In this document: positions 1 through 64,000 of the stretch, piece by piece | Layout: each line of letters begins with the position of its first letter | Numbering within the stretch: the stretch's first letter is position 1 | NCBI GenBank assembly: GCA_018818205.1 | Contig: JAHISJ010000002.1 | Location: 3,895 to 67,894 of the forward strand | Direction of reading: 5' to 3' | DNA: 64,000 nucleotides | DNA from: Patescibacteria group bacterium | GTDB taxonomy: Bacteria > Patescibacteriota > JABMPQ01 > JAHIRA01 | Translations under genes and position numbers: made by a program | The notes under the pieces: generated by a model | Seen by the model: only the letters and a program-made list of their open reading frames with translations | Told to the model about the DNA's origin: nothing | Databases searched by the model: none

Positions 1-1
1 A

Positions 2-166
2 GAAGGCGACCTTTTTACCAAGACCGTTTTGCTTGGGTTTCTCATTGCCTTTATCGCGATTTTAGTGCAGTACCTTACGTTTTCTATTTTGTATATCATG
101 CATGTCTGGTTTGTGATTGGTATGCTTGTTGCACTGCAAAATATGCTTCTTGCTGACAAAAAATAA
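2..166 (+). CDS. 3' fragment of a hydrophobic (membrane) protein; 5' end lies outside the window
   Basis: Open frame from the window edge to TAA at 164-166. The translated tail ...ILVQYLTFSILYIMHVWFVIGMLVALQNMLLADKK is strongly hydrophobic. No family recognised. Confidence 0.3.
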   Translation, partial: EGDLFTKTVLLGFLIAFIAILVQYLTFSILYIMHVWFVIGMLVALQNMLLADKK

Positions 167-228
167 GCAAAAAAATCCTCCGTGAATCCCGGGTGGGTTC
201 CACGAAGGGGTGTGTGCAAAGAAATGCA

Positions 229-453
229 CTACAACGCTTTCCTTGGATTATGAATAAATCCCAAGGAAAAGCATACAATAATAGCGATGAACGTGAACGT
301 GAAGAAGAGCTTTTGATGCAATAAATCAGACCAGAGAGTAACGATACTTCTTGAACCTTCTGCTCCAGCAAGTAATAAGCAACTCGTTAACATCAACACA
401 AGAACCGCACCAATCACAACAACCACGCCATTCAGAACTCTTTGCTTCAGCAT
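229..453 (-). CDS. small two-helix membrane protein (hypothetical)
   Basis: 74-aa ORF with two hydrophobic helices. A canonical AAGGAGG Shine-Dalgarno sits about 8 nt upstream of the ATG (reverse complement of 454-470). Confidence 0.45.
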   Translation of the reverse strand: MLKQRVLNGVVVVIGAVLVLMLTSCLLLAGAEGSRSIVTLWSDLLHQKLFFTFTFIAIIVCFSLGFIHNPRKAL

Positions 454-528
454 GTGACAATCCTCCTTAAAAAAGAAAAATACAATTACTCAACACTTTT
501 GTTAAGCATCGCATTTTAACATAAAATA

Positions 529-1968
529 GTGAAATTGTCAACCCATTTTTCGCAAGCTAAAGCTTATGTCATAGATAATAAATGGCTCTTTGCTATTTTG
601 GTTATTGCTGCTTTTTTAAGGCTTTTTAGCCTTGAAAACTGGCTTCATTTCTCGGGAGATGAAGCACGTGATTTGTTTACAGTACGTTCGATTCTTGAAG
701 ATGGCATACAGCTAGTAGGTCCACCAACATCGCTTGGAAACATTTTTTTAGGTCCTTTTTTTTATTATTTTTCGCTCCCTTTTTATTTTCTTGCCTCAGG
801 GAGCCCCGTTGGGCCTGCGATTGGCGTTGCGCTTCTTGATGTAGTGACAGTAGTACTTATGTACGTGTTCTCTAAGCGACATTTTTCTAAAAATGCGGCA
901 ATAATAGCGTCTTTGCTATACGCTACGGCGTTTACCGTTTTAGTACATGCACGATGGGCATGGAATCCCAACATCATGCCATTTCTTGTCGTAGCTCTCT
1001 TTTTAACGCTCTCCTCCATCTTTTTTTCTAAAACAAGGCAAGGATGGCGCTATTCTACTCGATTTGTGCTTCTTGGCATTATAGTTGGACTGTCGCTTCA
1101 ATCGCACGCGCAAGGTATATGGCTGGTAATTCTTGTAAGTCTTGTCCTGCTTTGGAATAGAACAAAAATTCTTGGCTGGATACTTACCGTTGCTGCGCTT
1201 TTAAGTACGCATATCCCGCTTATTGTGTATGAGGCAAAAACGGGAGGGAACAAAGAAGCATTACGTACATGGATTGCGGAAACACGAACAAGAATACCAT
1301 TGTTTGAGCGTGTAAAAACCGGAGTAGTCGATTTTGTTGAAATAATCAAAGAAATAGTGCTTGGCAATGCATCTTGGACTGTTTTTTTGCTGCTCATTGT
1401 CTTACCACTTATCGTTTTACTTATAGTATATAGAGAGAGAATCAAAACGATTTTCATAGAGAAAAGAATGAGCGAAAAAACTCTTTTTGCACTTGTTTTG
1501 ATCTCTATAACCGGACTACTGACGCTCATTTCATTTTTTCTCTTTGCAGAAAAGAAGTATGTCCATTACACGATAATACTCTTTGTTCCTGTGTTTATTG
1601 GGCTTGGATATGGATTCTCTCTTTTCTTTCGTAGTAGAAAGAAAATCGGCAGCGTATGCGGTGTAGTAGTTATTGCTGCACTTATTGGTATTAATATAGC
1701 AACTTTTTATACAAGTGAAGGATTTTCTGGAAAACAGGTACCTTTTGAGGAGCTTAGATGTGTTGCGCATACTGTTTTAGAGAAAGATGAAGAGGTTTCT
1801 GTGGCTATCCAAAGCGAGCTGCTTGGCATGCAAGAACTTTCGTATGTTGTTGTGTGGCAGGGAGGAACAATACATTCAAAAGAGCCGTATCAATTTGGAG
1901 TAGCGGATGCTGCTAGGGATAGTGAAGGAGTGCAGTGTGGGTCTCTAATAGTTGTTGAGAAAAAATAA
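529..1968 (+). CDS. GT-C fold polytopic membrane glycosyltransferase, PMT/ArnT-like (GT39/GT83-type)
   Basis: 479 aa with many TM helices and an acidic D-E pair (SGDEARD) in the first extracytoplasmic loop, as in ArnT/PMT_2 enzymes. GTG start. Confidence 0.55.
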   Translation: MKLSTHFSQAKAYVIDNKWLFAILVIAAFLRLFSLENWLHFSGDEARDLFTVRSILEDGIQLVGPPTSLGNIFLGPFFYYFSLPFYFLASGSPVGPAIGVALLDVVTVVLMYVFSKRHFSKNAAIIASLLYATAFTVLVHARWAWNPNIMPFLVVALFLTLSSIFFSKTRQGWRYSTRFVLLGIIVGLSLQSHAQGIWLVILVSLVLLWNRTKILGWILTVAALLSTHIPLIVYEAKTGGNKEALRTWIAETRTRIPLFERVKTGVVDFVEIIKEIVLGNASWTVFLLLIVLPLIVLLIVYRERIKTIFIEKRMSEKTLFALVLISITGLLTLISFFLFAEKKYVHYTIILFVPVFIGLGYGFSLFFRSRKKIGSVCGVVVIAALIGINIATFYTSEGFSGKQVPFEELRCVAHTVLEKDEEVSVAIQSELLGMQELSYVVVWQGGTIHSKEPYQFGVADAARDSEGVQCGSLIVVEKK

Positions 1969-2013
1969 TAACGTGGTACTATACATAAAGGTAATTTGAT
2001 TTAAGGTAAACCA

Positions 2014-2796
2014 ATGACTGCACAAAAAAAAGGTAATAAGAAAAGTTTGCTTCTCACTGTTTTAGTCATTATTTTTGTGATCGGCGTGGGAGTGGTTGTC
2101 GGTGTTTTGATTTTTAGATCAGAAAAGACAGATACTGCTTCAGTAAGCGAACTTTTTAAAAGTGATGAAAATGGCGAGATTCAAGAAATCGAAGAACCAT
2201 CCGTAGAAGATGATCTGACAGAAGAAGAGGTGGCAGAGCTAGAAAAGAAACTTGAGGACGAGATGGAATCTGAACCAGGAACGTACGAGGGATCAGAAGC
2301 TGAACAGAGTGTAGATAAGCAGGTAAGTGAAGAGGATGAGGACGTGTTAAAGAAGGCTGTTGGAGACAAGGGGTTCGTAAACAGAGCATACGGTTACGCG
2401 TTTATTCCGCCTGAGGGATGGTATCCAGATCAAATAAATAGCGATATCTCTCCATTTATTTACTACACAACCTTTGATCCTTCTGAAGTGAAAACTGCGT
2501 CGGAAGTGCCTGGAGCTAAGATTGAAGTTATTGTCCAAGGAAATGTAAAGGATCAAACACTCGATGAGTGGATAGAAGAAGGACACGGATATATGGATGC
2601 AAAGAATACTGAGAAGATAAAAATTGGTGAGCATGATGCAGTGAAGGAAGAAGTCGATTACGAAGGGTCAATGACCGCTGTTACACTTATAAAGGAGGGC
2701 GATGTGTACACATTTGCGCTCTATGGGGACGAGGATACGTACGCAAAAAACAAAGATACCTTTGAAGAAGTAATAAAAAGCATTGTTGTTCTCTAA
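2014..2796 (+). CDS. membrane-anchored extracytoplasmic protein (hypothetical)
   Basis: N-terminal basic stretch plus one TM helix, an acidic low-complexity linker (EEPSVEDDLTEEEVAELEKKLEDE), then a roughly 150-aa globular C-terminal domain. No family recognised. Confidence 0.5.
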   Translation: MTAQKKGNKKSLLLTVLVIIFVIGVGVVVGVLIFRSEKTDTASVSELFKSDENGEIQEIEEPSVEDDLTEEEVAELEKKLEDEMESEPGTYEGSEAEQSVDKQVSEEDEDVLKKAVGDKGFVNRAYGYAFIPPEGWYPDQINSDISPFIYYTTFDPSEVKTASEVPGAKIEVIVQGNVKDQTLDEWIEEGHGYMDAKNTEKIKIGEHDAVKEEVDYEGSMTAVTLIKEGDVYTFALYGDEDTYAKNKDTFEEVIKSIVVL

Positions 2797-2855
2797 CGTG
2801 TTGTGTTACAAAAGACCTAAGGTAAAAGAGGTCTTTTGTTTTTACTTTTTAAGAA

Positions 2856-4004
2856 ATGCGGTACAATACTGATATGAAGACAGTAAACCCAAACATGAAA
2901 AAATGGATTGTAAACGGCTTCTTTGTTGCGGTCTTTTTAGGTATTTTTATTCTCTTTGCCAAGATAATTCTTCCTTTTATTACGCCCATAGTGCTTGCGA
3001 TTTTATTAGGAGCTGTGTTTTTCCCTCTCTACAAGAAGGTGCTCAAGTCTACCAAGGGCAGAGCACGAGTCGCGTCAGCGATAATGTGTGTGCTTATTGT
3101 GCTTATCGTGGTGCTCCCTTTCATTGGGTTTTTGGGAATTTTATCAAAAGAGGCGTTTGATTTTTATATTAGTACCCGGGAGCGTATAGATACCGGCTAT
3201 TATGGACAGTTGATCGATCAAAATATTTGGATTTATGAACGTGCCGCAGGGTTTTTGGAAGGGGTAAATATTCAAACCGATTTTGATTCCCAACGAGATA
3301 CGCTTTTAAACGCAGGGAAGAACGTTGCATTCTATGTGTACGATCAGGCGGGCAATTTTTTAGGAAACATTGTGCAAGCGGTATTCTTCTTTATCGCTAT
3401 TATTTTCATTCTGTACTATCTTTTTAAAGATCATAAGGTGATTGCAAAAACGCTTATGGATCTCTCACCGCTTCCGGATCACTTGGAGCTAAAGCTGGTA
3501 AAACGGGTAGCAGTGGTAGGAAAGGCCGTAGTCTTTGGTAATATGATTACTGCGTTTGTGCAAGGAGTGCTCGGCGGTATTGGATTTTTAGCATTTGGAC
3601 TTGGAAACAGTATTTTTTGGGGGACGGTTATTGGTATTGCATCACTCATCCCATCGGTTGGTGTGTTTGTTGTGGCAATCCCCGCATCCCTTATCTTTTT
3701 TGTGCAGGGCAAAGTGTGGATTGGTATAGGTTTCTTAGCGTATAATTTGCTTATTGTGGGGTCTGTTGACAATATTATGAAGCCAAAGCTCATTGAATCT
3801 AAAATTAATCTCCATCCATTGTTGGTGTTTCTTGGCGTGCTTGGCGGTATGATTGCATTTGGACCACTCGGTATTATTTATGGACCGCTTATTGTTACCC
3901 TTTTTGTGTCTTTCTTGAGTATTTACAAAGACTACTTCCGTGATGGTGAGTTTCATGAAGAGCCAAACAGGAAGCAGTCGCAGTTAGTAAAAACAAAAGC
4001 CTAA
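2856..4004 (+). CDS. AI-2E family transporter (UPF0118/PerM-like)
   Basis: Eight-TM pattern and conserved C-terminal segment (KRVAVVGKAVVFGNMITAFVQGVLGGIGFLAFGL) typical of PF01594. The start may instead be the MKTV or MKKW codon 18-42 nt downstream. Confidence 0.7.
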   Translation: MRYNTDMKTVNPNMKKWIVNGFFVAVFLGIFILFAKIILPFITPIVLAILLGAVFFPLYKKVLKSTKGRARVASAIMCVLIVLIVVLPFIGFLGILSKEAFDFYISTRERIDTGYYGQLIDQNIWIYERAAGFLEGVNIQTDFDSQRDTLLNAGKNVAFYVYDQAGNFLGNIVQAVFFFIAIIFILYYLFKDHKVIAKTLMDLSPLPDHLELKLVKRVAVVGKAVVFGNMITAFVQGVLGGIGFLAFGLGNSIFWGTVIGIASLIPSVGVFVVAIPASLIFFVQGKVWIGIGFLAYNLLIVGSVDNIMKPKLIESKINLHPLLVFLGVLGGMIAFGPLGIIYGPLIVTLFVSFLSIYKDYFRDGEFHEEPNRKQSQLVKTKA

Positions 4005-4013
4005 ACGTAGACC

Positions 4014-5834
4014 ATGAAGAAATTTTTTGCGTACGTTGATAAGCATTCAGGGTTCTTTGCAGGGATTTTGCTTACCATTATGGTTCTCCTGTCATTTTTC
4101 AGTATGTATTACGATTCGGCGATAATGGATGAGGTTGCTCATGTCCCTGCAGGATATAGTTATGATAAATACCATGACTATAGGTTAAACCCCGAACATC
4201 CGCCGCTTGCAAAGGCACTTTCCGGTGTACCGCTACTCTTCCAGAAAATGGTGTTTCCGGTAGATCTCCCTGATTGGAGTGAGAAGATCAATGGGCAATG
4301 GGAAGTTGGCTGGAAGTTTTTGTATGAGCGGGGGAATGACCCCGACACTATTTTGCTTTCTTCTCGTATTCCAATGCTCCTGATTATGGTGGTGCTGGGG
4401 ATATACTTGTATCTTTGGACCAAGAAACTCTTTGGGAGAAAAGCCGCGGTACTGGCCATGATACTTTTTGCCTTTTCACCAAATCTTATTGCACATTCTA
4501 GGTTTGTCACCACTGACATTGCGGCAACACTGGGTGTAATGATGGGGCTCTACCACTTTGTAAACTACTTAAAAAAACCCACATGGTCCAACATTCTTAT
4601 TGCAATGGTTGCGCTTTCTGTGGCTCAATTACTTAAATTTTCTTGTTTTGTGCTCTATCCTATGATGGGGCTCATTTTACTGTTTGTACTCTTTTACAAA
4701 AAGAAGCCGGCATCATGGCTCCATTATGTAAGCTCGTTTGTACTTATGTGTTTAGGGAGTTTGGTCATTATCAACCTTGTCTATTTACCGTTTATTTATA
4801 AAATGCCCGTTGAACTGCAGCATGAGACAATCTCATACTATTTTCCTGTGATGGAAACCACAGATGCAAAAGAGTTGGTTGGTCAGTATGGGCAGCAGAT
4901 TATGCATACACTTACCAATAGTCCTATTACACGACCGTTTGCATACTATCTCCTGGGTCTCTTCATGGTGTTTGTTCGGGTAACTAGCGGGAACACAACG
5001 TACTTTCTTGGCGAGACATCAAATCAATCGTGGTGGTATTTTTATCCGGTGGCAATTGCTATAAAAACACCAATCGTTACACTCCTTTTGACGCTTGGCG
5101 CACTCATTTTTTCTGTAGGACTTGGTGTGCGGTTTGGCAAGAAATTGTTTACGGATCTGCCAAAAGGAATATGGAGAAAAACAAAAACCATTTGGAATAG
5201 AAAATTTCAAGCCGTATGGAACACGCTTGATCAGTGGGTGGCCATCTTTGTTATTGTATTGTTTGTGGGAACGGGGATTGTAGGCAATCTCAATATTGGG
5301 CTCAGGCACATGTTTCCTATGTATCCGTTTTGGTTTATGCTTATTGCCGGTGCGTTTGTGCTGATGCATACTATGCTTAAGGGTAAGGTACGTTTTGCAA
5401 GCAATGTTGTTATCTCAATTTTGGTCGTCTTATATGTCGCAACAAACCTCATGGTGTTCCCCCACTATTTGGCTTACTTCAATGAACTAATTGGTGGTCC
5501 ACAGAATGGCTACAAATATATGGTCGATTCTAACCTTGATTGGGGGCAGGATTTACGAAGGCTTACACAGTTTGTAGATGAAAACAATATTGATGAGATT
5601 AAAGTGGATTATTTTGGCGGAGGAGATCCACACTATTATCTCAAAGATAGATACGTGGAATGGCACGCAAACGATGGTAAAACGACCGGATGGATTGCAG
5701 TGTCTGCTACCTATTTTCAAAACAGCAAATACTATTCACGCGTGCGTGGAGAAGAGGATTACTCGTGGCTTGAGGCGTATGAACCAGAGGCTATAATCGG
5801 GCACTCTATCTTGGTTTACAACATCAATAAGTAA
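4014..5834 (+). CDS. GT-C fold membrane glycosyltransferase, PMT_2/ArnT-like (GT39/GT83-type)
   Basis: 606 aa. The N-terminal loop motif MDEVAHVPAGYSY...NPEHPPLAKAL matches the DE and PxxHPPL signatures of PMT/ArnT-family enzymes. Twelve or more TM helices. Confidence 0.65.
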   Translation: MKKFFAYVDKHSGFFAGILLTIMVLLSFFSMYYDSAIMDEVAHVPAGYSYDKYHDYRLNPEHPPLAKALSGVPLLFQKMVFPVDLPDWSEKINGQWEVGWKFLYERGNDPDTILLSSRIPMLLIMVVLGIYLYLWTKKLFGRKAAVLAMILFAFSPNLIAHSRFVTTDIAATLGVMMGLYHFVNYLKKPTWSNILIAMVALSVAQLLKFSCFVLYPMMGLILLFVLFYKKKPASWLHYVSSFVLMCLGSLVIINLVYLPFIYKMPVELQHETISYYFPVMETTDAKELVGQYGQQIMHTLTNSPITRPFAYYLLGLFMVFVRVTSGNTTYFLGETSNQSWWYFYPVAIAIKTPIVTLLLTLGALIFSVGLGVRFGKKLFTDLPKGIWRKTKTIWNRKFQAVWNTLDQWVAIFVIVLFVGTGIVGNLNIGLRHMFPMYPFWFMLIAGAFVLMHTMLKGKVRFASNVVISILVVLYVATNLMVFPHYLAYFNELIGGPQNGYKYMVDSNLDWGQDLRRLTQFVDENNIDEIKVDYFGGGDPHYYLKDRYVEWHANDGKTTGWIAVSATYFQNSKYYSRVRGEEDYSWLEAYEPEAIIGHSILVYNINK

Positions 5835-5835
5835 C

Positions 5836-7122
5836 ATGGATCTTATACTCATCGGCTGTGGCTTACTGCTCTATGTATTTTTTTCGTACTTAAAACCAAA
5901 AATAGCTTTTGCCGTTTTAGGAGCCTCGCTTCCGTTGTATCTCATACGGTTTTCAGTTGCAGGAATTCCTTTTACGGTGCTTGAAGGAATGATTTTGGTG
6001 TTGCTTATAGTGTGCATTGCTCGTTCAATGGTAAAAAAAACGTTAATCAGTCAAGCAAGAGATCTTATTGCTTCGTACAAAACGTTGATAGTGCTCTGTG
6101 CGTTACTGCTCCTCTTTTCAGGAATTGCCGCAGTGTATGCGGTTAACGTAAGTGCGGCACTTGGCATATATAAGGCGTACTTTGTTGAGCCGATCATTGT
6201 GTTGTTCTTGTTTTTAACACTTATACAAAGAAAAAAAGATGTTTTGAATGTTCTTTATGGCATTTCCCTGTCCGTTGGCATAGTCTCGATTACTGCAATT
6301 ATTCAATATTTTTTTGTTATTGGTATTCCAGAAGGGTATATTGAACCAGTCAAGCGTGCAACGTCTTTTTTTCCGTATCCAGCGGCACTCGCATTGTTTT
6401 TGACACCGTTTTTAGTGTTGCTTGTAGTACTTCTATGTAAGAATTTTTTTGAAAGTGTGTGGGCAAAGTATAGTATTGCATGCATGACGCTTCTTGGTAT
6501 TGTTGCTTTGGTTCTCTCGCGGGCAGAAGGAGGCATTGGCGCGCTATTTGTCGTGCTATTTATCTTCGGACTTTTTACTAAGGTGAGATGGTACGTTCTT
6601 ACTGCAGGAGTCGTTGGTGTGTTGCTAACTCTATTTGTGCCGACACTAAGAATGCAAGCAATAGAGATACTTACTTTTCAGGATGTTTCGGGCGAGGTGC
6701 GGTTAGCACTCTGGGAGGGGACAGCAAATCTCATAAAAGCACAGCCTATTAAAGGCGCAGGCCTTGCCTCATTCCCTGAAGTCTATGAGCAATACAAGCT
6801 TGCGCGGCATACAGAGCTTCTAGTATATCCGCACAACATTGTGCTCAATTTTTGGGTAGAAATAGGGCTTTTGGGGTTACTTTCGATTATAGGATTGCTT
6901 GTCTATTTCTTTAATAAAGCAGGAAAAATAATCAAAAGGTGTGCAAAAAAACAGTGGTGTGCAACTCTCAGTAGCGCCTCATTGTTTGCTATGGTTGCAC
7001 TTATTATTTACGGACTGGTTGAAGTACCTTTTTTTAAAAATGATCTCTCTGTGCAGTTTTTTCTTGTTATTGGGCTTGGCGTAATGTGTTTAGTAAAACA
7101 AAAAGAGTGTCAATCCTCTTGA
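5836..7122 (+). CDS. O-antigen ligase-like (Wzy_C/WaaL family) membrane protein
   Basis: Polytopic membrane protein carrying the Wzy_C signature region (LLVYPHNIVLNFWVEIGLLGLL) with the conserved His. Directly follows the GT-C gene. Confidence 0.6.
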   Translation: MDLILIGCGLLLYVFFSYLKPKIAFAVLGASLPLYLIRFSVAGIPFTVLEGMILVLLIVCIARSMVKKTLISQARDLIASYKTLIVLCALLLLFSGIAAVYAVNVSAALGIYKAYFVEPIIVLFLFLTLIQRKKDVLNVLYGISLSVGIVSITAIIQYFFVIGIPEGYIEPVKRATSFFPYPAALALFLTPFLVLLVVLLCKNFFESVWAKYSIACMTLLGIVALVLSRAEGGIGALFVVLFIFGLFTKVRWYVLTAGVVGVLLTLFVPTLRMQAIEILTFQDVSGEVRLALWEGTANLIKAQPIKGAGLASFPEVYEQYKLARHTELLVYPHNIVLNFWVEIGLLGLLSIIGLLVYFFNKAGKIIKRCAKKQWCATLSSASLFAMVALIIYGLVEVPFFKNDLSVQFFLVIGLGVMCLVKQKECQSS

Positions 7123-7183
7123 CTTTAGCAGGTTTTTTGTTAGGATAGGGGCATCTTTTGACCCCATATTCCAAGGAGGAATT

Positions 7184-7657
7184 ATGAATGAAAAAGGATT
7201 CGCAGTAGTAATTAGCGATCAAAAACTAAGCACAACGTTTAGCGAAAAACTTAGGCAATTAGGCTTTAAAATTGTTTCGATTGAGTCTATTTTTGCAACG
7301 CAGTGTGAAAGTGCTTATATCGCTAAAAAAATGCATGAGGTGATAGGCGTATTTGCAGGTAGCATTCATATCTTTTTTTTGAATGCCGCTGGCATGGACT
7401 CAGAATATGCTTTTGAGCGTATCACTACTAGTATTGCGATCTTTCGAAAAAAACTTACCCCGCAGCAGCGTAAAAAAGTTACCTTTACTCTTTGCGACGA
7501 TGATCCCTTAGCAATGGTTGGGTCTTTTAGTCAGATGGGTGTGTTATTGTTAGCCCCTCCTCAAGGTGCGGGTCGCAGCGGTTGCTGTGGAGGAGAACGC
7601 TCAGAAGAAGAGAAAGATCATGAGTGCCAATGTCCTGGAGGGGGCGGGACAAAATAA
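7184..7657 (+). CDS. hypothetical protein with a Cys/Gly-rich C-terminal tail; possible degenerate receiver-like fold
   Basis: 157 aa. The segment FFLNAAGMDSEY weakly resembles the REC DxxMPxMDG region with Asn in place of the phospho-Asp. The tail reads GCCGGERSEEEKDHECQCPGGGG. Confidence 0.4.
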   Translation: MNEKGFAVVISDQKLSTTFSEKLRQLGFKIVSIESIFATQCESAYIAKKMHEVIGVFAGSIHIFFLNAAGMDSEYAFERITTSIAIFRKKLTPQQRKKVTFTLCDDDPLAMVGSFSQMGVLLLAPPQGAGRSGCCGGERSEEEKDHECQCPGGGGTK

Positions 7658-7686
7658 TGTTTAAAAAATACGAAGAACAGTTTGTG

Positions 7687-7714
7687 GCAAGAGAGACCTC
7701 TCTTGCCTTTTTTT
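7687..7714 (+). terminator. rho-independent terminator
   Basis: Hairpin GGCAAGAGAG-ACC-TCTCTTGCC followed by a T7 run. Confidence 0.6.
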
Positions 7715-7739
7715 GTAGCGTGCTCTTGAAAAAAGTACA

Positions 7740-8249
7740 GTGCTATGGTACGTTTATAAGCTTACATTTTTTGAAGGAGGATTCATGAAAAAGAAGGTAA
7801 AAATGTTTATTTTTACACTAGATTCTGTTGAGGCTGAGCTTATCAATCGTGCTGCAGGCAAGCTGTCCATTTCTGTTGGTGGCGTTTTCAATTTAACAGA
7901 TATCCATAGCAAGTATGAAGTTCTTGCACATAAATGTTTTGAAACGTTGCTCTCTGACCCCGACGCATTCTGGATCATTACTATGGAGATGGGATGGACA
8001 TCTAATGGCCTTCTAGCAACGCTGCAAGCGCATAAAAATCAATATGATTGTGTGCGACTTATGTATTATCTTAGCGGTATGCTTTCTGCTGAGATGCGAT
8101 CAAGAGTGCATATTATTCTTATGGATGCAGATGTTGAAGGTATTGATGATGCATTTCTTCCTGATCTTAAACGCACACAAATAGATGAGAAAGGAATTGA
8201 ACCAGTTCTAGGGCAGTTAATTACAGACTTTCTTGAGAATTCTTCTTAA
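7740..8249 (+). CDS. hypothetical protein
   Basis: 169-aa ORF. The real start is probably MKKKVKM at 7785. No family recognised. Its 3' end abuts the IS. Confidence 0.4.
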   Translation: MLWYVYKLTFFEGGFMKKKVKMFIFTLDSVEAELINRAAGKLSISVGGVFNLTDIHSKYEVLAHKCFETLLSDPDAFWIITMEMGWTSNGLLATLQAHKNQYDCVRLMYYLSGMLSAEMRSRVHIILMDADVEGIDDAFLPDLKRTQIDEKGIEPVLGQLITDFLENSS

Positions 8250-9301
8250 GGAACTTCAGAAACACGTATTTTCTTAGAGGCCACACGCTTCATTTGTGGT
8301 AAAGAGCCCAAAATGTTCTCTCTAACCTCTTCTGGCACTTTTAAATAACTCTAGCATCTCATTAGGTGTTTTACCATCCAGACCGCAATGCTCCAGATCA
8401 TTGTACTCGTTGTTCCATCTTCGTATTCTTCTCTTGAGAGATAAAACAGAGTTAAATGTATACCTAGAATAGACCTTCTCCTGATCTTCCCGGTGACTTC
8501 TCTCAACCGTACCATTTTGAGCAGGCTTCCCCGGATCAATGAGATAGTGCACTATGTGGTGCTTTGCACAGAAGCGATCTAGTGCATGAATTCTTTTTAC
8601 CGTCATGTCTGATCTCTTGTTCGTCCCCGTGTAGTAGTTGGTGAATGTAGAGTGATTATCGGTCTTAATGGCATCTATTTTAGAAGGAAACCGATTCATT
8701 ACTTCTTTGAGAAACAGAATGGAGTGATAACTTGATTGTTCATCATAGATCTTTAAGTATCTCCACCTGCTTGCAGTGTCAATGGCTGTATATTGGTAGT
8801 ACTTATGGCCTGCTATTGGTCCTGGAACGTGTTTAACGTCAATCTCGAGCAATTCTCCCGGTTTCCTCTGAGCTTTGATGTACGTGCACCTCACCTTCTT
8901 CTTCCGGTACGTTCTTACCAGTCCTTCCTTCTTGATGATCTTCCCAATGGTTCTGACCGGAACCTTAACGCCTTCTTTATTCAATCTCCAGTTCAGTTTC
9001 TGAGCACAGAGACTCGTTTTCTTACGAAGCGCAATCACCTGTTCTTTAACCGCAATAGATGTTTCATTATGATAGCGTTTTGGTTCAGTTGACTTGGGTT
9101 CTAAACCACTCTCGCCAACCTTTCGGTACACCGAGACCCATCGCTCAAGACTTCTTTTACTGTACGGGCACACCTTAGCGGCATCTACGAGCTTAATCTC
9201 CTTATTCACAATGGGCAAAACCCATCGCAGTCGTTCTTCTCTAATTGTTGTAGACATAGTAATACACATAGTATTCTCAGGAAAGCATATCCTGAGAATA
9301 C
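8233..9301 (-). mobile_element. IS481-family insertion sequence (boundaries approximate)
   Basis: Single DDE transposase ORF. Candidate imperfect terminal repeats are TTCTTGAGAATTC (8233-8245) and GTATTCTCAGGA/TCCTGAGAATAC (9271-9301). Target-site duplications were not resolved. Confidence 0.45.
8322..9269 (-). CDS. IS481-family DDE transposase (N-terminal HTH plus rve integrase core)
   Basis: N-terminal HTH region, catalytic triad context (IDVKH, TDNHSTF, NGTVERSHRE) and a C-terminal basic tail. The start could also be MSTTIREE at 9257. Confidence 0.8.
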   Translation of the reverse strand: MCITMSTTIREERLRWVLPIVNKEIKLVDAAKVCPYSKRSLERWVSVYRKVGESGLEPKSTEPKRYHNETSIAVKEQVIALRKKTSLCAQKLNWRLNKEGVKVPVRTIGKIIKKEGLVRTYRKKKVRCTYIKAQRKPGELLEIDVKHVPGPIAGHKYYQYTAIDTASRWRYLKIYDEQSSYHSILFLKEVMNRFPSKIDAIKTDNHSTFTNYYTGTNKRSDMTVKRIHALDRFCAKHHIVHYLIDPGKPAQNGTVERSHREDQEKVYSRYTFNSVLSLKRRIRRWNNEYNDLEHCGLDGKTPNEMLELFKSARRG

Positions 9302-9333
9302 CGCCATATGTGTGTGCACATTACCGAAATGTC

Positions 9334-9362
9334 TTGACAAAAACAATATCATGTGCTAAAAT
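9334..9362 (+). promoter_or_regulatory. sigma70-like promoter (TTGACA-17-TAAAAT)
   Basis: Consensus -35 and a good -10 with 17-nt spacing, about 75 nt upstream of the RBS/ATG at 9439. Confidence 0.45.
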
Positions 9363-9438
9363 CCCATTTGTTATTGTACTTTCCAGATGCGGTAGTGTCC
9401 ATTGTGGGTGCTGCTGTGAATGGAAAATAGGAGGAATC

Positions 9439-9783
9439 ATGTTAGAAATGATTTTAGGAATTCTAAAAGATTTTTTGTCGATTTTTTACCCCGTTAGACA
9501 GATGTCGATTGTGACCGTATTTAGTTTGATTATGGGACTCGTTTCATTGTGGAAAATCATTCAACAAAAACGTTGGAAGTACCGTGAGAACGGTATTTTA
9601 AAGTCGATTCCAGAAGATTCTCCCGAAGCGTGGGCTACGAAGTCCACTTTGGGAAAAATTGGACGTGAACATGGTGGCCATGTTCAGGGTTTAAAACATG
9701 TTATTAAATCAGAAGGCTTGTTTGGATGGAAAAAAGTTATCGAAGTTACTTATCCTATTCAAGAGAAGGCCGAGCAAAAATAA
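9439..9783 (+). CDS. small membrane protein (hypothetical)
   Basis: ATG at 9439 preceded by AGGAGGAAT. One or two TM helices (IVTVFSLIMGLVSLW). The track ORF 9094..9783 extends upstream through the transposase and is not credible. Confidence 0.5.
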   Translation: MLEMILGILKDFLSIFYPVRQMSIVTVFSLIMGLVSLWKIIQQKRWKYRENGILKSIPEDSPEAWATKSTLGKIGREHGGHVQGLKHVIKSEGLFGWKKVIEVTYPIQEKAEQK

Positions 9784-10030
9784 AGCTCATAGGCCAAAAC
9801 CTCTTTTGTCTTAACCTAACATAAACCTCCTCTCACAAGCTGGGACGAGGTGAAGGGTTAAAGACAAAGACAGGAAGGGGTTTCTCTACACTATTATACA
9901 TTACAAATGAAGCGACCTGTCCGCTTCTCTCCTGTGCCGGTCACGAAGAGGCGTGATCCGTAGAGGAGATATATGATGCTTTGCGCATCGTGCTTTAAAA
10001 AACAAAAAAAGAGCCGTTACCCGGTGTTTC

Positions 10031-12643
10031 TTATACCGATATTTCGGGATTTTCGGTTAAATAAAATAATCCTTGTATCCACTGGCCAAACCTAATAGGA
10101 ATGTTTTTTTGACCTAACTTTAATCCTAAATTGGCAATTAAACTTTGTGGAGCCTGGATGTAGAGATCAAATTGAGCTTCGGGAGTTGCTCTGTACGTAC
10201 GCATGATCTCCTCAAGAATCTGTTCCTCAATATACGTTTGTTCGTGTACGTTCATTAAGAGGCCGTTTCTTGAAAGTGAAAAATTAATTTCCGCTTCTCC
10301 TCCGCGTGCAGCTAGTTGTGTTCTAAGCGTTTCTGCCATATTGCTTCGACGACCAAGCTCAATAATGTATGTTTGGTGAGGATTTTTTGTTTCTTCCTTC
10401 TCTACAGTTACTTTTTCATAAAAACTTCTTTCCTCAATGGCATTAAAATCCGGCCTTTCTTTAATGAGGTTAAGGAGATCATTAACATTTTTCTCGAATT
10501 CCTCTCGTTTCTCACCCTGAAGATCAGTTTTTTTCTCATGTATCAGTACCCAAATCGTTTTAATTTCTTCCGTAGAAAGTTCGCGAGCAATAAACTCAGC
10601 CATGGCGTGTTGTGTTTCTTTGTCTATATCAAACTTTTGGTATGGCGGGTCTATTTTTTCTCGATCAAAAAAGAGAGGATTTGTTTTTGATGCATACGCA
10701 AGCGCGCAGGTTAAGAGATTGCCGTATTGTTCTCCCTGCGAAAAAGCTTCTCTAATGGGTTTTTGTTGCAGGATTTTCTGGAGTTTGTCTGAAAATTCAG
10801 CACCCTCATGTATAACTTTTTCAACTATGAGGTGATCAATAAATGATGACGCGGAGTTTTTCTCCAAAAACTGAAACATCGCTTTGTCTTCAGGCGTTGT
10901 TAACCAAGCAAAAAGTTTTTCAGAAGGAAGGTTAAAATAGGTGTTGCGTTCGGGACAATAGATCTTTTCACCAAAAGATGGATTTTGAAGGAGTTCTAAA
11001 ATGACTTTCTCTTGGAACTCTGGGTTGGCAAGAAGCGTGTCTCTTTCTTCTTTCTCTAAAGAATAAATCAATTTAAGCGCTCGAGCTCTTTGACCGTTTT
11101 CATTATATCTATCGATTAATTCTAAGTCAGTGTAAAGCGTTCCTTCTGTAACGTTTATTTGTGATTCTCTGACTGTTTTTAATGTATCTCCATACATTCC
11201 GGCACTGTAGAGTTCAGGCGAAAGGGACGTGCTTTCTCCGTCAACAAATTGAAGTGCCTTTTCGGGAAAACCATTGTCACCGGTTCCGGGAACAAAAACA
11301 ATGCGTGTGCCTTTAAAGCCTTGAGAAGTAGCAAAGTCGAGTAATTCTTTCTCGCTGAGGTGTTTTTCAGAAAGATACTCGGTTACCAATTCAAAAATTT
11401 CGTTTGGATGAATAGTGGTACCCTCTCTTTTGGGTGTGCCGATAAATTTGTTATGCCCACCGAACTCTTCACTACCTTCTTCTAAAACGATTTTTCCCTT
11501 TAATACTTCTTTTATATTCAAAACCTTTGCAAGTAAAGAAAGATCGATTTTCCCTTGCAGCGATTTGTGCAGTGCAATTTTAACCTGGTAACGTTCTTTT
11601 TGAGGACTCTTGCCAATAAGGACCGTTACGTCGGAAAGACGTCTACCTTCCTCGTCTTGGAGTTGGTTAATATTGCCAAAAACACCTTTTGTTTCAACGT
11701 GCGTAGCATCAAAGAGCGCAACACGTAGTCCCGTTGCTGTTTCATTCATCCTAACGAGTTCCAAGCCTTTTAATTCCTCGTTTCTTGTTTCAGTTTCAGC
11801 TTGCATGGCTTCAAGATAGGCAGAGAAACGGTCTTGTTTTTCTGCAAAAAGCAGTTGTGCTTCCTTAGAGTCTGATGCCGGCATATCGAGAGGAATATTG
11901 TCAGTAAACTCCAGTCCTGTCTCTTGAATATACGTAAAAAGATCATAGACTTCATTTAAAAGGGGTTCAAGGTTCTCCGGTGATATCGTTTTTCCTTTTG
12001 GCGTGTATTTTTTGATGATTTGATCAACAATTTGAATAAATCCACGACCGCTACGTTTCATTTTATGCTTAAATGTACGTGTTTCTTCACTTTGCTGGAT
12101 AAGTAAGGCTATATTTTGATATTCGGGTTTTGATCCGGTAAGAGCAAAGAGTTGAGCTGTCGCGGTAAATTTCTGCGTGCCGGTATGGGTAATAGTGCCC
12201 TGTTTAGCGTTGTATTGTTCGGGGGTAACCCCTTCTTCTTCTAAAAACTGGATTCTTGTATCAATGGATCCAGTTTCAAGGCCAACGCCGGCTAGTTGTT
12301 TTTTAAGCGTCTCAAGCTCCATTAGAGTGGGAACTTTCTCTCCCTGAACTTCAATTGCAAGAACGTCAGGGGAAGTAAGGTCATCTTTCTTGGTTCTTTG
12401 TTTAACCTCAATGGGTGTTTGCGCGGAAATATACCCTAAGTCGCGAGCAAGACAATAGCTTGCCAGCGTATCCATATCTATGTGGCCTAAAATAGCCCTG
12501 GAGAATGATTCACCTTCTTTCTTTGCAAAGTGTTCTGGAGAAAGAGTAATACCTTTTAGCTCAGGAGGAACTTCTCTATCCTTTTTTGTTTCCTTGAAAG
12601 CAGGTTCTTGTCTATGTAAAAATTCAGACATAGTATTAAACAA
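10031..12643 (-). CDS. large cytoplasmic orphan protein (870 aa, unknown function)
   Basis: Long uninterrupted ORF with no TM segments and no confidently recognisable domain. Weak DHH/DHHA1-like strings only (HIDMDTLAS near the N-terminus, FGGHNKFIG mid-protein). Confidence 0.6.
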   Translation of the reverse strand: MFNTMSEFLHRQEPAFKETKKDREVPPELKGITLSPEHFAKKEGESFSRAILGHIDMDTLASYCLARDLGYISAQTPIEVKQRTKKDDLTSPDVLAIEVQGEKVPTLMELETLKKQLAGVGLETGSIDTRIQFLEEEGVTPEQYNAKQGTITHTGTQKFTATAQLFALTGSKPEYQNIALLIQQSEETRTFKHKMKRSGRGFIQIVDQIIKKYTPKGKTISPENLEPLLNEVYDLFTYIQETGLEFTDNIPLDMPASDSKEAQLLFAEKQDRFSAYLEAMQAETETRNEELKGLELVRMNETATGLRVALFDATHVETKGVFGNINQLQDEEGRRLSDVTVLIGKSPQKERYQVKIALHKSLQGKIDLSLLAKVLNIKEVLKGKIVLEEGSEEFGGHNKFIGTPKREGTTIHPNEIFELVTEYLSEKHLSEKELLDFATSQGFKGTRIVFVPGTGDNGFPEKALQFVDGESTSLSPELYSAGMYGDTLKTVRESQINVTEGTLYTDLELIDRYNENGQRARALKLIYSLEKEERDTLLANPEFQEKVILELLQNPSFGEKIYCPERNTYFNLPSEKLFAWLTTPEDKAMFQFLEKNSASSFIDHLIVEKVIHEGAEFSDKLQKILQQKPIREAFSQGEQYGNLLTCALAYASKTNPLFFDREKIDPPYQKFDIDKETQHAMAEFIARELSTEEIKTIWVLIHEKKTDLQGEKREEFEKNVNDLLNLIKERPDFNAIEERSFYEKVTVEKEETKNPHQTYIIELGRRSNMAETLRTQLAARGGEAEINFSLSRNGLLMNVHEQTYIEEQILEEIMRTYRATPEAQFDLYIQAPQSLIANLGLKLGQKNIPIRFGQWIQGLFYLTENPEISV

Positions 12644-12787
12644 TTAGAATTCTTTACTCAATTATAGCATGTAAAAAAATCTTTAGAGAATAAAAACTAA
12701 CAATGCAAGATACATACTAGCCTAGTATGCTTTTATTGACTTCTTTCTGTTTTATGTTATGCTCAAAGGCACGTTTTTTGTGCTTTC

Positions 12788-13330
12788 TTGGAGGAAAAAA
12801 AGATGAAAACCGCCGTTTTTCTTGTTATTTTTTTGAACTTTTTTGCCGCTGAGGCTTCCTATGCCAAAGTTTCTATAAGAGTAGAGAAAAAACCCTCTCG
12901 AGTTTCTTTGGGATATAAAAAACTTTTAACCAAACAAGAACAAGAGTTCCTTATTACTGACGTAATAGCATGTATAAGAAGAGGCATGAAAATTTTTGGA
13001 GTAAAGGAAAGTAAACATCCAAGATATGGATTTAGTATTAGATATGCTCTTGAAGTTAAAAATGACAAAAAAGGACTATATTTAAGCGTAGATTTTTCTA
13101 CGTATAGCTCAAAAAAAGCATTAAGAGCAAATATGTGGAGCTTCTTTATTATCGAGTCAAAACGATATTTTCCACAACATCGTGTTGATTTTAGACAAGT
13201 AATGACATATAAGCTTTTTATGCTGTTCAATTTTATCGCATTGCGCTCAAAGAAGTTTAAAACACGCTGTTCAGATTTGTGCAAATGTCCAAAAGGATAT
13301 TCTTGCAAGATGACGGAGTGTGTTAAATAG
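12788..13330 (+). CDS. secreted small protein with Cys-rich C-terminus (hypothetical)
   Basis: Signal-peptide-like N-terminus (MKTAVFLVIFLNFFAAEASYA, probable start 12803). C-terminal CSDLCKCPKGYSCKMTEC. Upstream TTGACT-16/17-TATGCT promoter. Confidence 0.5.
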   Translation: MEEKKMKTAVFLVIFLNFFAAEASYAKVSIRVEKKPSRVSLGYKKLLTKQEQEFLITDVIACIRRGMKIFGVKESKHPRYGFSIRYALEVKNDKKGLYLSVDFSTYSSKKALRANMWSFFIIESKRYFPQHRVDFRQVMTYKLFMLFNFIALRSKKFKTRCSDLCKCPKGYSCKMTECVK

Positions 13331-13357
13331 TATTTTATGAAAATAGTTACTAGTAAA

Positions 13358-13392
13358 GAGACCTGCACGCTTGCACGTCTCTTTTTTTATTG
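13358..13392 (+). terminator. rho-independent terminator
   Basis: GC-rich imperfect hairpin AGAGACCTGCACGC/GCACGTCTCT followed by a T7 run. Confidence 0.5.
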
Positions 13393-13428
13393 CTATACTT
13401 AATTCAGACAAAACTAGTCAGGATATAT

Positions 13429-13875
13429 ATGATACGTATTTCAACAAAATCACTCTACGGGCTTAGAGCCATGATCTATTTGGCAAAAAAAGATCAGGTA
13501 TCATCAACAGCCGCTATTTCACAAAGCGAGAAGATATCGTACGAGTATTTAGAAAAGATTTTACAAGAACTTAAAGGGGCCGGGCTTATCATGTCTAAGC
13601 GAGGTGTTGAAGGTGGATACTATCTTGCAGGCAAGCCAAAAAGCATTACCGTTGGTGCTATAGTGCGGGCACTTGATGGTTCTCTGTCTCCAGTAAAATG
13701 TATTGATGAAGCCACTCACAAAAAGTGTCCTGAAGAAAGCGCGTGCGATTCTAAAATGGTTTGGCAAAAATTGTACGATGCTATGAATGACATGCTTGAC
13801 GCACTTTCTTTAGCTGACCTTGCAAAGGGGGGCGTGCAGTCAAAGAGAAAAAAGACACCGTGTACTAAGAAATAA
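13429..13875 (+). CDS. iscR: Rrf2-family transcriptional regulator (IscR-like)
   Basis: N-terminal MIRISTKSLYGLRAMIYLA wHTH signature and three clustered Cys (C-x7-C-x5-C) for an Fe-S cluster. Sits directly upstream of the suf genes. The track start at 13390 is probably too far upstream. Confidence 0.8.
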   Translation: MIRISTKSLYGLRAMIYLAKKDQVSSTAAISQSEKISYEYLEKILQELKGAGLIMSKRGVEGGYYLAGKPKSITVGAIVRALDGSLSPVKCIDEATHKKCPEESACDSKMVWQKLYDAMNDMLDALSLADLAKGGVQSKRKKTPCTKK

Positions 13876-13886
13876 CATCTATTGCC

Positions 13887-14612
13887 ATGCTAGAATTACA
13901 AAACGTTACGGTAAAAGCAAAGAAAAAAACACTACTTCATGATATTTCGGAAACGTTTGATGTTGGTAAAGTATATGCGATTATGGGACCAAACGGTTCA
14001 GGAAAATCAACACTCGCGCAGAGTATTTTGGGACACCCAGGGCTCACACTCACAAAAAAGTCCAAAATACTACTTCACGGAAAAGATATTACTGGTCTTG
14101 CAACAGATAAGCGAGCAGCAAAAGGCCTTTTTATGACGTTTCAAAATCCGCTTGCGATTGATGGTGTTACCGTATTCAATGTATTGCAATACGCTCTAGA
14201 GAAGAGTATGACCTCGGAAGAGATTAGAGAAAAGGCATACGTGTTATCTGAAAAACTGGGCATCTCTAAAGAATTACTTGAGCGGCCGCTCAACGTGGCA
14301 TTCTCGGGTGGCGAAAAGAAAAAGCTCGAGGTTCTTCAGGCTGCGGTAATTGATCCTGATCTTATAATCTTTGATGAAGTTGATACAGGAGTTGATGTTG
14401 ATGCACTTAGGCGTATGACTTTGGTCATTTCTGAGATGAAGGCGCGTGATCCTAAAAAAACAATGGTAGTTATTACGCATTACACACGGATACTTGACTA
14501 TATAACGCCAGATGAAGTGTTGGTTATGAAAGAGGGCAGTATTGTAGATAGGGGCCCGTATGCACTCGCTCAAAAAATAGATGCTGAAGGATATACGCAA
14601 TATGAAGGCTAA
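13887..14612 (+). CDS. sufC: Fe-S cluster assembly ATPase SufC
   Basis: Walker A GPNGSGKST, ABC signature FSGGEKKK, Walker B IIFDEVD. SufC-specific N-terminus LELQNVTVKA. Confidence 0.93.
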   Translation: MLELQNVTVKAKKKTLLHDISETFDVGKVYAIMGPNGSGKSTLAQSILGHPGLTLTKKSKILLHGKDITGLATDKRAAKGLFMTFQNPLAIDGVTVFNVLQYALEKSMTSEEIREKAYVLSEKLGISKELLERPLNVAFSGGEKKKLEVLQAAVIDPDLIIFDEVDTGVDVDALRRMTLVISEMKARDPKKTMVVITHYTRILDYITPDEVLVMKEGSIVDRGPYALAQKIDAEGYTQYEG

Positions 14613-15966
14613 AAAAAACAAAGACTCATTTGTATATAAGACAAAAAAAGGGCTTTCTCCAAGTACTGTCTCTGAGATTTCTAAACTAAAAAATGAGCCC
14701 TCATGGATGCGTGAAAAAAGGCTTCATGCCTATTCTTTGTTTAAAAAAAAACCGATTCCCTCGTGGGGCCCTGATCTTTCGAACTTAGATTTTAATTCAA
14801 TCACTTACTTTTTACGTGCAACAGAAAAAACTGAGTCAACGTGGGACAAGGTGCCGGACGATATTAAGAAGACATATGACAAGCTAGGGATCCCCGAGGC
14901 TGAGAAGCAATTTTTGGCGGGTGTTTCTGCCCAATACGAGTCGGAGGTGGTCTATGAAAATGTAAAGGAAGAACTAAAAAAACAAGGGGTGCTTTTTTGT
15001 GATATGGACACAGCGCTTAAAAAACATCCGCAGTATCTCTATGAGTATTTTGGCACACTTGTACCACCTAACGACAACATGTTTGCGTCACTCAACTCAG
15101 CGGTGTGGTCTGGAGGATCGTTTATCTATGTGCCCAAAGGAGTGCATGTTGACTTGCCGCTCCAGGCGTATTTTAGAATAAACGCTGAGCTTTTTGGACA
15201 ATTTGAGAGAACCCTTATTATCGCTGACGAGGGAAGTTTTGTACATTACATAGAAGGATGCACAGCACCGCAATATAGAACCGATTCGTTGCATGCGGCC
15301 GTTGTTGAGATTTTTGTCAAAAAGAATGCGCGCGTGCGGTACACGACTGTTCAAAATTGGAGCAAGAATATTTACAATCTGGTAACCAAACGTGCTAGGG
15401 CGGAGGAAAATGCTATTATGGAATGGGTAGATGCGAACATTGGAAGCGGAATAACCATGAAATATCCAGGCGTGTTTCTTGCAGGAAAAGGGGCAAAGGG
15501 CGAGGTACTCTCGCTCTCTACTGCCGCAAAAGGGCAGGAGCAAGATACTGGCGCAAAAATGATACATGCTGCACCCAACACGTCATCTCGCATTATTTCA
15601 AAGTCTATAGTTAAGGATGGAGGTGTGGGTACGTTTAGGAGCCTTGTTGATATGCAAGAAGGTGCCACTAATGCATCCTCATATGTGTCGTGTGATTCGC
15701 TTATCTTAGACGCACAGTCGCACGCACGCACGTATCCTTACATGAGGGTCAAAGAGGGTGATTCAACTGTTGAGCATGAGGCGACGGTAGAAAAGATAGG
15801 GGAAGAAAAAATCTGGTATTTAGAAAACAGAGGAGTGTCAAAAGAAAACGCAGAAAGCATGATTGTAAACGGGTTTGTTGACCCTATTGCAAAAGAAATT
15901 CCTCTTGAATATGCTATTGAGTTAAACCGATTAATCCAACTCGAAATGGAAGGATCGGTCGGCTGA
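14581..15966 (+). CDS. sufB: Fe-S cluster assembly protein SufB
   Basis: Conserved SufB core (ADEGSFVHYIEGCTAPQYRTDSLHAAVVEI...) and beta-helix C-terminal domain. The start is probably ATG 14602, overlapping the sufC stop. Confidence 0.9.
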   Translation: MLKDIRNMKAKKNKDSFVYKTKKGLSPSTVSEISKLKNEPSWMREKRLHAYSLFKKKPIPSWGPDLSNLDFNSITYFLRATEKTESTWDKVPDDIKKTYDKLGIPEAEKQFLAGVSAQYESEVVYENVKEELKKQGVLFCDMDTALKKHPQYLYEYFGTLVPPNDNMFASLNSAVWSGGSFIYVPKGVHVDLPLQAYFRINAELFGQFERTLIIADEGSFVHYIEGCTAPQYRTDSLHAAVVEIFVKKNARVRYTTVQNWSKNIYNLVTKRARAEENAIMEWVDANIGSGITMKYPGVFLAGKGAKGEVLSLSTAAKGQEQDTGAKMIHAAPNTSSRIISKSIVKDGGVGTFRSLVDMQEGATNASSYVSCDSLILDAQSHARTYPYMRVKEGDSTVEHEATVEKIGEEKIWYLENRGVSKENAESMIVNGFVDPIAKEIPLEYAIELNRLIQLEMEGSVG

Positions 15967-15976
15967 TTTTGATTCA

Positions 15977-16594
15977 TTGACCAAGAGATATCACATGCAA
16001 TTTCACGATATAACAACTGACAAAAAAAAGACCCACGTTGTCCAAACTCCCGGGACACATGTCTTTTTCTTTTTTAATAAAACAGGTGATCTCTCATTTG
16101 ACATTGAGTCAAAAAAAGCGCGCGTGTATATTTTTGGCATGTATTTAGGAAAGAAAAAAGCGCGGTTTTTTGTTAAGACTAGTCAAAAGCATAGTGTAGG
16201 AGACAGCACATCCTCATTGCTTATCAATGGTGTGTTTTTTGACGAGGCGGTATTTGCACACGAAGGCCTTATTACTATTCCAAAAGAGGCAAAGAACGTT
16301 GCAGCCGAGCAGTATGGGCACAACGTTCTTATGTCTAAAAAATGTTCGGTTGAATCAAAACCTTTTTTAGAAATCGATACACATGATGTAACATGTACGC
16401 ACGCAGTAACAACTGGTACACTAAATAAAGAGCAAGTACGCTATCTCATGACCCGCGGAATATCTAAGAAGAAGGCTCAGATCCTCATGCTCAGTGGTTT
16501 TTTTGAAGAGGTTTTTGCAAAAATGCATGACGTGGGAATAACAAAAGAAATAGATGCGTACAAAGAGAAGTTAAGAGAATATCAAACGTCATGA
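15977..16594 (+). CDS. sufD: short SufD-like protein (SufBD C-terminal beta-helix domain)
   Basis: 205 aa matching the SufB/SufD C-terminal domain (LEIDTHDVTCTHAVTTGTLNKEQVRYLMTRGISKKKAQ). Lies in the sufC-B-D-S position. Confidence 0.75.
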   Translation: MTKRYHMQFHDITTDKKKTHVVQTPGTHVFFFFNKTGDLSFDIESKKARVYIFGMYLGKKKARFFVKTSQKHSVGDSTSSLLINGVFFDEAVFAHEGLITIPKEAKNVAAEQYGHNVLMSKKCSVESKPFLEIDTHDVTCTHAVTTGTLNKEQVRYLMTRGISKKKAQILMLSGFFEEVFAKMHDVGITKEIDAYKEKLREYQTS

Positions 16595-17823
16595 TCAATC
16601 CTCACGAGATAAAAAAAGATTTTCCTATTTTTAAAAACAATCCCGACCTCATTTATCTGGATTCGACGGCAACGACTCTAAAACCCCAAGGAGTTGTAGA
16701 CGCATTAACAGAGTACTACGAGGACTATTCGGCTAGTGTGCACAGAGGACTCTATCCTCTTGCTGCGAGAGCTACAAAAGGCTACGAAGACTCGCGTGAA
16801 AAAATAGCAGCGTTTATTGGGGCGGCAAGTGCAAAAGAAGTGGTATTCACGCGAAACACCACTGAGTCGTTAAATGTGCTGGCGTATACGTTTGAATCTC
16901 TTCTTCAGGAAGGAGACGAGATTGTTACCACCGCAATGGAGCACCATTCAAACTTTCTTCCATGGCAGGCGCTTGCAGAGCGAAAAGGTCTTACTCTGAC
17001 GGTGCTTGACGTTACAAAAAAGGGCGAACTCAAAAATATAGATGAGGTACTCAAACAAGCAATTTCAAAAAGAACAAAAGTAGTGACACTCGCTCATGTG
17101 TCAAACGTAACGGGAGTAGTAAATCCCATTAAAAAAATTGTTTCTCGTATTAAAGCCGTAAATCCGGAGTGCATGGTCATAGTTGATGGCGCTCAGTCTG
17201 TGCCACACATGCCAATTAACGTGATAGATTTGGGGTGCGATTTTTTTGCGTTTTCTCTTCATAAAATGCTTGGACCAACAGGTGTTGGTGTACTTTGGGG
17301 GAAAAAGAAAATGCTTGAGATACTGCCGCCGTTTCTGTATGGAGGAGAGATGGTTGAGTCGGTGACCTGGAAAAAAAGTACGTATAAAGAGGTGCCGCAT
17401 AGATTTGAGGCAGGAACACCACACATTGCTGGTGTCATTGCTGCATCCAAGGCTACCGAGTATCTTGCAGGTATTGGGATGGAAGAAGCTCTCATGCACG
17501 AAAAAAAGCTTTTAAGCTATGGACTTTCTGAACTTGAAAATGCATTTGGAAGCGATATAGTTATTATCGGTCCAAAAGACACTTCTTCTCGCATCGGGAG
17601 TCTTGCTTTTTTATTCAAAGAGCATCACCCACACGACATTGCTGAGCTTTTAGGTGAGCAAGGAATCTGTGTGCGTGCAGGAAGACACTGCGCCGCACCG
17701 CTCCATATCGCCTTAGCAATTCAAGCAAGCGTACGTGCAAGTTTCTATGTATATTCAGATAGAAAGGATATTGATACACTTATTGAAGGGCTTAAAAAAG
17801 TAGATGCCATGCTTTCTAAATAA
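16591..17823 (+). CDS. sufS: cysteine desulfurase SufS (class II aminotransferase V)
   Basis: PLP-lysine region SLHKMLGPTGVGVLWG and active-site Cys loop RAGRHCAAPLH. Overlaps sufD by 4 nt. Confidence 0.92.
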   Translation: MINPHEIKKDFPIFKNNPDLIYLDSTATTLKPQGVVDALTEYYEDYSASVHRGLYPLAARATKGYEDSREKIAAFIGAASAKEVVFTRNTTESLNVLAYTFESLLQEGDEIVTTAMEHHSNFLPWQALAERKGLTLTVLDVTKKGELKNIDEVLKQAISKRTKVVTLAHVSNVTGVVNPIKKIVSRIKAVNPECMVIVDGAQSVPHMPINVIDLGCDFFAFSLHKMLGPTGVGVLWGKKKMLEILPPFLYGGEMVESVTWKKSTYKEVPHRFEAGTPHIAGVIAASKATEYLAGIGMEEALMHEKKLLSYGLSELENAFGSDIVIIGPKDTSSRIGSLAFLFKEHHPHDIAELLGEQGICVRAGRHCAAPLHIALAIQASVRASFYVYSDRKDIDTLIEGLKKVDAMLSK

Positions 17824-18183
17824 ATGACCATTTATCAGGATATTATTGTTGATCATTACAGAAACCCCAGAAACAAAGGGGTGCTTGAAGATGCAACAAT
17901 CAGTGAATCGCTTAAGAATTATTCGTGTGGTGATACTATTACCGTGTATTTGAATGTGCAGGATGATACAATAACTGATGTGCGGTTTAAGGGATCTGGC
18001 TGTGCTATTTCTCAAGCAGCTGCATCGATACTATTAGAAAACATTAAAGGGAAATCAATTAATGAAGTAAAAAAACTGACGTATAGTGATATTCAAGAGC
18101 TTCTAGGCGTTAAGCTGAGTCCAGCTCGTGTAAAATGTGCCGAACTTGCGCTTAAAGCAGTGCAAAAAGGCGTAACAAAATAA
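17824..18183 (+). CDS. sufU: SufU/IscU-like sulfur acceptor (NifU N-terminal fold)
   Basis: Conserved Cys-containing motifs [20 protein letters not shown] and ARVKCAELA. Confidence 0.88.
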
Positions 18184-18371
18184 TGTTTAAAAAGATGACT
18201 ACTACAGACAAAAAATATATCTGTACTGAGTGTGAATATATCTATGATCCCTATGTTGGAGAACCGGACAGTGCCATTATTCCAGGAACCCCATTTAATC
18301 ATATTCCGGAAAACTGGCTGTGTCCGGTGTGCGGCGCAAGAAAATCACAGTTTCGTGTGTTAAAAAAGTAA
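18183..18371 (+). CDS. rub: rubredoxin
   Basis: [12 protein letters not shown]...[10 protein letters not shown], i.e. two CxxC(G) knuckles with the canonical aromatic residues. Confidence 0.9.
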
Positions 18372-18379
18372 GTGAACCT

Positions 18380-19087
18380 ATGAAGTACACAGTTATCCTT
18401 CTTGGCAAAAAAACAGTTGCAAAGAATACTGTTGCATTTGAGTTTGAAAGACCAAAAGACTTCACTTTTTGTGCAGGCCAGTATGCCACATTTAAACTTA
18501 TTGACCCGGTTTTCACGGATGAGAAAGGGCCAATGCGGGCAATGTCGTTTGCGTCACCTCCTTCAGCTGACACGCTTCTTATTGCAATGCGTATGTCGGA
18601 CTCAGCGTTTAAAAAATCGATATGCGAGCTATCTTGTGGCGATGTAGTAGAGTTGGAAGGTCCTTTTGGCAAGCTCGTGCTGGATAAAGACGATACGTTG
18701 CCTATTGTTTGTATTGCAGGAGGCATTGGCATCACTCCGTTTATGAGCATGATTTCAGATGAGCAAGAAAAAGGATTCCCGAGAGAAATAACGCTACTCT
18801 ATTCAAATTGTAATCCTGAGGAAGCGACATTTTTTGATGAACTCAATGCTATAATACATAAAAACCTAACCGTTGTTTCTACCATGACCGATATAGAAAA
18901 AAATACTGATTGGCGGGGTGAATGTAAAAAAATTGATCAAGATATAATAGAGAGATACGTATCTAATGATTCTCGTTCACTTTTTTATCTCTGTGGGTCA
19001 ACAGGGATGGTGGTAGCTATGAAAACTATACTTGAGAGCATGGGTGTGCCAAAAGATCACATCAAAATGGAACTGTTTGGTGTGTGA
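18380..19087 (+). CDS. FNR-family FAD/NAD(P)-binding oxidoreductase (possible rubredoxin reductase partner)
   Basis: R-x-M/Y-S FAD motif (RAMSFASPP), GGIGITPF dinucleotide motif and C-terminal CGSTGMV. Confidence 0.75.
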   Translation: MKYTVILLGKKTVAKNTVAFEFERPKDFTFCAGQYATFKLIDPVFTDEKGPMRAMSFASPPSADTLLIAMRMSDSAFKKSICELSCGDVVELEGPFGKLVLDKDDTLPIVCIAGGIGITPFMSMISDEQEKGFPREITLLYSNCNPEEATFFDELNAIIHKNLTVVSTMTDIEKNTDWRGECKKIDQDIIERYVSNDSRSLFYLCGSTGMVVAMKTILESMGVPKDHIKMELFGV

Positions 19088-19191
19088 AGAAGAGTTATCT
19101 GTAGGAAAATAAAAAAATGCAGATTTTTTTCAAAAAACAAAAAAGACTATACGGAGCTGTATAGTCAAAATATATGTTAATAAATCAGAAA

Positions 19192-19929
19192 TTACGATAG
19201 CCAAAGGAGAGGATTCTCCTCTCTTTTTAGTGCGCCGTTTGCAAAAAATTGAGTAAGAATGAGCGCTTGAATTTTCAAAAGACCAAGTTGGAATTTCCCA
19301 GAAAAGCTATTTGCGGGGATAGCAAATACATGGGTCGCAAACCTAATTAAAGCTGATTCGTCAGTTTCATTCTCTTTTGGAATTCGCTCTTCAATCAGCA
19401 GCCGTTCAATTTCCGTTAGTTCAGGAGCTGAAAATCCATCAGGAATATTTGTCATACTTGACTCCACTGAACTAAAAATATTTGGAGTCAACATACGTCT
19501 TTGAGTTTCAGCCTCAATCTCAGTTAAATATTCTTTATTGTGTCCAAATAATAATGAGGCTGCATTGTGTGTCATAAATAAATCGTCTGTCAATTCTCTC
19601 AATTTAGCAGTGACTTTCTCAAAAAAGTCTTTATCATTGGGAGAACAAACAATAGGTTTTTGCGCGCCAGGTTGCACAAGTCCGCCTGTACTGTCACATA
19701 CTAATTGCGCCAACCAGGTTTTTGCTTCTTCAAATGACATATCTGGTTTAAAGTCAAGAAAATGTGAAATCGTGCCAAAGAATATTCTTCGGAAATCAAC
19801 CATCCAAATAATTGCTCTTTGAGGATGCAGGCCTAGATCTATTGAAGCAGTCTCTTGTTCTTCAATGCTGTTTTCTTCAAAAATAATCATCAAAATTTTG
19901 TAAATAACACTCATTACTTTTTTTTCCAT
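19192..19929 (-). CDS. hypothetical cytoplasmic protein
   Basis: 245-aa ORF with no TM and no recognised family. It is the lone minus-strand gene between plus-strand operons. Confidence 0.45.
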   Translation of the reverse strand: MEKKVMSVIYKILMIIFEENSIEEQETASIDLGLHPQRAIIWMVDFRRIFFGTISHFLDFKPDMSFEEAKTWLAQLVCDSTGGLVQPGAQKPIVCSPNDKDFFEKVTAKLRELTDDLFMTHNAASLLFGHNKEYLTEIEAETQRRMLTPNIFSSVESSMTNIPDGFSAPELTEIERLLIEERIPKENETDESALIRFATHVFAIPANSFSGKFQLGLLKIQALILTQFFANGALKREENPLLWLS

Positions 19930-20493
19930 GGTTCCTCCTAAAGCCAGTGTGCATACTAGCTTCGCATTTTAGCACAAGATACATAAAATGCAAGTGTTCC
20001 TAAGCAGGTATCACTCGGGTGAAAGTGATCCGCTGGGATACGACAGAGGTTGGTTTACTGAACGTGTTATTGATTTCTTTGACACACAGCACGGTTTGTC
20101 AAAGAAATTTACTTACACAAAGTGTTTTATTGATTCACAAATCGTTCATGAATTCCTTCGATTATTTCGTGATACAGAATTTAGTGAAGCTTATTCTCCA
20201 GACGGTAGGGTTTACTTGGGAAGCGCTGGCTTGTACGTATAATACTATAACAGCAAGGAAGCTGAAGAACCATTGTTTGAAGAGTAACATAGTTAGAGCT
20301 ACACACTTTTGAGAAATACAGTTATAATGATATGCACAGTGCGTATCATTTTTTTATAAAAAAAGTGAAATCTTTTTCCATGAAAATCATACGTATACAG
20401 TGTACCTTCAACGAGAAATGACATTGACAGAAAAACAAATTAACGATACGATACGCAATACATAACGTATAAGTCGAGTTAGATAAAAACATT

Positions 20494-20820
20494 ATGGCAA
20501 TTCCAAAACGGCGCAAATCAAGTTCAGCGCGTGACAAAAGACGCAGTCACTTGCATCTTGAGGAGCAAACAATTATTACCTGTTCTAACTGCGGTAAACA
20601 TGTTCTTCCCCATCATGCGTGTTTAGAATGTGGATATTATAAAGGGAAAAAGCAGGTAACCGTAGCCAGTGACAAAAAGGAAGATAAGGGAAAAGGAAAA
20701 AAGGAAGATAAGAAGAAAGACGTAAAAAAACGTGACAATAAAAAAGAGAACGAGCGCATAACTGACAAGAAACAACCTGAAGGCAAAAAACGACGTCTCT
20801 TTGCACGAAAAGCAACATAA
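20494..20820 (+). CDS. rpmF: 50S ribosomal protein bL32 with a long Lys/Glu-rich C-terminal extension
   Basis: N-terminus MAIPKRRKSSSARDKRRSH and the zinc ribbon (CSNCG...CLECGYY) match bL32. Residues 60-108 are a KKEDK-type low-complexity tail. Confidence 0.88.
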   Translation: MAIPKRRKSSSARDKRRSHLHLEEQTIITCSNCGKHVLPHHACLECGYYKGKKQVTVASDKKEDKGKGKKEDKKKDVKKRDNKKENERITDKKQPEGKKRRLFARKAT

Positions 20821-20835
20821 ATATAACGCAAAAGA

Positions 20836-21312
20836 ATGGCAAATAGGCACCTTCTTCGTACAATTGTTATGCAAACACTGTACGAATGGGACTTTTATGA
20901 AAAGGATTCTACACGGCTTAAGGATTTTGCAGAAAAAAATATTAAAGAATTTTCAGGCGAAACAGAAGACGTCGATTTTGTGTATGACACATTGGAAGGT
21001 ATTGCATCTCACTGTAAAGAGATAGATGACACCATAATCCAAGCTGCACCAGATTGGCCTATTGATCAAATCACCATGGTTGATAGAAACATCTTACGCA
21101 TCGGCGTGTATGAGCTTACGTATGCAGAAGATATTCCCGCAAAAGTAGCTATAAACGAGGCGATTGAACTAGCAAAGACGTTTGGCGGACGTTCTTCAGG
21201 GAAGTTTGTAAATGGCGTACTTGGAACCATATATCGTGAAATTGAGGCAAAAAGGAGCGAAGAAAAAAGAGAAGAACCTAAGGAGCAAGAAACTAAGGCT
21301 AAAGAGGAATAA
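20836..21312 (+). CDS. nusB: transcription antitermination factor NusB (with K/E-rich C-terminal tail)
   Basis: R-x4-R-x2-A-x-Q-x-LY N-terminal signature ([18 protein letters not shown]) and an all-helical roughly 130-aa core. Tail reads [22 protein letters not shown]. Confidence 0.85.
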
Positions 21313-21320
21313 GGCAAACA

Positions 21321-22034
21321 ATGGAAAAGGACTTTGACCAATTTGAAAAGCGTTTAGGGGTAATGTTTGAAAACAAAGACTTGTTAAAGCAAGCTGTTGT
21401 CCACCGGTCATATTTAAACGAGCACGAGGAATTTAAGCTCTCACACAATGAACGACTCGAGTTTCTTGGTGATGCCGTGTTAGAATTAGTGACTACCGAG
21501 TATCTTTTTAAAACCTATCCAAAAAGCCCTGAAGGCACTATGACCAACTGGCGTGCAGCGGTAGTAAACACTAATATGCTTGCCCAAGTATCAGAGTCTT
21601 TGGGAGTAAATGATTATCTGTATCTCTCAAAAGGTGAGGCGAAGGGAAGTCAAAAAGCGAGAGAGCTTATCTTGGCAAATGCGCTGGAAGCTATTATTGG
21701 TGCATGTTACTTGGATCAAGGATATGATGTCACCAAAAAGTTTATTGTTACCGAGATTCTTATTAAGCTAAAAGACATTATTAAAGAAAATACGTACATA
21801 GATCCAAAATCAAAACTCCAGGAAAAAACCCAGGAAGTGCTCAATGTGACACCAAGTTATAAAGTGCTTAAAGAAACCGGACCAGATCATAAGAAGCACT
21901 TTATTATAGGTGCATATGTAGATGATGAGAAAGTTGGAGAAGGAGAGGGATATTCTAAGCAGCAAGCGCAGGTTGCTGCTGCGAAAGATGCGATCAAAAA
22001 GAAGAAATTTCTAGAGGTTAAAGGGAAGGAATGA
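21321..22034 (+). CDS. rnc: ribonuclease III
   Basis: RNase III signature ERLEFLGDAVLELV plus a C-terminal dsRBD (KSKLQE...GPDHKKHFIIGAYVDDEKVGEGEGYSKQQAQVAAAKDAI). Confidence 0.93.
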   Translation: MEKDFDQFEKRLGVMFENKDLLKQAVVHRSYLNEHEEFKLSHNERLEFLGDAVLELVTTEYLFKTYPKSPEGTMTNWRAAVVNTNMLAQVSESLGVNDYLYLSKGEAKGSQKARELILANALEAIIGACYLDQGYDVTKKFIVTEILIKLKDIIKENTYIDPKSKLQEKTQEVLNVTPSYKVLKETGPDHKKHFIIGAYVDDEKVGEGEGYSKQQAQVAAAKDAIKKKKFLEVKGKE

Positions 22035-22516
22035 TTGAGGTTGTAGCAATACTAGCAACCATTATTTTGATACTTGCCGGCTTTGCCGGTCTTTTTGTGC
22101 CCTACCTTCCTGATGCGCCGCTTGTTTTTGGCGGCATTTTGCTGTTTGCTATTGCTGATGGGTTTGGACATGTTCATCCTGTTACTATCGTAGTGCTAGG
22201 GCTTATAACCCTTTTTGTAACTGTGATTGATCTTGTTGCAGCTGAACTGGGAGTAAAGAAACTTGGTGGTTCAACACTGGCGATGGTGCTTTCAATTGCA
22301 GGAGGCATTGTAGGGGTAATTGGATGGAATATAGCGGGGCTTATAGCAGGGACGTTTCTGGGCGCACTGTTAGGGGAGCTTATTAAAACAGGAGATATTA
22401 AGCAGTCGATTAAAGTAAGCGTTGGTTCACTTCTTGGATTCCTTGCTGGGACACTTTTTAAGGTTATTGTGATGGTTATTATGGTAGGGGTTTTTGTGGG
22501 AGCGTTGATTGTGTAA
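22031..22516 (+). CDS. DUF456-like small membrane protein
   Basis: Four-TM, Gly-rich membrane protein (LILAGFAGLFVPYLPDAPLVFGGILLF). Overlaps rnc by 4 nt. Confidence 0.5.
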   Translation: MIEVVAILATIILILAGFAGLFVPYLPDAPLVFGGILLFAIADGFGHVHPVTIVVLGLITLFVTVIDLVAAELGVKKLGGSTLAMVLSIAGGIVGVIGWNIAGLIAGTFLGALLGELIKTGDIKQSIKVSVGSLLGFLAGTLFKVIVMVIMVGVFVGALIV

Positions 22517-22604
22517 TTGAAAATGGTACTCAATTTTGCTATACTATATTCTAGAAAAACTTGAACCTCTCAAGCAGTGTTAATAGTTACCAAAAATCTT
22601 TTTT

Positions 22605-25250
22605 ATGTATCTCGAAAAAATAGAAATTTCAGGATTTAAATCATTCGCAAAAAAGACAACGCTTGATTTTGCCTCAGGAATAAGTGCCATTGTTGGCCCT
22701 AACGGAAGCGGCAAGAGCAATATCGCCGATGCTATTAGGTGGGTCTTGGGCGAGCAAAGCATGAAGACGCTTCGCGGCAAAAAGTCAGACGATGTTATTT
22801 TTGCGGGGACGGATGCTGCCGGCAGACTTGGCGTGGCGGAAGTTTCTTTGCATTTGAATAATCAAGACAAATCATTCCCTGTCGATTTTGAAAAAGCAGT
22901 CGTGACAAGACGAATTTTTAGAGATGGCGAAGGGGAGTACCTAATCAACAAGAGTAAGGTACGTCTTTTAGACGTACATCAATTACTGGCGCAAGCGGGG
23001 TTTGGACAAAAAACGTACGGAGTTATTGGTCAGGGCATGATAGACAATCTTATCAAGGCAACACCGGCAGAACTTAAGGAAATATTTTACGATGCATGTG
23101 GGGTGAGAGCACTCCAGATTAAAAAAACTATTTCACAAAATAAGCTAGGTGCAACTAAACAAAACCTTGAACGCGGCGGGGATTTAATCAAAGAAATCGA
23201 GCCGAGACTTAAAACATTAAAAAGACAAGCAAAAAAAGCAGAGCAAAAAAAGGAGCTCACATCAGAAAAAGAAGAGATTTTCTTTATGTATTATGGACAT
23301 GTATTTAATACGGTGATGGCAGGAGAATCAGCACTAGATTCAAAAATCGATTCTGCACGGAAAAATGAAAATGAGATGGCACGGACGATCCAAGACATCG
23401 ATAAAAAAATTGATGCTGGGGAAAAAACACACGATACATCTAAACGTGATGCACTGGTGGTGGAAATCGAGTCGATCAAAAGAAAACGAGATGAGAGCAA
23501 CCAAAAACTCTATGTCATCAAAGGGAAAATAGAGCTTGAAAAAGAGCGTAGGACGGACAGCAATGTAGTGAGACTCAAAGAAGAGCAGGAAAAAACAAAA
23601 AGTCTGATAAAAGAAGCGCAGGGAGAATATAAAAAATCTGAAAAAGAAACAGCTCGTCTTGACGGGGAACTTTCTAAGATTATTGGTGAACAAGAAAAGA
23701 TTACGATGCTTATTCAAAAAACAAAAAACACCATTCAAGAAACAGAAAAAAAGATACAAGAAGCCGAGACGGGTGTTTCATTTGAGGACGTAGAAAAAGA
23801 ACTGACTACGCTAGTAGCAAATAGTACAAAAATATCAGAAGCGCTGGGTAGTACAAAAGATGTTCATTTGATTAAGAAAAACATCACTTTGTTTAATACG
23901 TCTCTGAGAAAACTCCTAAAATCAGTTAAAAACAGGCACGGAGATGCAAAACTTGAATCTTTTTTGCGAGAGCTCCACAGCGTAGCAACAAAACAGTATG
24001 AAGACAGAAATAAAAAGATGTCTCGTATTAATGAAGTTAAAGTAGCTCATGCAGTGTCAAAAAATAAACGCGACACCATTAAGCGTGAGATAGATCGCTA
24101 TGGAAGAGAGCTGCAAACACTTTTAGACACCATCCAAAAAAAGGAAGAAGAAGCCAAGGAAGATAGTGGAGAAACCAAGGAGTTGCTAGAGACACAAGAG
24201 AAGCTAGAAAAGGAAATAGCAGGAATAACTGGGGAAATTGAAACGCATGGAAAACACCTTGTAGTACTCAGTAAGGACGATGAAGAGAGAAGAAAAGCGT
24301 TTATGCTTTTGGAAAAGCACTACCGGGAATGTCAGCGGACGCTCAATGCTTGCAAAGATGACATTAGGTCACTTGAAATCCAAAAAGCAGCACTGGAGCA
24401 AAAGCGGAAACAACTGCTTTATGAAATAGGGGAAGACAAAGGATACGACTATATTGATGAATTCAGAAAAAAGTGTGAAAAAAACGCTCCCTCTCTTTCC
24501 AAAGAAAAGGAAAAAGAATATGGGAAACGGCTGGAGACAATTAATCACAGGCTGCAAGGCATTGGGGTGATTGATGAAGAAATGGTACACGAGTATCTTG
24601 AGACTAAGAAACGTTATGACTTCTTAACAAAGCAAAGCAGTGATCTTACAGAGGCAAAATCTAAACTGCTTGCCGTTATTGATGAGCTAAATAACAAAAT
24701 TGATCAAAGATTTAATTCTGGGTTTAATACTATTGGAAAGCATTTTCAAGAGTATTTTAAGACACTCTTTGGTGGTGGAAAGGCGCAGCTTAAAAAAGTA
24801 ATTGTTCATAGGGGTGAAAATGACGATTCCTCTGATATACTTTCAGGAAACCATGAAACAAAGAGAGACGTAGTTATTGAGGTTAAGGCAAACCCTCCGG
24901 GGAAGAAACTGAGAGATCTTTCTATGCTCTCCGGTGGTGAGCGAGCGCTCGCTTCTATTGCACTTCTCCTTGCTATTATTGAGAATAATCCTCCTCCGTT
25001 TATTGTGCTTGATGAGGTAGATGCTGCGCTTGATGAAGCTAACTCTCATAGATTTGCTCAGATAATTCAAGAGGCTTCTTCTAAATCTCAGGTGCTTGCA
25101 ATTACTCACAATAGAGCAACTATGAATATGTCTGAACTGCTCTACGGAGTAACCATGGAAGAAAGCGGAATTTCTAAAATTCTCTCGGTAAAACTTGAGG
25201 AAGCGGAGCATTTGAGAAAAAAAGCAGAAAAACCGGTAAGAGTGTCTTGA
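22605..25250 (+). CDS. smc: SMC-family chromosome segregation ATPase (short, 881 aa)
   Basis: N-terminal Walker A (VGPNGSGKSNIADAIRWVLGEQS), long coiled-coil middle, C-terminal signature LSGGERALASIALLLA and Walker B FIVLDEVDAALD. Confidence 0.8.
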   Translation: MYLEKIEISGFKSFAKKTTLDFASGISAIVGPNGSGKSNIADAIRWVLGEQSMKTLRGKKSDDVIFAGTDAAGRLGVAEVSLHLNNQDKSFPVDFEKAVVTRRIFRDGEGEYLINKSKVRLLDVHQLLAQAGFGQKTYGVIGQGMIDNLIKATPAELKEIFYDACGVRALQIKKTISQNKLGATKQNLERGGDLIKEIEPRLKTLKRQAKKAEQKKELTSEKEEIFFMYYGHVFNTVMAGESALDSKIDSARKNENEMARTIQDIDKKIDAGEKTHDTSKRDALVVEIESIKRKRDESNQKLYVIKGKIELEKERRTDSNVVRLKEEQEKTKSLIKEAQGEYKKSEKETARLDGELSKIIGEQEKITMLIQKTKNTIQETEKKIQEAETGVSFEDVEKELTTLVANSTKISEALGSTKDVHLIKKNITLFNTSLRKLLKSVKNRHGDAKLESFLRELHSVATKQYEDRNKKMSRINEVKVAHAVSKNKRDTIKREIDRYGRELQTLLDTIQKKEEEAKEDSGETKELLETQEKLEKEIAGITGEIETHGKHLVVLSKDDEERRKAFMLLEKHYRECQRTLNACKDDIRSLEIQKAALEQKRKQLLYEIGEDKGYDYIDEFRKKCEKNAPSLSKEKEKEYGKRLETINHRLQGIGVIDEEMVHEYLETKKRYDFLTKQSSDLTEAKSKLLAVIDELNNKIDQRFNSGFNTIGKHFQEYFKTLFGGGKAQLKKVIVHRGENDDSSDILSGNHETKRDVVIEVKANPPGKKLRDLSMLSGGERALASIALLLAIIENNPPPFIVLDEVDAALDEANSHRFAQIIQEASSKSQVLAITHNRATMNMSELLYGVTMEESGISKILSVKLEEAEHLRKKAEKPVRVS

Positions 25251-25309
25251 CTTTACGCCAAATATTATTTACAGTACTTAAAGATTAGTATTAATAAGAG
25301 ATTATACAC

Positions 25310-25924
25310 ATGTTGACTATTCGACTTAACAGAGTGGGAAAACGAAATCATGCCGCGTTTCGAGTGGTGGTAATGGATCACAAAAGAGCGACGGATGCGA
25401 AATTTGTAGACCATATTGGTTACTACGATCCGCACGATCAAAAAGAGCCGTTTCATGTTGATGCAGAAAAAGCAGCGTATTGGATTAGCAAAGGGGCAAA
25501 AGCCTCAACAACTGTTGCATCATTTTTGAACAAAATGGATATTGGCGTAGTGGCACCAGTACGAAAGAAGAAGACAACTAAGCCAAAAAAGAAGGACGAA
25601 GAAGCAAAAAAAGAATCGGCAGAAAAGCAGCCAGACAAGAGAGAAATAGAAGAGAAGACTGAAGAGAAGACTGAAGAGAAGACTGAAGAGAAGACTGAAG
25701 AGAAGACTGAAGAGAAGACTGAAGAGAAGAAAGAGCCACCAGTTGAGGAAAAGAAGGCCGAGACAGAAGACGCTCCTGACAACAAAGGAGAGAAAGAAAA
25801 GCCAAAAAATGACGAGAAAAAAGAAGTAGTAGTAGAAAAAAAAGCCGTTCAAGGCTCTGACGAGCCATCAGACTCTGGAAGAGAGCCAAAGTCTGAAAAA
25901 GGAAAAGACAAGCAAGACAGATAA
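25310..25924 (+). CDS. rpsP: 30S ribosomal protein bS16 with a 120-aa Lys/Glu-rich repeat-containing C-terminal extension
   Basis: First 80 aa (MLTIRLNRVGKRNHAAFRVVVMDHKRATDAKFVDHIGYYDP...) are canonical bS16. The tail holds (EEKT)x6 encoded by a perfect 12-bp tandem repeat. Confidence 0.88.
   Translation: MLTIRLNRVGKRNHAAFRVVVMDHKRATDAKFVDHIGYYDPHDQKEPFHVDAEKAAYWISKGAKASTTVASFLNKMDIGVVAPVRKKKTTKPKKKDEEAKKESAEKQPDKREIEEKTEEKTEEKTEEKTEEKTEEKTEEKKEPPVEEKKAETEDAPDNKGEKEKPKNDEKKEVVVEKKAVQGSDEPSDSGREPKSEKGKDKQDR
25649..25732 (+). repeat. 12-bp coding tandem repeat (GAAGAGAAGACT), six perfect copies plus one degenerate
   Basis: Direct repeat read from the sequence. It encodes EEKT repeats in the bS16 tail and creates spurious long antisense ORFs in the track. 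Confidence 0.95.
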
Positions 25925-26000
25925 GTGATATTGACTTTTACAGTCGTATATGTTATTTTGGAAGTGATTAGTACTTTATTAGTAAACGTAACTTAAAGCA

Positions 26001-26375
26001 ATGGCAGATCAGAACCTGGATCTAGAATTTGTCGACTACGTTGTCAAAGCGCTCGTTGACAACCCAGACAAAGTAGCAATCAATCGAGAAATCGACGAAA
26101 TGGGCGTGTTACTTACTCTTACCGTTGACCCTTCAGACATGGGACAAATCATCGGTAGACAAGGCCAAACTGCAAAGGCTATAAGAACTCTTCTTAAGGT
26201 CGTTGGTGCAAAGAACAACGCACGAGTTAATCTCAAGATTAACGAGCCAGAAGGGTCAAAGAGATCTCCACGTGGAGACGAAGCAAAACCTGAAGGCAGT
26301 GCCCCCGCAGCTCCAGCTCCAGCAGCTCCTGCAGCAGAGGCTGATACCTCAATGGTTGATGATCTCAATCTCTAA
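26001..26375 (+). CDS. KH-domain RNA-binding protein (YlqC/UPF0109 family) with Ala/Pro-rich tail
   Basis: KH fold motif DMGQIIGRQGQTAKAIRTLL. Sits between rpsP and trmD as in the canonical operon. C-terminus reads APAAPAPAAPAAEA. Confidence 0.8.
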   Translation: MADQNLDLEFVDYVVKALVDNPDKVAINREIDEMGVLLTLTVDPSDMGQIIGRQGQTAKAIRTLLKVVGAKNNARVNLKINEPEGSKRSPRGDEAKPEGSAPAAPAPAAPAAEADTSMVDDLNL

Positions 26376-26401
26376 AGATAGTTATCATTTGTATAGTGAA
26401 C

Positions 26402-26430
26402 AAACCCCGCTTAAAAGCGGGGTTTTAGTT
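26402..26430 (+). terminator. rho-independent terminator
   Basis: AAACCCCGC-TTAAAA-GCGGGGTTT hairpin followed by a T run. Confidence 0.7.
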
Positions 26431-26483
26431 GCCGTAAATAATATCACATGATATTATTTTGGCATCGCATTCAATGAATACAT

Positions 26484-27182
26484 GTGATAATGATATTTAT
26501 GCGTTTCAACATCATAACAATCTTTCCTGATATTATCGATTCGTACACAAACGAATCGATTCTTAAGCGTGCCAAAGAAAAAAACCTCATTGAGGTAAAC
26601 GCAATAAACCTACGAGATTTTACCGAGGACAAACATAAAACTACTGACGATGCTCCCTATGGCGGAGGTCCTGGAATGGTGATGAAGGTGGAACCGATAT
26701 GTAAGGCGATACAACATGTAAGGGCGGGTGTAAAGGCGCAAGATTTTGCGTCTCGACAGGCGGTCATCCTCCTCTCCCCGCAAGGTGCTACCTTCACCCA
26801 AAAGAAGGCCCAAGAATTTTCAAAACTCGAAGAGATTACTTTTATTTGCGGGCGTTACGAGGGCTTTGACGCACGAGTCTCCGAATTTGTCGATGAAGAA
26901 ATATCCATTGGCAACTACGTACTTTCTGGAGGAGAGCTCCCGGCACTCGTTATCACCGAGGCTGTTTCCAGATTGATTCCTGGTGTTCTTGGAGATCAGG
27001 AATCATCAGTAGAAGAAACGTTTTCTAAAAGCGATAATTATATTGAGTATCCGCACTATACGCGTCCGGAGGTGTTTGAGGTTGATGAAAAAAAGTATTC
27101 AGTACCGGAAATACTTCTTTCAGGAGATCATGAGAAAATAAAAAAATGGCGAGAAAAGAATGCTCAAAAGAAAAAAGAATAA
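26484..27182 (+). CDS. trmD: tRNA (guanine37-N1)-methyltransferase TrmD
   Basis: MRFNIITIFPD start region (probable start 26499), GGGPGMVM and SIGNYVLSGGELPALV SPOUT-knot motifs. Confidence 0.92.
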   Translation: MIMIFMRFNIITIFPDIIDSYTNESILKRAKEKNLIEVNAINLRDFTEDKHKTTDDAPYGGGPGMVMKVEPICKAIQHVRAGVKAQDFASRQAVILLSPQGATFTQKKAQEFSKLEEITFICGRYEGFDARVSEFVDEEISIGNYVLSGGELPALVITEAVSRLIPGVLGDQESSVEETFSKSDNYIEYPHYTRPEVFEVDEKKYSVPEILLSGDHEKIKKWREKNAQKKKE

Positions 27183-27242
27183 AATTTTTATTCCAAATGT
27201 GTACAATCTGTGCACAACTATCAAAAAAACTCATCAAAGTTC

Positions 27243-27271
27243 TTGACACTTAAAAATTGCTATAGTATATT
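27243..27271 (+). promoter_or_regulatory. strong sigma70-type promoter for the 16S gene (TTGACA-17-TATATT)
   Basis: Consensus -35 and a good -10 with 17-nt spacing, about 130 nt upstream of the mature 16S 5' end. Confidence 0.5.
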
Positions 27272-27400
27272 GAGTAGTGCTCGCAATGGAACGTACGTTT
27301 AACAATTGAATAGTGATAAGAAACCACAAAGTTTTACTGTTCTTTTCAAAAATAGTACTTGAGCTACACTACTACATCCCGTGTAGTAGCAGCAAGCTTT

Positions 27401-27816
<416 letters not shown>

Positions 27817-27961
27817 TCTTTTAATAGGGAAAAAGTCTAGCCCTTTCTGTCTTTTATCAACTTTTTGTGTACAGTAAATAGGACATAAAAAGTGAAGATA
27901 GAAAGTGCACAGTCTTTTGGGCTAGAAGCCAGAAAGGGCTAGATTGATGGTACCTATTGAA
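27817..27961 (+). rRNA. rrs: 16S ribosomal RNA, expanded V3 hairpin segment (about 70 nt longer than typical)
   Basis: The GTAAAG-to-GTGCCAGC interval is about 178 nt, against roughly 105 nt in E. coli. Perfect 15-bp complementary arms GTCTAGCCCTTTCTG (27835-27849) and CAGAAAGGGCTAGAT (27932-27946) close an AT-rich interior. Confidence 0.9.
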
Positions 27962-28987
<1,026 letters not shown>

Positions 28988-29085
28988 TAGGGATAATTCT
29001 AGCATCCCAAGGTCGGAACTTGTTTCAAGGAAATGCACATTACATGTGCGCTGGTGTTCTTATCACTATTCAGCGGTTAAGCAAG

Positions 29086-29112
29086 AAAAACCGCTCATAG
29101 CGGCTTTTTTTT
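29086..29112 (+). terminator. rho-independent terminator right after the 16S gene
   Basis: AAAAACCGCT-CAT-AGCGGCTTTTTTTT. Shows that 16S is transcribed on its own. Confidence 0.7.
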
Positions 29113-29132
29113 ATGCACATATTTTGCTATAA

Positions 29133-29468
29133 TTGAGTAAAATAATAGCAAAAACTATGCTTACACAAAAGAAAAGAAAATCCAAAAAAGGAGCACATAT
29201 CAAACTCAAGCAGTATGAAGAAAAAATTGGTTATGAGGCAAAAGAAGTTTTTGTCGGCAATAGAACCATTTTTTCGGTCACCGGATTCGTGGTTGGTGGT
29301 ATTTTAATTGGACGATCACTGTGGGAGTATGGCAATGATTATATTGGTCTCCCGTTAACAATTGTCACAGGTGTTCTTCTTATTTTAGTGAGTGGTGTTG
29401 CGCTTGGTCATTTTCATAGTGATTCCTCTTCTGACATCCTTGGGATTGAGAAGAAAAGCAAAAAGTAG
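29133..29468 (+). CDS. small membrane protein (hypothetical)
   Basis: Basic N-terminus and two TM helices (FSVTGFVVGGILIG..., LPLTIVTGVLLILVSGVALG). The start may be 29157. Confidence 0.45.
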   Translation: MSKIIAKTMLTQKKRKSKKGAHIKLKQYEEKIGYEAKEVFVGNRTIFSVTGFVVGGILIGRSLWEYGNDYIGLPLTIVTGVLLILVSGVALGHFHSDSSSDILGIEKKSKK

Positions 29469-29554
29469 AGGCTCTTGTCAGTGTATATCCTGTGTGATAC
29501 CATGATTTCACAAAGACTTATTTGTCTGTAGAATTGGAATTTGCATATAAATAA

Positions 29555-29631
29555 TGGGCGATTAGCTCAGTTGGTTAGAGCGCGTCACTGATAATGACGA
29601 GGTCCCAGGTTCAAATCCTGGATCGCCCACC
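29555..29631 (+). tRNA. tRNA-Ile (anticodon GAT), CCA encoded
   Basis: GGGCGATTAGCTCAGTTGGTTAGAGCGCGTCACTGATAATGACGAGGTCCCAGGTTCAAATCCTGGATCGCCCACCA. Cloverleaf with anticodon loop CTGATAA; this is the canonical rRNA-spacer tRNA. Confidence 0.95.
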
Positions 29632-29742
29632 ATTCGACAGGCTCATGGTGTTTCACCACGTTTAGGACATTTGAAAATCGCAGTACCATTTTTACCAGTA
29701 CGATTGATTTACTGATGAATCAACCTCACTGGCAAACGTGTT

Positions 29743-30027
29743 ATGTTTTTAAAAAAACTAACTACAAAAGACATGGGGCTGTTTGGGAGAATAGTTGTTG
29801 GACTTCTGGGTATAGCCTTTGGGGTGTTTTTAGCGTGGAAGCATGAATGGTTCATGAACACGTTTGGCAGGATTGCTACCATTGAGCGTGTTTTTGGCTC
29901 CTTTGGAGGGAATAGGGTCTTTTATATTCTGCTTGGTGTTCTTATTGCCCTTGGCTCTGTTCTTTACATGACAGGGGCCTTGCAAGGAATGCTTTCAGGT
30001 TTTTTTGGGTCGATATTTGGGAGATAA
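29743..30027 (+). CDS. small membrane protein (hypothetical)
   Basis: 94 aa with two or three TM helices, Gly-rich. Confidence 0.4.
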   Translation: MFLKKLTTKDMGLFGRIVVGLLGIAFGVFLAWKHEWFMNTFGRIATIERVFGSFGGNRVFYILLGVLIALGSVLYMTGALQGMLSGFFGSIFGR

Positions 30028-30049
30028 AATTAAAAGAGAATACGATTTT

Positions 30050-30070
30050 GACGCGTAGGCGTCCTTTTTT
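30050..30070 (+). terminator. rho-independent terminator
   Basis: GACGCGTAGGCGTC palindromic hairpin followed by CTTTTTTG. Confidence 0.65.
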
Positions 30071-30179
30071 GTACAGTTTATTTTACAGACTTGCTTTGGT
30101 GTTCGAGCTTTTTTTATTGCTGAACCTAAGGGGAATTGCTACCATAACGATACACGAAGCCTTATTGAATACGTAGAAA

Positions 30180-31127
30180 ATGGAAAATCAAAAAAAGAAT
30201 ACAGATATTTCTGTTGTTGTCCCGGTGTACAGCTGTGCACGCTGTCTTCCTGAATTATGTGAGAGACTGACAAAAACCCTAAAAACTATTTCTCAGAATT
30301 TTGAGATTCTGCTTATTAATGATGCCAGCCCGGACGACTCCTGGGCAGTTATCGCTCAACTTGCGAGGGATGATCAAAGAATACGAGGCATTAATTTATC
30401 ACGAAATTTTGGGCAGCATTCTGCAATAACCGCTGGGCTCGATCATGTGTGTGGAGAATGGACAGTTGTAATGGATTGTGACTTGCAGGATCAGCCGGAG
30501 GAGATTTTAAAACTCTACAACAAAGCACAAGAAGGATATGACGTAGTTCTTGGGAGGAGGCATGAAAGAAAAGATACGCAGTTCAAAAAAGCAAGCTCTC
30601 GTGCGTTTTATAAAACGTTTAACTATTTTTCAGGGACCAAAACAACTGCAGAGGTAGCCAATTTCTGTATCTGTTCAAAAAATGTTGTTCAAAACATACG
30701 AAAGTTTAAAGAACAAAATCGATTTTTCCCACATTTCCTTGCGTGGATGGGATTTGATACAGCGTATGTTAACGTAGAACATGCAAAGAGAGCTCATGAT
30801 AAATCGTCTTATACCTTAAAAAAACTCTTTACTCTTGGATTCAATAATCTTGTTGCCTATTCAAACAAGCCACTGAGATTTTCTATTATCTTTGGATTTA
30901 TCGTGGCGCTCGTGTCGCTTATTTTTGCGGTATACCTGGTCGTAAAGTATATTTTCTTGGGTATTTCGGTATCTGGCTGGACGAGTGTTATGGTATCTAT
31001 TTGGTTTACCTCAGGACTTATTATAGCGAGTATTGGCATGGTAGGCTTGTATGTAGGACGAATATTTGATGAGACAAAAAGAAGACCACTCTACATAGTT
31101 AAAGAAGTAACAACAAAACAGGAATGA
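30180..31127 (+). CDS. GT2 polyprenyl-phosphate sugar transferase (GtrB/ArnC/DPM1-like) with two C-terminal TM helices
   Basis: VVVPVYSCARCLPEL...INDASPDDS...VMDCDLQDQPEE GT-A motifs (DxD = DCD) and a C-terminal hairpin of TM helices, as in bactoprenol glycosyltransferases. Confidence 0.8.
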   Translation: MENQKKNTDISVVVPVYSCARCLPELCERLTKTLKTISQNFEILLINDASPDDSWAVIAQLARDDQRIRGINLSRNFGQHSAITAGLDHVCGEWTVVMDCDLQDQPEEILKLYNKAQEGYDVVLGRRHERKDTQFKKASSRAFYKTFNYFSGTKTTAEVANFCICSKNVVQNIRKFKEQNRFFPHFLAWMGFDTAYVNVEHAKRAHDKSSYTLKKLFTLGFNNLVAYSNKPLRFSIIFGFIVALVSLIFAVYLVVKYIFLGISVSGWTSVMVSIWFTSGLIIASIGMVGLYVGRIFDETKRRPLYIVKEVTTKQE

Positions 31128-31834
31128 CGCTTAATCTAATGAAGTTGGATTGGGACTCGGAATTCTTTGGACATACTATTGCTGAATTGTCAGGTTCAGT
31201 GTCTCGTAGTGGACTGGAGGCCGTTTTAAATGAAGCAAAAAAGAGTTCAATTGAGCTTATCCAGGCATGTGTTGACTTATCTGATGTTGACCAAATCAAT
31301 ATGCTAGAGGAAAACGGGTTTCTTTTTTGGGAGACAAAAGTGACATATGAAAAAAAACTATCATTAGAAAAAAAAGAAAAACCCCAGTATATTGAAGCGC
31401 AAGAAAATAACGTTCCTGCATTGCAAAACATAGCCAGTCAGGTTTTTGTTGATAGCAAATACTATGCAGTAGGCTTTGACAAGAAAAAAGTGGATACGCT
31501 CTACGAGGTGTGGGTAGAAAAAGCAGTAAAAGGAACCTTTGATGATTTTTGTCTTATACATCAAGACGAAGATGACATTTTAGGGTTTATTACTGCAAAA
31601 ATACTAGATAAAAAAACTGCTCGTATTGGTTTAATAGGAGTTGACCCACGGCATCAAAGCAAAGGAACAGGTACACAGCTCCTTTTATCTCTTGATGCTA
31701 AGCTTGCCGAAGAAGGAATTGAAAAAATTCAGGTTTCTACGCAAGGGAAGAATGTAGTAGCAAACAACTTTTACATCAAGAATAGTTTTTATCTCAAAGA
31801 ATCTCATGTATGGCTTTATAAGAAAATAATCTAA
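31124..31834 (+). CDS. wecD: dTDP-fucosamine (4-amino-4,6-dideoxy-D-galactose) N-acetyltransferase, WecD-like
   Basis: From memory of enterobacterial WecD it matches along its length: LDWDSEFFG vs LTWENAFFG, YEVWVEKAVKGTFDDFCLI vs YAQWIENAVRGTFDHQCLI, ARIGLIGV, C-terminal HVWLYK vs AYWLYR. GNAT Q/R-x-x-G-x-G/A = HQSKGTG. Confidence 0.75.
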   Translation: MTLNLMKLDWDSEFFGHTIAELSGSVSRSGLEAVLNEAKKSSIELIQACVDLSDVDQINMLEENGFLFWETKVTYEKKLSLEKKEKPQYIEAQENNVPALQNIASQVFVDSKYYAVGFDKKKVDTLYEVWVEKAVKGTFDDFCLIHQDEDDILGFITAKILDKKTARIGLIGVDPRHQSKGTGTQLLLSLDAKLAEEGIEKIQVSTQGKNVVANNFYIKNSFYLKESHVWLYKKII

Positions 31835-31839
31835 ACAAA

Positions 31840-32208
31840 ATGGCCTTTATATATATTGCAGCGACGTCGCTGATGACAGTAGGGTGTCAGTTACTGCTTA
31901 AGTGGAGAGCTACAAAAGTTAATCTTGAACTTGCCGGTAGCGATGAGAAACTAGCTTTTCTTATTAAAATGATCAAGGATCCTTTGGTAATTTTGGCGTT
32001 TCTTTTGGCACTGGGCGCTTCTGTTTTTTGGATGCTTGCACTTTCACAAAGAATCGAGCTGAGCACAGCGTATTCTTTGACGAGCATGAGTTTCATTATT
32101 ATCTTTATTTCTTCGGTTTTCCTTTTTCATGAGTCAATTAGCATATTAAAAATTATTGGTCTTACCTCAATTATTTTTGGCATTGTAGTACTTAGTAGAG
32201 GGTTATGA
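31840..32208 (+). CDS. small four-TM membrane protein, candidate lipid-linked sugar flippase (GtrA / ArnE-ArnF / EamA-like)
   Basis: 122 aa, four TM helices. GCQLLLKWRA near the N-terminus and a C-terminal IIGLTSIIFGIVVLS EamA-like segment. It sits in the position GtrA occupies in gtrABC cassettes. Confidence 0.55.
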   Translation: MAFIYIAATSLMTVGCQLLLKWRATKVNLELAGSDEKLAFLIKMIKDPLVILAFLLALGASVFWMLALSQRIELSTAYSLTSMSFIIIFISSVFLFHESISILKIIGLTSIIFGIVVLSRGL

Positions 32209-33344
32209 CAATGATTCCATTTAACAGGCCACCGTACGTTGGTAAAGAGATAGAGTATATAATACAGGCAGTAGAAGCAAGAAATTTGAGTGGTGATGGC
32301 AGTTTTACTAAAAAATGCCAGGAAGCCATGCAGGATATGTTCGCGTGTAAGAATATTTTTTTAACAACATCTTGCTCAAGTGCGCTTGATATGGCAGCAA
32401 TACTGCTTGAAATAAAAGAGGGTGATGAGGTCATCATGCCATCGTACACGTTTCCGTCTACTGCGAATGCGTTTGCACTGCGTGGAGCACGTATTATTTT
32501 TGTTGATATTAGGTCTGACACTCAAAATATCGATGAAGCCCTGGTAGAGTCAGCAATTACAGAAAAAACAAAGGCTATTGTGGTCGTACATTATGCAGGT
32601 GTGGCATGTGACATGGATGTAATTAACGCTATTGCACAGGAACGTGGTCTTTATGTTGTTGAGGATGCCGCTCAAGGAGTTATGTCGACATACAAGGGGA
32701 GATATCTTGGAACACTTAGTGATATAGGGTGCTACAGTTTTCATGAAACAAAAAACTATACGTGCGGCGAAGGCGGCGCTATAGTTGTTAATAATGAGAA
32801 CTTTCTAGAACGTGCTGAAATTATCAGAGAGAAAGGGACAAATCGAGCAAAGTTCTTTAGAGGAGAGATCGATAAATATTCATGGGTTGATGTGGGCTCT
32901 TCGTATCTTCCCAGTGAACTCAATGCAGCCTATCTCTGGGCACAAATTGAGAAAATGAGGGAAATAAATGAAAACAGAATTGCACTATGGAACGTGTATA
33001 ATGAGCATTTACAGGAACTTGAAGAAAATGGAGACGCAACACTTCCGATAGTACCGGAAAATTGTGAGCACAATGGTCACATGTACTACATTAAAACTAA
33101 CGATTTAGATACGCGTACACAGTTAATACAGCACCTAAAGGCAAAGAAGATCTTAAGTGTTTTCCATTATGTGCCATTGCATTCCTCTGTAGCTGGCAAA
33201 AAGCTTGGTACGTTTCATGGTGACGATACGATTACCACAGATACCAGTGAACGACTACTGAGACTTCCCTTTTATTATGAGATGGACAATGCGCATATAC
33301 GTATAGTAATTAATACTGTCTATGATTTTTTCAAAAACAATTGA
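32205..33344 (+). CDS. wecE: dTDP-4-keto-6-deoxy-D-glucose 4-aminotransferase (DegT/DnrJ/EryC1 family), WecE-like
   Basis: Matches enterobacterial WecE as recalled along the full length (MIPFN.PP.VG.E..Y, GDEVIMPSYTF.STANAF.LRGA.I.FVD.R.DT.NIDE, HYAGVAC.MD, SFHETKNYT.GEGGA with PLP-Lys, AEIIREKGTNR, SERLLRLP). Confidence 0.85.
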   Translation: MTMIPFNRPPYVGKEIEYIIQAVEARNLSGDGSFTKKCQEAMQDMFACKNIFLTTSCSSALDMAAILLEIKEGDEVIMPSYTFPSTANAFALRGARIIFVDIRSDTQNIDEALVESAITEKTKAIVVVHYAGVACDMDVINAIAQERGLYVVEDAAQGVMSTYKGRYLGTLSDIGCYSFHETKNYTCGEGGAIVVNNENFLERAEIIREKGTNRAKFFRGEIDKYSWVDVGSSYLPSELNAAYLWAQIEKMREINENRIALWNVYNEHLQELEENGDATLPIVPENCEHNGHMYYIKTNDLDTRTQLIQHLKAKKILSVFHYVPLHSSVAGKKLGTFHGDDTITTDTSERLLRLPFYYEMDNAHIRIVINTVYDFFKNN

Positions 33345-34860
33345 AGAGGTAAAAAAAATCATTTCTGCGTTAAGCTTGAGCAAAAAAGACATACCGCTTC
33401 TTGTGGTCGGATTTATGGCTTCTTTTCTTTCGCGTGGGGTGCTTTTGTTTTCCTTAGGATACAATACAGACGATTTTTCCATGATGCTTGGCCCCACACG
33501 TAACGGGTATCTACTTGTTTCATACGGAAGATGGGGGATAGCGATCGTTCATAAAGGGTTAGCGATGCTTGGCGTTGAAGCAAACTACGGAACACCCTTT
33601 TTAGTCTTCTTTTCATTTATTGCACTTGCCTACTGTGGCGTGCTCCTCTGTAAGATGTGGGGCATACAAGATAAGCTTGTGCTCTCAAGTGTTGTAATAC
33701 TTCTATTTATTGTACATCCGTATCAAAGTGGTATTTACACGTATTCCTTAGCAATAGTTACGGTTGGACTTGCACTTCTTTTCACATTTGTCCCACTCTA
33801 TGTTCTTACGATCAGGAAGTCAAAAATAATCATTGGGCTTTCTGCCATTCTTTTTTGTTTTGCGTTAAGTATCTATCAAATTACTATAAATTATGCGTTG
33901 GTAGTAGTGTTGGTACTTGTATTGTTGACTTTTTTACGCACTGTTAAGAAAGGACAAAAGACTATTAGTGCATTAAAATACGCATTTAAAAAGTCGTCAG
34001 TACATTTTTTTGTTTTGATTTTAGGAACAGCTTTGTATGGCTGTATTTCATGGATTATCATAAAAGTCCTCGCTATTTTACCATATAGTAGAAGTCAGAT
34101 TCTTTCATTTTCTCCTGAGGAGCTTTTTAAGAGAGCTACACAAATTGCTAATCTCTTTTACGAAATTTTGTTTGTTCATGAGGCTATTAATCCGGGCACT
34201 CTTAAGTACATTGCATTGTTCGTTTTAATGGGGAGTATAGTTGCAGTAGCGGTAAATAGTTGCAGAGGAAAAGTGACATCTTTTGTCGTATATTTAGCAC
34301 TCTTGGTGTCAGTTTTTCTTTCTGTAATTGGTATTTCATTAGCGCTCAAGATTTGGTTTTTTGAGCCACGTCTTTATGCGGCAATCGGCCTTGCTTGGGC
34401 CGCAGTAGTGGTAAGTGGCTATCTATCATTTAGAAGTGTATTTGCAAGGAAAGTATTCATTGCATTATCGGTAGTAGTCATTATTGGTTTTATAAGTATT
34501 GATAATCATATCTTTATTGACAGAATACGAATGAATTCGTTTGATCGAGCTCTTTCTAATAGAATAGTAGCAGCACTTGAACAGAATCCAAACAGTGATA
34601 AGGTAGAACGAATAGTTATCTTGGGAGAGTATGAACATCAGCAACCTGTACAGTCAAGTTTTGCATTAGACTCTTTTTCAAAGGGGTATGCCAAAGTTCA
34701 CTTGCTTAACGAATTTACCGGATATAGCTTTTTAAAGCCGAATGAAGCTGACAGTGAAAAAGCAAACCAGGCGTGTTTGAAGGTATCCAAATGGCCAAAT
34801 CCAGAATCAACTATGATTTTTGATGACCTGGGGGTTGTATGTTTGTCTGAAGTAGAATAA
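33322..34860 (+). CDS. polytopic membrane protein, candidate GT-C glycosyltransferase (GtrC/ArnT-role) with C-terminal extracytoplasmic domain
   Basis: 512 aa, about 11-12 TM helices. Acidic YNTDDF motif in the first extracytoplasmic loop as in GT-C enzymes. A roughly 120-aa soluble C-terminal domain. Overlaps the wecE stop. Confidence 0.5.
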   Translation: MIFSKTIEEVKKIISALSLSKKDIPLLVVGFMASFLSRGVLLFSLGYNTDDFSMMLGPTRNGYLLVSYGRWGIAIVHKGLAMLGVEANYGTPFLVFFSFIALAYCGVLLCKMWGIQDKLVLSSVVILLFIVHPYQSGIYTYSLAIVTVGLALLFTFVPLYVLTIRKSKIIIGLSAILFCFALSIYQITINYALVVVLVLVLLTFLRTVKKGQKTISALKYAFKKSSVHFFVLILGTALYGCISWIIIKVLAILPYSRSQILSFSPEELFKRATQIANLFYEILFVHEAINPGTLKYIALFVLMGSIVAVAVNSCRGKVTSFVVYLALLVSVFLSVIGISLALKIWFFEPRLYAAIGLAWAAVVVSGYLSFRSVFARKVFIALSVVVIIGFISIDNHIFIDRIRMNSFDRALSNRIVAALEQNPNSDKVERIVILGEYEHQQPVQSSFALDSFSKGYAKVHLLNEFTGYSFLKPNEADSEKANQACLKVSKWPNPESTMIFDDLGVVCLSEVE

Positions 34861-34883
34861 AAGTGACAGCTAATAATTAACGT

Positions 34884-35522
34884 ATGCAAGACGAGAGTGG
34901 AGTAAGAAAAATTTTAAATGATGGAGTCTTTTATGATTTTCTGCAGAATATTTTAGGTGCTGGAAAGGCACGAGTATGGCTTGCTGAAAACTATTGGAAT
35001 GTAAAAAAAGGAGACTCTATTATCGATATAGGGTGTGGTACAGGAGAAGTGTTGGACTATCTTGACTTTGATATACAATACACTGGGTTCGACGTTAGTA
35101 AAAAATATATTGATGTAGCTCGAAAGAAATATGGTAACCGTGGAAAGTTCAGTATTGGCACTGCTGAAGAATTTCTAAGAAATCCAAATACATTACCTGA
35201 GGCTGACTTGGTGCTTTGTAATGGCCTGCTTCACCATCTTGAAGATAAAGAAGTAATGCAAGTGCTTGAGCTTTCAAAGGAACTATTGGCAGAAAAAGGA
35301 CGCTTAGTGTGTGTAGAGCCTGTATTTCTAAAAAAACAAACGAAGGCGTCCAAGTGGCTTATGAGTAAGGATAGGGGGCAGAATGTTCGTTCTTTTGATG
35401 AGTGGAATAAAATTGTTGGGAAAATCTTTAATACTTTCTCTCTTGATGTTACTACTGGTCTCATTAGGGCTCCCTATGTTCATGTTATAATTACGTGCAA
35501 TAATGTGCCTGATACTGCATAG
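34884..35522 (+). CDS. class I SAM-dependent methyltransferase
   Basis: Motif I IIDIGCGTGEV, motif II DLVLCNGLLHHL, motif III GRLVCVEP. Confidence 0.75.
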   Translation: MQDESGVRKILNDGVFYDFLQNILGAGKARVWLAENYWNVKKGDSIIDIGCGTGEVLDYLDFDIQYTGFDVSKKYIDVARKKYGNRGKFSIGTAEEFLRNPNTLPEADLVLCNGLLHHLEDKEVMQVLELSKELLAEKGRLVCVEPVFLKKQTKASKWLMSKDRGQNVRSFDEWNKIVGKIFNTFSLDVTTGLIRAPYVHVIITCNNVPDTA

Positions 35523-35579
35523 TAGAAACTCTTGTTAATTAGCGTCTATGTGGTATCCTACTTGTGTATTTGAGTACAT

Positions 35580-35655
35580 GGGCCCGTAGCTCAGTTGGTA
35601 GAGCACTTGTTTTGCATACAAGGGGTCAGCGGTTCGAATCCGCTCGGGTCCACCA
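35580..35655 (+). tRNA. tRNA-Ala (anticodon TGC), CCA encoded
   Basis: GGGCCCGTAGCTCAGTTGGTAGAGCACTTGTTTTGCATACAAGGGGTCAGCGGTTCGAATCCGCTCGGGTCCACCA. G3:U70 identity pair, anticodon loop TTTGCAT; this is the canonical rRNA-spacer tRNA. Confidence 0.95.
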
Positions 35656-35787
35656 GAAATACATAGCAGTATTTCCTTACGAACAATTGAATAGTAGTAT
35701 TTGAGGTTCCTTTAAGAAGAGGAATTTTTTAGTCGAAAAAAGAGTATTATTATGGTATACTTTTGTCATATTAGTAGATAAAAAAAG

Positions 35788-36891
35788 ATGAAAAATAAAA
35801 ATATACTTATTGTTGCGCTTGTCATTGTTTTTGGACTTATCGTTATTTTAGGACTAAGTTTTGCCTTGTACTCGTCTTTTTATAACAATAAAGCTGACGT
35901 AGCCAAAGAAGATCCTTCTCTTTCTGAAGAACTGATTATTGCAAATTGGGAAGACTACTTTGCCGAAGGAATTATTGAGGATTTTGAAGAAGAATATGGC
36001 GTGAAGGTAGAGCTTGAGACCTACGATAACGAAGAAGACATTTTTTCAGAAGTGCAATCCGATTTATCAAAGTATGACCTCGTTGTTGTAACGGATGTCT
36101 TAGCAGAAGAAATGCAGAGTCTTAAGCTCCTATCGCAGTTGAATTTTACCTATATTCCTAATTATGAAAACATAGATGAGGCTTTTAGCCTTCCGGATTA
36201 CGCTACTCAAGGCGGCTACTTGGTTCCCTATCTTTGGGGTACGACAGGAATAGTGGCGAATACCGAATTTGTCGATGTGAGTAACAGTGGCTGGGAAATG
36301 ATGTGGAATCATGAATATTCCGGAAGGGTGAGCATGCTCAATGACAAGCGTGAAGTGATTGGAGCGGCACTAAAGCTTCAAGGGGATTCATTGAATTCAC
36401 AAGATCCGGATGAGCTTGCACGTGCTGAACAGAAACTGCTTGAGCAAAAAAATCTTGATGTAACCTACCTAGGACCACTAGAAGCTACAGAAAAGATTGC
36501 TGCAGGTGAACTTTGGCTTAGCCAAGTGTATAGTGGCGACGCACTTGACATTATTGATAGTAATCCCGATTTAAATCTTGAATATATTATTCCTGTCGAA
36601 GGAACGGCAATATGGGTAGATAATATGGTAATTCCTCGGGACGCAAAACACAAATATACCGCTGAAACGTTTATAAATTATCTGCTTAGGCCGGAAGTCT
36701 CTGCACGCAATGCAAGTGAACTGTGGTACGCAAATCCAAATACCAAAGCTGAACCACTTATGGACGCCGCAGTTCTTGAGGATACAAACGTGTATCCTCC
36801 ACTTGAAGCATTGGAAAAATCGGAGTACATTCAAAGTGTTGGTGACGCAACGTCGCTTTACAATAAGATTTGGTCATTGCTGCAACAATAA
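35788..36891 (+). CDS. PotD/PotF-family periplasmic polyamine-binding protein homolog (lipid-anchored or TM-anchored)
   Basis: N-terminal TM anchor, then ELIIANWEDYFAEGIIEDFEEEYGVKVELETYDNEEDIFSEV...KYDLVV, matching the PotD N-lobe. No ABC permease or ATPase genes adjacent. Confidence 0.7.
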   Translation: MKNKNILIVALVIVFGLIVILGLSFALYSSFYNNKADVAKEDPSLSEELIIANWEDYFAEGIIEDFEEEYGVKVELETYDNEEDIFSEVQSDLSKYDLVVVTDVLAEEMQSLKLLSQLNFTYIPNYENIDEAFSLPDYATQGGYLVPYLWGTTGIVANTEFVDVSNSGWEMMWNHEYSGRVSMLNDKREVIGAALKLQGDSLNSQDPDELARAEQKLLEQKNLDVTYLGPLEATEKIAAGELWLSQVYSGDALDIIDSNPDLNLEYIIPVEGTAIWVDNMVIPRDAKHKYTAETFINYLLRPEVSARNASELWYANPNTKAEPLMDAAVLEDTNVYPPLEALEKSEYIQSVGDATSLYNKIWSLLQQ

Positions 36892-38138
36892 TGGCTTCAA
36901 AAAATAAAAAAAGAACGCGAATTAGTTTTCGTATCAAATTGAGCCTGGTTTTGTTTATTGTAGGTATACTTCCCCTTATAGTCTTAAGCGTTGTGTATAT
37001 CCGACAAATGCAAAGTGCACTTCTTGAAACAACTAAAAACAGTTTGGAAGATATTGCAAAAACAAAAGGGGCAGAAATTGAACTGTATATTTCTAATAAT
37101 TTACTGGATTTACAGATAGTAGCAAAAAATCCCGTACTGATGTCTTCAGAAAGCTCGCCTGAGGAAATTGAGTCAGAGCTTAAGAAAATCACTGAAATAT
37201 ATTCCACGTTTGATGATCTAAGTGTCGTTAATTTAGATGGTCATGTCATTGCATCAGTTGATCATCGATACCGAGGTGAATGGAGCACTAAACAATGGTT
37301 TATTGATGCACGCGATGGTAACGTATCAATGAGCAATGTTCATACTATTCCAGATCCGCTGAGGACAGTACTTGTGTTTACGGCGCCGGTTTTCAATGAA
37401 CGCAATGAAATACAGTCGGTTGTTGCGTTGCAAATATCTATGGAGGAAGTTTGGAACAGACTCAAAGGTACTCTTACGAGAGAAGGGAGCTATGCAATTC
37501 TTGTTGATGAAAATGGACGAATTCTCTATCACCCCAATCGTGAAGCGCTGTTTAGCGATATATCCCCGGAAATTAAAGGAGCCTCTCAAGAAAATTTTGG
37601 CTTTTTTACATTTGAGCAAGAGGGAGACGAATGGTTTAGTGGGTATCAGACTGTTGGACATGGTACAGCTTTTGGACATGGTCCATGGAAGATTTATATT
37701 GTTGAAAAAAGAGAGGTGGTTTTTAAACTCTTTGAAGAGTTGCAAAATCAAACGATTCTTTTTTTTGTGATTACGAGTATGCTTATGGTGTTTATTGGAC
37801 TTGTGCTGAGTATTTACATAACACGTCCAATTGAAAAATTAAAAAAAGCAACCAAGAAGTATGCTGAAGGTGAGTTTGATTACACAGTAGATATTTATAC
37901 GCGTGATGAGATGCATGATTTGGGTAAGAGTTTTAACGATATGGCGCTACAAATAAAAAAATCCAAAGATTTTCTTGAAAAGGAGGTAGATAGACGAACG
38001 AGTGAGCTACGTGAGAAAAACGCGGAGCTTATGAAGACTAATAAACTCATGGTTGGTCGTGAGCTAAAAATGGTTGAACTTAAAAAAATGGTTCAAGAAT
38101 GTGAAAGAAAAAAGGGCAGCCAAAAAAAACAAAAATAA
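36870..38138 (+). CDS. membrane sensor-like protein: TM - Cache/PDC-like periplasmic domain - TM - HAMP - short coiled coil, no output domain
   Basis: TM1 (LSLVLFIVGILPLIVLSVVYI), roughly 250-aa extracytoplasmic domain, TM2 (ILFFVITSMLMVFIGLVLSIYI), HAMP (TRPIEKLKKATKKYAEGEFDYTVDIYTRDEMHDLGKSFNDMALQI), then about 60 aa of coiled coil. Overlaps the upstream SBP gene by 22 nt. Confidence 0.6.
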   Translation: MVIAATIMASKNKKRTRISFRIKLSLVLFIVGILPLIVLSVVYIRQMQSALLETTKNSLEDIAKTKGAEIELYISNNLLDLQIVAKNPVLMSSESSPEEIESELKKITEIYSTFDDLSVVNLDGHVIASVDHRYRGEWSTKQWFIDARDGNVSMSNVHTIPDPLRTVLVFTAPVFNERNEIQSVVALQISMEEVWNRLKGTLTREGSYAILVDENGRILYHPNREALFSDISPEIKGASQENFGFFTFEQEGDEWFSGYQTVGHGTAFGHGPWKIYIVEKREVVFKLFEELQNQTILFFVITSMLMVFIGLVLSIYITRPIEKLKKATKKYAEGEFDYTVDIYTRDEMHDLGKSFNDMALQIKKSKDFLEKEVDRRTSELREKNAELMKTNKLMVGRELKMVELKKMVQECERKKGSQKKQK

Positions 38139-38266
38139 GTAGCAAAGGCAAAAAGCTATTAGGTTTTTAAAATAACGAACACTTTGACATACACAATGAT
38201 GCTGATCCTTGGCATAAAGAGAGAGGAGTGATACAATCAAAAAGCTATCATGTATAGGTTTCACAA

Positions 38267-39064
38267 ATGAGTTATATTGATGCAGTCATTTTAGGGCTTG
38301 TGCAAGGGTTAACTGAGTTTATTCCGGTGTCCAGTTCCGGACATTTAGTTCTTGTTCGCGATGTTCTTGGAATATCAGAGGGAGGCCTCTTTTTTGATGT
38401 GATTTTGCATCTAGGGACTCTTCTTGCAGTTATTATATATTTCAGAAAAGATCTCCTAGAACTCATTGTAAATTTTTCAAAAGATAAAAAAGTATTTTTT
38501 CTGCTCATAATTGGTACCATTCCAGCAATAGTGATAGGTTTTTTCCTAAGTGATCTGCTTGAGCAAATATCTGATTTTGTTTATATTGTTCCAGTGTTAA
38601 TGGTAGTTACTGGAATCCTTTTTTTGGTAAGTGAACGTGTATACGCAAGAAAAGACAAAAAAAAGCTCATTACTTCCTTAGATAAAATAAAATATAAAGA
38701 TGCGACATATATTGGCCTTTTGCAGGCGTGTGCATTGCTCCCCGGTGTTTCTAGGTCGGGAGTAACAATCGTCGGTGGGTTCTTTAGGTCGCTTAAAAGA
38801 GAAACAGCTGCAAAGTTTTCATTTTTCTTATCAATCCCTGCTATTTTGGCAGCTGCAGCATATACGACATATGAAGCAGTAGGTGAAAACGGTGGCATAC
38901 TTATAGAGGGACCGACTGTTCTTGGTTTCTTTGTATCTTTTCTTTCAGGGCTCTTTGCGGTTGCCTTTTTGATGAGATATATAAGAAAGCATGGGTTAAA
39001 CGTTTTTGCTTACTATTTGTTTGCAGTCTCAGGTATCTTAATACTCTTTTACCTACTTCGATGA
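38267..39064 (+). CDS. uppP: undecaprenyl-diphosphate phosphatase UppP (BacA)
   Basis: GLTEFIPVSSSGHL motif plus the C-terminal PGVSRSG motif. Eight TM helices. Confidence 0.92.
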   Translation: MSYIDAVILGLVQGLTEFIPVSSSGHLVLVRDVLGISEGGLFFDVILHLGTLLAVIIYFRKDLLELIVNFSKDKKVFFLLIIGTIPAIVIGFFLSDLLEQISDFVYIVPVLMVVTGILFLVSERVYARKDKKKLITSLDKIKYKDATYIGLLQACALLPGVSRSGVTIVGGFFRSLKRETAAKFSFFLSIPAILAAAAYTTYEAVGENGGILIEGPTVLGFFVSFLSGLFAVAFLMRYIRKHGLNVFAYYLFAVSGILILFYLLR

Positions 39065-39519
39065 TGCGAGATATTTGGAAAGGTAAAAAAGTAAGTATAC
39101 TTTCAAAAGATGAACATGATACCAGACGAGTTGGTGCTGAACTTGCATCGATGATTTCTCCAAAGACAGTCGTGGCATTAAGCGGAGACCTTGGATATGG
39201 CAAGACGGAATTTGTAAAAGGGTTTGCAAAATACTTGGGAGTAAATGAGCCAGTCTCAAGTCCGACATTTGTGCTCTATAAAGAGTACTCGGTTTCCAAA
39301 GGAGATAGTAGGCGGCTGTATCACTTTGATTTATATAGACTTGCGTCACCTGAGGATCTTACTTCCCTTGGTTTTGAGGAAATCATAGATGATAACGAAG
39401 GTGTCTCGATCATTGAATGGGCTGAGAAGATCCCTGAGCTTATACCAAAAGGGAGCGTACAGGTACACTTTTCATATTTAGACGCAGCAAGGCGTAAACT
39501 TACTTTTTCTGTAACATAA
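39061..39519 (+). CDS. tsaE: tRNA threonylcarbamoyladenosine biosynthesis protein TsaE
   Basis: LSGDLGYGKTEFVKG P-loop, SPTF motif and HFDLYRL. Confidence 0.88.
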   Translation: MMRDIWKGKKVSILSKDEHDTRRVGAELASMISPKTVVALSGDLGYGKTEFVKGFAKYLGVNEPVSSPTFVLYKEYSVSKGDSRRLYHFDLYRLASPEDLTSLGFEEIIDDNEGVSIIEWAEKIPELIPKGSVQVHFSYLDAARRKLTFSVT

Positions 39520-39599
39520 AACTGTTTGTACACACATCTCTTGGACAGAGACACTAATCTCTCGTATAATGAGAGGCACTTATAACATAATCAAACACT

Positions 39600-39917
39600 A
39601 TGCCCGCACTTCATATCGATGATACTCATTTTGAAGAAGAGGTAGTAAAATCAGACAAGATTGTGCTCGTAGATTTTTTCGCATCGTGGTGTGGTCCATG
39701 TCAAGCTCTTGGTCCCATCATTGATGAACTTGCTGATGAACAGCAAGAGTTTAAGATTTGTAAAATCGATATTGATGCAAACAGTGAATCTGCATCAAAG
39801 TATGGGGTAATGAGCATTCCTACACTGGTGTTCTTCAAAGAGGGGGCCGAGGTAAATCGTCTGCAGGGACTTAAAACAAAAGAAGAGCTTTTAGAGACAC
39901 TTACTAATCTTAAGTAA
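39600..39917 (+). CDS. trxA: thioredoxin
   Basis: FFASWCGPCQALGP active site and the thioredoxin fold length. Confidence 0.93.
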   Translation: MPALHIDDTHFEEEVVKSDKIVLVDFFASWCGPCQALGPIIDELADEQQEFKICKIDIDANSESASKYGVMSIPTLVFFKEGAEVNRLQGLKTKEELLETLTNLK

Positions 39918-39929
39918 GGGAGCAATTCC

Positions 39930-40622
39930 ATGAAACTGCTCGGGTATTTTTTGCTGGGGCTCCTTCCAGGACTTTTCTGGATGTGGTTTTATTTACGAAA
40001 GGACAGAGAAAAACCAGAGCCTATAAAGCTTATTGCTAAGGTGTTTCTTTTTGGCATGGCTGCAACGTTTCCTGCAATAGCCCTTGAATTTGCCATAGAT
40101 TACTTTTTCCCCTTTTCTGGACAGAGGGGGCTTGTACCCATTATACTTGGATCTTTGCTTGTTGTTGCTCCCGTGGAGGAACTGCTGAAGTACGTGGTAG
40201 TCCGAGATGTTGTGTTTAAAGATCCTCATTTTGATGAACCGGTTGATGGAATAATGTATGCTGTTGTCGCAGCACTGGGGTTTGCGTCGCTGGAAAACTT
40301 ACTCGTAGTGTTTAGTGAAGGCGGAACGGTACTCTTACTCAGGTTTGCAACCGCAACACTGATGCACGCTCTGACATCAGGAATCGTCGGATATTACATT
40401 GGGCGAGGAATGATAGAACCCGAGAAGAAAAAAGCGTATATTCGGCAAGGGCTGTTTCTTGCGATACTGCTCCATGCACTTTACAATATTAGTGTTTCGC
40501 TGAGTAGCAATCTCATATTAACCATAGTACTGGTCACTGTTTTACTCGGTGCAATGTTCTACATACTCTCTCAAGGAATAAAAGAGTTAAAGCTTTTTAC
40601 GGTAAAACGGCGAGTTGAATAG
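39930..40622 (+). CDS. prsW: PrsW-family intramembrane glutamic protease
   Basis: Motifs VEELLKY (EExxK), FASLENL (FxxxEN) and HALTSGIVGYYIG within TM helices. Confidence 0.65.
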   Translation: MKLLGYFLLGLLPGLFWMWFYLRKDREKPEPIKLIAKVFLFGMAATFPAIALEFAIDYFFPFSGQRGLVPIILGSLLVVAPVEELLKYVVVRDVVFKDPHFDEPVDGIMYAVVAALGFASLENLLVVFSEGGTVLLLRFATATLMHALTSGIVGYYIGRGMIEPEKKKAYIRQGLFLAILLHALYNISVSLSSNLILTIVLVTVLLGAMFYILSQGIKELKLFTVKRRVE

Positions 40623-40701
40623 TAGTGTATATAGGTTTTGCATCGGAAGCAAAAATAGTATATAATGGTCACAGAAACTTTAGTTTTAATGTGAAAATAA
40701 A

Positions 40702-41280
40702 ATGGCTCTTGGAAAAATTCTTGGTGGGCTACGTTCAAAGAACGTACCATCCGATGATGATAAAGCAACTAACTTAGGCAAGTCTCTTGAGGTAGAAACA
40801 ATGCCACAAGAGCTTAACGAGGAAGAGGAATTTGAAGAAAAGGACATTGCTATAGAAGAAGATGATAATGGTGAAGACTATTCAGAGGAGTTAGAAGCAG
40901 ATGAAACGGAGCCACCAGAAGAAGCTGAAGGTGGATTATCATCAGAATACGAAGGCCAGCTTACCATAGACGTTTTCCAAACCGACAAAGATATTGTTAT
41001 TAAATCAACCATTGCAGGCGTGAGCCCGGAGAGTATTGATGTTTCTATTGATAACGACATGGTCACCATAAAAGGTGAACGCAGCAATGAGCATGAAGTC
41101 TCAGAAGAAGATTACTATTATCAAGAGTGTTATTGGGGAGCTTTCTCACGTAGTGTTATTTTGCCTGTTGATGTTGTTGCAGACAAGGCAGATGCAAAGC
41201 TCAAAAACGGTATATTGACTGTTAAACTACCAAAAGCGCATCAATCAAAGACCAAAAAGATTAGCGTTAAGGCAGCATAA
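40702..41280 (+). CDS. Hsp20/alpha-crystallin small heat-shock protein with acidic N-terminal region
   Basis: C-terminal ACD (LTIDVFQTDKDIVIKSTIAGVSPESIDVSIDNDMVTIKGER...GAFSRSVILP...NGILTVKLPK). Confidence 0.85.
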   Translation: MALGKILGGLRSKNVPSDDDKATNLGKSLEVETMPQELNEEEEFEEKDIAIEEDDNGEDYSEELEADETEPPEEAEGGLSSEYEGQLTIDVFQTDKDIVIKSTIAGVSPESIDVSIDNDMVTIKGERSNEHEVSEEDYYYQECYWGAFSRSVILPVDVVADKADAKLKNGILTVKLPKAHQSKTKKISVKAA

Positions 41281-41370
41281 TATCAAATACAGTTTAGGAT
41301 ACAGTAGCCCCCTTTTATAGGGGGTTTTCTTCTTCACGGTATTTTTTTGTGTGATATAATTAACCATTGA

Positions 41371-41844
41371 ATGGAGAATTGCATGACTATTGTGGATTAC
41401 ATTGTTATAGCTGGTGTCTTAGTATGTATTGGATGGCTTTCCTATCTCACGTATATTTTTTTTGGTATACAAAAAGAGAAAAAGGAGGTGCTCTCATCAC
41501 TCAAGAGCGATGGTATAGATGATATTTTAGAAAAACATGGCAAACAACTTAAAAAAAGCGATATAGACTCAAAAGAACTCTACACAATAACTGACGAACT
41601 CTCTAAAAAGCTGAGCAGCAGTATTACTAAGTGTGGTGTTATTCGTTTTAATCCGTTCGCAGGCGAAGGAGGCAATCAAAGCTTTTCAATCGCACTTCTT
41701 AACGATCATAACACGGGAGCAGTAATTTCCAGTCTATATAGCAGAAACAGCGGGTCACGCTTTTTTGCAAAACCGGTAACAAATGGTGAGTCAGAAATCA
41801 ACCTAACCAATGAAGAGCGTGAAGCGATTAAAAATGCTAGCTAA
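41371..41844 (+). CDS. membrane-anchored protein with a conserved C-terminal domain resembling DUF4446
   Basis: N-terminal TM, C-terminal VIRFNPFAGEGGNQSFSIALLNDHNTGAVISSLYSRNSGSRFFAKPV. Family identification is from memory only. Confidence 0.45.
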   Translation: MENCMTIVDYIVIAGVLVCIGWLSYLTYIFFGIQKEKKEVLSSLKSDGIDDILEKHGKQLKKSDIDSKELYTITDELSKKLSSSITKCGVIRFNPFAGEGGNQSFSIALLNDHNTGAVISSLYSRNSGSRFFAKPVTNGESEINLTNEEREAIKNAS

Positions 41845-41859
41845 AAACACTAATACGAA

Positions 41860-42261
41860 ATGGCTATGTTTAAAGCAAAGACACTAGAGGAGAGGGAAAC
41901 AGTGCACACTAATGACGAAACGGTCATAGGCACATCCGTTAAACTGGAAGGGGATTTTAAAAGCGAAGGAGATGTAACGGTTAATGGTGAGGTCTCAGGC
42001 ACTGTATTTACTGAAGGCGATTTGACCGTTGGAGAGACGGCAATAGTCAAGGCAAACGTTCATGGGAAAAATGTTCTTATCGCGGGTAAGGTTGAGGGTG
42101 ATGTGAAGTCACAAGATAAGGTTGAGCTTAAAGCAAGCTGTAAAGTGATTGGCAACATTGAAACAAGTCGAATTGAAATTGCTGACGGCGCATTTTTTGG
42201 CGGGGAATGTATTATGGGAAAGACTTCCGATTCTTTAGAAACAGACGAGGGTGAAGCGTAA
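41860..42261 (+). CDS. bactofilin (CcmA/DUF583 polymer-forming cytoskeletal protein)
   Basis: Repetitive GDV/GEV beta-helix rungs (GDVTVNGEVSGTVFTEGDLTVGETAIVKANVHGKNVLIAGKVEGDVKSQDKVEL). Confidence 0.85.
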   Translation: MAMFKAKTLEERETVHTNDETVIGTSVKLEGDFKSEGDVTVNGEVSGTVFTEGDLTVGETAIVKANVHGKNVLIAGKVEGDVKSQDKVELKASCKVIGNIETSRIEIADGAFFGGECIMGKTSDSLETDEGEA

Positions 42262-42273
42262 CTAGAAAGTGGG

Positions 42274-43104
42274 ATGTATTACTATATTTTTGACCAGACC
42301 TCTCAAAAGCACGGTTTTCAAAAGGCGCTCGACAAGATTGGCTTGAAGATCACGGATCTTGAGCTTGATGGAGAGAAGACAAAAGAGACCATAACAAAAA
42401 ATATATCACTCCTTACTAATGAAGCGCTAGAAAAAGACGTTAAGAATATTATCGTTGTTGGAACCGATTCATCACTCAATGCTGTTCTAAAAGGCATTGT
42501 GGCAAAGAAGAAGGATGTGGCACTTGGCTACATTCCACTCAAACGTTCGCTTTATAGCGAACTTTTTAATATCCCGATTCAAGAACATGCACTGGAGATT
42601 ATTTCTAAGCGTAAAATTATTACTACTGATCTAGGAAAAGTTAACCATGGCTATTTCATTTCATCTATGAAATATGCGCATTCACTAAAAAAAAGCGGAT
42701 CAATGTTTAACGTAAAGTCTCTTTTTCAAATAAGAAGTCCTGAGAATATACTTTTTGACTTTCAATATAATGACAATTTTGATTTACACGCAGAGGCTGC
42801 ACGGTTCTCGATTTTTAATGTTGTCTCGAGCGGAGAAAACAAACAGTTGAGAGAAGAGCATAATGTAGCTCTTGGAAAGAGGGCACATAGTGATGGGCGG
42901 TTTGATATATGCGTGCTCAGCAAAGGCTCTAGTCCAGAAAACCGAACGTGTTTTCAAGCAACACATCTCTACGTTAAGTCACATGCAGGGCCGGTCACCT
43001 GTATCCTAGACGAGTGTGTTGATATGCGTTCACAGGAATTTACGGTGCATGTTTTGCCCATGTCTCTTAAAATGATCGTTGGTAATGCTACCCTTTTTAG
43101 GTAG
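42274..43104 (+). CDS. DAGK_cat (YegS/BmrU lipid-kinase)-like protein with a degenerate catalytic motif
   Basis: Overall pattern of the DAGK catalytic domain, but the GGDGT motif reads GTDSS and PLGTGND reads PLKRSLY. Possibly a non-catalytic paralog. Confidence 0.4.
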   Translation: MYYYIFDQTSQKHGFQKALDKIGLKITDLELDGEKTKETITKNISLLTNEALEKDVKNIIVVGTDSSLNAVLKGIVAKKKDVALGYIPLKRSLYSELFNIPIQEHALEIISKRKIITTDLGKVNHGYFISSMKYAHSLKKSGSMFNVKSLFQIRSPENILFDFQYNDNFDLHAEAARFSIFNVVSSGENKQLREEHNVALGKRAHSDGRFDICVLSKGSSPENRTCFQATHLYVKSHAGPVTCILDECVDMRSQEFTVHVLPMSLKMIVGNATLFR

Positions 43105-43114
43105 TGTGCCAGTT

Positions 43115-43190
43115 TTGACGCGTGCTCATTTGTCATGTATGATAGGAGAAAGTCTATAATCTTGACTTTCTCTTTTTGAGTAGCTATAAT
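43115..43190 (+). promoter_or_regulatory. two tandem sigma70-type promoters upstream of infB (TTGACG-17-TATGAT and TTGACT-17-TATAAT)
   Basis: P1 -35 at 43115-43120 and -10 at 43138-43143. P2 -35 at 43162-43167 and -10 at 43185-43190, a near-consensus promoter. Confidence 0.5.
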
Positions 43191-43219
43191 GAGGTGTTTT
43201 ATTCTAGGGAAAAGGATCT

Positions 43220-45157
43220 ATGTATATATCTGATATCGCGCGAAAATTGCGTATTAGGGACAAGGACTTGCGGCAGAAATTAAAAGGCATGGGCTATAAT
43301 TTTAAACCTCGTGTTCGTACTCTTGATGATGCCACTGCACGGGAAATTATTAGCAAACTTGAGGACACCAAAGAGCCTGCAAAGAAGGAAGAAGAAACCC
43401 TGCCAACAGTGAGCGAAGTTGAAATCCCTGAGACAGTCACGGTCGGAGAATTCGCAGAAAAGACAGGAAAGCCAGCGTCAGAAGTGATTCAAGATCTAAT
43501 GAAAAATGGTATCATGGCTGCCATTAATCAAGAGATCGATTTTGACACCGCAACGTTGCTTGCAGAAGGGTATGGTATTACCGTTAAAAAATTTGTTGAC
43601 GAGCAAGTTCAAGACAGAGAAAAAGGCATCAGACAAAAAATCAAAGATGAGGTAGAGAAAAGTGGTGGGAAAAGTGTCAAAATGCGCTCCCCGGTAGTAA
43701 CAGTGATGGGACATGTTGATCATGGAAAAACAACACTACTCGATGCAATCAGAGATACTAATGTGACTTCAAGCGAATCGGGTGGTATTACGCAACATAT
43801 TGGTGCGTACCAGGTAAAAGAAAAAGGTCGCGTGATAACGTTTTTAGATACGCCAGGGCATGAAGCATTTTCTGCCATGCGGGCAAGAGGTGCGAGAGTA
43901 ACTGACATTGCTATTTTGTTAGTTGCGGCAGATGATGGAGTAAAACCACAAACCAAAGAAGCGCTTGATCTTATTAAGAAAGAAAAAGTACCGTTTATTG
44001 TTGCTATAAACAAGATTGATAAGCCCGGGGCAAATATTGAACGGGTAAAAAAAGAACTCGGTGATTTAGAGGTGGTACCTGAAGACTGGGGTGGCGATAC
44101 GGTAATGGTAGAAGTGTCTGCAAAAAAGAAACTCAATATTGACAATCTACTCGAAATGATCTTGCTGGTTGCCGATGTTGAGGAGCTCAAAGCGGAGTTT
44201 GATGTTCCAGCAGTGGGAACAATAATCGAGCAGCACAAAGATGCCAGACGTGGTGCAACCGCAACAGTATTGGTCCAAAATGGAACGTTAAAAGTGGGCG
44301 ACTTTGTAACGGTGGGCGGTGTTATGGGAACTATCAGGTCCATGGAGAACTATCAAGGGAAAAAAGTCGATCATGCGAAGCCGTCAACGCCTGTTCAAAT
44401 CCTTGGGCTAGAATCGCTTCCGGCAGTAGGTGACATTTTGCATGTTGAAGAAGATAAGGCAAAGGCTAAAGAGAAGATAAACAGACTTAAAAAGAAGGCA
44501 AAGTCCTCTAAGAGAAAAGTAGACGACAGCGGCAAAGAAATAAAAAAACTGAACATACTTATTAAAGCAGATGTGCAAGGCTCGCTTGAAGCTATTTTAG
44601 GCTCGCTTGATAAAATCGAGAGTGACAGAGTAGCAATCGACGTGGTTGACTACGGAGTTGGAAAAATAACAGAATCAGACATTATGCTGGTAAGTTCATC
44701 AAATGCTAAAGTGTATCTTTTTAGAACAGCGCCAACATCAATTGCACGAGTTCTTGCGAGAGACAAAAAGATTATCTTAAATGAATACTCGGTTATTTAC
44801 GAGCTCATTGATGCAATTAAGACGGCATTAACTGAACTTATTGAACCGGAAGTCGTCGAAAAAACAATTGGATCCCTTGAGATTTTAAAGATTTTTAGAA
44901 CAGAAAAGGGAAAAATGATCATAGGTGGAAAAGTAGTAAAAGGTAAAATTATTAAAGACTCAAGAGTTGTGGTAACCCGTGGTGAGGAGGAGCTCGGCGA
45001 CGGGTCAATATCAAATATTCAAAGGGGCCAGTCTCCCGTTGATACGGTGGCCCAAGGAGAAGAATGTGGAATGAAGTATGAGGGTAAGGTTCGCATAAAG
45101 ACCGGAGACATCCTTACTATTATAGAGCGCAAAGTGATTAAACATACAATAAACTAG
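43220..45157 (+). CDS. infB: translation initiation factor IF-2 (short N-terminal form)
   Basis: G domain GHVDHGKTTLLD, DTPGHEAF, NKIDK, and the C-terminal beta-barrel domains. Confidence 0.95.
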   Translation: MYISDIARKLRIRDKDLRQKLKGMGYNFKPRVRTLDDATAREIISKLEDTKEPAKKEEETLPTVSEVEIPETVTVGEFAEKTGKPASEVIQDLMKNGIMAAINQEIDFDTATLLAEGYGITVKKFVDEQVQDREKGIRQKIKDEVEKSGGKSVKMRSPVVTVMGHVDHGKTTLLDAIRDTNVTSSESGGITQHIGAYQVKEKGRVITFLDTPGHEAFSAMRARGARVTDIAILLVAADDGVKPQTKEALDLIKKEKVPFIVAINKIDKPGANIERVKKELGDLEVVPEDWGGDTVMVEVSAKKKLNIDNLLEMILLVADVEELKAEFDVPAVGTIIEQHKDARRGATATVLVQNGTLKVGDFVTVGGVMGTIRSMENYQGKKVDHAKPSTPVQILGLESLPAVGDILHVEEDKAKAKEKINRLKKKAKSSKRKVDDSGKEIKKLNILIKADVQGSLEAILGSLDKIESDRVAIDVVDYGVGKITESDIMLVSSSNAKVYLFRTAPTSIARVLARDKKIILNEYSVIYELIDAIKTALTELIEPEVVEKTIGSLEILKIFRTEKGKMIIGGKVVKGKIIKDSRVVVTRGEEELGDGSISNIQRGQSPVDTVAQGEECGMKYEGKVRIKTGDILTIIERKVIKHTIN

Positions 45158-45158
45158 C

Positions 45159-45506
45159 ATGTCACGTTCAGACAAAGTAAATAGTCTTATTAAGCGTGAA
45201 CTTGCAGCGCTTATACCACAAGAGATTGAACTGCCAAAAGGATGTATTGTAACGGTGTCTGAGGTTGAAGCTTCCTTAGATGTGAGGCATGCACGAGCGT
45301 ATATAAGCGTGATGCCCAAAGACAAGGAAGAGGATGTTATGGAACTTCTTGGTACACATATTTACGATATACAGCAAAACCTAAACAAAAAACTCGTTAT
45401 GCGACATGTCCCAAAGATCAGGTTTATGATTGATCATAGAGAGGAACACGCAGCGCGTATAGAAGAGATTATTAGCAGTGAGTATCAAGACGATGGCAAT
45501 AAGTGA
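45159..45506 (+). CDS. rbfA: ribosome-binding factor A
   Basis: RVNSLIKRELAALI...HVPKIRF KH-like RbfA signature, directly after infB. Confidence 0.9.
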   Translation: MSRSDKVNSLIKRELAALIPQEIELPKGCIVTVSEVEASLDVRHARAYISVMPKDKEEDVMELLGTHIYDIQQNLNKKLVMRHVPKIRFMIDHREEHAARIEEIISSEYQDDGNK

Positions 45507-46464
45507 AGTGTTATCTAATAGATTTCGGTATTTGGTTTCAAAGAGCAAATCTATTGTGCTTGTTTCCCACAGAAAGCCCGACGGAGATACTGTTGGTTCA
45601 ATGCTTGGGCTCGCGCTCGCGCTCACTGGTGAAGGAAAGAACGTTTCCACTTTTTCGTCAGATCCCCTTACAGCGCAGCTTACCATTTTACCCTCTGCTC
45701 ATAGAGTAAAGAATACAGCTGACTTTGTTGCTGGTGATTATGATTTAGTTATTGCGCTTGATTGTGGTGATTATAGCCAGATGGGACTTTCCGTTGAGCA
45801 AGATAGACTGCCCCTTATTATAAATATTGATCACCACGGGACGGAATGCTTTGGTGATTTAAATATTGTTGATACAAAGGCGTCATCAACTGCAGAAATT
45901 GTTCATGTGCTTTTAAAAAAACTCCATATCCCTATTTCAAAAAATATTGCGACGTGCTTTCTTGCCGGTATTATGCAAGACACAGACAACTTTAAAAATC
46001 CAAATACAACCACCCAAACACTTGAAACGACGTCATACTTACTCTCTAGAGGTGCGAACTTCAAAAAATTAGGGAGACATTTTAATCATAGTAAGTCGCT
46101 CAGTAGTTTAAAACTTTGGGGCAAGATTTTGGCTCGCATGAGACGACATCCTCAGTTGAATGTGGTTTCAACATTTATTACCAACCAAGAGATAGTAGAA
46201 TCTAACTCATCGTCTGAGGATATTGAAGGAGTGGCAAACTTTTTAAACAGTATTCCAGACGTAAAAGCATCATGTGTGCTTACCGAGATCGAAAAAGACG
46301 AGATTAAGGGAAGCTTACGGACTCTTGACGAGTCGGTTGATGTATCAAAGATCGCTTCCTTTTTTGGAGGTGGTGGGCACAAAAAGGCCGCAGGATTTCG
46401 ACTTAAAGGGCGCATTGTAATGTATAACAACGCGTGGCACGTTAAAAGTACAAAGCTAGCATAA
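45478..46464 (+). CDS. nrnA: DHH/DHHA1 phosphoesterase (NrnA-like nanoRNase / pAp phosphatase)
   Basis: SHRKPDGDTVGS (motif I), LDCGD, NIDHH (motif III), GGGGHKKAAG (DHHA1). Confidence 0.88.
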   Translation: MSIKTMAISEVLSNRFRYLVSKSKSIVLVSHRKPDGDTVGSMLGLALALTGEGKNVSTFSSDPLTAQLTILPSAHRVKNTADFVAGDYDLVIALDCGDYSQMGLSVEQDRLPLIINIDHHGTECFGDLNIVDTKASSTAEIVHVLLKKLHIPISKNIATCFLAGIMQDTDNFKNPNTTTQTLETTSYLLSRGANFKKLGRHFNHSKSLSSLKLWGKILARMRRHPQLNVVSTFITNQEIVESNSSSEDIEGVANFLNSIPDVKASCVLTEIEKDEIKGSLRTLDESVDVSKIASFFGGGGHKKAAGFRLKGRIVMYNNAWHVKSTKLA

Positions 46465-46467
46465 TCT

Positions 46468-47268
46468 ATGACATCTTTTTTTGTCGAATATATTGAAGGA
46501 TTTAAAGCGTATTTTGTACAGCGTACGTTTTTTGATCATGTATTACTTATTGTTGATATTGGTGTTGTTGCGTTGCTTATTTATTATGCACTCGTGTTTA
46601 TTAGAGGCACAAAAGCATCAAAAATTGTGTATGGTATTGTACTGCTTTTAGGCGTTGCATTGGTTGGACAACTTTTGCAACTAGAAACGTTAAACTGGGT
46701 GCTCAAATATGTTGCAACTATTGTGGCGATAGCAATTCCTGTAGTGTTTCAACCGGAGCTGAGACGTGGGTTAGAGAAGCTTGGGAGAACAAGACTTATT
46801 AGTCGGACATCCTTTCTTTCTGACAGAAAACTTGCTACGTCAATTCAAGAACTTATTAAAGCACTACGTGTATTTAAAGAAAATCACGTTGGTGCATTGA
46901 TTGTACTCCAACGAGAGACGGGGCTTAGTGAGTACGTTGAACAAGGAGTGCCGATTAATGGTCTTTTGAGCTCTAAACTACTCATGAATATCTTTTTTCC
47001 AAACTCACCACTCCACGATGGAGCCGTTATTGTGAAGGGCGATAACATTCTCTCTGCCGCGTCAGTGCTCCCTCTTGCTGAGGGGCGAGAAACATATACG
47101 TATGGAACACGGCATAGAGCAGCGATTGGTATAACCGAGGTTAGTGACGCAGTCGCAATAGTTGTTTCGGAAGAACGTGGTACGATTGCACTTGTGTATG
47201 ATGGAAAGGTTGATGATACCATTGCGATTCCAGAGCTTGAAAACAAGCTTATAACTCTTTTGAAATGA
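46468..47268 (+). CDS. cdaA: diadenylate cyclase CdaA (membrane-anchored DAC domain)
   Basis: Three N-terminal TM helices. DAC motifs HDGAVIV and TRHRAAIGITEVSDA. Confidence 0.92.
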   Translation: MTSFFVEYIEGFKAYFVQRTFFDHVLLIVDIGVVALLIYYALVFIRGTKASKIVYGIVLLLGVALVGQLLQLETLNWVLKYVATIVAIAIPVVFQPELRRGLEKLGRTRLISRTSFLSDRKLATSIQELIKALRVFKENHVGALIVLQRETGLSEYVEQGVPINGLLSSKLLMNIFFPNSPLHDGAVIVKGDNILSAASVLPLAEGRETYTYGTRHRAAIGITEVSDAVAIVVSEERGTIALVYDGKVDDTIAIPELENKLITLLK

Positions 47269-48467
47269 AAAAGAAATTCCTTTCAAGCAATCTAGGACTT
47301 AAGCTCATTGCAATCGTTATTGCAATCTTTTTGTGGTTTTATGTGGCAAACGATGGATATCGTGTCGATTTTTTGGATTCAGAAGTTACCATTGAAGCGT
47401 TTAACGTGGCTGAAAGCAAAGCGCTTGCTGAAAATCTTGGTGAGGCACAGGTTAAAGTACGTGCGCCTCTCTCAACATGGTCACGTATTACCGATGATAC
47501 ATTTTCAGCATATGTCGATGCGAAGGGGCTTCAAGCAGGGGAATACACTCTCCCAGTGAAAGTCGTTTCAGAAGATCCTACAGTCCAAGTTCTAGAAACT
47601 GAACCACAAGAAGTACGGGTAGTTATTGATAGCGTAGAATCTGAAAAACGTGATATACGACCAAAAGGAGAAGGTACACCGGGAGAAGGGTATGTTCAAG
47701 AAGAACCCTCAGTAACTGAGACGTCCGCAATGGTCTCTGGTGCCAAAAGAAATGTAGAAAATGTTGCAGAAGTTATTGCACCGGTTGCCGTTGATGGTGC
47801 CATGAGTGACGTAACACAAACCGTTGATCTTGAGGCGGTAGACAGCGAGGGAAATAGAGTAGAGTCAGTTTCCATTTCTCCAAAAACGGTAGAAGTAACC
47901 GTTCCCGTTCACAAAGAAGAAGGGGTTAAAACTGTGGGCGTAAAGGCAAAGACTAAAGGGTCGCCACCGCAGGGGTATTGGATTTCTGACATTAAAATGT
48001 CACCAAGCTCTGTTGCCATTGAAGGCCCGGAAGAGGTGTTAAGCAATGTTGGTTTTGTTGAGACACAATCAATAGATGTATCATCATTTAAAGGCGATGT
48101 TACACAAGAAGTGGCGCTTGATGTTCCAGAGGATATATCTTTAGTAGGAAGTGATACCGTATCAGTGACGGTCAAAGTTAAAAGCGAGGAAGTAGCCCGA
48201 GACATTGAAAAACGTCCAACATTTAGAAACATGCCGGCGGGACAGCACATAACAAGCATGACTCCAGAAAACGTTGTACTGGTTATTGAAGGCCCTGCTG
48301 ATGTGATAAATACGTTTGATCTTAAGACTATGGCCGTTGACGTTGATCTTTCAGGTAAAAAACCCGGAACCTACACCTTGCCAATCCAAAAAGAAATAGT
48401 TACACTTCCCTCAGGCGTGTCGCTCAAAGAAATCGAGACCAAAGAAATAAGAATTGTTATTGAATAA
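47265..48467 (+). CDS. cdaR: CdaA regulatory protein CdaR (YbbR-like repeats)
   Basis: N-terminal TM anchor followed by repeated YbbR-like beta domains. Overlaps the cdaA stop. Confidence 0.8.
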   Translation: MKKKFLSSNLGLKLIAIVIAIFLWFYVANDGYRVDFLDSEVTIEAFNVAESKALAENLGEAQVKVRAPLSTWSRITDDTFSAYVDAKGLQAGEYTLPVKVVSEDPTVQVLETEPQEVRVVIDSVESEKRDIRPKGEGTPGEGYVQEEPSVTETSAMVSGAKRNVENVAEVIAPVAVDGAMSDVTQTVDLEAVDSEGNRVESVSISPKTVEVTVPVHKEEGVKTVGVKAKTKGSPPQGYWISDIKMSPSSVAIEGPEEVLSNVGFVETQSIDVSSFKGDVTQEVALDVPEDISLVGSDTVSVTVKVKSEEVARDIEKRPTFRNMPAGQHITSMTPENVVLVIEGPADVINTFDLKTMAVDVDLSGKKPGTYTLPIQKEIVTLPSGVSLKEIETKEIRIVIE

Positions 48468-48482
48468 TTAACGTACAAAAAA

Positions 48483-49058
48483 ATGAATCTTATTCCCACA
48501 GTTATAGAGAAATCAACACACGGTGAACGTGCATATGATATTTACTCGAGACTTCTTAAAGACAGAATTATCTTTTTAGGCGGTCCAGTAGATGATCATA
48601 TTGCAAACACCGTTATTGCACAGCTTCTCTTTTTGGAAAGTGAAGACAAAGCAAAGGATATTAAACTGTACATTAATTCTCCGGGCGGATCCGTTACGGC
48701 GGGACTTGCGATTTATGATACTATGCAGTACGTAACGTCTGACGTATCAACTATTTGTGTTGGTCTTGCGGCATCAATGGGAGCGGTGCTTCTAGCTGCC
48801 GGAGCAAAAGGAAAAAGACTGACCCTGCCGCATAGCGAAGTCATGATTCATCAGGTTATGGGTGGTGCAGAAGGACAGGCAACTGACATTGAAATTTCCG
48901 CAAAACATATTTTAAAGACCAAAGAAGTATTAAACAAACTTCTTTCAAAACATACCGGGCAAACAATAAAGAGGGTTGAAAAGGACTCGGACAGAGATTA
49001 TTATATGTCTTCAGTTGAGGCAAAAGAGTATGGTATTATTGATCAGATTGTAAAATAA
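48483..49058 (+). CDS. clpP: ATP-dependent Clp protease proteolytic subunit ClpP
   Basis: Catalytic GLAASMG (Ser), MIHQV (His) and D. N-terminal [11 protein letters not shown]. Confidence 0.95.
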
Positions 49059-49065
49059 AGGTCAG

Positions 49066-49230
49066 ATGAAAAAAAAGAGAAAAAAGAAGAAAAAGGAGCG
49101 CAAGAGTCTTCAAAAAGTAAGAAAAGTTTCAAGAAGTGTCATTGCAATGGTGATTGGCGGCATTATTGGTATTGTTGTTATTACATTCACCGCTCTTTTT
49201 GTAAGGAACAAAACAAAGAAAAAATCGTAG
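49066..49230 (+). CDS. small tail-anchored-type membrane peptide (54 aa; absent from the ORF track because it is under 60 aa)
   Basis: ATG 49066, then MKKKRKKKKKERKSLQKVRKVSRSVIAMVIGGIIGIVVITFTALFVRNKTKKKS: a polybasic N-terminus and one TM helix. Stop at 49228-49230. The competing track ORF 49129..49323 (-) is less plausible. Confidence 0.4.
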   Translation: MKKKRKKKKKERKSLQKVRKVSRSVIAMVIGGIIGIVVITFTALFVRNKTKKKS

Positions 49231-49250
49231 GGTGACATTTATGACACCCG

Positions 49251-49278
49251 CTCCTCGTAGGCGCGCGCCTACGAGGAG
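49251..49278. repeat. perfect 28-bp GC-rich palindrome (CTCCTCGTAGGCGC|GCGCCTACGAGGAG)
   Basis: Exact reverse-complement symmetry. Preceded by a second small hairpin GGGTG...CACCC (49231-49250). Lies in the intergenic region before the amidinotransferase-fold gene. Confidence 0.9.
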
Positions 49279-49376
49279 TATTCGCAAATACAAACCCCAA
49301 TTTCCCCTTGATTTCCCTGCCATTCCTGCTTAAATAAAAGCGAGTTTGGGGGTTCTTTTTATGATAGGAGGAAGTT

Positions 49377-50324
49377 GTGATAATTTTGAGTTCGCCACAA
49401 GCGTGTGGCCAATTTGGAAAGTTAATTGAACCTGTTAGAGAAAAAGGACTTACTACGTCACGTATTTTGATGGTGAGTCCGGATCACTTTAAAGTGAGTA
49501 AATTCGCTACACAAAATAATGTGTACATGGGGACTGAGGCAGTTGATCCCAGTAAAGCATGGGAGCAGTTCAATGAACTTCTTAGAAAACTTGAAGCACG
49601 AGGTATTGAGGTAAATGTTTTCCCTGGAAAGCCCGGCCAAAGCGATGGCATTTTCCCCAACAACACGTTTGCAACAGTTCGAGGCATTGAAGGACGCAAA
49701 AAACGTGCGCTTATTGGAATGATGTTAAACGAAGATCGTATTCCAGAGAGGGATCAAGAAGATATTCGTGAGTTTTTACGGTCTTCAGGATATGAATTTA
49801 TTGATTTGCAAGAAGATTCCCGTGCGCAGGTAGGCAAGGATTCCGCTGAGCTTACGGGAAGCGTAGTTATTGACCACCGTCGTGATTTTGGGTTTATTGG
49901 TCTTTCTAAGCGGTGTACGTTTATGGGTGCGATGCTGATGGCAGAAGCATTCGGTTTTAATGCGGCACATGTTTTTGAGCTTACTGAGAATGAATATCAT
50001 ACGAACGTAGTTTTGGCTATTTTGGGTGGAAAAGTCTGTGTTATTGCGCCTTCAGGGTTTAAGAATGAAGACGATGCAAAAGCGATTATGGGACAGTACC
50101 AACACGTTATTCATCTCACCGAAGAGCAAAAGAATCATTTTTGTGGTAATATGCTTGCGCTTGGTGATAGTCACGTGTTTCTCTCGCATGAAGCATGGAT
50201 ATGGCTGAGGGGTGATCAGAGAGATGCGCTTAAAGAAGCTGGGTTTACCGTGAACATGGTTGATATTTCTGAACTCGAAAAAGGCGGCGGTTCCATGCGT
50301 TGTCTTCTCTGCGAACTTTGGTAA
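49377..50324 (+). CDS. amidinotransferase/DDAH/ADI-superfamily hydrolase (guanidino-group modifying enzyme)
   Basis: 315 aa. C-terminal catalytic-Cys motif GGGSMRCLLCEL as in DDAH/ADI-fold enzymes. GTG start preceded by AGGAGGA. Confidence 0.6.
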   Translation: MIILSSPQACGQFGKLIEPVREKGLTTSRILMVSPDHFKVSKFATQNNVYMGTEAVDPSKAWEQFNELLRKLEARGIEVNVFPGKPGQSDGIFPNNTFATVRGIEGRKKRALIGMMLNEDRIPERDQEDIREFLRSSGYEFIDLQEDSRAQVGKDSAELTGSVVIDHRRDFGFIGLSKRCTFMGAMLMAEAFGFNAAHVFELTENEYHTNVVLAILGGKVCVIAPSGFKNEDDAKAIMGQYQHVIHLTEEQKNHFCGNMLALGDSHVFLSHEAWIWLRGDQRDALKEAGFTVNMVDISELEKGGGSMRCLLCELW

Positions 50325-50473
50325 TCCTCTAGTTTAAAAGGCAAATTGGTCATTGACATAGACGCCGATTTCATTACAATTAATCCGAGTACTTATAAGA
50401 GTGCTCGGATCTTTTTATTTTGCTCGCTTTGTGGCGGTTAGAAAAAACAGTTACAAAGTGAGAGGAGGTTAAC

Positions 50474-51745
50474 ATGGAGAAAAGACACGATGGTCTGTTC
50501 TCCGAAACAGGCCGTATTAATGAAGTAGTAGTATATGCGCCAGGAAAAGCGCATGAATTGATGGTGCCGGAACATATTATTGATGAGATTGAAGATGAAA
50601 ATGGGAAAAAGGTAGAAAATCCTGAGTATTGTCTTTTTGATGATATTATTGACCCCTTTGCTGCGACCGAGGAACATAGGGTTATGTCCGAAGTTATTGG
50701 TCAAGTTGGTCAAGTTATATACATGGACGATTTGCTTTTGAGAACCCTTAAGAACAGAGATTTAACAGGAAGAATTATTGAACGAGTCGGTGAAATTGAA
50801 GAACTTTCTCAAGAACAAGTTGATAGACTTTTAGAAATTCGAGATGCCAGGGCTCTTCTTCGTACCTTGGTTACAGGGAAGCTCAACGGTGAAATCGAAA
50901 AAGAACAATTCTTTTTGCCTGCACCAAACTTCATGTTTACTCGTGATGTTGCTGCGTGTGTGGGTGAGGCTGTAGTGGTATGCCATGCCTCAAAACCTGC
51001 AAGGCGTCGTGAAATGGCGCTTACAGGATTTGTAGTAAGAAACCACCCATTGTTTCATGGAAGGAAGATTATTGATATTAAAGAGATTGACCCCAATTCC
51101 AAAGAAACAATCGAAGGGGGCGATATTTTGGTTGTTGACCACACGACTGTTCTTATTGGCATTTCTCAAAGAACAACACAAAAAGCTGCACTTATGATTG
51201 CCAATGAGCTCAGAAAGCCCATTTTTGGGTTCAAAAACATTTTTGGCGTAAAGCTTCCGGAACAAAGGTCCAGCATGCATCTGGATACTACATTCACCCT
51301 TCTTTCTGAAAAGAAGGTTATGGTTTTTGGACCAGTTATTCTTGAAGGATGTACACTTTTTGATCTTTGTGCAGATTGCCAGCTGGAAGAGGAGAGCCTT
51401 ATTGATCTTTTGCACAAGATGGGTAAAATTGTTGATCCCATTTTGTGTGGTGGTGGATGTCCCATGGCTGCTCAGCGCGAGCAGTGGAGTGATGGTGCGA
51501 ACCTTTTTGCTATTGGACCGGGAATCGTCATTGGGTACGAGCGAAATCGCAGGACGACTGCAGAACTTGTGAAAAATGGCTTTAGGCATACGCCTGCAGA
51601 GGAAATTTTGCAACATCCAAATTGGTTTCAAAGTCGAGTAAACTCTGGAGATGAGCTCATCGTTACGTTCCGTGGTGCAGAGCTTTCTCGTGGACGAGGT
51701 GGGGCTCGTTGTATGACGATGCCACTCTCACGTATTGAAGAGTAG
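50474..51745 (+). CDS. arcA: arginine deiminase
   Basis: N-terminal FSETGRINEVVVYAPGKAHE and C-terminal catalytic RGGARCMTMPL. Length 423 aa. RBS GAGAGGAGG. Confidence 0.8.
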   Translation: MEKRHDGLFSETGRINEVVVYAPGKAHELMVPEHIIDEIEDENGKKVENPEYCLFDDIIDPFAATEEHRVMSEVIGQVGQVIYMDDLLLRTLKNRDLTGRIIERVGEIEELSQEQVDRLLEIRDARALLRTLVTGKLNGEIEKEQFFLPAPNFMFTRDVAACVGEAVVVCHASKPARRREMALTGFVVRNHPLFHGRKIIDIKEIDPNSKETIEGGDILVVDHTTVLIGISQRTTQKAALMIANELRKPIFGFKNIFGVKLPEQRSSMHLDTTFTLLSEKKVMVFGPVILEGCTLFDLCADCQLEEESLIDLLHKMGKIVDPILCGGGCPMAAQREQWSDGANLFAIGPGIVIGYERNRRTTAELVKNGFRHTPAEEILQHPNWFQSRVNSGDELIVTFRGAELSRGRGGARCMTMPLSRIEE

Positions 51746-51793
51746 AAAATCTTTGAACAACAAACAGGCAAAGCGAGAAGCAGAGGAGGTACT

Positions 51794-53647
51794 ATGACTG
51801 TGAAAAAAGCAGTAAGCCTGGTTACCATACCAGAGGTATTTGAGGCATTTATTCGTGAACAACTTAAAGTAGTTTTTGGCATTAAAGATGCAGAGATTAA
51901 AGTAGAACGGCCACCTAATGAGATGTTGGGAGACTTTGCTGCTCCACTTCATTCATTGGCAAGAGTTCTGAAGAGGGCTCCCAAGCTCATTGCACAGGAA
52001 TTTATTGAGAAATCAAAAGAAGAAGTTCCTCCGTGGATTCAATCCTATTTTGATACAAACGGTTATGTGAATATGACCGTTGCTCCAGCGTTTATCGCTG
52101 AGCAAATTTTTGGTGATCTTGAGGCATTTATGACTGTTTCGCATCTAAGACCGGAGACAGCAGGGCAGAAAATTATGGTTGAATCTCCTTCGCCCAACAC
52201 CAATAAACCATTTCATCTTGGGCATATCAGAAATGGACTTTTGGGATCCGCGATAGTACGCTTGCTTCGGTTCCTGGGGTTTGACGTTATTGCAGCAAAT
52301 CTCTTGAATGACCGTGGTATTCATATTTGTAAATCGATGATTGCGTATGAGCGGCAGTACAATGGGCAAACACCCGAATCGATTGGTTTAAAAGGTGATC
52401 ATTTTATTGGAAAGTGCTATGTACTTTTTGAAACGTGGATTAAGCTTGAATTAAAAGAACTTTTTAAAAAGAAATACGGAGCTGATCCAGATGTAGAATT
52501 TGATGATGTTAAAGATGAACTACTTAGAGAATCAAAGCTTCAACAAGAAGCACTTGTTATGCTTAAAAAATGGGAAGAAGAGGATCCTGACGTTCGGAAA
52601 TTGTGGAAAGAGCTTGATGGGTGGGTGGTTTCTGGCTTTGAAGAGACTCTTGCGCGTCTTGGAATTTCACATGACAAGGTTTATCGAGAGAGTGATACCT
52701 ATACTTTAGGTAGGAAAATTATTGAACAAGGACTTGCAAAGGGGCTCTTTAAACGGCGTGAAGACGGTGCAGTAATTATTGATCTCTCAAGCCATGGTTT
52801 TGATCCCAAGGTGCTCTTACGTCCAGACGGGACAACAGTTTATATGACTCAAGATATTGGTACTGCAGAGCTTAAAGAGGAAGATTTTGGTCTTAGGCGC
52901 TCAATTTATGTGGTCGCCAATGAACAAGATCATCACTTTAAGGTCTTGTTTAAAATTCTTGAGCTTCTTGGATATTCATGGGCAGGAGGGCTCTACCACC
53001 TCTCATACGGGATGGTGGAATTGCCTGAAGGCCGTATGAAATCACGCGAAGGAACTGTGGTTGATGCAGATGACTTAATGGAAGAAGTCGTTGCATTGGC
53101 GCGAGAGGTAACGGGAGTTAAATTTGCTGAGCGGAAGCAGGATATTTCTGAAGAAGAGCTTGATGTCATCGCAGAAAAGCTTGGCATTGGTGCTCTCAAA
53201 TTCCATTTTCTCTTGGCACGTCCAGAGAGCAGAATCAAATTTAATCCGGCAAAGGCTGTTACATTTGAAGGGAAAACGGGACCATTTGTGTCTTACGTTT
53301 TTGCGCGGATTCATAGCATGCTTACAAAGGGTAGCTTTGATTCAAGTGCTTCAATTGACACTGGAGTTCTTGCTCAGCCGGTTGAACGATCACTTCTTAT
53401 GAATCTTGCAGGCTTTCAGACAGTTGTTTTGCGAGCTGCTGACGAGCTTGATCCGTCGCTTATTGTTGATTATGTTTTTAAGTTGGCACAAGCATTTAAC
53501 TCTTTCTACAATACTAGAGAGTGTAAAGTTCTTAGTGCAGACACAGAAGAACTTAAAAACGCTCGGCTTATGCTGAGCTTTGTTACCGCCCGTGTTATTG
53601 AAAAATGCATGGATCTCTTGGGCATTCAGGTGCCAAAGCGGATGTAG
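51794..53647 (+). CDS. argS: arginine--tRNA ligase
   Basis: Class I HIGH motif (PNTNKPFHLGHIRN), anticodon-binding DALR domain at the C-terminus. 617 aa. Confidence 0.93.
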   Translation: MTVKKAVSLVTIPEVFEAFIREQLKVVFGIKDAEIKVERPPNEMLGDFAAPLHSLARVLKRAPKLIAQEFIEKSKEEVPPWIQSYFDTNGYVNMTVAPAFIAEQIFGDLEAFMTVSHLRPETAGQKIMVESPSPNTNKPFHLGHIRNGLLGSAIVRLLRFLGFDVIAANLLNDRGIHICKSMIAYERQYNGQTPESIGLKGDHFIGKCYVLFETWIKLELKELFKKKYGADPDVEFDDVKDELLRESKLQQEALVMLKKWEEEDPDVRKLWKELDGWVVSGFEETLARLGISHDKVYRESDTYTLGRKIIEQGLAKGLFKRREDGAVIIDLSSHGFDPKVLLRPDGTTVYMTQDIGTAELKEEDFGLRRSIYVVANEQDHHFKVLFKILELLGYSWAGGLYHLSYGMVELPEGRMKSREGTVVDADDLMEEVVALAREVTGVKFAERKQDISEEELDVIAEKLGIGALKFHFLLARPESRIKFNPAKAVTFEGKTGPFVSYVFARIHSMLTKGSFDSSASIDTGVLAQPVERSLLMNLAGFQTVVLRAADELDPSLIVDYVFKLAQAFNSFYNTRECKVLSADTEELKNARLMLSFVTARVIEKCMDLLGIQVPKRM

Positions 53648-53670
53648 CTACTTCCAAAAATTATTTATCA

Positions 53671-53705
53671 CCACAAAATCTAAAAAGGTTTTGTGGTTTT
53701 TTTTA
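53671..53705. terminator. bidirectional rho-independent terminator between the convergent argS and methyltransferase genes
   Basis: CCACAAAA-TCTAAAAAGG-TTTTGTGG hairpin flanked by T-rich (plus strand) and A/T-rich (minus strand) runs. Confidence 0.55.
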
Positions 53706-54434
53706 TGTACGTTTTTCTCCAATACCGATCATATGACGTGCAAATTCTGCAGGTATGGTATTACAAAAGGAGGTTTCTTTTTCTAAAAAATGTATTAATT
53801 GTTTCAATGATAGATTGCGCCGCGTATCAATAACTGTTGAAAAGCGATTATACGTATTCAAAAAATAGTTAATGCCAACCACAGAAATGCTTTCTAAGGG
53901 AGAGAGTAATTTTTTAAGCATTGCGGAGGTGTAGAATATTTTTTTTATTTCTTTATTTAAAGCCGTGCTATCGTCTATAATTTCTAGCTTATATTGGACT
54001 CTCTTGGTGTATGGCATGAGGGCAATATAACCATTTGGCTTTACCACTCTTATAATTTCTGTAATAAGTTTTTTTGGAGACAACGAATAAGACAGAGGAC
54101 CGTATAGGCTGACGACTGAATCAAAGGTGTTGCATTTAAAAGGTAAATTGTGCATATCTCCAGTGATGAATCTTTTTTTTGGATATTTTTTATTTGAAAG
54201 GTTAACCATCTCGTGTGATAGTTCGATGCCAGTGTAATTATCAATGTCTAACATTTCACAGAGAAGTCCATTTCCTGAACCAATATCTAGCACTTTACCT
54301 GTAGCAATAGGTTTTAATATTTTTGATATAATAACGTCTTCAGCTTTGCAAATAAAAGACGAGTATGTTTTATCATAATCCAATGCTTTGGAATCATAGT
54401 AACGGCGAAGCTGATTTAATTTTTCTTTGTTCAT
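53703..54434 (-). CDS. class I SAM-dependent methyltransferase
   Basis: Motif I VLDIGSGNGLL and a downstream acidic loop (DIDNYTGIE), Rossmann MTase fold. Confidence 0.75.
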   Translation of the reverse strand: MNKEKLNQLRRYYDSKALDYDKTYSSFICKAEDVIISKILKPIATGKVLDIGSGNGLLCEMLDIDNYTGIELSHEMVNLSNKKYPKKRFITGDMHNLPFKCNTFDSVVSLYGPLSYSLSPKKLITEIIRVVKPNGYIALMPYTKRVQYKLEIIDDSTALNKEIKKIFYTSAMLKKLLSPLESISVVGINYFLNTYNRFSTVIDTRRNLSLKQLIHFLEKETSFCNTIPAEFARHMIGIGEKRT

Positions 54435-54447
54435 TTGTTTTGCTTTT

Positions 54448-55638
54448 CTATTTAAACCACTCTTTTGCTATAGAAAAATATACCTCTGGCGCCTTGTTAA
54501 GTTCAGTAATATTTATACGTTCATCTGCCACGTGGCTGTACTTAGGATTGCCTGGCCCATATTCATTTATTGTCTTAAATCCTGCATTCCCCCAAAAAGG
54601 CGCATCATTAGCACCAGGGGTTGCAAATGATTGAGGGGCTTTATTGAGCATTTTTTTCACTCCTCTTTTGAATATATCCAAAACGGGGTCGTCATCATGA
54701 AGTGCGTGTCCGGGAACGGGCGGGTGAAGATAGTTATGTGAAATTTTAAAGCCGGATTCCTTATGCTCTAAAAGAAATCGTTTTAATTCATCATTAAGTA
54801 AATAGAATTGGTTTGCAAAAAGAATGGGCCCCACACGACAATCAAATGTTGCAGTCGCAGTAGCGGGAAGACTATTTGGTTTTGCGGGGACAATATTGCT
54901 ATCAATAATCCCAAGATTAGACTCAAGGGTGGTGAGAGTAATGGTGTGTGTGTTAAACGCGTGCTCCGGATATTTTTTGTTTAGTGTTTTTTCGAGCGAG
55001 CTTATATCTGAAATGATAGCCGCAAGTTTTACTGCTGCATTTTTTCCCTGATGAGATCTTGACGCATGTGCACTTTTTCCGGTGATAGTCACTGTTATAA
55101 ATGCATTTCCTTTGTTACCAATAGAAAAATGTCTAAGACCAGTAGGCTCACCGACAATAACAAGAGTCTCTTCAAGGATGGGTTTTATTTTTTCTGTGAG
55201 ATAGGGAACAAGCGCTTCTGTTCCAGCGCCACTTGTTTCTTCGTGCGATACGAGAGCAACAATCATGCGATACTCTTTCGCAAGTTCACTTTTAGAAAAT
55301 GCAAGAAGAGTATGTAACATACTTGCACCGATACCTTTTGCATCGTTTGCACCAAGTCCAAAGAGATATCCATCATGCTCATGAGGATCGAACGGTTTTG
55401 TTTCTTTCCAGCCTTGTGGCTCAGGTACGACCGTGTCTAAATGCGTGGTCAAAATAATAGTCCGCGGTCCCTTTCCGGAAGAAAGGAAAATATTGGTTAA
55501 CCCCTTTTTTTCTTGAATAGTTTGTGAAATATGGTGTTCTTTTCCCCAACTTTTAACAAATTTCATAATTGCATCCTCGTTTCCCGAGGTGCTGGGGATG
55601 GAGATGAGTTGTTTTGCGAGGGTTGTTGGTGTCATCAT
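54448..55638 (-). CDS. M20-family metallopeptidase/deacylase (ArgE/DapE-like)
   Basis: HLDTV (His ligand), GANDAKG (Asp), SHEETSG (Glu-Glu), and the C-terminal His region. Confidence 0.8.
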   Translation of the reverse strand: MMTPTTLAKQLISIPSTSGNEDAIMKFVKSWGKEHHISQTIQEKKGLTNIFLSSGKGPRTIILTTHLDTVVPEPQGWKETKPFDPHEHDGYLFGLGANDAKGIGASMLHTLLAFSKSELAKEYRMIVALVSHEETSGAGTEALVPYLTEKIKPILEETLVIVGEPTGLRHFSIGNKGNAFITVTITGKSAHASRSHQGKNAAVKLAAIISDISSLEKTLNKKYPEHAFNTHTITLTTLESNLGIIDSNIVPAKPNSLPATATATFDCRVGPILFANQFYLLNDELKRFLLEHKESGFKISHNYLHPPVPGHALHDDDPVLDIFKRGVKKMLNKAPQSFATPGANDAPFWGNAGFKTINEYGPGNPKYSHVADERINITELNKAPEVYFSIAKEWFK

Positions 55639-55678
55639 CTACTAGTACGCTAGCATAAAATAGAAAAAAAGAAAAATA

Positions 55679-56749
55679 TTAGGCTGGTACTCCGAGCCCA
55701 AAACCTGTAGGAATCTCAATATCAAAATCGTGATATACGAGCCCCTTGCTCATATTTGAATCAATTCTATCTGGTCTGGTAAGATCATAGCACATAAAAT
55801 CGCCAAGTGTCGCAGCGTGTAAATTGTATGCAGTGCCAATTGACGAGTGTATCATATCTCCTAATACGTATTGGATGCTATTATTCTTGCAATATTCTAT
55901 CATACGTTTAGTTTCAAGCAGCCCTCCTGTCTTTGCGAGCTTAATATTGATCATATCTATGGCACATACTCTGTGCAGATTTTTTAGGTCAAAAAGAGTA
56001 TGACAGCTCTCATCTGCCATGAGACTAACAGGAAGTTCCTTTTTTAGTGCTGCAAAGGCTTCAAAGTTGTGTGCACTAAATGGTTGTTCGAGCCATGCGA
56101 TGTTTTCTGGATTTATTTTTGAGATAAAACCAAGCGCCTCTTTTGGTGTATTCCACGCCTGATTTGCGTCAAAGATAAGTTTGATGTCAGGAAATGCAGA
56201 AGCAATGGTAGCTATGGTCTCTTTTTCTGCGTTTTCATCTCCGCCTACTTTAAGTTTAATGTAAGGAACATTTTTTGAAAGCGCATCAGCAATAGAATCA
56301 ATTAAACCAGAACTTTCTTGATCCTCAAAGGAAAGTGTTTTGATAGTAGTGACTGAGTCTTTCTTTTTTCCTCCAAGGAGCTCAAAAATAGGCTTATTTA
56401 CTTTTTTACCAAGAGCATCAAGAAGCGCTGATTCAATAGCGGTTTTTATTCCGGTGTTACCATAAAGCTCTGATTCAAGATCAGACAAGATACTTTGGAC
56501 GTCTTGAACTGAATTCAACTTCTTATCTTCTATTACGTCTCGAACTAACGTGACGGCTTCTATGCTTCCTGCCTGTGTTTCGCCAGTCACATCCCACGCA
56601 AGCGCTGCCTCACCGTTTCCTTGTATGCTTTCATCTGTCTGAGTAGTGATGAGCGTGTAAGGTAGAGTGGTAAGCGTGAGCGTATGATAAGAAAACGGTT
56701 TTTTAAGACCAATACTATATGGTTTTGCGGATATATGCTTTATTTCCAT
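55679..56749 (-). CDS. enolase-superfamily enzyme (dipeptide epimerase / MR-MLE-like)
   Basis: KLKVG (KxK), IFDANQAW (Asp), WLEQP (Glu), LMADES (Asp), NIKLAKTGG (Lys). Pattern of L-Ala-D/L-Glu epimerase-like members. Confidence 0.75.
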   Translation of the reverse strand: MEIKHISAKPYSIGLKKPFSYHTLTLTTLPYTLITTQTDESIQGNGEAALAWDVTGETQAGSIEAVTLVRDVIEDKKLNSVQDVQSILSDLESELYGNTGIKTAIESALLDALGKKVNKPIFELLGGKKKDSVTTIKTLSFEDQESSGLIDSIADALSKNVPYIKLKVGGDENAEKETIATIASAFPDIKLIFDANQAWNTPKEALGFISKINPENIAWLEQPFSAHNFEAFAALKKELPVSLMADESCHTLFDLKNLHRVCAIDMINIKLAKTGGLLETKRMIEYCKNNSIQYVLGDMIHSSIGTAYNLHAATLGDFMCYDLTRPDRIDSNMSKGLVYHDFDIEIPTGFGLGVPA

Positions 56750-56752
56750 GAT

Positions 56753-57877
56753 TTAGAACGATTTTAATCCCGTTCCTGTAATAATCAGCGCAACTTTTTT
56801 AAGATTCAGATCACGGCATTTCTCTAACGCTGGAAATACAGATGCCGCAGTTGGCTCAATACAAAGTGCTTCTTTTTTTAAAGCAATTGCATTCCACGTT
56901 TTAATTTCACTGTCGGTTACTTCAATAACGGTACCGTTTGTTTTTTTGAGCGCGTTAATCGCTTTTGGGGAACAGTAGCTTTCAAGGGCTACAATACCTT
57001 CGGCAATAGAATCTTCAATGTCATCTAATATTTCATAATCTGTGTCGTTCTTTAAAGCCATTGCGATGGGTGCGGCATTTTTAACTTGTATTCCAATGAG
57101 CTTTGGATATGACTTAAGAGCGCCTGATTCCTTCATTTTTTGCATGCCATTAAAGATTCCTGAAAGTAATGACCCGTTTCCCATAGGAACTACAATTGCA
57201 TCAACAAAACCAATATCATGAACAATTTCCGGACAAATACTCTCATCTCCCAGTTCTCTAAAGGGGTTTTGCCCGGCGGAAACATGAAATGGCGCATGCT
57301 GGTCATCAACGACCTTTCTGTATACATCTTCAAAAAAGCCATCAATGAAATGAATTACCCCGTTAAATTTTTTGATGAGACGTATTTTTTCTTTAGATGT
57401 TTTTTTGGGAATAAAGCAATGACACGCAATGTCTGCTTTTAAAGCGTAGGCTGCCGCAGAAAGCGCGGCGTTTCCGGAAGAGATAACAGAAACCTCTTTT
57501 TTACCTAAAAGTTTTGCAACGTTTATGGCGACTTCACTTTCTCTATCTTTAAATGACCCTGTCGGATTAAAATGTTCACATTTAGCGTATACTTCCGGTA
57601 TGTCTACTAAACGGGAAACATGATGAAGCACGACTGTAGGGGTTTTAAAAAGACCGAGAGTAACCCATGGGGCTCCCGCTTCTCCTTGTATGGTTTCAAG
57701 ACTTACAGTAGGAATAAAATAATCATAATAAGGAGTGGTGGAGCAACATTTTGGCAGGCGACCAGTATAGGTGAATTCTTTGTTGCAGGTGATACATTGT
57801 ATTGTAAAAGTCATTTTATTGACAAAAAAGTAATAAAGACATACAGTCATTATATGGATCACGACACAGTTAGTCAA
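56753..57877 (-). CDS. threonine-synthase-like PLP-dependent enzyme (Trp-synthase beta superfamily) with N-terminal zinc-ribbon
   Basis: PLP-Lys motif NPTGSFKDRE, Gly-rich loop, N-terminal CITCNKEF...CC. The likely start is MTFTIQ at 57814. Confidence 0.7.
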   Translation of the reverse strand: MTNCVVIHIMTVCLYYFFVNKMTFTIQCITCNKEFTYTGRLPKCCSTTPYYDYFIPTVSLETIQGEAGAPWVTLGLFKTPTVVLHHVSRLVDIPEVYAKCEHFNPTGSFKDRESEVAINVAKLLGKKEVSVISSGNAALSAAAYALKADIACHCFIPKKTSKEKIRLIKKFNGVIHFIDGFFEDVYRKVVDDQHAPFHVSAGQNPFRELGDESICPEIVHDIGFVDAIVVPMGNGSLLSGIFNGMQKMKESGALKSYPKLIGIQVKNAAPIAMALKNDTDYEILDDIEDSIAEGIVALESYCSPKAINALKKTNGTVIEVTDSEIKTWNAIALKKEALCIEPTAASVFPALEKCRDLNLKKVALIITGTGLKSF

Positions 57878-57985
57878 AGCATTTTTCTGAATCGTAGAAC
57901 CTAAAGGACTCGCAGTTATAGTCTTTATTTTTAGTGATAAAGCCTATATAGCGAGTTTTTTTGCGCTTTTTGGTTAGGAGGAAGT

Positions 57986-58534
57986 ATGAGAATAATAGAA
58001 GCAGGCCATTATTACCAGGCCCACGGCCCGACTGAATTTTCAAAGTTGGGCTGGGGAATATTAGTGCGGTTGTTAACGGAAGAAGACAAAGCACTTTTAT
58101 GGATTGACGATGTACATAGTTTAAAAGATGTACCAAAACAAGAAAAGAAAATGGATGTTGTTGAATTTGACCCAAGAACCCATTTTCGTCTACTTGAATC
58201 AGCTATGGTTCCGTATGCTCGGAAAATTTTTGATCGGTTGATGCTGCTTCCTAAAAGAAAAAAACCAAGGAAGCGCAAAGATGGCGGTTGGAGCTTAAAC
58301 GGAGACATTCGACTCTTTTGGCCGGACGGAATGCCTACTTGTGTGATGCTGGATGCGGGACTTTCGCTTTGGAAACTAGAGCAAGGATTTAAAGTAGGTA
58401 TTAATATTCTTCCTGCATTCTACGGAGAACAACAACAATCGCTCTTAAAAATATTAGGCAAAGCGCTCCCAGAATTTGATCAACAAGTGGTATTGTTTGA
58501 TGTGGAAGGAGGCTATTATTTCATGGAAAAATGA
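57986..58534 (+). CDS. hypothetical protein
   Basis: 182-aa ORF on the opposite strand inside the minus-strand cluster. Contains a basic patch KRKKPRKRK. No family recognised. Confidence 0.35.
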   Translation: MRIIEAGHYYQAHGPTEFSKLGWGILVRLLTEEDKALLWIDDVHSLKDVPKQEKKMDVVEFDPRTHFRLLESAMVPYARKIFDRLMLLPKRKKPRKRKDGGWSLNGDIRLFWPDGMPTCVMLDAGLSLWKLEQGFKVGINILPAFYGEQQQSLLKILGKALPEFDQQVVLFDVEGGYYFMEK

Positions 58535-58682
58535 ATAGAAAAATTTGATGGAAGACGCAAAAAGCATCTTCCTTTTTTTTATGGAAAGATTTTTTTGCAA
58601 AGAAAAAGGCACACATAACTATGTGTGCTCAGTAAAATCATTCCATACGTTTTTGTCAGCAATAGCGCTATTTTATTTAGCC

Positions 58683-59936
58683 TTAGTCGTTTTCTATCCA
58701 AGCGCTTGTAACAGCCATGTACATCAAAACCGCTTCAGCCATCTCAGAAATACTATTCCACTCATCGGGAATGTGATTCCTGTGTCTGTCCCCTGGTCCA
58801 AATTCATTAATAGTGTCAAAACCAGCTTCGCCCCAGAAGAACGCGTCGTTTGCACCGGTGGAAATATGCATCTTAGCACGGTTGCCGGACTTTTCAAGAA
58901 CTACCTGCTCGAGTGTTCGTGCTGCTTTTCCTTCTGTGTCGGTAACATGACCTTCCACAGGGGAATGCAAAAAATTAACGTCTGCCGTAAAACTTTCATG
59001 AAGTGATTTTTGAACATGTTCTTCTAGTAGCTTTGCAAAAAGTGCGAAGTTATCAACAAAAAGCGGCTCACCCATTCTGCAATCTAAAATAACTGTTGCG
59101 GTATTTGGAATAGTGTTGGGTTTTGCTGGGACAATTTCTCCATCGGTAAAAATCAGATTTGAATTCAATCCTGTAACTGAGATTGTCGGTTTTCCAAGAA
59201 CAGGATCAGTGTAGTCTCTTATTAGTATTTCTTCAAAAGTAGAGATAGAATGTACAATCGAGCAAGTTTCTGCTGCTGCGTTTAGACCACGTTCAGGTGT
59301 TGATCCGTGACAGCTCTTACCGTGAATAGTTATTTTAATAAAAGCATTACCCTTATTGGCACAGGTGTATCCATCAAGACCGGTCGGCTCACCAACAATA
59401 ACCATGGTTTTTTGAGGATCTATCACCAGCTCTTTCAAATGGTCTTTAAAATAGTCAGCAGTAATCCGAGAGCCAAGTCCACTGGTTTCCTCCTGGGAAA
59501 CCAGCGCAACAATAATACGTCCGTGTTTTGCGGCTTCTGTGATTGCAAAATGTTTTGCAGCAAGCATCATTGAGACTGCAATACCGGTTGCGTCATTGGA
59601 CCCAAGTCCGTAAAGCCTGTCATCAACCACTTTGGGAGAAAAGGGATCAGTGACGGTCCATTTCTTCGGAGAGGGAACAACAGTATCAAGATGTGTGGTA
59701 AGAATAAGCGTGGGTCCAGTCGGCTCCCCAACTGCAAATGAAATGTTTACTGATCCATCCTTTTCTATCTTAACCGGAGAACAGTTCAAATTGTTGGAAA
59801 CCCAAGTAAGTACTGCTTCAATAACGTTAGCTTCGTTTCCAGAGGTGCTTGGGATAGCAATGAGCTTAGAACAAAGCTCAGTCACTTCCCTTTGGATTTC
59901 AAATGACATTATTCCTCCTAGATATAAAAAAAGCAC
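58683..59936 (-). CDS. M20-family metallopeptidase/deacylase (second paralog)
   Basis: HLDTVVP, GSNDATG, SQEETSG motifs. The likely start is MSFEIQ at 59909. Confidence 0.8.
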   Translation of the reverse strand: MLFLYLGGIMSFEIQREVTELCSKLIAIPSTSGNEANVIEAVLTWVSNNLNCSPVKIEKDGSVNISFAVGEPTGPTLILTTHLDTVVPSPKKWTVTDPFSPKVVDDRLYGLGSNDATGIAVSMMLAAKHFAITEAAKHGRIIVALVSQEETSGLGSRITADYFKDHLKELVIDPQKTMVIVGEPTGLDGYTCANKGNAFIKITIHGKSCHGSTPERGLNAAAETCSIVHSISTFEEILIRDYTDPVLGKPTISVTGLNSNLIFTDGEIVPAKPNTIPNTATVILDCRMGEPLFVDNFALFAKLLEEHVQKSLHESFTADVNFLHSPVEGHVTDTEGKAARTLEQVVLEKSGNRAKMHISTGANDAFFWGEAGFDTINEFGPGDRHRNHIPDEWNSISEMAEAVLMYMAVTSAWIEND

Positions 59937-59990
59937 ACATAGCGCATGCTTAATGAAGTGTAACAGTAAATGGATTATTGTAAATAGCTA

Positions 59991-60383
59991 TCAAATAGTG
60001 GGATTATACTCGCCAAACTTTTTGCCACGTTCGACAACAGTCACCTCAACCTCAGCAAAACCAAAAAATTCTTGAGTAAAAGCAACAATAGCATCCACAG
60101 GAATATCCGTTTTACACGTGGCAATGTCTATCATGACAAACCCTCGCTCGTCAAAAGTATGGATCGCAATGTGGCTTTCACTAATGACAGTAACACCTGT
60201 CACGCCACCTCTGTCTTTTTCTGAGACTGGTTTTGCGACAAGATTGTGGGGTCCAAAAAGTACGTTCATGCCACACAGGCGCGTAGCTTCCAATTGATAT
60301 TCGGTGATTGCCTCAGTATCACAAAACAATGCGTTGTTTCCCCCATAACAATCAAGAATAATGTGTAAACCGAAAAATGACAT
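59991..60383 (-). CDS. speH: pyruvoyl-dependent S-adenosylmethionine decarboxylase proenzyme, SpeH-type (AdoMetDC / arginine decarboxylase family)
   Basis: FGLHIILDCYG and the self-cleavage site ISESHIAIHTFDE...DIATCK characteristic of the SpeH family. The start is taken at MSFFG, so the track ORF is shortened. Confidence 0.75.
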   Translation of the reverse strand: MSFFGLHIILDCYGGNNALFCDTEAITEYQLEATRLCGMNVLFGPHNLVAKPVSEKDRGGVTGVTVISESHIAIHTFDERGFVMIDIATCKTDIPVDAIVAFTQEFFGFAEVEVTVVERGKKFGEYNPTI

Positions 60384-60790
60384 TGCGTCCCATCCTTTTT
60401 TTGTTGAAAATGATCTAAAAAAGCATTGTGATTGTATCACTGCTCTCTCTATATCTCAATGATATTTTTGACGCATTATACTTGTCAAACTGTTTTTTTT
60501 CTGATACGCTTGATATGCTTTGAGAGTTGAGTGTTAGTCAGGCAGTTTGGATAGTAGGTGATAACTGACCTACAGAGGCTCAAAGCTACATAATCATTAA
60601 ATAGGATTCCTTTAAGATGTACAGTACAAAGATGAAAAGGATGAAAAGCTAGGACAGTGGAGCGTTATACTATGAATCATTTTTCTTTCAGTGATTTAAG
60701 TACAGCAGAATACAGAAGTATCTTATGCGGCGCATAGGGTAGATCTTTGTGCACACATGCTCTTTTGGGACTCCGTAAGGGAGAAATCGT

Positions 60791-62314
60791 ATGAGCGTTA
60801 TTATGATAGCGGCGATTGTTTCATTGGTAGTTGGCACTGGAGCTGGATATGGCATTAGAAAGGTAGTGGCCAGAAAGCGCACTGATGAAGCAGAAGCCAA
60901 AGCAGGAAAACTGCTTGAGGAAGCTAAAACAAAACAGAAAGAGCTTGTTTTAGAGGGTAGAGGCAAGGCGATAAAAATAGCTGAGGAAGCAAAAGTTGAG
61001 GAACAAGAGCGTCGTCAGCAGGTTTTGCATGCGGAAAAAAGAATAGATAAACGTGAGGAAGCGCTGGATCAAAGAGAAAACTCGCTTGAGAGAAAAAACA
61101 AGGGTCTAAACAATAAAGAGCGTGAGATAAGCAAAATCAAGAAGGAGCTCATTGCAATCAAGCAGCAACAACTTGAGAAGCTAGAAAAAGTTGCTGCGCT
61201 TTCTACAGAGCAAGCGAAGAAGCATTTACTCAGTGTTGTTGAACGTGATCTGCGCACAGAAATTACCGATCAGATCAAGAAATACAAAGGCGTTGCAGAA
61301 GAGGAATCAAAGCGAAACGCGCAAAAGATTATTGCATTTGCCATAGAACGGTACTCACGTGATCAGTCAGCAGAGATGACTGCATCATCGGTAAATCTAC
61401 CGTCGGATGAAATGAAGGGACGTATTATTGGTAAAGAAGGCAGAAACATAAAACGATTTGAAGAACTGACTGGTGTTGAGATCATTGTTGATGATACTCC
61501 GGAAGCGATTGTCATTTCTGGATTTAATCCGATCAGACGGCATGTTGCAAAACGTGCGCTTGAAAAGCTCATTCAAGATGGCCGGATCCATCCTGCGAGA
61601 ATTGAAGAGACTATTTTAAAGGTTAAACAAGAGATTGCACAGGATATTAAAGAAGCCGGAGAAGAAGCGGTGTATGAGCTTGGTATTACCGGTCTTAATC
61701 CGAAGCTGGTACAACTCGTTGGGCGTCTTAAATTTAGATCAAGTTTTGGGCAAAATGTACTTAAACATTCAATCGAGGTGGCAAACATTGCCAATATGCT
61801 TTGTGAAGAACTTGGCGCGCGGACAAATATTGTTAAGCAGGCAGGGCTTCTTCATGACATTGGTAAAGCGGTAGATCATGAGGTTGAAGGCACGCACATT
61901 GAGATTGGTAGGAAGATTCTTGAAAAGTTTGGCGTTGCGGAAGAGGTCATTCATGCTATGGAATGTCATCATGGTGATGTTGAACCAACAACTGTTGAAG
62001 CAGTCATTGTGACCGCAGCAGACGGCATCTCTGGAAGTAGAGTAGGCGCAAGAAAAGATAGCTATGAAGATTATATTAAACGGCTTGAAGAGCTTGAGAA
62101 TATTGCTTCAACGTTCCCAGGTGTAGACAAAGTCTATGCCGTACAGGCGGGAAGAGAAGTTCGTGTTTTTGTACGTCCGGAAGAGTTGGATGATGAGGGG
62201 TCACTGCTTCTTGCGCGGAACGTGGCAAATAGAATTGAAGAAGAACTCAAGTATCCCGGTGAAATTAAAGTAAATGTAATTCGGGAACTTAGAGCAATCG
62301 AGTACGCCCGTTAA
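60791..62314 (+). CDS. rny: ribonuclease Y
   Basis: N-terminal TM, coiled coil, KH (GRIIGKEGRNIKRFEELTGV), HD domain (HSIEVANIA...LLHDIGKA). Confidence 0.95.
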   Translation: MSVIMIAAIVSLVVGTGAGYGIRKVVARKRTDEAEAKAGKLLEEAKTKQKELVLEGRGKAIKIAEEAKVEEQERRQQVLHAEKRIDKREEALDQRENSLERKNKGLNNKEREISKIKKELIAIKQQQLEKLEKVAALSTEQAKKHLLSVVERDLRTEITDQIKKYKGVAEEESKRNAQKIIAFAIERYSRDQSAEMTASSVNLPSDEMKGRIIGKEGRNIKRFEELTGVEIIVDDTPEAIVISGFNPIRRHVAKRALEKLIQDGRIHPARIEETILKVKQEIAQDIKEAGEEAVYELGITGLNPKLVQLVGRLKFRSSFGQNVLKHSIEVANIANMLCEELGARTNIVKQAGLLHDIGKAVDHEVEGTHIEIGRKILEKFGVAEEVIHAMECHHGDVEPTTVEAVIVTAADGISGSRVGARKDSYEDYIKRLEELENIASTFPGVDKVYAVQAGREVRVFVRPEELDDEGSLLLARNVANRIEEELKYPGEIKVNVIRELRAIEYAR

Positions 62315-62324
62315 CACAAACAGT

Positions 62325-63116
62325 ATGCTTAAAGTACTATTCTTTGGTGATGTCTACGGACGTCCAGGAAGACGTGCACTCAAGAAGGCAGTGCCAAAAC
62401 TAAAAAAACACTATGATACTGATATTGTTATTGCAAACGTAGAAAACGCTGCACATGGCGTCGGAATAACAAAAAAAACGCTCGCTGAGCTTATGGATGC
62501 AGGGATTGATTTTGCCACCTCAGGAAATCATATCTTTAACAGAAAAGACGGTATTGAGCTTCTCAATGAAAAAGATCCTGTTTTGATTCGTCCGGCAAAC
62601 TATCCTCCGGGGGCGCCTGGGGTTGGGTATAAGATTATCCCCATTAGAACGCAGAAGCTTTTGGTGGTTAATGTTATGGGACGCGTGTTTATGAAAGAGG
62701 ATTTGGATTGTCCGTTTAGAGCGATGGATACCATTTTAGACGAGGTTGGGAGTGATATAAAAAACATTGTCGTTGATTTCCATGCCGAGGTTACGAGCGA
62801 GATGATTGCGCTTGGCATGTATCTTGATGGACGGGTGAGCGCGGTGTTTGGCACACACACGCATGTGCCAACACAGGACTTTAAAATCCTTCCCGGCGGC
62901 ACAGCCTACGTCACCGATGTAGGCATGGTTGGGCCAACAAACTCGGTTTTGGGAGTCGATAAAGATATCATTCTTCGTCGCTATTTAACGCAAATGTCGG
63001 AGTCAATGGAGGTTGCCGATTCACCGCAAGCTGAGGTCAATGCCGTGTATTTTGAAATCGATTCAAAGGGAAAAGCAAGTAAAATAGAGAAGATCTACGA
63101 GGTGTATGACGTATGA
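62325..63116 (+). CDS. ymdB: YmdB-like metallophosphoesterase (2',3'-cyclic-nucleotide phosphodiesterase family)
   Basis: KVLFFGDVYGRPGRRAL...VIANVENAAHGVGIT...GNH signature. Conserved rny-ymdB pairing. Confidence 0.88.
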   Translation: MLKVLFFGDVYGRPGRRALKKAVPKLKKHYDTDIVIANVENAAHGVGITKKTLAELMDAGIDFATSGNHIFNRKDGIELLNEKDPVLIRPANYPPGAPGVGYKIIPIRTQKLLVVNVMGRVFMKEDLDCPFRAMDTILDEVGSDIKNIVVDFHAEVTSEMIALGMYLDGRVSAVFGTHTHVPTQDFKILPGGTAYVTDVGMVGPTNSVLGVDKDIILRRYLTQMSESMEVADSPQAEVNAVYFEIDSKGKASKIEKIYEVYDV

Positions 63117-63203
63117 TATCCACTTGCCCAGCAAAAAAGCCTTATGTAGAATGAAGTTGTTACTTAAAGCTAAGATAAACAAGCCCGAAAGGGGGTGAAA
63201 AAC

Positions 63204-63479
63204 ATGACAAAAACAGATCTTATCAACGAAATGGCAAGCAAAGCATCAGTATCAAAGAAAGATGCAGAAGCAGTGCTTGATGCCCTTATTACAACCGTTA
63301 CCGATGAACTTAAAAAGGACAGCAAGGTTGCAGTAACCGGATTTGGTACCTTTAAGGTTTCAAAGAGAAAGGCCAGGACTGGTGTTAACCCTCAAAAACC
63401 TACAGAGAAGATTCAGATTCCTGCAATGAATGTTCCAAAATTCACACCAGGAAAAACGTTCAAAGACGCAATTCGCTAG
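63204..63479 (+). CDS. hup: DNA-binding protein HU
   Basis: MTKTDLINEMASKASVSKKDAEAVLDAL...GFGTFKVSKRKARTGVNPQ. RBS AAGGGGG 9 nt upstream of ATG 63204. The track begins at an in-frame GTG at 63195. Confidence 0.92.
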   Translation: MTKTDLINEMASKASVSKKDAEAVLDALITTVTDELKKDSKVAVTGFGTFKVSKRKARTGVNPQKPTEKIQIPAMNVPKFTPGKTFKDAIR

Positions 63480-63617
63480 AGCGTTCGTATAATGTTCAAA
63501 CAAAACCTCGCATGGAGGAAACAAAGTGTGGGGTTTTGTTTTAGGAAGAAAATCGTGATTTTTTTTGAAAAAGGCAAGGCAGGTACAATTTTCTAAGGAC
63601 AAGCAATACGAAAAAAT

Positions 63618-63652
63618 GAGAATAAAAAAAGGAAGCGATTTATTTCGCTTCC
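63618..63652 (-). terminator. rho-independent terminator for the serpin gene
   Basis: GGAAGCGA-AATAAAT-TCGCTTCC hairpin followed on the minus strand by a T7 run. Confidence 0.6.
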
Positions 63653-63675
63653 GAGTCAATATTTAAAGTAAGATG

Positions 63676-64000
63676 TTATCGACTAAAGTCAGTTTCTTCA
63701 ATCCAGTGCTTAGGAGTAACATGTGCAATAAAGGGTGGAAAGTCTAGACCTTCCTTCCAGAATATAACAAAAAAAGGTCTGATTATTGTGTAACAATAAA
63801 TACGAGGTCCACCGCAAAGTGGTGGCATGAATACTGCAGCTTGCGCTTTAGCTCCCTTTTCATCAAGTCGAAGCTTAGTCTTCTTTTTTGCAGTTACAAT
63901 TGTATTGCTGTGTGCTTTCATTCCAGTCAAAAAATCTATATCAACATGTATGTCTAGTTCAACCATGGGGAAGCGCAATTTCGTAGACGCTAATGCGGTT
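63676..64000 (-). CDS. serpin-family protease inhibitor, C-terminal part (5' end of the gene lies beyond the window)
   Basis: Hinge/reactive-centre-loop pattern LDEKGAKAQAAVFMPPLCGG, s4B/s5B motifs IIRPFFVIF and PPFIAHVTPKH. The reading frame stays open to the window edge. Confidence 0.55.
   Translation of the reverse strand, partial: TALASTKLRFPMVELDIHVDIDFLTGMKAHSNTIVTAKKKTKLRLDEKGAKAQAAVFMPPLCGGPRIYCYTIIRPFFVIFWKEGLDFPPFIAHVTPKHWIEETDFSR

Follow-up and report, generated by a model that had tools for sequence, protein, structure and literature searches.

Patescibacteria have tiny genomes and many large proteins without annotation, and many bacteria require c-di-AMP, either always or under certain conditions. 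The complete SAVED fold consists of two fused CARF-like lobes. GdpP (YybT) is a c-di-AMP phosphodiesterase with a TM-PAS-degenerate GGDEF-DHH/DHHA1 architecture, in which the catalytic module is fused to sensory domains. Enzymes of the DHH/DHHA1 superfamily break down c-di-AMP and pApA, cA4 (the enzyme MAD) and SAM-AMP (NrN) (PMC8284326, PMC10600005, PMC7824862), and in NrN the D-H-H triad is essential, since the D85A/H86A/H87A substitutions abolished function (PMC10600005). Here we analyze KKH43_00185, encoded on a 64,000-nucleotide stretch of DNA (the window) from contig JAHISJ010000002.1 of the Patescibacteria assembly GCA_018818205.1. The protein belongs to a previously unrecognized, fast-evolving family of soluble multidomain proteins of about 850 to 900 aa.

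The gene and its relatives

The gene lies on the minus strand, as do all of the protein segments located below by window coordinates. The ORF called mechanically in the window has 870 codons and a TTG start (10031-12643). The real start is likely the ATG at 12631, four codons in, which is the start in the NCBI annotation and in all homologs and has a TATAAT-like box upstream; from there the gene runs from 12631 down to a stop codon at 10031-10033 and encodes 866 aa ("MSE..."). An earlier, sequence-only reading of this DNA described an 870-aa protein, and the ORF it saw is real, with only the length likely to be amended. That reading also reported neither a TM segment nor a Walker motif, and both observations hold: the maximal Kyte-Doolittle value over 19 residues is only 0.98, hence no TM segment, and Walker A is absent from the 866 residues on a sequence scan. 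Searches of the protein against Pfam, PADLOC, and the PDB sequences gave no significant match. Specifically, Pfam DHH and DHHA1 returned nothing at E<=1, the Pfam search gave no PAS or GGDEF match, and the best PADLOC models reached E values of 0.024-0.039 over short stretches, which amounts to no defense-system match.

That such a frame might be spurious or decaying, in an accessory patch beside an IS element, could be suspected from the lack of any family annotation, from the TTG start of the mechanical call, and from the unannotated small ORFs around it. This explanation, to which we give practically no weight, is refuted by full-length homologs at 30-54% identity that carry the invariant motifs, by a confident 866-residue model, by an intact frame, and by codon usage that ranks 8 of 25 in the window and looks native (the outlier of the window is the transposase). 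KKH43_00185 is a genuine native coding gene with full-length homologs, and the earlier suggestion of a noncoding artefact with atypical codon usage can be set aside.

The relatives are easily missed. A word-indexed search found just 4-5 of them, and profiles built on it added only one member, so that an exhaustive profile search was required; this yielded roughly 34 cluster representatives at E<=1e-3, nearly all of 840-960 aa. The label "orphan" attached to the protein earlier is therefore apt for the word-indexed search and wrong for the exhaustive one, and sequence-only annotation misses the entire family. A related-locus search with the family alignment A1 found one GTDB genome only. Wherever a taxon is named, it is Patescibacteria, and the same assembly encodes a paralog (KKH43 prefix) at 30% identity. 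The 33 aligned relatives, over which motif conservation was counted, share only 15-54% identity, and the motifs are conserved at an overall identity of 15-18%. Divergence is rapid: the large proteins of loci L003 and L014 are about 23% identical, versus 36-41% for the syntenic neighbors there.

Predicted fold and conserved residues

Two template-free AF2 models (pLDDT 73.9 and 84.9) were compared by Foldseek with the PDB and BFVD, a check that the sequence-only reading had suggested. DHH/DHHA1 enzymes came first in both databases, with SAVED structures matching the C-terminus. For the two models, every PDB match with E<1e-3 is a DHH/DHHA1 protein: the PAP phosphatase 8a8k (2.5e-5), RecJ2 7yik (1.6e-4), NrnA 4ls9 (1.7e-4), PggH 7d62 (4.4e-4), and CnpB 5cet/5jju (about 8e-4). 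RecJ joins RecJ2 among the top matches, and the highest TM-scores on the target (0.45-0.49) belong to the dinucleotide-specific PggH. In BFVD the best match is a Klosneuvirus DHH phosphohydrolase (7e-7), accompanied by Lausannevirus, Marseillevirus, and Bacillus-phage enzymes. The match lists also contain Bacteroides fragilis Nrn (3w5w), Cdc45, and AlaRS C-Ala domains. On these models, the N-terminal 420 residues very probably adopt a highly divergent DHH/DHHA1 fold. Model secondary structure and Foldseek place a DHH-like domain at residues ~40-190 (12062..12514), with a helical insertion at ~100-145, followed in the model by a long helical linker at residues 198-286 (11774..12040) and then by a DHHA1-like domain at residues 291-421 (11369..11761), which also matches the AlaRS C-Ala/DHHA1 domains 3g98 and 2zvf.

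At the level of sequence, the picture is different. None of the 33 family members matches Pfam DHH (PF01368) or DHHA1 (PF02272) at E<=0.01, while the canonical DHH/DHHA1 protein of the window, as a positive control, scores 65 and 41 bits. PDB sequence searches with the family were empty. Compared by hhalign with an NrnA-type profile (four PDB sequences, later with the canonical protein of the window added), the family and its individual domains reached probabilities of 0.1-0.4%, which are not significant; the best local matches to NrnA, also non-significant, land on motif I and on GGGH. Hence, on the earlier point that a clear match to a characterized family would overturn the orphan view, the match is clear for the fold and absent for sequence-level membership.

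The conserved positions fall, in the model, in the canonical order and on the elements of secondary structure where they would be expected, with invariant residues just behind beta1, where beta3 ends, and within the DHHA1 loop. The motif I equivalent, G49-H-I-D52-M-D54-T55 ("GHIDMDT", 12467..12487), has G49, D52, and D54 in 33/33 members, and in the model D52 and D54 directly follow strand 45-48 and precede helix 53-64. E94 (12350..12352), at a strand end and likewise found in 33/33, would be the equivalent of motif II by order and secondary structure, with Glu for the canonical Asp. The motif III position, G145-T-I-T-H149-T (12182..12199), lacks the canonical D-H-H. Across the family the consensus there reads G-N-[FIY]-x-[N/H], position 149 being N, H, and T in 18, 12, and 3 of the 33 members, respectively, and KKH43_00185 has Thr at the otherwise common Asn146. 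A putative motif IV equivalent is E182 in "SEETRTF" (12086..12088; E in 28 and D in 5 of 33). The DHHA1 signature, recognized by family conservation, is F390-G-G-H393-x3-I-G-T-P-x3-G404-T405 (residues 390-405, FGGHNKFIGTPKREGT, 11417..11464): H393 and G404 are present in 33/33 and G391/G392 in 31-32/33, the loop reads [FY]-G-G-H, and G404-[S/T] is kept. Outside these motifs, A157 is found in 32/33 and D308, in the DHHA1-like domain, in 31/33. The strings "TDTSG" of the paralog and "SEETRTF" resemble "GDTGRF" of NrnA.

The sequence-only reading had picked out HIDMDT as similar to DHH motif I and FGGH as similar to the DHHA1 GGH, and had considered both far from convincing. The resemblance was well spotted and the doubt misplaced: because D52, D54, and H393 are invariant across 33 relatives of 15-54% identity, the strings "GHIDMDT" and FGGHNKFIGTPKREGT are, as judged from this conservation, far from chance.

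Beyond the DHH/DHHA1 module, the model shows a small alpha/beta domain (residues 427-500, 11132..11353), an all-helical domain that has the highest model confidence and weak ARM/HEAT-like matches only (residues 502-735, 10427..11128), and a C-terminal alpha/beta domain (residues 742-859, 10055..10408). Neither an OB-fold nor any other accessory domain of RecJ was detected. The C-terminal domain is, we think, probably SAVED/CARF-like. Foldseek matches it to SAVED structures (7yib Cap4, 9eyj CalpL, 8tl0 SAVED-CHAT, and the viral SAVED ring nuclease 9r8s) over 122-143 columns at an rmsd of 3.5-5 A with probabilities of 0.97-1.0 and weak E values of 0.04-0.2; the matches, for which Foldseek gives no aligned query residues, are assigned to the last ~120 residues, enough for only about one lobe. 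Pfam SAVED (PF18145) points the same way, below threshold: 1 of 33 full-length members matches (E 0.0058), as do 2 of 33 isolated C-terminal domains (best E 0.014), and SAVED is the sole Pfam family matched by more than one of these isolated domains. Two C-terminal elements are conserved within the family, "E-I-G-R761" (R in 31/33) and "I-x-I-x3-G/Q-x-P828" (P in 28/33).

Genomic context and candidate functions

The rve-type transposase at 8322-9269 is the only transposase among the ~60 window ORFs scanned, as the sequence-only reading had said of the IS element, and there is no second copy of it in the window; two 315-aa ORFs, at 30180 and 49377, were rejected as further IS copies, as they encode a GT2 glycosyltransferase and a DDAH-like enzyme. 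Among the homolog loci examined, IS adjacency is unique to the window. At 12 distinct homolog loci (up to 8 kb on each side, less at contig ends), no CD-NTase/SMODS, Cas10, or IS stands beside the gene, and the window itself has no CD-NTase/SMODS or Cas10 either. No ORF of a homolog locus matches any window ORF apart from the gene itself. Thus the Cys-rich secreted ORF (12788-13330) and the membrane ORF (9439-9783), whose co-occurrence with homologs had been raised earlier, find no counterpart at any homolog locus and are rejected as conserved partners, along with the ORFs at 7184-8249. At 5 of the 12 loci an unannotated small DHH-like protein is encoded beside the family gene. A PDB profile search with the alignment of this small partner returned only a WD40 repeat artefact, and a convergent 301-aa gene at L012 was rejected as its homolog on comparison. 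We found no support for a scenario in which the IS took the place of a conserved downstream partner, as the window has no remnant of the small DHH-like protein or of a recurrent membrane protein.

The organism has c-di-AMP signaling. The window encodes a canonical DHH/DHHA1 protein (45478-46464), CdaA (DAC, 137 bits), and CdaR. The paralog follows a CdAMP_rec (DarA/PstA) gene (86.5 bits) at a distance of 25 bp, within the closely spaced gene string PBP1A-YceD-DarA-paralog, and farther on is a Csx3 homolog (28.1 bits, above cutoff). The family's link to c-di-AMP comes from this one paralog locus; at the 11 other loci the neighbors are mostly housekeeping or unannotated genes.

Our preferred reading, put forward tentatively and with slightly less than even confidence, is that KKH43_00185 is a sensor-coupled phosphoesterase of nucleotide-messenger or short-oligonucleotide turnover, with both activity and substrate predicted. 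The set that would bind metal and phosphate (D-x-D, E94 of motif II, E182 of motif IV, and the DHHA1 G-G-H) appears to be kept, with the D-H-H triad swapped for N/T-x-x-H/N, and the helical linker and the ~230-residue helical domain would tie this module to the CARF/SAVED-like Rossmannoid C-terminus. We infer that the module would hydrolyze a phosphodiester or phosphomonoester of a small nucleotide substrate, candidates being a linear dinucleotide or nanoRNA, pAp, and a cyclic di- or oligonucleotide, and that the C-terminal domain may bind a nucleotide ligand, gating or targeting hydrolysis. GdpP, with sensor domains coupled to a DHH/DHHA1 module, could serve as the functional analogue. The likeliest pathway in this organism would be c-di-AMP/pApA turnover; as a specific assignment it is unlikely, with a canonical DHH/DHHA1 enzyme already beside cdaA in the same genome. 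Similarly speculative, and improbable to about the same degree, is the use in CPR housekeeping signaling of a SAVED/CARF-type sensor, a domain hitherto known from anti-phage systems: a cyclic-nucleotide-gated or product-sensing DHH-fold phosphodiesterase, its active site reinvented without D-H-H, that would control c-di-AMP or another, possibly new, messenger, perhaps with the small DHH-like protein.

Catalytic activity on a nucleotide or oligonucleotide is itself a prediction on which we fall just short of an even call. The D-H-H triad is missing in the family, and a DHH fold can be noncatalytic, as in Cdc45. The protein could instead be a catalytically dead DHH/DHHA1-fold scaffold, comparable to Cdc45 and AlaRS C-Ala, whose conserved residues bind metal, nucleotide, or nucleic acid in a receptor or adaptor. 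N-x-x-[N/H] replaces the triad family-wide, Pfam does not recognize the module, both inactive folds are in the structural match lists, and a large helical domain with a sensor-like C-terminus would suit an adaptor. However, four acidic positions and GGH are invariant at 15-18% identity, at the positions that define the geometry of DHH enzymes, whereas the usual description of inactive DHH folds, Cdc45 among them, is that these residues have been lost; moreover, position 149 is still His or Asn, both possible metal ligands. We regard a dead scaffold as rather unlikely. Distinctly unlikely is a RecJ/NrnA-like exonuclease of DNA repair, replication, or RNA decay, acting on ssDNA, RNA 5′ ends, or nanoRNA, with C-terminal domains that are modules for binding proteins or nucleic acids and sense no second messenger. 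The RecJ2 and RecJ matches would fit, as would genes of DNA and RNA metabolism near several loci: rpsF-ssb(-rpsR) in L003 and L014, RNase HII in L001 and L009, PolX in L009, DnaE in L015, DciA in L005, and DEAD helicases in L005, L009, and L015. But none of these is consistently adjacent, such genes are dense in small genomes, RecJ accessory domains are missing, the C-terminal domain matches SAVED sensors best, and the best target TM-scores are those of PggH.

We consider a role in anti-phage defense highly unlikely, be it as an effector of a CBASS, type III CRISPR, or Thoeris-like system or as an enzyme clearing its signal. In that scheme a cyclic oligonucleotide would be sensed by the SAVED-like domain, and the DHH module would break down either this signal or nucleotides of the cell. 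In its favor, SAVED domains typically occur in effectors of this kind, the family evolves fast, the paralog has a Csx3 ring-nuclease homolog in its vicinity, P0009 in L007 is flanked by a TIR_2 gene and an AAA_14/DUF4143 ATPase, and the DHH enzymes NrN and MAD serve type III CRISPR (PMC10600005, PMC8284326). Set against this are the empty PADLOC result, the 12 loci without a cyclase or Cas10 and with largely housekeeping neighbors, the native codon usage, IS adjacency at the window only, and a small genome that carries two paralogs, one of which sits in a string of cell-wall/c-di-AMP genes. The sequence-only reading had proposed a defense or interaction system beside a mobile element; on the same evidence, KKH43_00185 is most likely not a defense gene imported by the neighboring IS.

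With a fold assigned and candidates for the active site and the sensor domain named, KKH43_00185 has become testable. If the sensor-coupled phosphoesterase we favor is active, the DHH/DHHA1 superfamily would extend to enzymes without the D-H-H triad from which it takes its name. The literature searched contains no fusion of DHH/DHHA1 with SAVED, and by that measure this would be the first DHH/DHHA1-SAVED-like one, linking a defense-type sensor fold to ordinary nucleotide signaling.

Comparison with known systems

The best structural matches are stand-alone DHH/DHHA1 enzymes (NrnA, CnpB/Rv2837c, Pde2/DhhP, PggH, TmPDE, and the archaeal PAP phosphatase), which share with the family a linker-joined two-domain fold and, in the same order, D-x-D, acidic residues at the presumed motif II and IV positions, and G-G-H. 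Unlike these enzymes, to which it has no detectable sequence homology, the family has N/T-x-x-H/N for D-H-H, Glu for Asp at the presumed motif II position, and the DHHA1 signature "FGGH-x3-IG[ST]P-x3-G[ST]" in place of "GGGH-x2-A[AS]G"; its DHH domain also carries a helical insertion of ~45 residues, and the C-terminus is longer by ~440. The window carries its own canonical member of the stand-alone type, at 45478-46464.

GdpP offers the same principle of a catalytic module fused to sensory domains, and the organism of the window, with CdaA/CdaR in the window and DarA beside the paralog, has c-di-AMP signaling. The PAS/GGDEF sensor of GdpP is N-terminal, whereas the candidate sensor of the family is C-terminal and SAVED/CARF-like, and the family protein is soluble, with no TM segment, PAS, or GGDEF match and with divergent catalytic motifs. 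The DHH/DHHA1 enzymes NrN (SAM-AMP) and MAD (cA4) remove nucleotide second messengers (PMC10600005, PMC8284326), and 3w5w is among our matches; both enzymes reside in type III CRISPR loci, keep D-H-H (essential in NrN), and lack a SAVED/CARF domain, while the family members examined have neither a CRISPR nor a cyclase gene nearby. With Cap4, CalpL, SAVED-CHAT, 3TM-SAVED, and the viral SAVED ring nuclease 9r8s, the family would share an "enzyme + sensor" architecture, its last ~120 residues superposing on part of SAVED; it differs in matching about one CARF-like lobe, in lying far below the Pfam SAVED threshold, and in having no CD-NTase/Cas10 partner. Finally, Cdc45 and AlaRS C-Ala share the fold but do not carry the DHH signature; what sets the family apart from these is that it has retained the invariant acidic residues and the GGH.

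Gene and predicted fold

The mechanical open reading frame of 870 codons (10031-12643, minus strand, TTG start) is the same gene as KKH43_00185 in NCBI (named "Patescibacteria group bacterium"), whose 866-aa product starts at an ATG at 12631. Since the homolog starts are all equivalent to the "M-[S/P]-E" of this shorter form, and a TATAAT-like box lies ~30 nt upstream of the ATG, the 866-aa numbering is adopted here. We are highly confident that the gene is real. The sequence-only reading had raised atypical codon usage, together with a lack of homologs, as a possible sign of an artefact, but by G+C, GC3 and relative codon usage the gene is an ordinary member of the window (rank 8 of the 25 genes of at least 300 codons, among which the adjoining transposase is the most atypical). 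That reading's description of a large protein lacking TM segments and a Walker A motif stands, there being no hydrophobic stretch (Kyte-Doolittle maximum over 19 residues, 0.98); the product is acidic (140 D+E versus 106 K+R), and Pfam, PADLOC and PDB sequence searches with it returned only noise.

AlphaFold2, run without templates, reached pLDDT 73.9 from a five-sequence input and pLDDT 84.9 (pTM 0.66) from a 33-sequence alignment. The model comprises an alpha/beta domain with a helical insertion (residues 40-190), long helices (198-286), another alpha/beta domain (291-421), a small alpha/beta unit (427-500), an all-helical domain (502-735) and a beta-alpha-beta domain (742-859). With both models, the top Foldseek matches in the PDB are DHH/DHHA1 proteins only; for the better one these are an archaeal PAP phosphatase (8a8k, 2.5e-5), RecJ2 (7yik, 1.6e-4), mycobacterial NrnA (4ls9, 1.7e-4), the pGpG-specific PggH (7d62, 4.4e-4; target-normalised TM 0.45-0.49), CnpB/Rv2837c (5cet and 5jju, ~8e-4) and RecJ (6e-3), with AlaRS C-Ala (DHHA1) domains as further matches. 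In an independent viral structure library, the matches are phosphohydrolases of the DHH family from giant viruses and phages, the best at 7e-7. That the N-terminal 420 residues adopt a DHH/DHHA1 fold is held with high confidence, and the tentative hint of these domains drawn earlier from GHIDMDT (residues 49-55) and FGGHNKFIGTPKREGT (residues 390-405) was right.

SAVED domains form a second coherent group of Foldseek matches (Cap4 7yib/7yia, CalpL 9eyi/9eyj, SAVED-CHAT 8tl0, 3TM-SAVED 9wq3 and the viral SAVED ring nuclease 9r8s), spanning 122-143 columns at rmsd 3.5-5 A and probability 0.97-1.0, yet with weak E-values of 0.04-0.2. When C-terminal segments were scanned in isolation, SAVED was the sole Pfam family matched by more than one (2 of 33 members, best E 0.014), and the signal is therefore assigned to residues ~742-859. 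Domain size and TM-scores indicate that the modelled domain would correspond to about one CARF-like lobe; our confidence in a CARF/SAVED-like C-terminus is moderate.

Family and invariant residues

A word-indexed search of 5.8 billion proteins found only four or five relatives, at 54%, 52%, 36% and 30% identity, the last being a paralog (P0004, 901 aa) whose locus-tag prefix, also KKH43, places it in the same assembly. Exhaustive HMMER searching of 1.84 billion cluster representatives yielded 34 hits with E<=1e-3, all of them unnamed metagenomic singletons and with few exceptions 840-960 aa long; a single GTDB species genome was recovered, another Patescibacteria MAG.

In the alignment of 33 members, 15-54% identical to the 866-aa protein, very few columns are invariant, and, judged from sequence, they resemble an active site. 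G49, D52, D54, E94, H393 and G404 are conserved in 33/33, as are E or D at position 182 and S or T at position 405; A157 is kept in 32, G391/G392 in 31-32 and D308 in 31, and in the C-terminal domain R761 in 31 and P828 in 28. Set against authentic NrnA-type sequences from PDB alignments and the canonical DHH/DHHA1 protein encoded in the window, the invariant residues follow the canonical order and sit where the secondary structure predicts them: D-x-D immediately behind beta1 (motif I), a beta strand ending in an acidic residue, Glu (putative motif II), G-[N/T]-x-x-[H/N] in place of D-H-H (motif III site), an acidic residue in "SEETRTF" (putative motif IV; "GDTGRF" in NrnA, "TDTSG" in the paralog) and [F/Y]-G-G-H in the DHHA1 domain. 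Sequence-model membership in DHH/DHHA1 failed, and profile-profile comparison with NrnA-type sequences was not significant (probability 0.1-0.4%), its best local segments being motif I and GGGH. The family thus shares the fold of DHH/DHHA1 enzymes and the larger part of their catalytic set, without the D-H-H triad; it is a new variant of a known enzyme superfamily, unrecognisable by sequence, with a predicted new domain combination.

Genomic surroundings

Apart from the gene itself, no window ORF matches any homolog-locus ORF, and thus the Cys-rich secreted ORF (12788-13330) and the 114-aa membrane ORF (9439-9783), both proposed earlier as co-occurring, are not conserved partners, nor is the IS. 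The three small flanking ORFs (7184-8249, 12788-13330) belong to no Pfam family, and none is conserved beside any homolog; one of them, of 157 aa, ends in an unusual Cys/Gly-rich tail (…GCCGGERSEEEKDHECQCPGGGGTK), and another, of 180 aa, begins like a signal peptide and is rich in Cys at its C-terminus. The IS region (8286-9914) holds a transposase of rve/HTH_32/rve_3 type (8322-9269, minus strand), a hairpin with a 13-bp stem (9270-9302) and a perfect 12-nt inverted repeat (8286-8297 / 9903-9914), candidate IS ends that would enclose the transposase and the membrane ORF. Elsewhere (27401-35655), 16S rRNA (27401-28986) and tRNA-Ile (29556-29632) are separated from tRNA-Ala (35580-35655) by ~6 kb of glycosyltransferase, aminotransferase and methyltransferase genes; with no 23S rRNA anywhere in the window, the rRNA operon is split.

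Most genes around the family members at 12 distinct homolog loci are housekeeping or unannotated ones, and none of the 12 has CD-NTase/SMODS, Cas10 or a transposase adjoining the gene. In 5/12, an unannotated DHH-like protein of 280-400 aa is encoded convergently downstream (L003 10583-11545 and 13880-14953, L005 4146-5345, L008 9032-9871, L009 10901-11899, L014 13138-14073, all minus strand); the window has no copy. It carries the strings 'DHHG', 'D-A-D' and 'GWGGR..GGSPRG..P-EE', the last, at the C-terminus, paralleling the large family's 'FGGH..IGTPKR..P-E', and hhalign matches it to the linker/DHHA1 region of that family at E 5.5e-4 (prob 30%). The 357-aa L003 copy matches that of L005 at E 3e-16. 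This small protein may be the large protein's partner or an independent relative of it. L003 and L014 are syntenic, with rpsF-ssb-rpsR upstream and the small gene downstream; the large proteins there are only ~23% identical, versus 41% for SSB and 36% (E 4e-57) for the small protein, and by this sequence comparison the large family seems to have an unusually high rate of evolution. Another small protein, with an N-terminal membrane anchor and no known function, recurs near three members (L001 12650-13231, L005 5872-6603, L012 204-656, all minus strand; E 1e-11 to 1e-20 between copies) and has no counterpart in the window. At L007 (5500-11206), an AAA_14/DUF4143 ATPase lies 23 bp before the member P0009, and behind P0009 come an unknown gene for 216 aa and one with a TIR_2 domain; a DUF4143 ATPase 44% identical to that of L007 (L015 16389-17522) lies ~6 kb from P0014.

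Nucleotide signalling and candidate functions

The paralog ends a tightly packed PBP1A-YceD-CdAMP_rec(DarA/PstA)-paralog string (L001 4121-11845) in which reading frames overlap and 25 bp precede the paralog; the CdAMP_rec match reaches 86.5 bits. About 800 bp downstream of the paralog, the other strand encodes a homolog of Csx3, a ring-nuclease family (28.1 bits, cutoff 21). The window itself carries infB-rbfA-canonical DHH/DHHA1-cdaA-cdaR (43220-48467; DAC 137 bits, YbbR 115 bits), a complete c-di-AMP module inside a housekeeping string (43220-49058) with clpP after cdaR. Its canonical phosphoesterase (45478-46464, 328 aa; DHH at aa 118, GGGH at aa 298) lies 4 bp before cdaA (46468-47268), which is followed by cdaR/YbbR (47265-48467), and this position suggests a dedicated c-di-AMP/pApA phosphodiesterase. 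From module and paralog locus together, the organism makes c-di-AMP and owns a DarA-type receptor and a canonical NrnA/DhhP-type enzyme beside the cyclase; the same two loci connect the large family to nucleotide signalling. Beyond the canonical enzyme there are thus two divergent DHH-fold proteins, the 866-aa one and its paralog.

From the invariant acidic residues and GGH, we infer that the 866-aa protein would be a phosphoesterase that depends on metal and has a small nucleotide as its substrate; its architecture suggests that the C-terminal domain may bind a nucleotide, which would control the enzyme or direct it. Loss of the D-H-H triad favours a main rival, a non-catalytic DHH-fold adaptor, and the ssb, RNase HII, polymerase and helicase genes near several homologs favour another, a RecJ/NrnA-like nuclease of nucleic-acid metabolism. 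The third, a defence effector, was the framing of the sequence-only reading. The SAVED-like domain, the fast evolution and the Csx3 and TIR genes, each in a single locus, speak for it, but it has no cyclase partner or PADLOC support, and the mobile-element association is confined to this one window; the defence/IS framing is not sustained.

In the literature that we searched, neither a DHH/DHHA1-SAVED fusion nor a c-di-AMP phosphodiesterase specific to CPR was described. DHH/DHHA1 enzymes clear c-di-AMP/pApA, cA4 (MAD) and SAM-AMP (NrN) (PMC8284326, PMC10600005, PMC7824862). The sensor-plus-effector logic proposed here for the phosphoesterase is also seen in GdpP, where DHH/DHHA1 is joined to sensor domains, and in the SAVED-effector fusions.

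Follow-up and report, generated by a model that had tools for sequence, protein, structure and literature searches.

The window, a 64-kb stretch of a contig from an uncultured Patescibacteria bacterium, was found to carry rpmF, nusB and rpsP, which encode bL32, NusB and bS16 (Table 1). In each of the three products, the Pfam core was intact and ran on in frame into a charged tail of low complexity. The density of charged residues was compared per 25-aa segment among the 66 ORFs of the window, and the top three values (0.84, 0.80 and 0.72) belonged to these three proteins, with the remaining ORFs reaching 0.64 at most. The lengths given in the initial annotation, 108 aa for bL32 against about 57 typically and 204 aa for bS16 against about 85, were correct, and its typical values were fair since solved bacterial bL32 chains have 47-67 aa and the bS16 of E. 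coli and Thermus 82-88 aa.

Table 1. Coordinates of the genes, tails, repeat and rRNA features in the window
Feature	Position	Strand	Basis or remark
rpmF (bL32, 108 aa)	20494..20820	+	ORF list; Pfam PF01783 Ribosomal_L32p
Three overlapping antisense ORFs, 64-92 aa, over the rpmF tail	20585..20874	-	
bL32 C-terminal tail, about 54 aa, K-rich, net charge +12	20656..20817	+	Coding DNA 75% purine
bL32 tail terminal motif KKRRLFARKAT	20785..20817	+	Near-identical KKRRLFSRKAT in P0122
nusB (158 aa)	20836..21312	+	ORF list; Pfam PF01029
NusB C-terminal tail, 24 aa, E/K-rich, net charge -3	21238..21309	+	
rpsP (bS16, 204 aa; core aa 1-78)	25310..25924	+	ORF list; Pfam PF00886 Ribosomal_S16
Three overlapping antisense ORFs, 103-110 aa, over the rpsP tail	25453..25889	-	Translations are S/F/L repeats mirroring the tail
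bS16 tail, proximal basic segment GVVAPVRKKKTTKPKKKD, net charge about +6	25544..25597	+	
bS16 distal tail, about 108 aa, K/E/T/P polyampholyte, slightly acidic	25598..25921	+	Coding DNA 78% purine
Perfect tandem repeat, 6.8 copies of GAAGAGAAGACT, encoding (EEKT)6 then EEK	25649..25730	+	TRF period 12, 100% matches
16S rRNA gene, 1.5 kb downstream of rpsP	27401..28986	+	Rfam RF00177, 1441.8 bits
h17 insertion, 99 nt in place of 8-nt tip	27841..27939	+	cmscan alignment, [99] vs [8]

The bL32 core (aa 1-54) matched Pfam PF01783 at aa 2-54 (E 7.4e-21) and the bL32 chains of the PDB at aa 1-55, and it was of the zinc-ribbon form, with Cys30, 33, 43 and 46 retained and invariant in the homologue alignment. 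The whole protein was identical to P0121, the NCBI 50S ribosomal protein L32 of a Patescibacteria group bacterium. When the 106-aa homologue P0122 was aligned along the tail, both ends of the tail were conserved and the middle had diverged. The dN/dS was about 0.26 for the tail and 0.10 for the core, an estimate based on 51 codons with dS >1. Given this ratio and the conserved terminal motif, the bL32 tail is, as judged from the alignment, constrained and under purifying selection. Among the 149 nearest bL32 representatives, which were found with the core alone, 62 had tails of at least 20 aa and 16 had tails of at least 40 aa, and the long tails were mostly K/E-rich. The bL32 of the window lay at the long extreme of these relatives, with 55 aa past the core versus a median of 15.

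NusB was covered by its Pfam domain in full length (PF01029, aa 8-134, E 3.3e-35, profile positions 4-133 of 133) and was exactly the sequence of NCBI MBU1118298.1, transcription antitermination factor NusB. Its C-terminal end read as the initial annotation had given it, and an imperfect 15-bp repeat was detected by TRF inside the tail DNA at 21252-21298. NusB tails were general in the related loci, with lengths of 9-63 aa; the E/K-rich extension of the window is short for its clade.

For bS16, the Pfam core was located at aa 8-66 (E 6.9e-18, profile positions 1-62 of 62), more than 60 PDB bS16 chains matched aa 1-75, and the core was modeled by AlphaFold with pLDDT 84-96. The tail comprised 126 aa in total. 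Its proximal basic segment was kept in the closest relatives, as VRKKKNSK in P0002 and VRKKKTTKPR in P0003. From aa 90 to 204, the AlphaFold pLDDT was 41-68 without secondary structure, and the tail is thus predicted to be disordered. An E/K-rich single alpha-helix domain was considered for the tail and rejected: no helix was seen in the AlphaFold model past residue 75, and by inspection the EEKT period sets like charges at i+4. Each EEKT unit contributes a net charge of -1, which makes the array acidic, and AlphaFold predicts disorder there; the array would thus be a poor RNA binder, and RNA binding by the slightly acidic distal polyampholyte is unlikely. Contact with rRNA expansion segments or substitution for missing ribosomal components, as suggested in the initial annotation, would be plausible only for the basic parts, namely the proximal segment VRKKKTTKPKKK of bS16 and the bL32 tail (+12).

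The length comparison across relatives proposed in the initial annotation was carried out, and bS16 tails of 27-94 aa were present in all 29 other related Patescibacteria loci with a callable bS16. The closest other species (L030) had the same gene order, and its bL32, NusB and bS16 measured 87, 160 and 165 aa. The first list of bS16 homologues was biased by its word index to tails containing EEKTE, and it was therefore not used to claim conservation of the EEKT motif. The lysine fraction of the bS16 tails dropped with rising GC of the locus (Spearman -0.68, without phylogenetic correction), as expected for weakly constrained sequence.

A second repeat search agreed with TRF on an in-frame 12-bp array in rpsP. 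The six identical units reported at 25649-25720 were present, a partial seventh, GAAGAGAAGA, came after them, and no other perfect tandem repeat of period 6-30 reached three copies in the 64-kb window. With its identical units set head to tail and a unit length divisible by three, the array has the make-up of a coding VNTR, and the identity of the units points to recent slippage, as had been proposed. The independent assembly ERZ27247128 was 100% identical to the window over 15310-25682 and showed no difference up to 28875 (about 13.5 kb) except a 48-bp indel in the repeat. This gap equals four units and corresponds to 25649-25696. There were six full EEKT units in the window and two in ERZ27247128; these were the two fully resolved alleles seen, and both kept the frame and the same bS16 C-terminus. 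In a third sample, a Logan k=31 contig was an exact match to the rpsP tail in its 3' part. The window allele contains the initial 30-mer of this contig five times and the short allele contains it once, and the start point of the contig thus fits a de Bruijn graph branch from an allele of at least three units. The protein collection contained neither the 204-aa bS16 of the window nor a variant with 0, 1, 3, 4, 5, 7 or 8 units. A phase-variable contingency locus was also considered and rejected, since the 12-bp unit is four codons, both alleles are in frame, and copy changes cannot switch expression on or off.

The probable length polymorphism suggested in the initial annotation is thereby supported, in that two otherwise identical assemblies differ by six versus two units, with collapse by an assembler as the rival. 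The short allele was found in one contig only, the MEGAHIT-style k141_801820, and iterative-k assemblers can bring collapsed repeats forward from low k. This contig also parts from the window sequence where the 16S gene ends (3' end), which makes a nearby join doubtful in at least one of the assemblies. Nevertheless, the full array is 82 bp, below both k=141 and the typical read length, and true spanning k-mers should therefore have existed; the indel spans a whole number of units and keeps the frame; the long allele fits the break of the Logan contig independently; and in another lineage the length of the repeat region also differs between related bS16 proteins (P0004, 185 aa, versus P0011, 141 aa). 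An assembly effect, in which the array was collapsed or expanded by one assembler and all cells carry a single allele, is accordingly rather unlikely, though it keeps appreciable weight.

The antisense ORFs over the rpsP and rpmF tails are spurious by-products of a purine-rich sense strand. The purine fraction was 0.75-0.83 in the tail-coding regions versus 0.53 in the window. The initial annotation had ascribed these ORFs to the repeat; they are indeed spurious, but they arise because the whole tail-coding regions are purine-rich, and not from the 82-bp repeat alone.

The cmscan alignment of the 16S rRNA gene revealed a truncated helix h6 and an insertion in h17. The insertion folded as a long hairpin with a perfect 16-bp basal stem (z-score -5.2), and no Rfam family matched it above threshold. 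Its place at the h17 tip adjoins the position of bS16 on the 30S subunit, and it lies about 2 kb downstream of rpsP. With its 99 nt at a stem-loop tip, it fits the class of short insertions (up to 250 nt, lacking an ORF or intron signature) that are common at such tips in CPR rRNA genes (PMC11270868). None of the related loci compared contained a 16S gene, and the 23S gene lies outside the window.

These features raise the question of whether the tails compensate for, or partner, changes of the CPR ribosome, bS16 with the altered h6/h17 corner including the 99-nt insertion and bL32 by filling the loss of H98. The truncated h6 and the hairpin at the h17 tip are both present in the 16S of the window itself. 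In solved ribosomes, bS16 touches h17 and its extension reaches uS4, and in C. acnes it replaces an h10-h17 RNA contact (PMC10085706, PMC12123416); CPR 16S genes often lack parts of h6, h10 and h17, and bL32 adjoins the H98 gap (PMC9297842). The bL32 tail would suit such a role, being basic, apparently constrained and equipped with a conserved end motif. However, the bulk of the bS16 tail, repeat included, carries net negative charge with predicted disorder, bS16 tails are found in all relatives whatever their length and also in phyla with normal rRNA, and excision may remove the h17 insertion as an intervening sequence. Compensation or partnership is therefore unlikely. A bolder version is still less likely: that the bS16 tail and the h17 hairpin share one corner of the 30S body and form a lineage-specific protein-RNA surface module there, that the conserved bL32 anchor docks at the lost H98, that CPR ribosomes systematically trade rRNA elements for tethered tails, and that the number of EEKT units tunes the reach or charge of the module between strains.

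A proteome-wide K/E drift in a reduced, AT-rich genome, with tails in no way particular to these three proteins, is a very improbable explanation. The genome has about 40% GC and a purine-loaded coding strand, the window proteins contain about 8% K and about 8% E, and the lysine content of the tails follows GC; yet the charged fraction per 25-aa segment exceeded 0.7 in only 3 of the 66 ORFs, most window proteins had no such tail, and relatives at 36-57% GC also had tails, with different composition. That the extensions are products of a frameshift, a missed stop or misassembly, the true proteins being of canonical length, is effectively refuted: assemblies are error-prone at low-complexity repeats and Tsurumaki et al. 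caution about ribosomal protein genes of abnormal length in CPR MAGs (PMC9297842), but all three genes were identical and in the same frame in the independent assembly apart from the repeat indel, the 3' part of the rpsP tail was matched exactly by the third sample, homologues of other species had comparable in-frame tails, and the bL32 tail appears to be under purifying selection, so that the extensions of bL32, NusB and bS16 are regarded as genuine.

These results most probably reflect lineage-typical disordered tails on the intact cores of rpmF, nusB and rpsP, which are resized by slippage, with the basic parts as anchors and the distal part of bS16 as a spacer. The purine-rich tail DNA would lengthen and shorten as short repeats slip in frame or recombine unequally, and the (EEKT)6 array, acting as a variable-number tandem repeat, would represent the most recent resizing event. 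Two basic stretches, the opening 18 aa or so of the bS16 tail and the bL32 tail including its end motif, may be located at the surface of the ribosome and bind rRNA or adjacent proteins, by analogy with the bS16 extensions that reach uS4 and h17 in solved ribosomes. The acidic polyampholyte of distal bS16, repeat included, would be a solvent-exposed spacer tolerating changes in length, so that changes of copy number would be nearly neutral.

The charged tails are an ordinary case of a known CPR feature, and the apparently variable repeat inside an essential gene is a useful added detail. Their presentation as unusual in the initial annotation was too strong, since low-complexity bS16 tails and larger CPR bL32 proteins have already been published (PMC6821194, PMC9297842). 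In genome annotation, charged tails of this length on CPR ribosomal proteins should be kept whole and not treated as errors, nor should antisense ORFs over such tails be called genes. The rpsP repeat would offer a cheap strain marker within an essential gene, and would illustrate how low-complexity tails of ribosomal proteins are built and resized over short time scales. If the tails did partner rRNA changes peculiar to the lineage, for instance the h17 insertion, this would bear on how reduced CPR ribosomes hold together.

Extended bS16 proteins are seen in the ribosome structures of C. acnes (8crx, 147 aa), M. smegmatis (156 aa), M. tuberculosis (162 aa), P. gingivalis (9i5v, 192 aa) and F. 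johnsoniae (7jil, 188 aa). For three of these species, C. acnes, M. smegmatis and P. gingivalis, the C-terminal extension binds uS4 and contacts h17, its distal part being unresolved (PMC10085706, PMC5876184, PMC12123416). Like the bS16 of the window, these proteins of Actinobacteria and Bacteroidota have a canonical core that leads directly into an extension, which in them measures 60-100 aa and lies at the edge of the 30S body. Their proximal part touches uS4 or h17 and their distal part is flexible and unresolved, which is paralleled in the window by a conserved basic proximal part and a tail predicted to be disordered. No convincing similarity was found between the window tail and their uS4-binding segments. 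The tail of the window is longer (126 aa), it is K/E/T-rich whereas theirs are A/E/P-rich, and it differs from them by its perfect DNA tandem repeat.

S16 is among the bacterial proteins richest in low-complexity regions (Ntountoumi et al. 2019, PMC6821194). Ribosomal regions of this kind consist mainly of A, E and K, and the lysine-rich ones have been read as nucleic-acid binding (PMC6821194). The S16 regions in that survey are mostly A+E; the bS16 tail of the window has K in place of A, in line with low GC, and bL32 and NusB were not highlighted there. For CPR bacteria, bL32 has been listed as a larger ribosomal protein, and an Ala/Lys-rich C-terminal region has been reported in Parcubacteria uS19, the functions of such CPR regions being uncharacterised (Tsurumaki et al. 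2022, PMC9297842). That study did not single out bS16 or describe tandem-repeat polymorphism. The repeat of the window resembles in-frame bacterial VNTRs in its identical head-to-tail units and in a unit length divisible by three; the copy-number difference between otherwise identical assemblies, if biological, would be a further parallel. Most descriptions of in-frame coding VNTRs concern surface or secreted proteins; unlike those, the putative VNTR of the window sits in the gene of an essential ribosomal protein.

In Pfam searches, complete domains were identified in all three proteins, Ribosomal_L32p at residues 2-54 of bL32 (108 aa), NusB at residues 8-134 of NusB (158 aa) and Ribosomal_S16 at residues 8-66 of bS16 (204 aa), and the sequence past each core was charged and of low complexity. 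The three ORFs thus agreed exactly with the initial annotation, whose observation of Lys/Glu-rich C-terminal extensions was real and accurately reported; its typical lengths for bL32 and bS16 were also fair, as the chains in solved structures are 47-67 aa for bacterial bL32 and 82-88 aa for bS16 of E. coli and Thermus. When charged-residue density was calculated in 25-aa windows for 66 ORFs, the three highest values (0.84, 0.80 and 0.72) belonged to these three proteins, and every other ORF reached at most 0.64, which indicated that the tails are specific to these proteins and not proteome-wide. A match of the bS16 tail to XRCC4_C (E = 0.0015, below the Pfam cut-off) was dismissed as a low-complexity match.

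Positions of the features in the window
Feature	Position	Strand	Remark
rpmF	20494-20820	+	encodes bL32
nusB	20836-21312	+	encodes NusB
rpsP	25310-25924	+	encodes bS16
Tandem repeat in rpsP	25649-25730		6.8 copies of GAAGAGAAGACT, 100% matches
khpA	26001-26375		
Internal stretch of KhpA	about 26301-26335		PAAPAPAAPAA, from imperfect 6-, 9- and 15-bp repeats
16S rRNA gene	27401-28986		
h17 insertion of 16S	27841-27939		99 nt in place of the 8-nt tip
Divergence from L001	28876-29100		inside h44; L001 13520-13800
tRNA-Ile(GAT)	29556-29632		
tRNA-Ala(TGC)	35580-35655		

A frameshift or missed stop codon, an artefact of the kind that the initial annotation had named as refuting its reading, was effectively excluded. 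The tails are in the same frame in L001, an independent ENA assembly (ERZ27247128, contig k141_801820), the Logan contig L036 is in agreement, and in-frame tails of like type were found in related species.

Across the 64 kb, the array in rpsP, detected with Tandem Repeats Finder, was the sole perfect tandem repeat of period 6-30 with three or more copies. The same genes are present in L001, which showed 100% identity to window 15310-25682; up to window 28875, its sole difference was a 48-bp gap within the repeat, exactly four units. Its bS16 is accordingly 188 aa, with two EEKT units versus six, and the rest is identical. Six versus two units against zero substitutions in about 13.5 kb supported the proposed slippage and length polymorphism, and fits, at the sequence level, the pattern of a putative fast-mutating in-frame VNTR. 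A long allele was also supported in a third sample, SRR6514274, from which L036 was assembled. This contig equals window 25701-27436 exactly, and the last base of its initial 31-mer is the earliest one to tell repeat exit from repeat continuation; the initial 30-mer is present five times in the window allele and once in the two-unit allele. Since Logan uses k=31, only an allele of at least three units would be expected to break the contig here. The short allele is known from one contig only, and collapse of the array by an iterative-k assembler might have produced it, but the 82-bp array is shorter than both k=141 and the typical read length. The copy-number polymorphism is therefore probably real. 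Exact-pattern scans of metagenome_contigs with the repeat's left flank and with the rpsP core gave no match and no more alleles, and exact look-ups in the protein collection returned neither bS16 variants with 0, 1 or 3-8 EEKT units nor the 204-aa bS16 of the window itself. In another lineage, two closely related bS16 homologues, P0004 (185 aa) and P0011 (141 aa), differed in length by about 44 aa within an imperfect (EEKTExKV)n region of the protein alignment, which is an independent case of repeat-driven length variation in a bS16 tail.

The lengths of rpsP, rpmF and nusB were compared across relatives, and the tails proved recurrent. Loci were drawn from GTDB species representatives by the bS16 core alone (three-sequence alignment), so the sample was unbiased by the tail; the best match was 44% identical, the window's own genome not being among the representatives. 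A bS16 tail of 27-94 aa was present in 29/29 related loci with callable bS16, L030 (the closest other species) and L032 included, and the 126-aa tail of the window was the longest. The lysine fraction of these tails dropped with rising locus GC (Spearman -0.68, not phylogeny-corrected) and glutamate stayed near 0.2, a pattern expected of tails that keep their character but are weakly constrained in sequence. EEKTEEK-like motifs in many first-round bS16 matches were rejected as evidence of conservation, since those candidates had been preselected by 5-residue words in common with the query. NusB tails were general in the related loci (9-63 aa, net charge -9 to +18), and that of the window (23-24 aa) lay toward the short end.

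Moraniibacteriota-like relatives had a bL32 of 66-68 aa and L030 one of 87 aa, and the homologues P0122 and P0123 measured 106-107 aa. Among the nearest 149 representatives, obtained by an index-free HMMER search with a 56-aa core query, the tail past Pfam position 53 had a median of 15 aa and reached at least 20 aa in 62, at least 40 aa in 16 and at least 50 aa in 7, mostly K/E-rich and net basic. With 55 aa, the window bL32 tail is the long extreme of a recurrent feature and not unique. In many extended bL32 tails of other lineages (P0124-P0126, P0166, P0181, P0187, P0263 and P0278), a variable charged linker led up to a terminal LS(L/I/W)E(E/G)LS(K/R)K, which suggests a candidate tethered terminal docking motif distinct from the KKRRLFARKAT of the window. 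All four zinc-ribbon cysteines, kept in the window bL32, were gone from the 87-aa bL32 of L030 (L030 4235-4498), a switch between Cys-containing and Cys-free bL32 inside one family-level lineage. P0134 (1413 aa), which matched part of the zinc-ribbon core in 14 separate stretches, is built of a repeat of ~55 aa containing CRPCGAHLLP; it is probably not a ribosome-related protein but a repetitive or mis-predicted one.

The bS16 tail opens with a basic stretch, GVVAPVRKKKTTKPKKKD, of net charge about +6 that is conserved in the closest relatives, followed by about 108 aa of slightly acidic K/E/T/P polyampholyte to which each EEKT unit adds -1. In the AlphaFold model, the core was well predicted (pLDDT 84-96) and residues 90-204 had pLDDT 41-68 without secondary structure, which led to rejection of the EEKT array as a single alpha-helix. 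The bL32 tail has a net charge of +12, and its conservation relative to P0122 (65% identical) covers the initial ~12 residues and the final eleven (KKRRLFARKAT). Rough Nei-Gojobori estimates of dN/dS, with dS >1 and only 51 codons, were about 0.10 for the bL32 core and 0.26 for the tail, the latter value pointing to purifying selection on the tail. Solved ribosomes of three organisms show a bS16 extension that runs as far as uS4 and touches h17, with the distal part unresolved (PMC10085706; PMC5876184; PMC12123416). The basic parts of the tails may act at the surface as anchors to rRNA or adjacent proteins, and the acidic distal part of bS16, repeat included, would be a flexible spacer tolerant of length change, which would leave copy number free to drift. 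Of the functional interpretation, only the part that concerns the basic segments is plausible.

The rpsP and rpmF tails are each overlain by three long antisense ORFs. Where the tails are encoded, purines make up 75-83% of the sense strand versus 53% window-wide, so the antisense strand is pyrimidine-rich and almost without stop codons. The cause of these ORFs is the composition of the whole tail and not the repeat alone, to which the initial annotation ascribed them and which covers only 82 bp.

The gene order was Suf genes, rpmF, nusB, rnc, DUF456, smc, rpsP, khpA, trmD and the 16S rRNA gene, and the order from rpmF to rpsP was kept in Moraniibacteriota-like genomes and in L030. Database names on identical or related proteins were Patescibacteria group bacterium, Pacebacteria, Kerfeldbacteria and Moraniibacteriota. 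The internal stretch of KhpA was missing in L030 and is followed by DTSMVDDL(N/G)L, a C-terminal motif that is conserved; it gives this operon a second linker built from repeats ahead of a conserved terminal motif. A 68,630-bp NCBI/JGI contig with identical bL32 and NusB had no record of the 204-aa bS16 or the exact KhpA, and the public record may differ from the window around rpsP or be without these gene calls. No 23S gene followed the 16S gene, and 23S and 5S were absent from the 64 kb, which indicated unlinked rRNA genes; the two tRNA genes are 6 kb apart with protein genes between. After 13.5 kb of identity, the window and L001 diverged abruptly inside h44. Pairing in h44 and h45 is good in both versions, with differences that compensate each other, and the two share no related DNA downstream; the cause is either a chimeric join in one assembly, at a conserved region near 16S position 1400, or recombination there.

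The idea of the initial annotation that the tails may compensate for changes in the ribosome gained a concrete spatial basis, since bS16 adjoins h17 in known structures, where the extended h17 of P. gingivalis touches bS16 (PMC12123416), and bL32 adjoins the H98 gap (PMC9297842). The 16S rRNA of the window is itself altered relative to the Rfam bacterial model: h6 is 14 nt shorter, and the h17 insertion is predicted to form a long hairpin whose basal stem is a perfect 16 bp (z-score -5.2), all Rfam matches to the insertion being far under their gathering scores. It could be kept as an expansion segment, but it could also be an intervening sequence excised by RNase III, because short insertions at stem-loop tips are frequent in CPR rRNA genes (PMC11270868). 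The 16S gene was in none of the related loci searched for covariation of h17 state with bS16-tail length.

Three features appear to be undescribed so far: a 12-bp repeat in rpsP that is perfect and apparently polymorphic, a bL32 tail of unusual length that ends in a conserved motif, and the co-occurrence of this long tail with an h17 insertion. In CPR bacteria, 16S genes are often without parts of h6, h10 and h17, bL32 is listed with the enlarged ribosomal proteins, and uS19 is described as having Ala/Lys-rich C-terminal regions (PMC9297842); the long bL32 of the window is in line with this enlargement. The low-complexity tails of bS16 belong to the most common regions of that kind in bacterial proteins (PMC6821194), and the bS16 tail of the window is of the same sort.

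Follow-up and report, generated by a model that had tools for sequence, protein, structure and literature searches.

Our analysis covered a window of 64,000 nucleotides from a contig of an ultra-small CPR (Patescibacteria) bacterium, in which seven ORFs, all confirmed at the coordinates in Table 1, form a minus-strand island within otherwise plus-strand sequence. A dip in GC skew coincides with this island. The families that an earlier sequence-only reading had assigned to these genes agree with their Pfam matches, and the catalytic sets expected of the enolase-superfamily protein (K-x-K/D/E/D/K) and of the M20 proteins (H/D/E/E/H) are present. The minus-strand genes from the methyltransferase through M20-A and the enolase to PALP1 are separated by 13, 40, and 3 nt, and the methyltransferase gene is predicted to be the last of a PALP1-enolase-M20-A operon. 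M20-B, 54 nt from the SpeD-like gene, is predicted to be co-transcribed with it. Terminator-like hairpins lie by the methyltransferase gene (53670-53697, bidirectional) and on the M20-B side (58628-58609). The intergenic region from which PALP1 and the 182 amino acid orphan diverge carries a 12-nt inverted repeat (57917-57948) and promoter-like hexamers on both strands, whose number, counted as consensus matches only, equals the chance expectation. An ARG box and a riboswitch were looked for and neither was found.

Table 1. Genes and features of the seven-gene block and the adjoining arginine-related genes (positions in the window).
Feature	Position	Strand	Match or remark
DDAH/CtlX-like guanidino-group hydrolase	49377-50324	+	DDAH_eukar 1.4e-40
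Arginine deiminase (ADI) family gene	50474-51745	+	ADI 1e-62
argS, full-length arginyl-tRNA synthetase	51794-53647	+	
Class-I SAM methyltransferase	53703-54434	-	Pfam Methyltransf_11 6e-18
M20-A	54448-55638	-	Pfam Peptidase_M20 9e-26 + M20_dimer
Enolase superfamily, MLE subgroup	55679-56749	-	Pfam MR_MLE_C 2e-37 + MR_MLE_N
PALP1, ThrC-like fold-type-II PLP enzyme	56753-57814	-	Pfam PALP 8e-56
Divergent intergenic region, PALP1/orphan	57815-57985		
Orphan, 182 aa	57986-58534	+	no Pfam/NCBIfam match
M20-B	58683-59936	-	Pfam M20 7e-22; ATG at 59909
SpeD-like decarboxylase	59991-60383	-	AdoMet_dc 7e-23; GTG extension to 60440

Every NCBIfam score of the seven block proteins is under its curated cut-off, so that none reaches the housekeeping orthogroups ThrC, DapE/ArgE, L-Ala-D/L-Glu epimerase (AEE), or SpeD, and no dap, thr, or men pathway genes were found nearby. 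Among the neighbors, the ADI-family gene recurs in related loci, and the DDAH/CtlX-like gene, whose product scores 131 against the CtlX model (cut-off 334), was found again in loci L004, L024, and L033. A PotD-like sensor pair is also present in the window.

The most conserved part of the block is the orphan. It had been taken for an interruption of the block, but no other gene is as strongly conserved alongside the PLP enzyme, to which it is adjacent in 9/9 PALP1 contexts, and it anchors the block. It belongs to an undescribed family of ~180 residues with 187 representatives at E<=1e-3; a Pfam analysis of 48 members returned no recurring family and two isolated weak matches. The AF2 model of the orphan (pLDDT 95) has ArgRS and CysRS as its top Foldseek matches in the PDB, and modeling of another family member, 41% identical, gave ten top PDB matches that are all ArgRS. 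On these models, the orphan represents an unannotated CPR family predicted to fold like the catalytic (Rossmann) core of ArgRS; the Add-1, Ins-1/CP, KMSKS, and anticodon-binding parts are all absent. Its motifs are collinear with those of ArgRS, and C119-x3-D123-x6-K130 is spaced exactly as Y313-x3-D317-x6-R324 of E. coli ArgRS, in which D317 binds the guanidinium group and R324 supports D118. The invariant residues of the family are mostly acidic (E5, D41, E71, and D123). Sequence-level support for homology to ArgRS is weak, with an hhalign probability of 5-9% (P about 0.004-0.009), one of 40 column shuffles scoring equally well, and a BLASTP E value of 0.23; argS is the likely evolutionary source of the family. 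Activity as an ATP-dependent ligase is doubtful, because Cys stands at the Tyr313 position, Glu replaces the first His of HIGH (E-A-G-H), and KMSKS is absent.

A racemase-type partner lies beside the orphan in 23 of the 25 loci analyzed, namely a two-Cys asp_race racemase in 14 and a ThrC-like PLP enzyme in nine, the window included. The asp_race partners exceed the cut-off of TIGR00035 with both catalytic Cys retained, and argS is found <=6 kb from the orphan in 13/25 loci. In locus L106 the orphan and the start of PALP1 overlap by 4 nt. An orthologue of the SpeD-like gene adjoins the orphan in L001, and on contig P0125 its place at the orphan locus is taken by PvlArgDC. A Kaiserbacteria contig (L018, 9014-9775) encodes a 265-bit homologue of the methyltransferase 1.3 kb from an orphan/racemase pair, in a cluster that includes a YbaK-type aminoacyl-tRNA editing gene. 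The nearest relatives, whose PLP enzymes are 65% and 48% identical to PALP1, carry just the orphan and PALP1 (± the SpeD-like gene) beside argS-ADI; neither the enolase nor the methyltransferase is present, nor is either M20 gene. In its exact seven-gene form the block is hence confined to the lineage of the window, and the enolase, M20, and methyltransferase genes may be an independent add-on.

PALP1 was assigned its start from homologues, which begin at MTFTIQC; the mechanical ORF reaches 57877. Its N-terminal cysteines C7, C10, C23, and C24 correspond to a Cys4 Zn ribbon, and its catalytic Lys is K89. The best PDB match is ThrC 6cgq (1.7e-29), and the best NCBIfam matches are threonine synthases, far under cut-off (151 vs 358; thrC 111 vs 167), followed by threonine/serine ammonia-lyases and beta-hydroxyaspartate dehydratase. 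At 151 vs 86 bits, PALP1 clearly matches ThrC better than it does the dehydratases.

The enolase-superfamily protein belongs to a clade whose members are 40-51% identical, with identity falling to ~30% beyond it, and in which K165, K167, D194, E221, D246, and K270 are invariant. Its best NCBIfam model is the L-Ala-D/L-Glu epimerase (E = 4e-46), at a score of 158 against a cut-off of 500, and its best PDB match is 2p88 (BC0371), which has N-succinyl-Arg/Lys racemase activity (PMC2948282). The sequence-only reading had seen in it a dipeptide-epimerase-like enzyme, with L-Ala-D/L-Glu dipeptides as an example of a substrate. Two positions do not support that example: dipeptide epimerases bind the ammonium group of the dipeptide through the second Asp of D-x-D, where the whole clade has Thr (D322-L-T324 in the window), and the Arg24 equivalent of AEE is missing throughout. 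The clade is CPR-only, and the protein resembles N-acyl-amino-acid racemases. In 11 of 14 enolase loci, the gene lies in an operon of the form PALP2 – (GNAT or ATP-grasp) – enolase – (M20 or AstE), and argS lies <=6 kb away in 7/14; argS, ADI, DDAH-like, ArgA-like, and ArgE-like genes are among the neighbors. The window is the sole enolase locus with upstream sequence that does not have a GNAT/ATP-grasp gene, and no capping enzyme gene was found in it. The earlier proposal of a functional module is supported, as the ThrC-like PLP enzyme, the enolase clade, and M20/AstE recur together in distant CPR lineages and do so beside argS, ADI, and DDAH-like genes; the proposed link to arginine metabolism also holds.

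M20-A and M20-B are paralogues (43% identical) that share the same residue set, in M20-A H66, D99, E133/E134, E164, and H369. Aligned to ArgE 7rsf and to 3ct9, M20-A has all metal and base residues, and it scores 168 against TIGR01910 (cut-off 218); it is predicted to be an ArgE/DapE-type metallo-deacylase. The models nearest to the methyltransferase are of enzymes that methylate carboxyl or small-molecule groups. The SpeD-like protein, previously read as a SpeH-type decarboxylase, falls just under the cut-off of the SpeD equivalog TIGR03330 (72.2 vs 75.65), and those ORFs of the window that were scanned include no SpeE. It retains the E69|S70 cleavage site, H75, and C90, with the spacing of T. 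maritima S63/H68/C83. Since HTFDE replaces the HTWPE of the bona fide T. maritima AdoMetDC, with loss of the Pro, it is probably a neofunctionalised arginine or ornithine decarboxylase, more likely than an AdoMetDC. CPR commonly encode such neofunctionalised SpeD proteins, namely the arginine decarboxylase SpeDA and the ornithine decarboxylase SpeDC (Li et al., 2023, PMC10407285).

We propose, at a probability of about 0.4, that the block is a 'cap–invert–uncap' island for stereo-inversion/deacylation and decarboxylation, and we infer that its substrates belong to the arginine family. Two gene cassettes, each found repeatedly next to argS in Patescibacteria, would have been brought together in a lineage-specific manner to form it. 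Cassette A would combine a stand-alone copy (~180 aa) of the ArgRS Rossmann core with a stereochemistry-changing enzyme, which is the two-Cys asp_race racemase in most lineages and the ThrC-like PLP enzyme here. Cassette B would be a route of the BC0371 kind, in which N-capping of an amino acid is followed by inversion of its alpha-carbon, catalyzed by the N-acyl-amino-acid-racemase-like enolase enzyme, and M20/AstE then takes the cap off. The pyruvoyl SpeD-fold decarboxylase would then yield agmatine or putrescine, and the neighboring ADI and DDAH/CtlX-like hydrolase would use up arginine; the PLP enzyme and the methyltransferase would presumably also have a part. The cell may scavenge arginine/ornithine-type compounds in D- or N-acylated form from its host or surroundings, and the island may convert them to L-forms that ArgRS, ADI, and polyamine synthesis can use; alternatively, it may run in reverse. 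The mini-ArgRS would be the arginine-recognising component, either as a HisZ-like specificity or regulatory subunit of its partner or as the missing capping ligase. As counterpoints, arginine chemistry implies no role for the ThrC-like enzyme, and an enzyme that feeds ArgRS and one that destroys arginine (ADI) are both in the neighborhood; proximity to argS may therefore reflect regulation and not a shared pathway.

A possible but rather unlikely alternative is biosynthesis or modification, in which the partner makes a non-canonical product (D-Arg, for example, or another isomer or analogue), the mini-ArgRS acts as an ATP-dependent ligase that joins it to a small molecule, cell-wall precursor, protein, or RNA, and the enolase, M20, and methyltransferase tailor or recycle. 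Precedents for such a system are EpmB with EpmA on EF-P, MshC, GluQRS, and the enterococcal operon of D-Asp ligase and aspartate racemase. The combination of an aaRS paralogue lacking tRNA-binding domains with an amino-acid isomerase itself has direct precedents (reviewed in PMC9437257). The tight coupling or overlap of the orphan and partner genes argues for this alternative, as do the fusion of one orphan-family member to a VanX-like M15 D-Ala-D-Ala dipeptidase, the ATP-grasp ligases that hold the equivalent operon slot in relatives, the YbaK-type gene of the L018 cluster, and the conserved methyltransferase, which fits tailoring. However, in the orphan HIGH is degenerate and KMSKS absent, no acceptor candidate is conserved across loci, and the deacylases and ADI indicate catabolism or salvage over synthesis. 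Moreover, arginine activation by ArgRS requires tRNA.

An energy-yielding breakdown of D- or hydroxy-amino acids, with inversion enzymes feeding a ThrC-like dehydratase/lyase that releases a 2-oxo acid and ammonia alongside ADI, is improbable. CPR are fermenters reliant on scavenged substrates, the secondary matches of PALP1 are to ammonia-lyases and a dehydratase, and ADI and DDAH-like genes adjoin; yet PALP1 is clearly nearer ThrC, downstream 2-oxo-acid enzymes are not conserved in the loci, and the mini-ArgRS is left unexplained. We give little credence to a version of the first reading, namely peptidoglycan-peptide salvage by a dipeptide epimerase of the L-Ala-D/L-Glu type and M20 dipeptidases coupled to spermidine synthesis by a true AdoMetDC. 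Although the AEE model is the enolase's best, M20 enzymes can be dipeptidases, and the SpeD-like protein matches AdoMet_dc with its processing residues intact, the AEE score is far below cut-off, AEE D323 and R24 are unconserved, the decarboxylase departs from SpeD as described above, and the neighbors are arginine-related with no murein-recycling genes; L-Ala-D/L-Glu recycling is thus not supported. A chance juxtaposition of housekeeping genes (threonine synthase, DapE/ArgE, MenC/OSBS-like, SpeD, and methyltransferase) in a compact genome is disfavoured as very improbable. CPR genomes are gene-dense and four of the seven genes are missing in the nearest relatives, but the same family combinations occur in the same order in many distant CPR lineages, none of the proteins reaches an equivalog cut-off, and thr, dap, or men pathway genes are absent nearby.

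Among known systems, the preferred cap–invert–uncap reading is closest to the N-succinyl-amino-acid racemase pathway of B. cereus, which turns D- into L-amino acids. Its racemase BC0371 is reported to work alongside an N-succinyltransferase of the GNAT type and a desuccinylase of the M20 type, and a counterpart is reported from Geobacillus kaustophilus (Song 2007; Sakai 2006). The CPR enolase shares with BC0371 the MLE subgroup, the full K-x-K/D/E/D/K set, and Thr at the second position of the beta-8 motif (D-x-T, against E-x-T in BC0371). An M20 deacylase accompanies both, a GNAT-like gene lies directly upstream in CPR relatives, and the Arg/Lys preference of BC0371 fits the arginine-centred neighborhood. 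The CPR clade differs in its separate position at only ~30% identity, in an operon always headed by a ThrC-like PLP enzyme, in the AstE-type deacylase that can stand in for M20, and in the window's lack of the GNAT-like or ATP-grasp protein of its relatives. Its subgroup, fold, catalytic residues, and first Asp (D321 equivalent) are also those of L-Ala-D/L-Glu and other dipeptide epimerases (YkfB of B. subtilis, 1jpm/1tkk; Enterococcus 3jva; Cytophaga 3q45), but the clade has Thr in place of D323, no R24 equivalent, and no murein-recycling context.

PALP1 resembles archaeal-type threonine synthase and cysteate synthase in its fold type II, SFKD Lys motif, SSGNA, NPxR, and CxxC ribbon. Unlike threonine synthase, it scores far under every ThrC cut-off (less than half of it at 151 vs 358), carries the clade motif AEG..A.ESY..P in place of T-I-A-T-A-I-x-I-G, and has the mini-ArgRS and not thrB/hom as its obligatory neighbor; of what we take to be six phosphate ligands in T. 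thermophilus ThrC, three are substituted. The SpeD-like protein resembles SpeDA/SpeDC in its class-1b AdoMetDC fold, self-processing Ser/His/Cys, occurrence in CPR, lack of a SpeE partner among the ORFs scanned, and missing HTWPE Pro; it is clustered with an M20 gene and not with speY, hss, or speE.

Finally, the orphan recalls the truncated aaRS paralogues that act outside translation (HisZ, EpmA/PoxA, GluQRS/YadB, and MshC) and the engineered class-I 'urzymes' in being an aaRS catalytic core that stands alone and lacks an anticodon-binding domain, and, like these paralogues, it is encoded beside functionally linked genes. A review of aaRS paralogues mentions no truncated paralogue derived from ArgRS (PMC9437257). 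At the size of an ArgRS Rossmann core minus Ins-1, the orphan is far smaller than natural truncated aaRS paralogues, and it differs from the known ones in its HIGH and KMSKS regions and in having a racemase or a ThrC-like enzyme as its partner.

Our analysis found all seven ORFs that the sequence-only reading had placed in the block, together with every domain it had assigned (Pfam; the 182-aa ORF has no match) and every catalytic residue it had proposed to map. The window is part of a CPR (Patescibacteria) contig: three of its proteins (182-aa ORF, PLP enzyme and enolase-superfamily protein) each have a 100%-identical counterpart deposited under "Patescibacteria group bacterium" (locus tags KKH43_00450 and KKH43_00460). 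That reading had set its module against membership of known housekeeping orthogroups, and here too our searches agree: none of the seven block proteins reaches the score of any curated NCBIfam orthologue model, and neither does the neighboring ADI or DDAH/CtlX-like protein. Judged by their sequences, the block proteins are divergent superfamily members and not ThrC, DapE, ArgE, AEE, MenC or SpeD.

Features of the block, of the rest of the window and of loci L006, L007, L018 and L106 from relatives
Feature	Sequence	Coordinates	Strand	Match or remark
rve-family integrase	window	8322-9269	-	HTH domains
16S rRNA gene	window	27401-28986		
tRNA-Ile	window	29556		
Region from 16S rRNA gene to tRNA-Ala	window	27401-35655		
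GNAT gene	window	31124-31834		
tRNA-Ala	window	35580		
SBP_bac_8 and dCache/HAMP genes	window	35788-38138		
Palindrome	window	49251-49278		CTCCTCGTAGGCGC/GCGCCTACGAGGAG
DDAH/CtlX-like gene	window	49377-50324	+	
ADI gene	window	50474-51745	+	
argS	window	51794-53647	+	
Block of seven genes	window	53703-60383		
Methyltransferase	window	53703-54434	-	Methyltransf_11, 6e-18
M20-A and M20-B	window	54448-55638 and 58683-59936	-	Peptidase_M20, 9e-26 and 7e-22
Enolase-superfamily protein	window	55679-56749	-	MR_MLE_C, 2e-37
PLP enzyme (PALP1 clade)	window	56753-57814	-	PALP, 8e-56
Inverted repeat, 12 nt	window	57917-57948		TATAGTCTTTAT ... ATAAAGCCTATA, 8-nt spacer
182-aa ORF	window	57986-58534	+	no domain match
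Hairpin	window	58628-58609		end of SpeD-like and M20-B unit
SpeD-like protein	window	59991-60383	-	AdoMet_dc, 7e-23
Orphan/PALP1 pair	L106	7339-9080		
Orphan/racemase/AstE cluster	L018 (JALWJR010000053.1)	4760-10254		Kaiserbacteria
AMP-binding gene cluster	L006	4475-7628		
AMP-binding gene cluster	L007	12369-14099		

Within a window of otherwise plus-strand genes, the block stands out as an island on the minus strand. Gene spacing and consensus sites suggest three predicted transcription units: the SpeD-like gene with M20-B, ending at a hairpin; the 182-aa gene, divergent from the PALP unit; and PALP-enolase-M20-A-methyltransferase, whose genes are 3, 40 and 13 nt apart and which stops at a bidirectional hairpin in front of argS, just past the methyltransferase gene. 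The number of promoter-like sites in the block equals the chance expectation, an ARG-box search gave four matches where about 10 would arise by chance, and in Rfam neither a riboswitch nor a T-box turned up close to the block. Between the divergent PLP-enzyme and 182-aa genes, the inverted repeat in their promoter region is a candidate operator.

Several observations concern the rest of the window. The integrase gene, also on the minority strand, is probably an insertion sequence. Between clpP and the DDAH/CtlX-like gene is a perfect GC-rich palindrome of 28 bp; with no T-run, it may serve as an operator or be an atypical terminator. Protein genes (GT2, GNAT, DegT-type aminotransferase and others) fill the roughly 6 kb that part the 16S rRNA gene and tRNA-Ile from tRNA-Ala, and there is no 23S rRNA gene in the window, so that the rRNA operon must be either split or not linked. 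The PotD-like sensor pair noted earlier is present, as an SBP_bac_8 solute-binding protein gene followed by a dCache/HAMP membrane sensor gene that overlaps it by 22 nt.

The 182-aa ORF had been described as an orphan interrupting the block. We found instead that it is the anchor of the block: a homologue adjoins the PLP enzyme in all nine contexts in which the gene neighborhood of this enzyme was looked up (the window and loci L001-L005, L007, L106 and L107 of relatives), across PLP-enzyme identities from 65% down to about 42%. In L106, a 221-aa orphan-family gene and the beginning of the PALP1 gene share 4 nt, with no argS near the pair; therefore, the two genes travel as a unit independently of argS. 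An exhaustive profile search defined an orphan family of 187 representative clusters at E <= 1e-3 (34 at <= 1e-30), with lengths of about 170-250 aa. No Pfam family recurs among 48 members examined, two of which have one isolated weak match each, and the family is named by no source and has no Pfam or NCBIfam model.

A scan of a genome collection with a five-sequence orphan alignment added 15 loci from Magasanikii-, Komeili-, Nomura-, Kaiser- and Saccharibacteria, Paceibacterota and other Parcubacteria, and all loci were mapped with phmmer/HMM searches (n = 25 orphan-bearing loci). The neighbor of the orphan is an asp_race-type racemase in 14 of these loci, a ThrC-like enzyme in nine and neither in two. 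Both catalytic cysteines are retained in the racemase partners, whose scores exceed the TIGR00035 cut-off. Within 6 kb of the orphan, argS occurs in 13/25 loci and ADI in 9/25. Genes for deacylases (M20 or AstE) and for ArgA-like AAK-GNAT proteins are common in the orphan loci; one additional contig (P0125) has the order argS-orphan-Asp_Glu_race-M20-PvlArgDC. A further member (P0266; 586 aa, on a 3.6-kb ENA contig) consists of a Peptidase_M15 domain, a VanX-like D-Ala-D-Ala dipeptidase, fused to a C-terminal orphan-family domain (residues 400-579), which ties the family to D-amino-acid dipeptide chemistry.

L018 encodes, in order, a Lyase_1 (argininosuccinate-lyase-like) protein, asp_race, the orphan, an AstE/AspA deacylase, a methyltransferase homologue and a YbaK-type aminoacyl-tRNA editing domain; an editing factor adjoining a miniature aaRS-like protein is intriguing. 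In L006 and L007, an AMP-binding (FadD-like acyl-CoA ligase) gene lies downstream of orphan-racemase/PLP-M20-ArgA-like genes, and this ligase may supply an acyl donor for capping; L006 also contains an unannotated 422-aa gene.

The AlphaFold2 model of the orphan has a five-stranded alpha/beta core (pLDDT 95, pTM 0.90), and a Foldseek search of the PDB with this model ranked class-I aaRS catalytic domains first. The leading matches are ArgRS entries (3fnr, 6ao8, 1bs2, 4q2t and 4zaj; 3fnr values of 1e-5 and 3e-5), on which the Rossmann-fold core can be superposed, followed by CysRS, TrpRS, TyrRS, GlnRS and MshC, with PP-loop argininosuccinate synthases ranked lower. The model of a second, 41%-identical family member (pLDDT 79) gave ArgRS throughout its top ten. 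Sequence comparisons offer weak but consistent evidence of homology: hhalign places residues 60-161 of the orphan family on residues 288-393 of CPR ArgRS (P = 0.004-0.009, probability 5-9%), BLASTP finds the same register (E = 0.23), one of 40 column shuffles was as good as the real alignment, and with reversed controls P was 0.4-0.7. The orphan-family profile had no match among PDB sequences at E <= 10.

Once the Ins-1 domain of ArgRS is deleted, the alignment runs end to end, and the 182 residues of the orphan equal the length of the ArgRS Rossmann core minus Ins-1; compared with full ArgRS, the orphan is without Add-1, Ins-1 and the anticodon-binding domain. Its E-A-G-H falls on the H-L-G-H of the HIGH motif, I-D-D on L-N-D, E-S on E-S and P-D-G on P-D-G, and C119-x3-D123-x6-K130 falls with equal spacing on Y350-x3-D354-x6-K361 of CPR ArgRS, which in the E. 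coli enzyme corresponds to Y313, D317 and R324 (D317 on D123 and R324 on K130). Since the Y313 position aligns with C119, the Tyr is replaced by Cys in the orphan. In E. coli ArgRS, D317 salt-bridges the guanidinium of arginine and R324 supports D118; the orphan counterparts of D118 and Q341 are uncertain (E5, and Q150 offset by 3). The HIGH signature is reduced to E5-A-G7-H8 and the protein stops before the KMSKS position. Invariant residues of the family are mostly acidic (E5, D41, E71 and D123), which would be more in keeping with a basic ligand being bound than with ATP chemistry. Taken together, the orphan is in our judgment likely to be an ArgRS-core-like paralogue, and we refer to it as the mini-ArgRS. 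ArgRS paralogues are absent from a review of aaRS paralogues (PMC9437257), a literature search for ThrC-like or ArgRS-like paralogues in CPR returned nothing relevant, and the family appears to be undescribed.

The enolase-superfamily protein belongs to a CPR-only clade (40-51% identity; about 30% outside the clade), in 18 members of which the MLE-subgroup catalytic set K165, K167, D194, E221, D246 and K270 is invariant. The suggested example of L-Ala-D/L-Glu dipeptides as substrates is not supported. In B. subtilis AEE, D321 and D323 bind the dipeptide alpha-ammonium and R24 of the capping loop binds the Glu side-chain carboxylate, whereas the clade conserves neither D323 nor R24, has no Arg at the aligned R24 position, and carries an invariant D322-L-T324 where 1jpm, 3jva, 3q45 and 3r0k have DxD at the end of beta-8; scores against the curated models of this epimerase were below cut-off (NF041118, 157.6 vs. 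500; NF011708, 96.8 vs. 343). The top PDB match is 2p88 (1.8e-35 with the single sequence, 7e-71 with the clade profile), which is BC0371 of B. cereus, an N-succinyl-Arg/Lys racemase (PMC2948282). Its beta-8 site reads E-L-T against D-L-T in the CPR clade, with Thr second in both. As in the BC0371-type pathway, in which a stereospecific M20 deacylase accompanies the racemase, M20-A lies 40 nt downstream of the enolase gene.

Examination of 13 further enolase loci (14 with the window) revealed a recurrent operon of a ThrC-like, Zn-ribbon PLP enzyme (PALP2), a capping-type gene, the enolase and an M20 or AstE/AspA deacylase. In relatives, the capping slot is filled either by a GNAT-like protein (about 220 aa) or by a pre-ATP-grasp protein (about 410 aa; one or the other in 11/14 loci), and an M20 or AstE deacylase is likewise present in 11/14. 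Common in these loci are argS, ADI, DDAH-like, ArgA-like (above its model cut-off) and ArgE-like genes; an AdoMetDC-like gene occurs in one of them. L033 has asp_race in the slot of the PLP enzyme. The proposed module is thus co-conserved in a general sense, but the combination in the window is itself unusual. It is the only one of the 25 orphan loci to join the orphan cassette to the enolase cassette, and it is set apart by the duplication of M20 (43% identity) and the added methyltransferase. No N-acyltransferase gene is present in the window block, the only enolase locus with upstream sequence yet without a capping enzyme; the GNAT encoded elsewhere in the window was considered and is unrelated to the cassette GNAT.

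Both M20 proteins retain the di-metal ligands and general-base Glu (H66, D99, E133/134, E164 and H369 in M20-A). Neither is at the level of an ArgE/DapE orthologue (TIGR01910, 168 and 148 vs. 217.6; all DapE/ArgE equivalogs far below cut-off), and no dapABDF or argBCD genes were seen among the scanned window ORFs. The sole close methyltransferase homologue seen (265 bits) lies beside the orphan/racemase/AstE cluster of L018.

The PLP enzyme has the PLP-Lys motif and fold-II domain of ThrC (SFK89D), with scores below the threonine synthase equivalogs (best 151 vs. 358; TIGR00260, 110.9 vs. 167.1). PALP1 and PALP2 share AEG..A.ESY..P in place of the conserved ThrC substrate motif, a signature absent from ThrC, and are sister clades within one CPR ThrC-like subfamily. 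No homoserine kinase or dehydrogenase gene was seen among the scanned window ORFs or in the nine PALP1 loci. An SSGN motif considered as a serine-racemase-like second base was dropped because SSGNA also occurs in archaeal-type ThrC-like proteins outside the clade, and a chemically attractive role as a canavanine (O-guanidino-homoserine) gamma-lyase was considered and not adopted.

For the SpeD-like protein, assigned earlier as a SpeH-type decarboxylase, the fold and self-processing residues stand (E69|S70 processing site, H75 and C90, spaced as S63, H68 and C83 of T. maritima), but the features of a genuine AdoMetDC do not: it scores just under the SpeD equivalog (TIGR03330, 72.2 vs. 75.65), no SpeE, agmatinase, OTC or carbamate kinase gene was found among the scanned window ORFs, and HTFDE replaces the HTWPE of T. 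maritima AdoMetDC. We assume that the Pro of HTWPE is the conserved ("gamma") Pro of such enzymes. Li et al. (PMC10407285) found their conserved Pro in all genuine AdoMetDCs and its loss in arginine-decarboxylase derivatives, and reported that neofunctionalised SpeDs are common in CPR. An orthologue adjoins the orphan in L001, and the analogous place in another orphan locus is held by a pyruvoyl arginine decarboxylase.

The observed gene families, residues, synteny and fold are best accounted for by reading the block as an arginine-family salvage and stereo-editing island (probability about 0.4); what the substrate is, which way the pathway runs and what the PLP enzyme and methyltransferase do are inferred. 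In relatives, the GNAT or ATP-grasp protein would cap an amino group, a step that the mini-ArgRS may perform here; the alpha-carbon would be inverted by the NSAR-like enolase enzyme, together with the racemase or PLP partner; M20 would remove the cap and the SpeD-like enzyme would decarboxylate, with ArgRS and ADI as presumed consumers and the mini-ArgRS as the putative arginine-recognizing element.

The main competing explanation, a modification system built around a ligase as in EpmA/EpmB or MshC, is less likely: the fusion of an orphan domain to a VanX-like M15 dipeptidase and the YbaK-type editing gene of L018 hint at it, but the mini-ArgRS has a degenerate HIGH motif and no KMSKS. Peptidoglycan dipeptide recycling is less likely still, given the epimerase residues and scores, as are catabolism of hydroxy- or D-amino acids and, given the recurrence of the cassettes, chance juxtaposition. 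A bolder and somewhat doubtful proposal is that the orphan family is a natural free-standing ArgRS catalytic core (about 180 aa, roughly urzyme-sized), kept across Patescibacteria as half of a two-gene system with a racemase or ThrC-like PLP enzyme, and that the pair recognizes arginine or an arginine isomer and then either ligates it to an acceptor (EpmA/EpmB logic) or gates the partner allosterically (HisZ/HisG logic). If so, it would in either case be the first ArgRS paralogue with a role outside translation and, among natural class-I aaRS-like proteins that have a dedicated function, the smallest.

CPR bacteria lack amino-acid synthesis and are believed to depend on hosts. A conserved, argS-linked set of enzymes that invert, de-acylate and decarboxylate arginine-type compounds would reveal the means by which these bacteria obtain an important nutrient that also yields energy, and the mini-ArgRS would offer researchers of aaRS evolution a natural test case of the abilities of a bare class-I catalytic core. 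Our analysis also defines an unannotated protein family with a clear partner, and corrects likely CPR mis-annotations as "threonine synthase," "L-Ala-D/L-Glu epimerase," "DapE" and "AdoMetDC." Compared with known systems, the cap-invert-uncap logic and the neofunctionalisation of SpeD are already established; the CPR-specific enolase clade, its obligatory ThrC-like partner, the alternative ATP-grasp cap and the linkage to argS are new variants.
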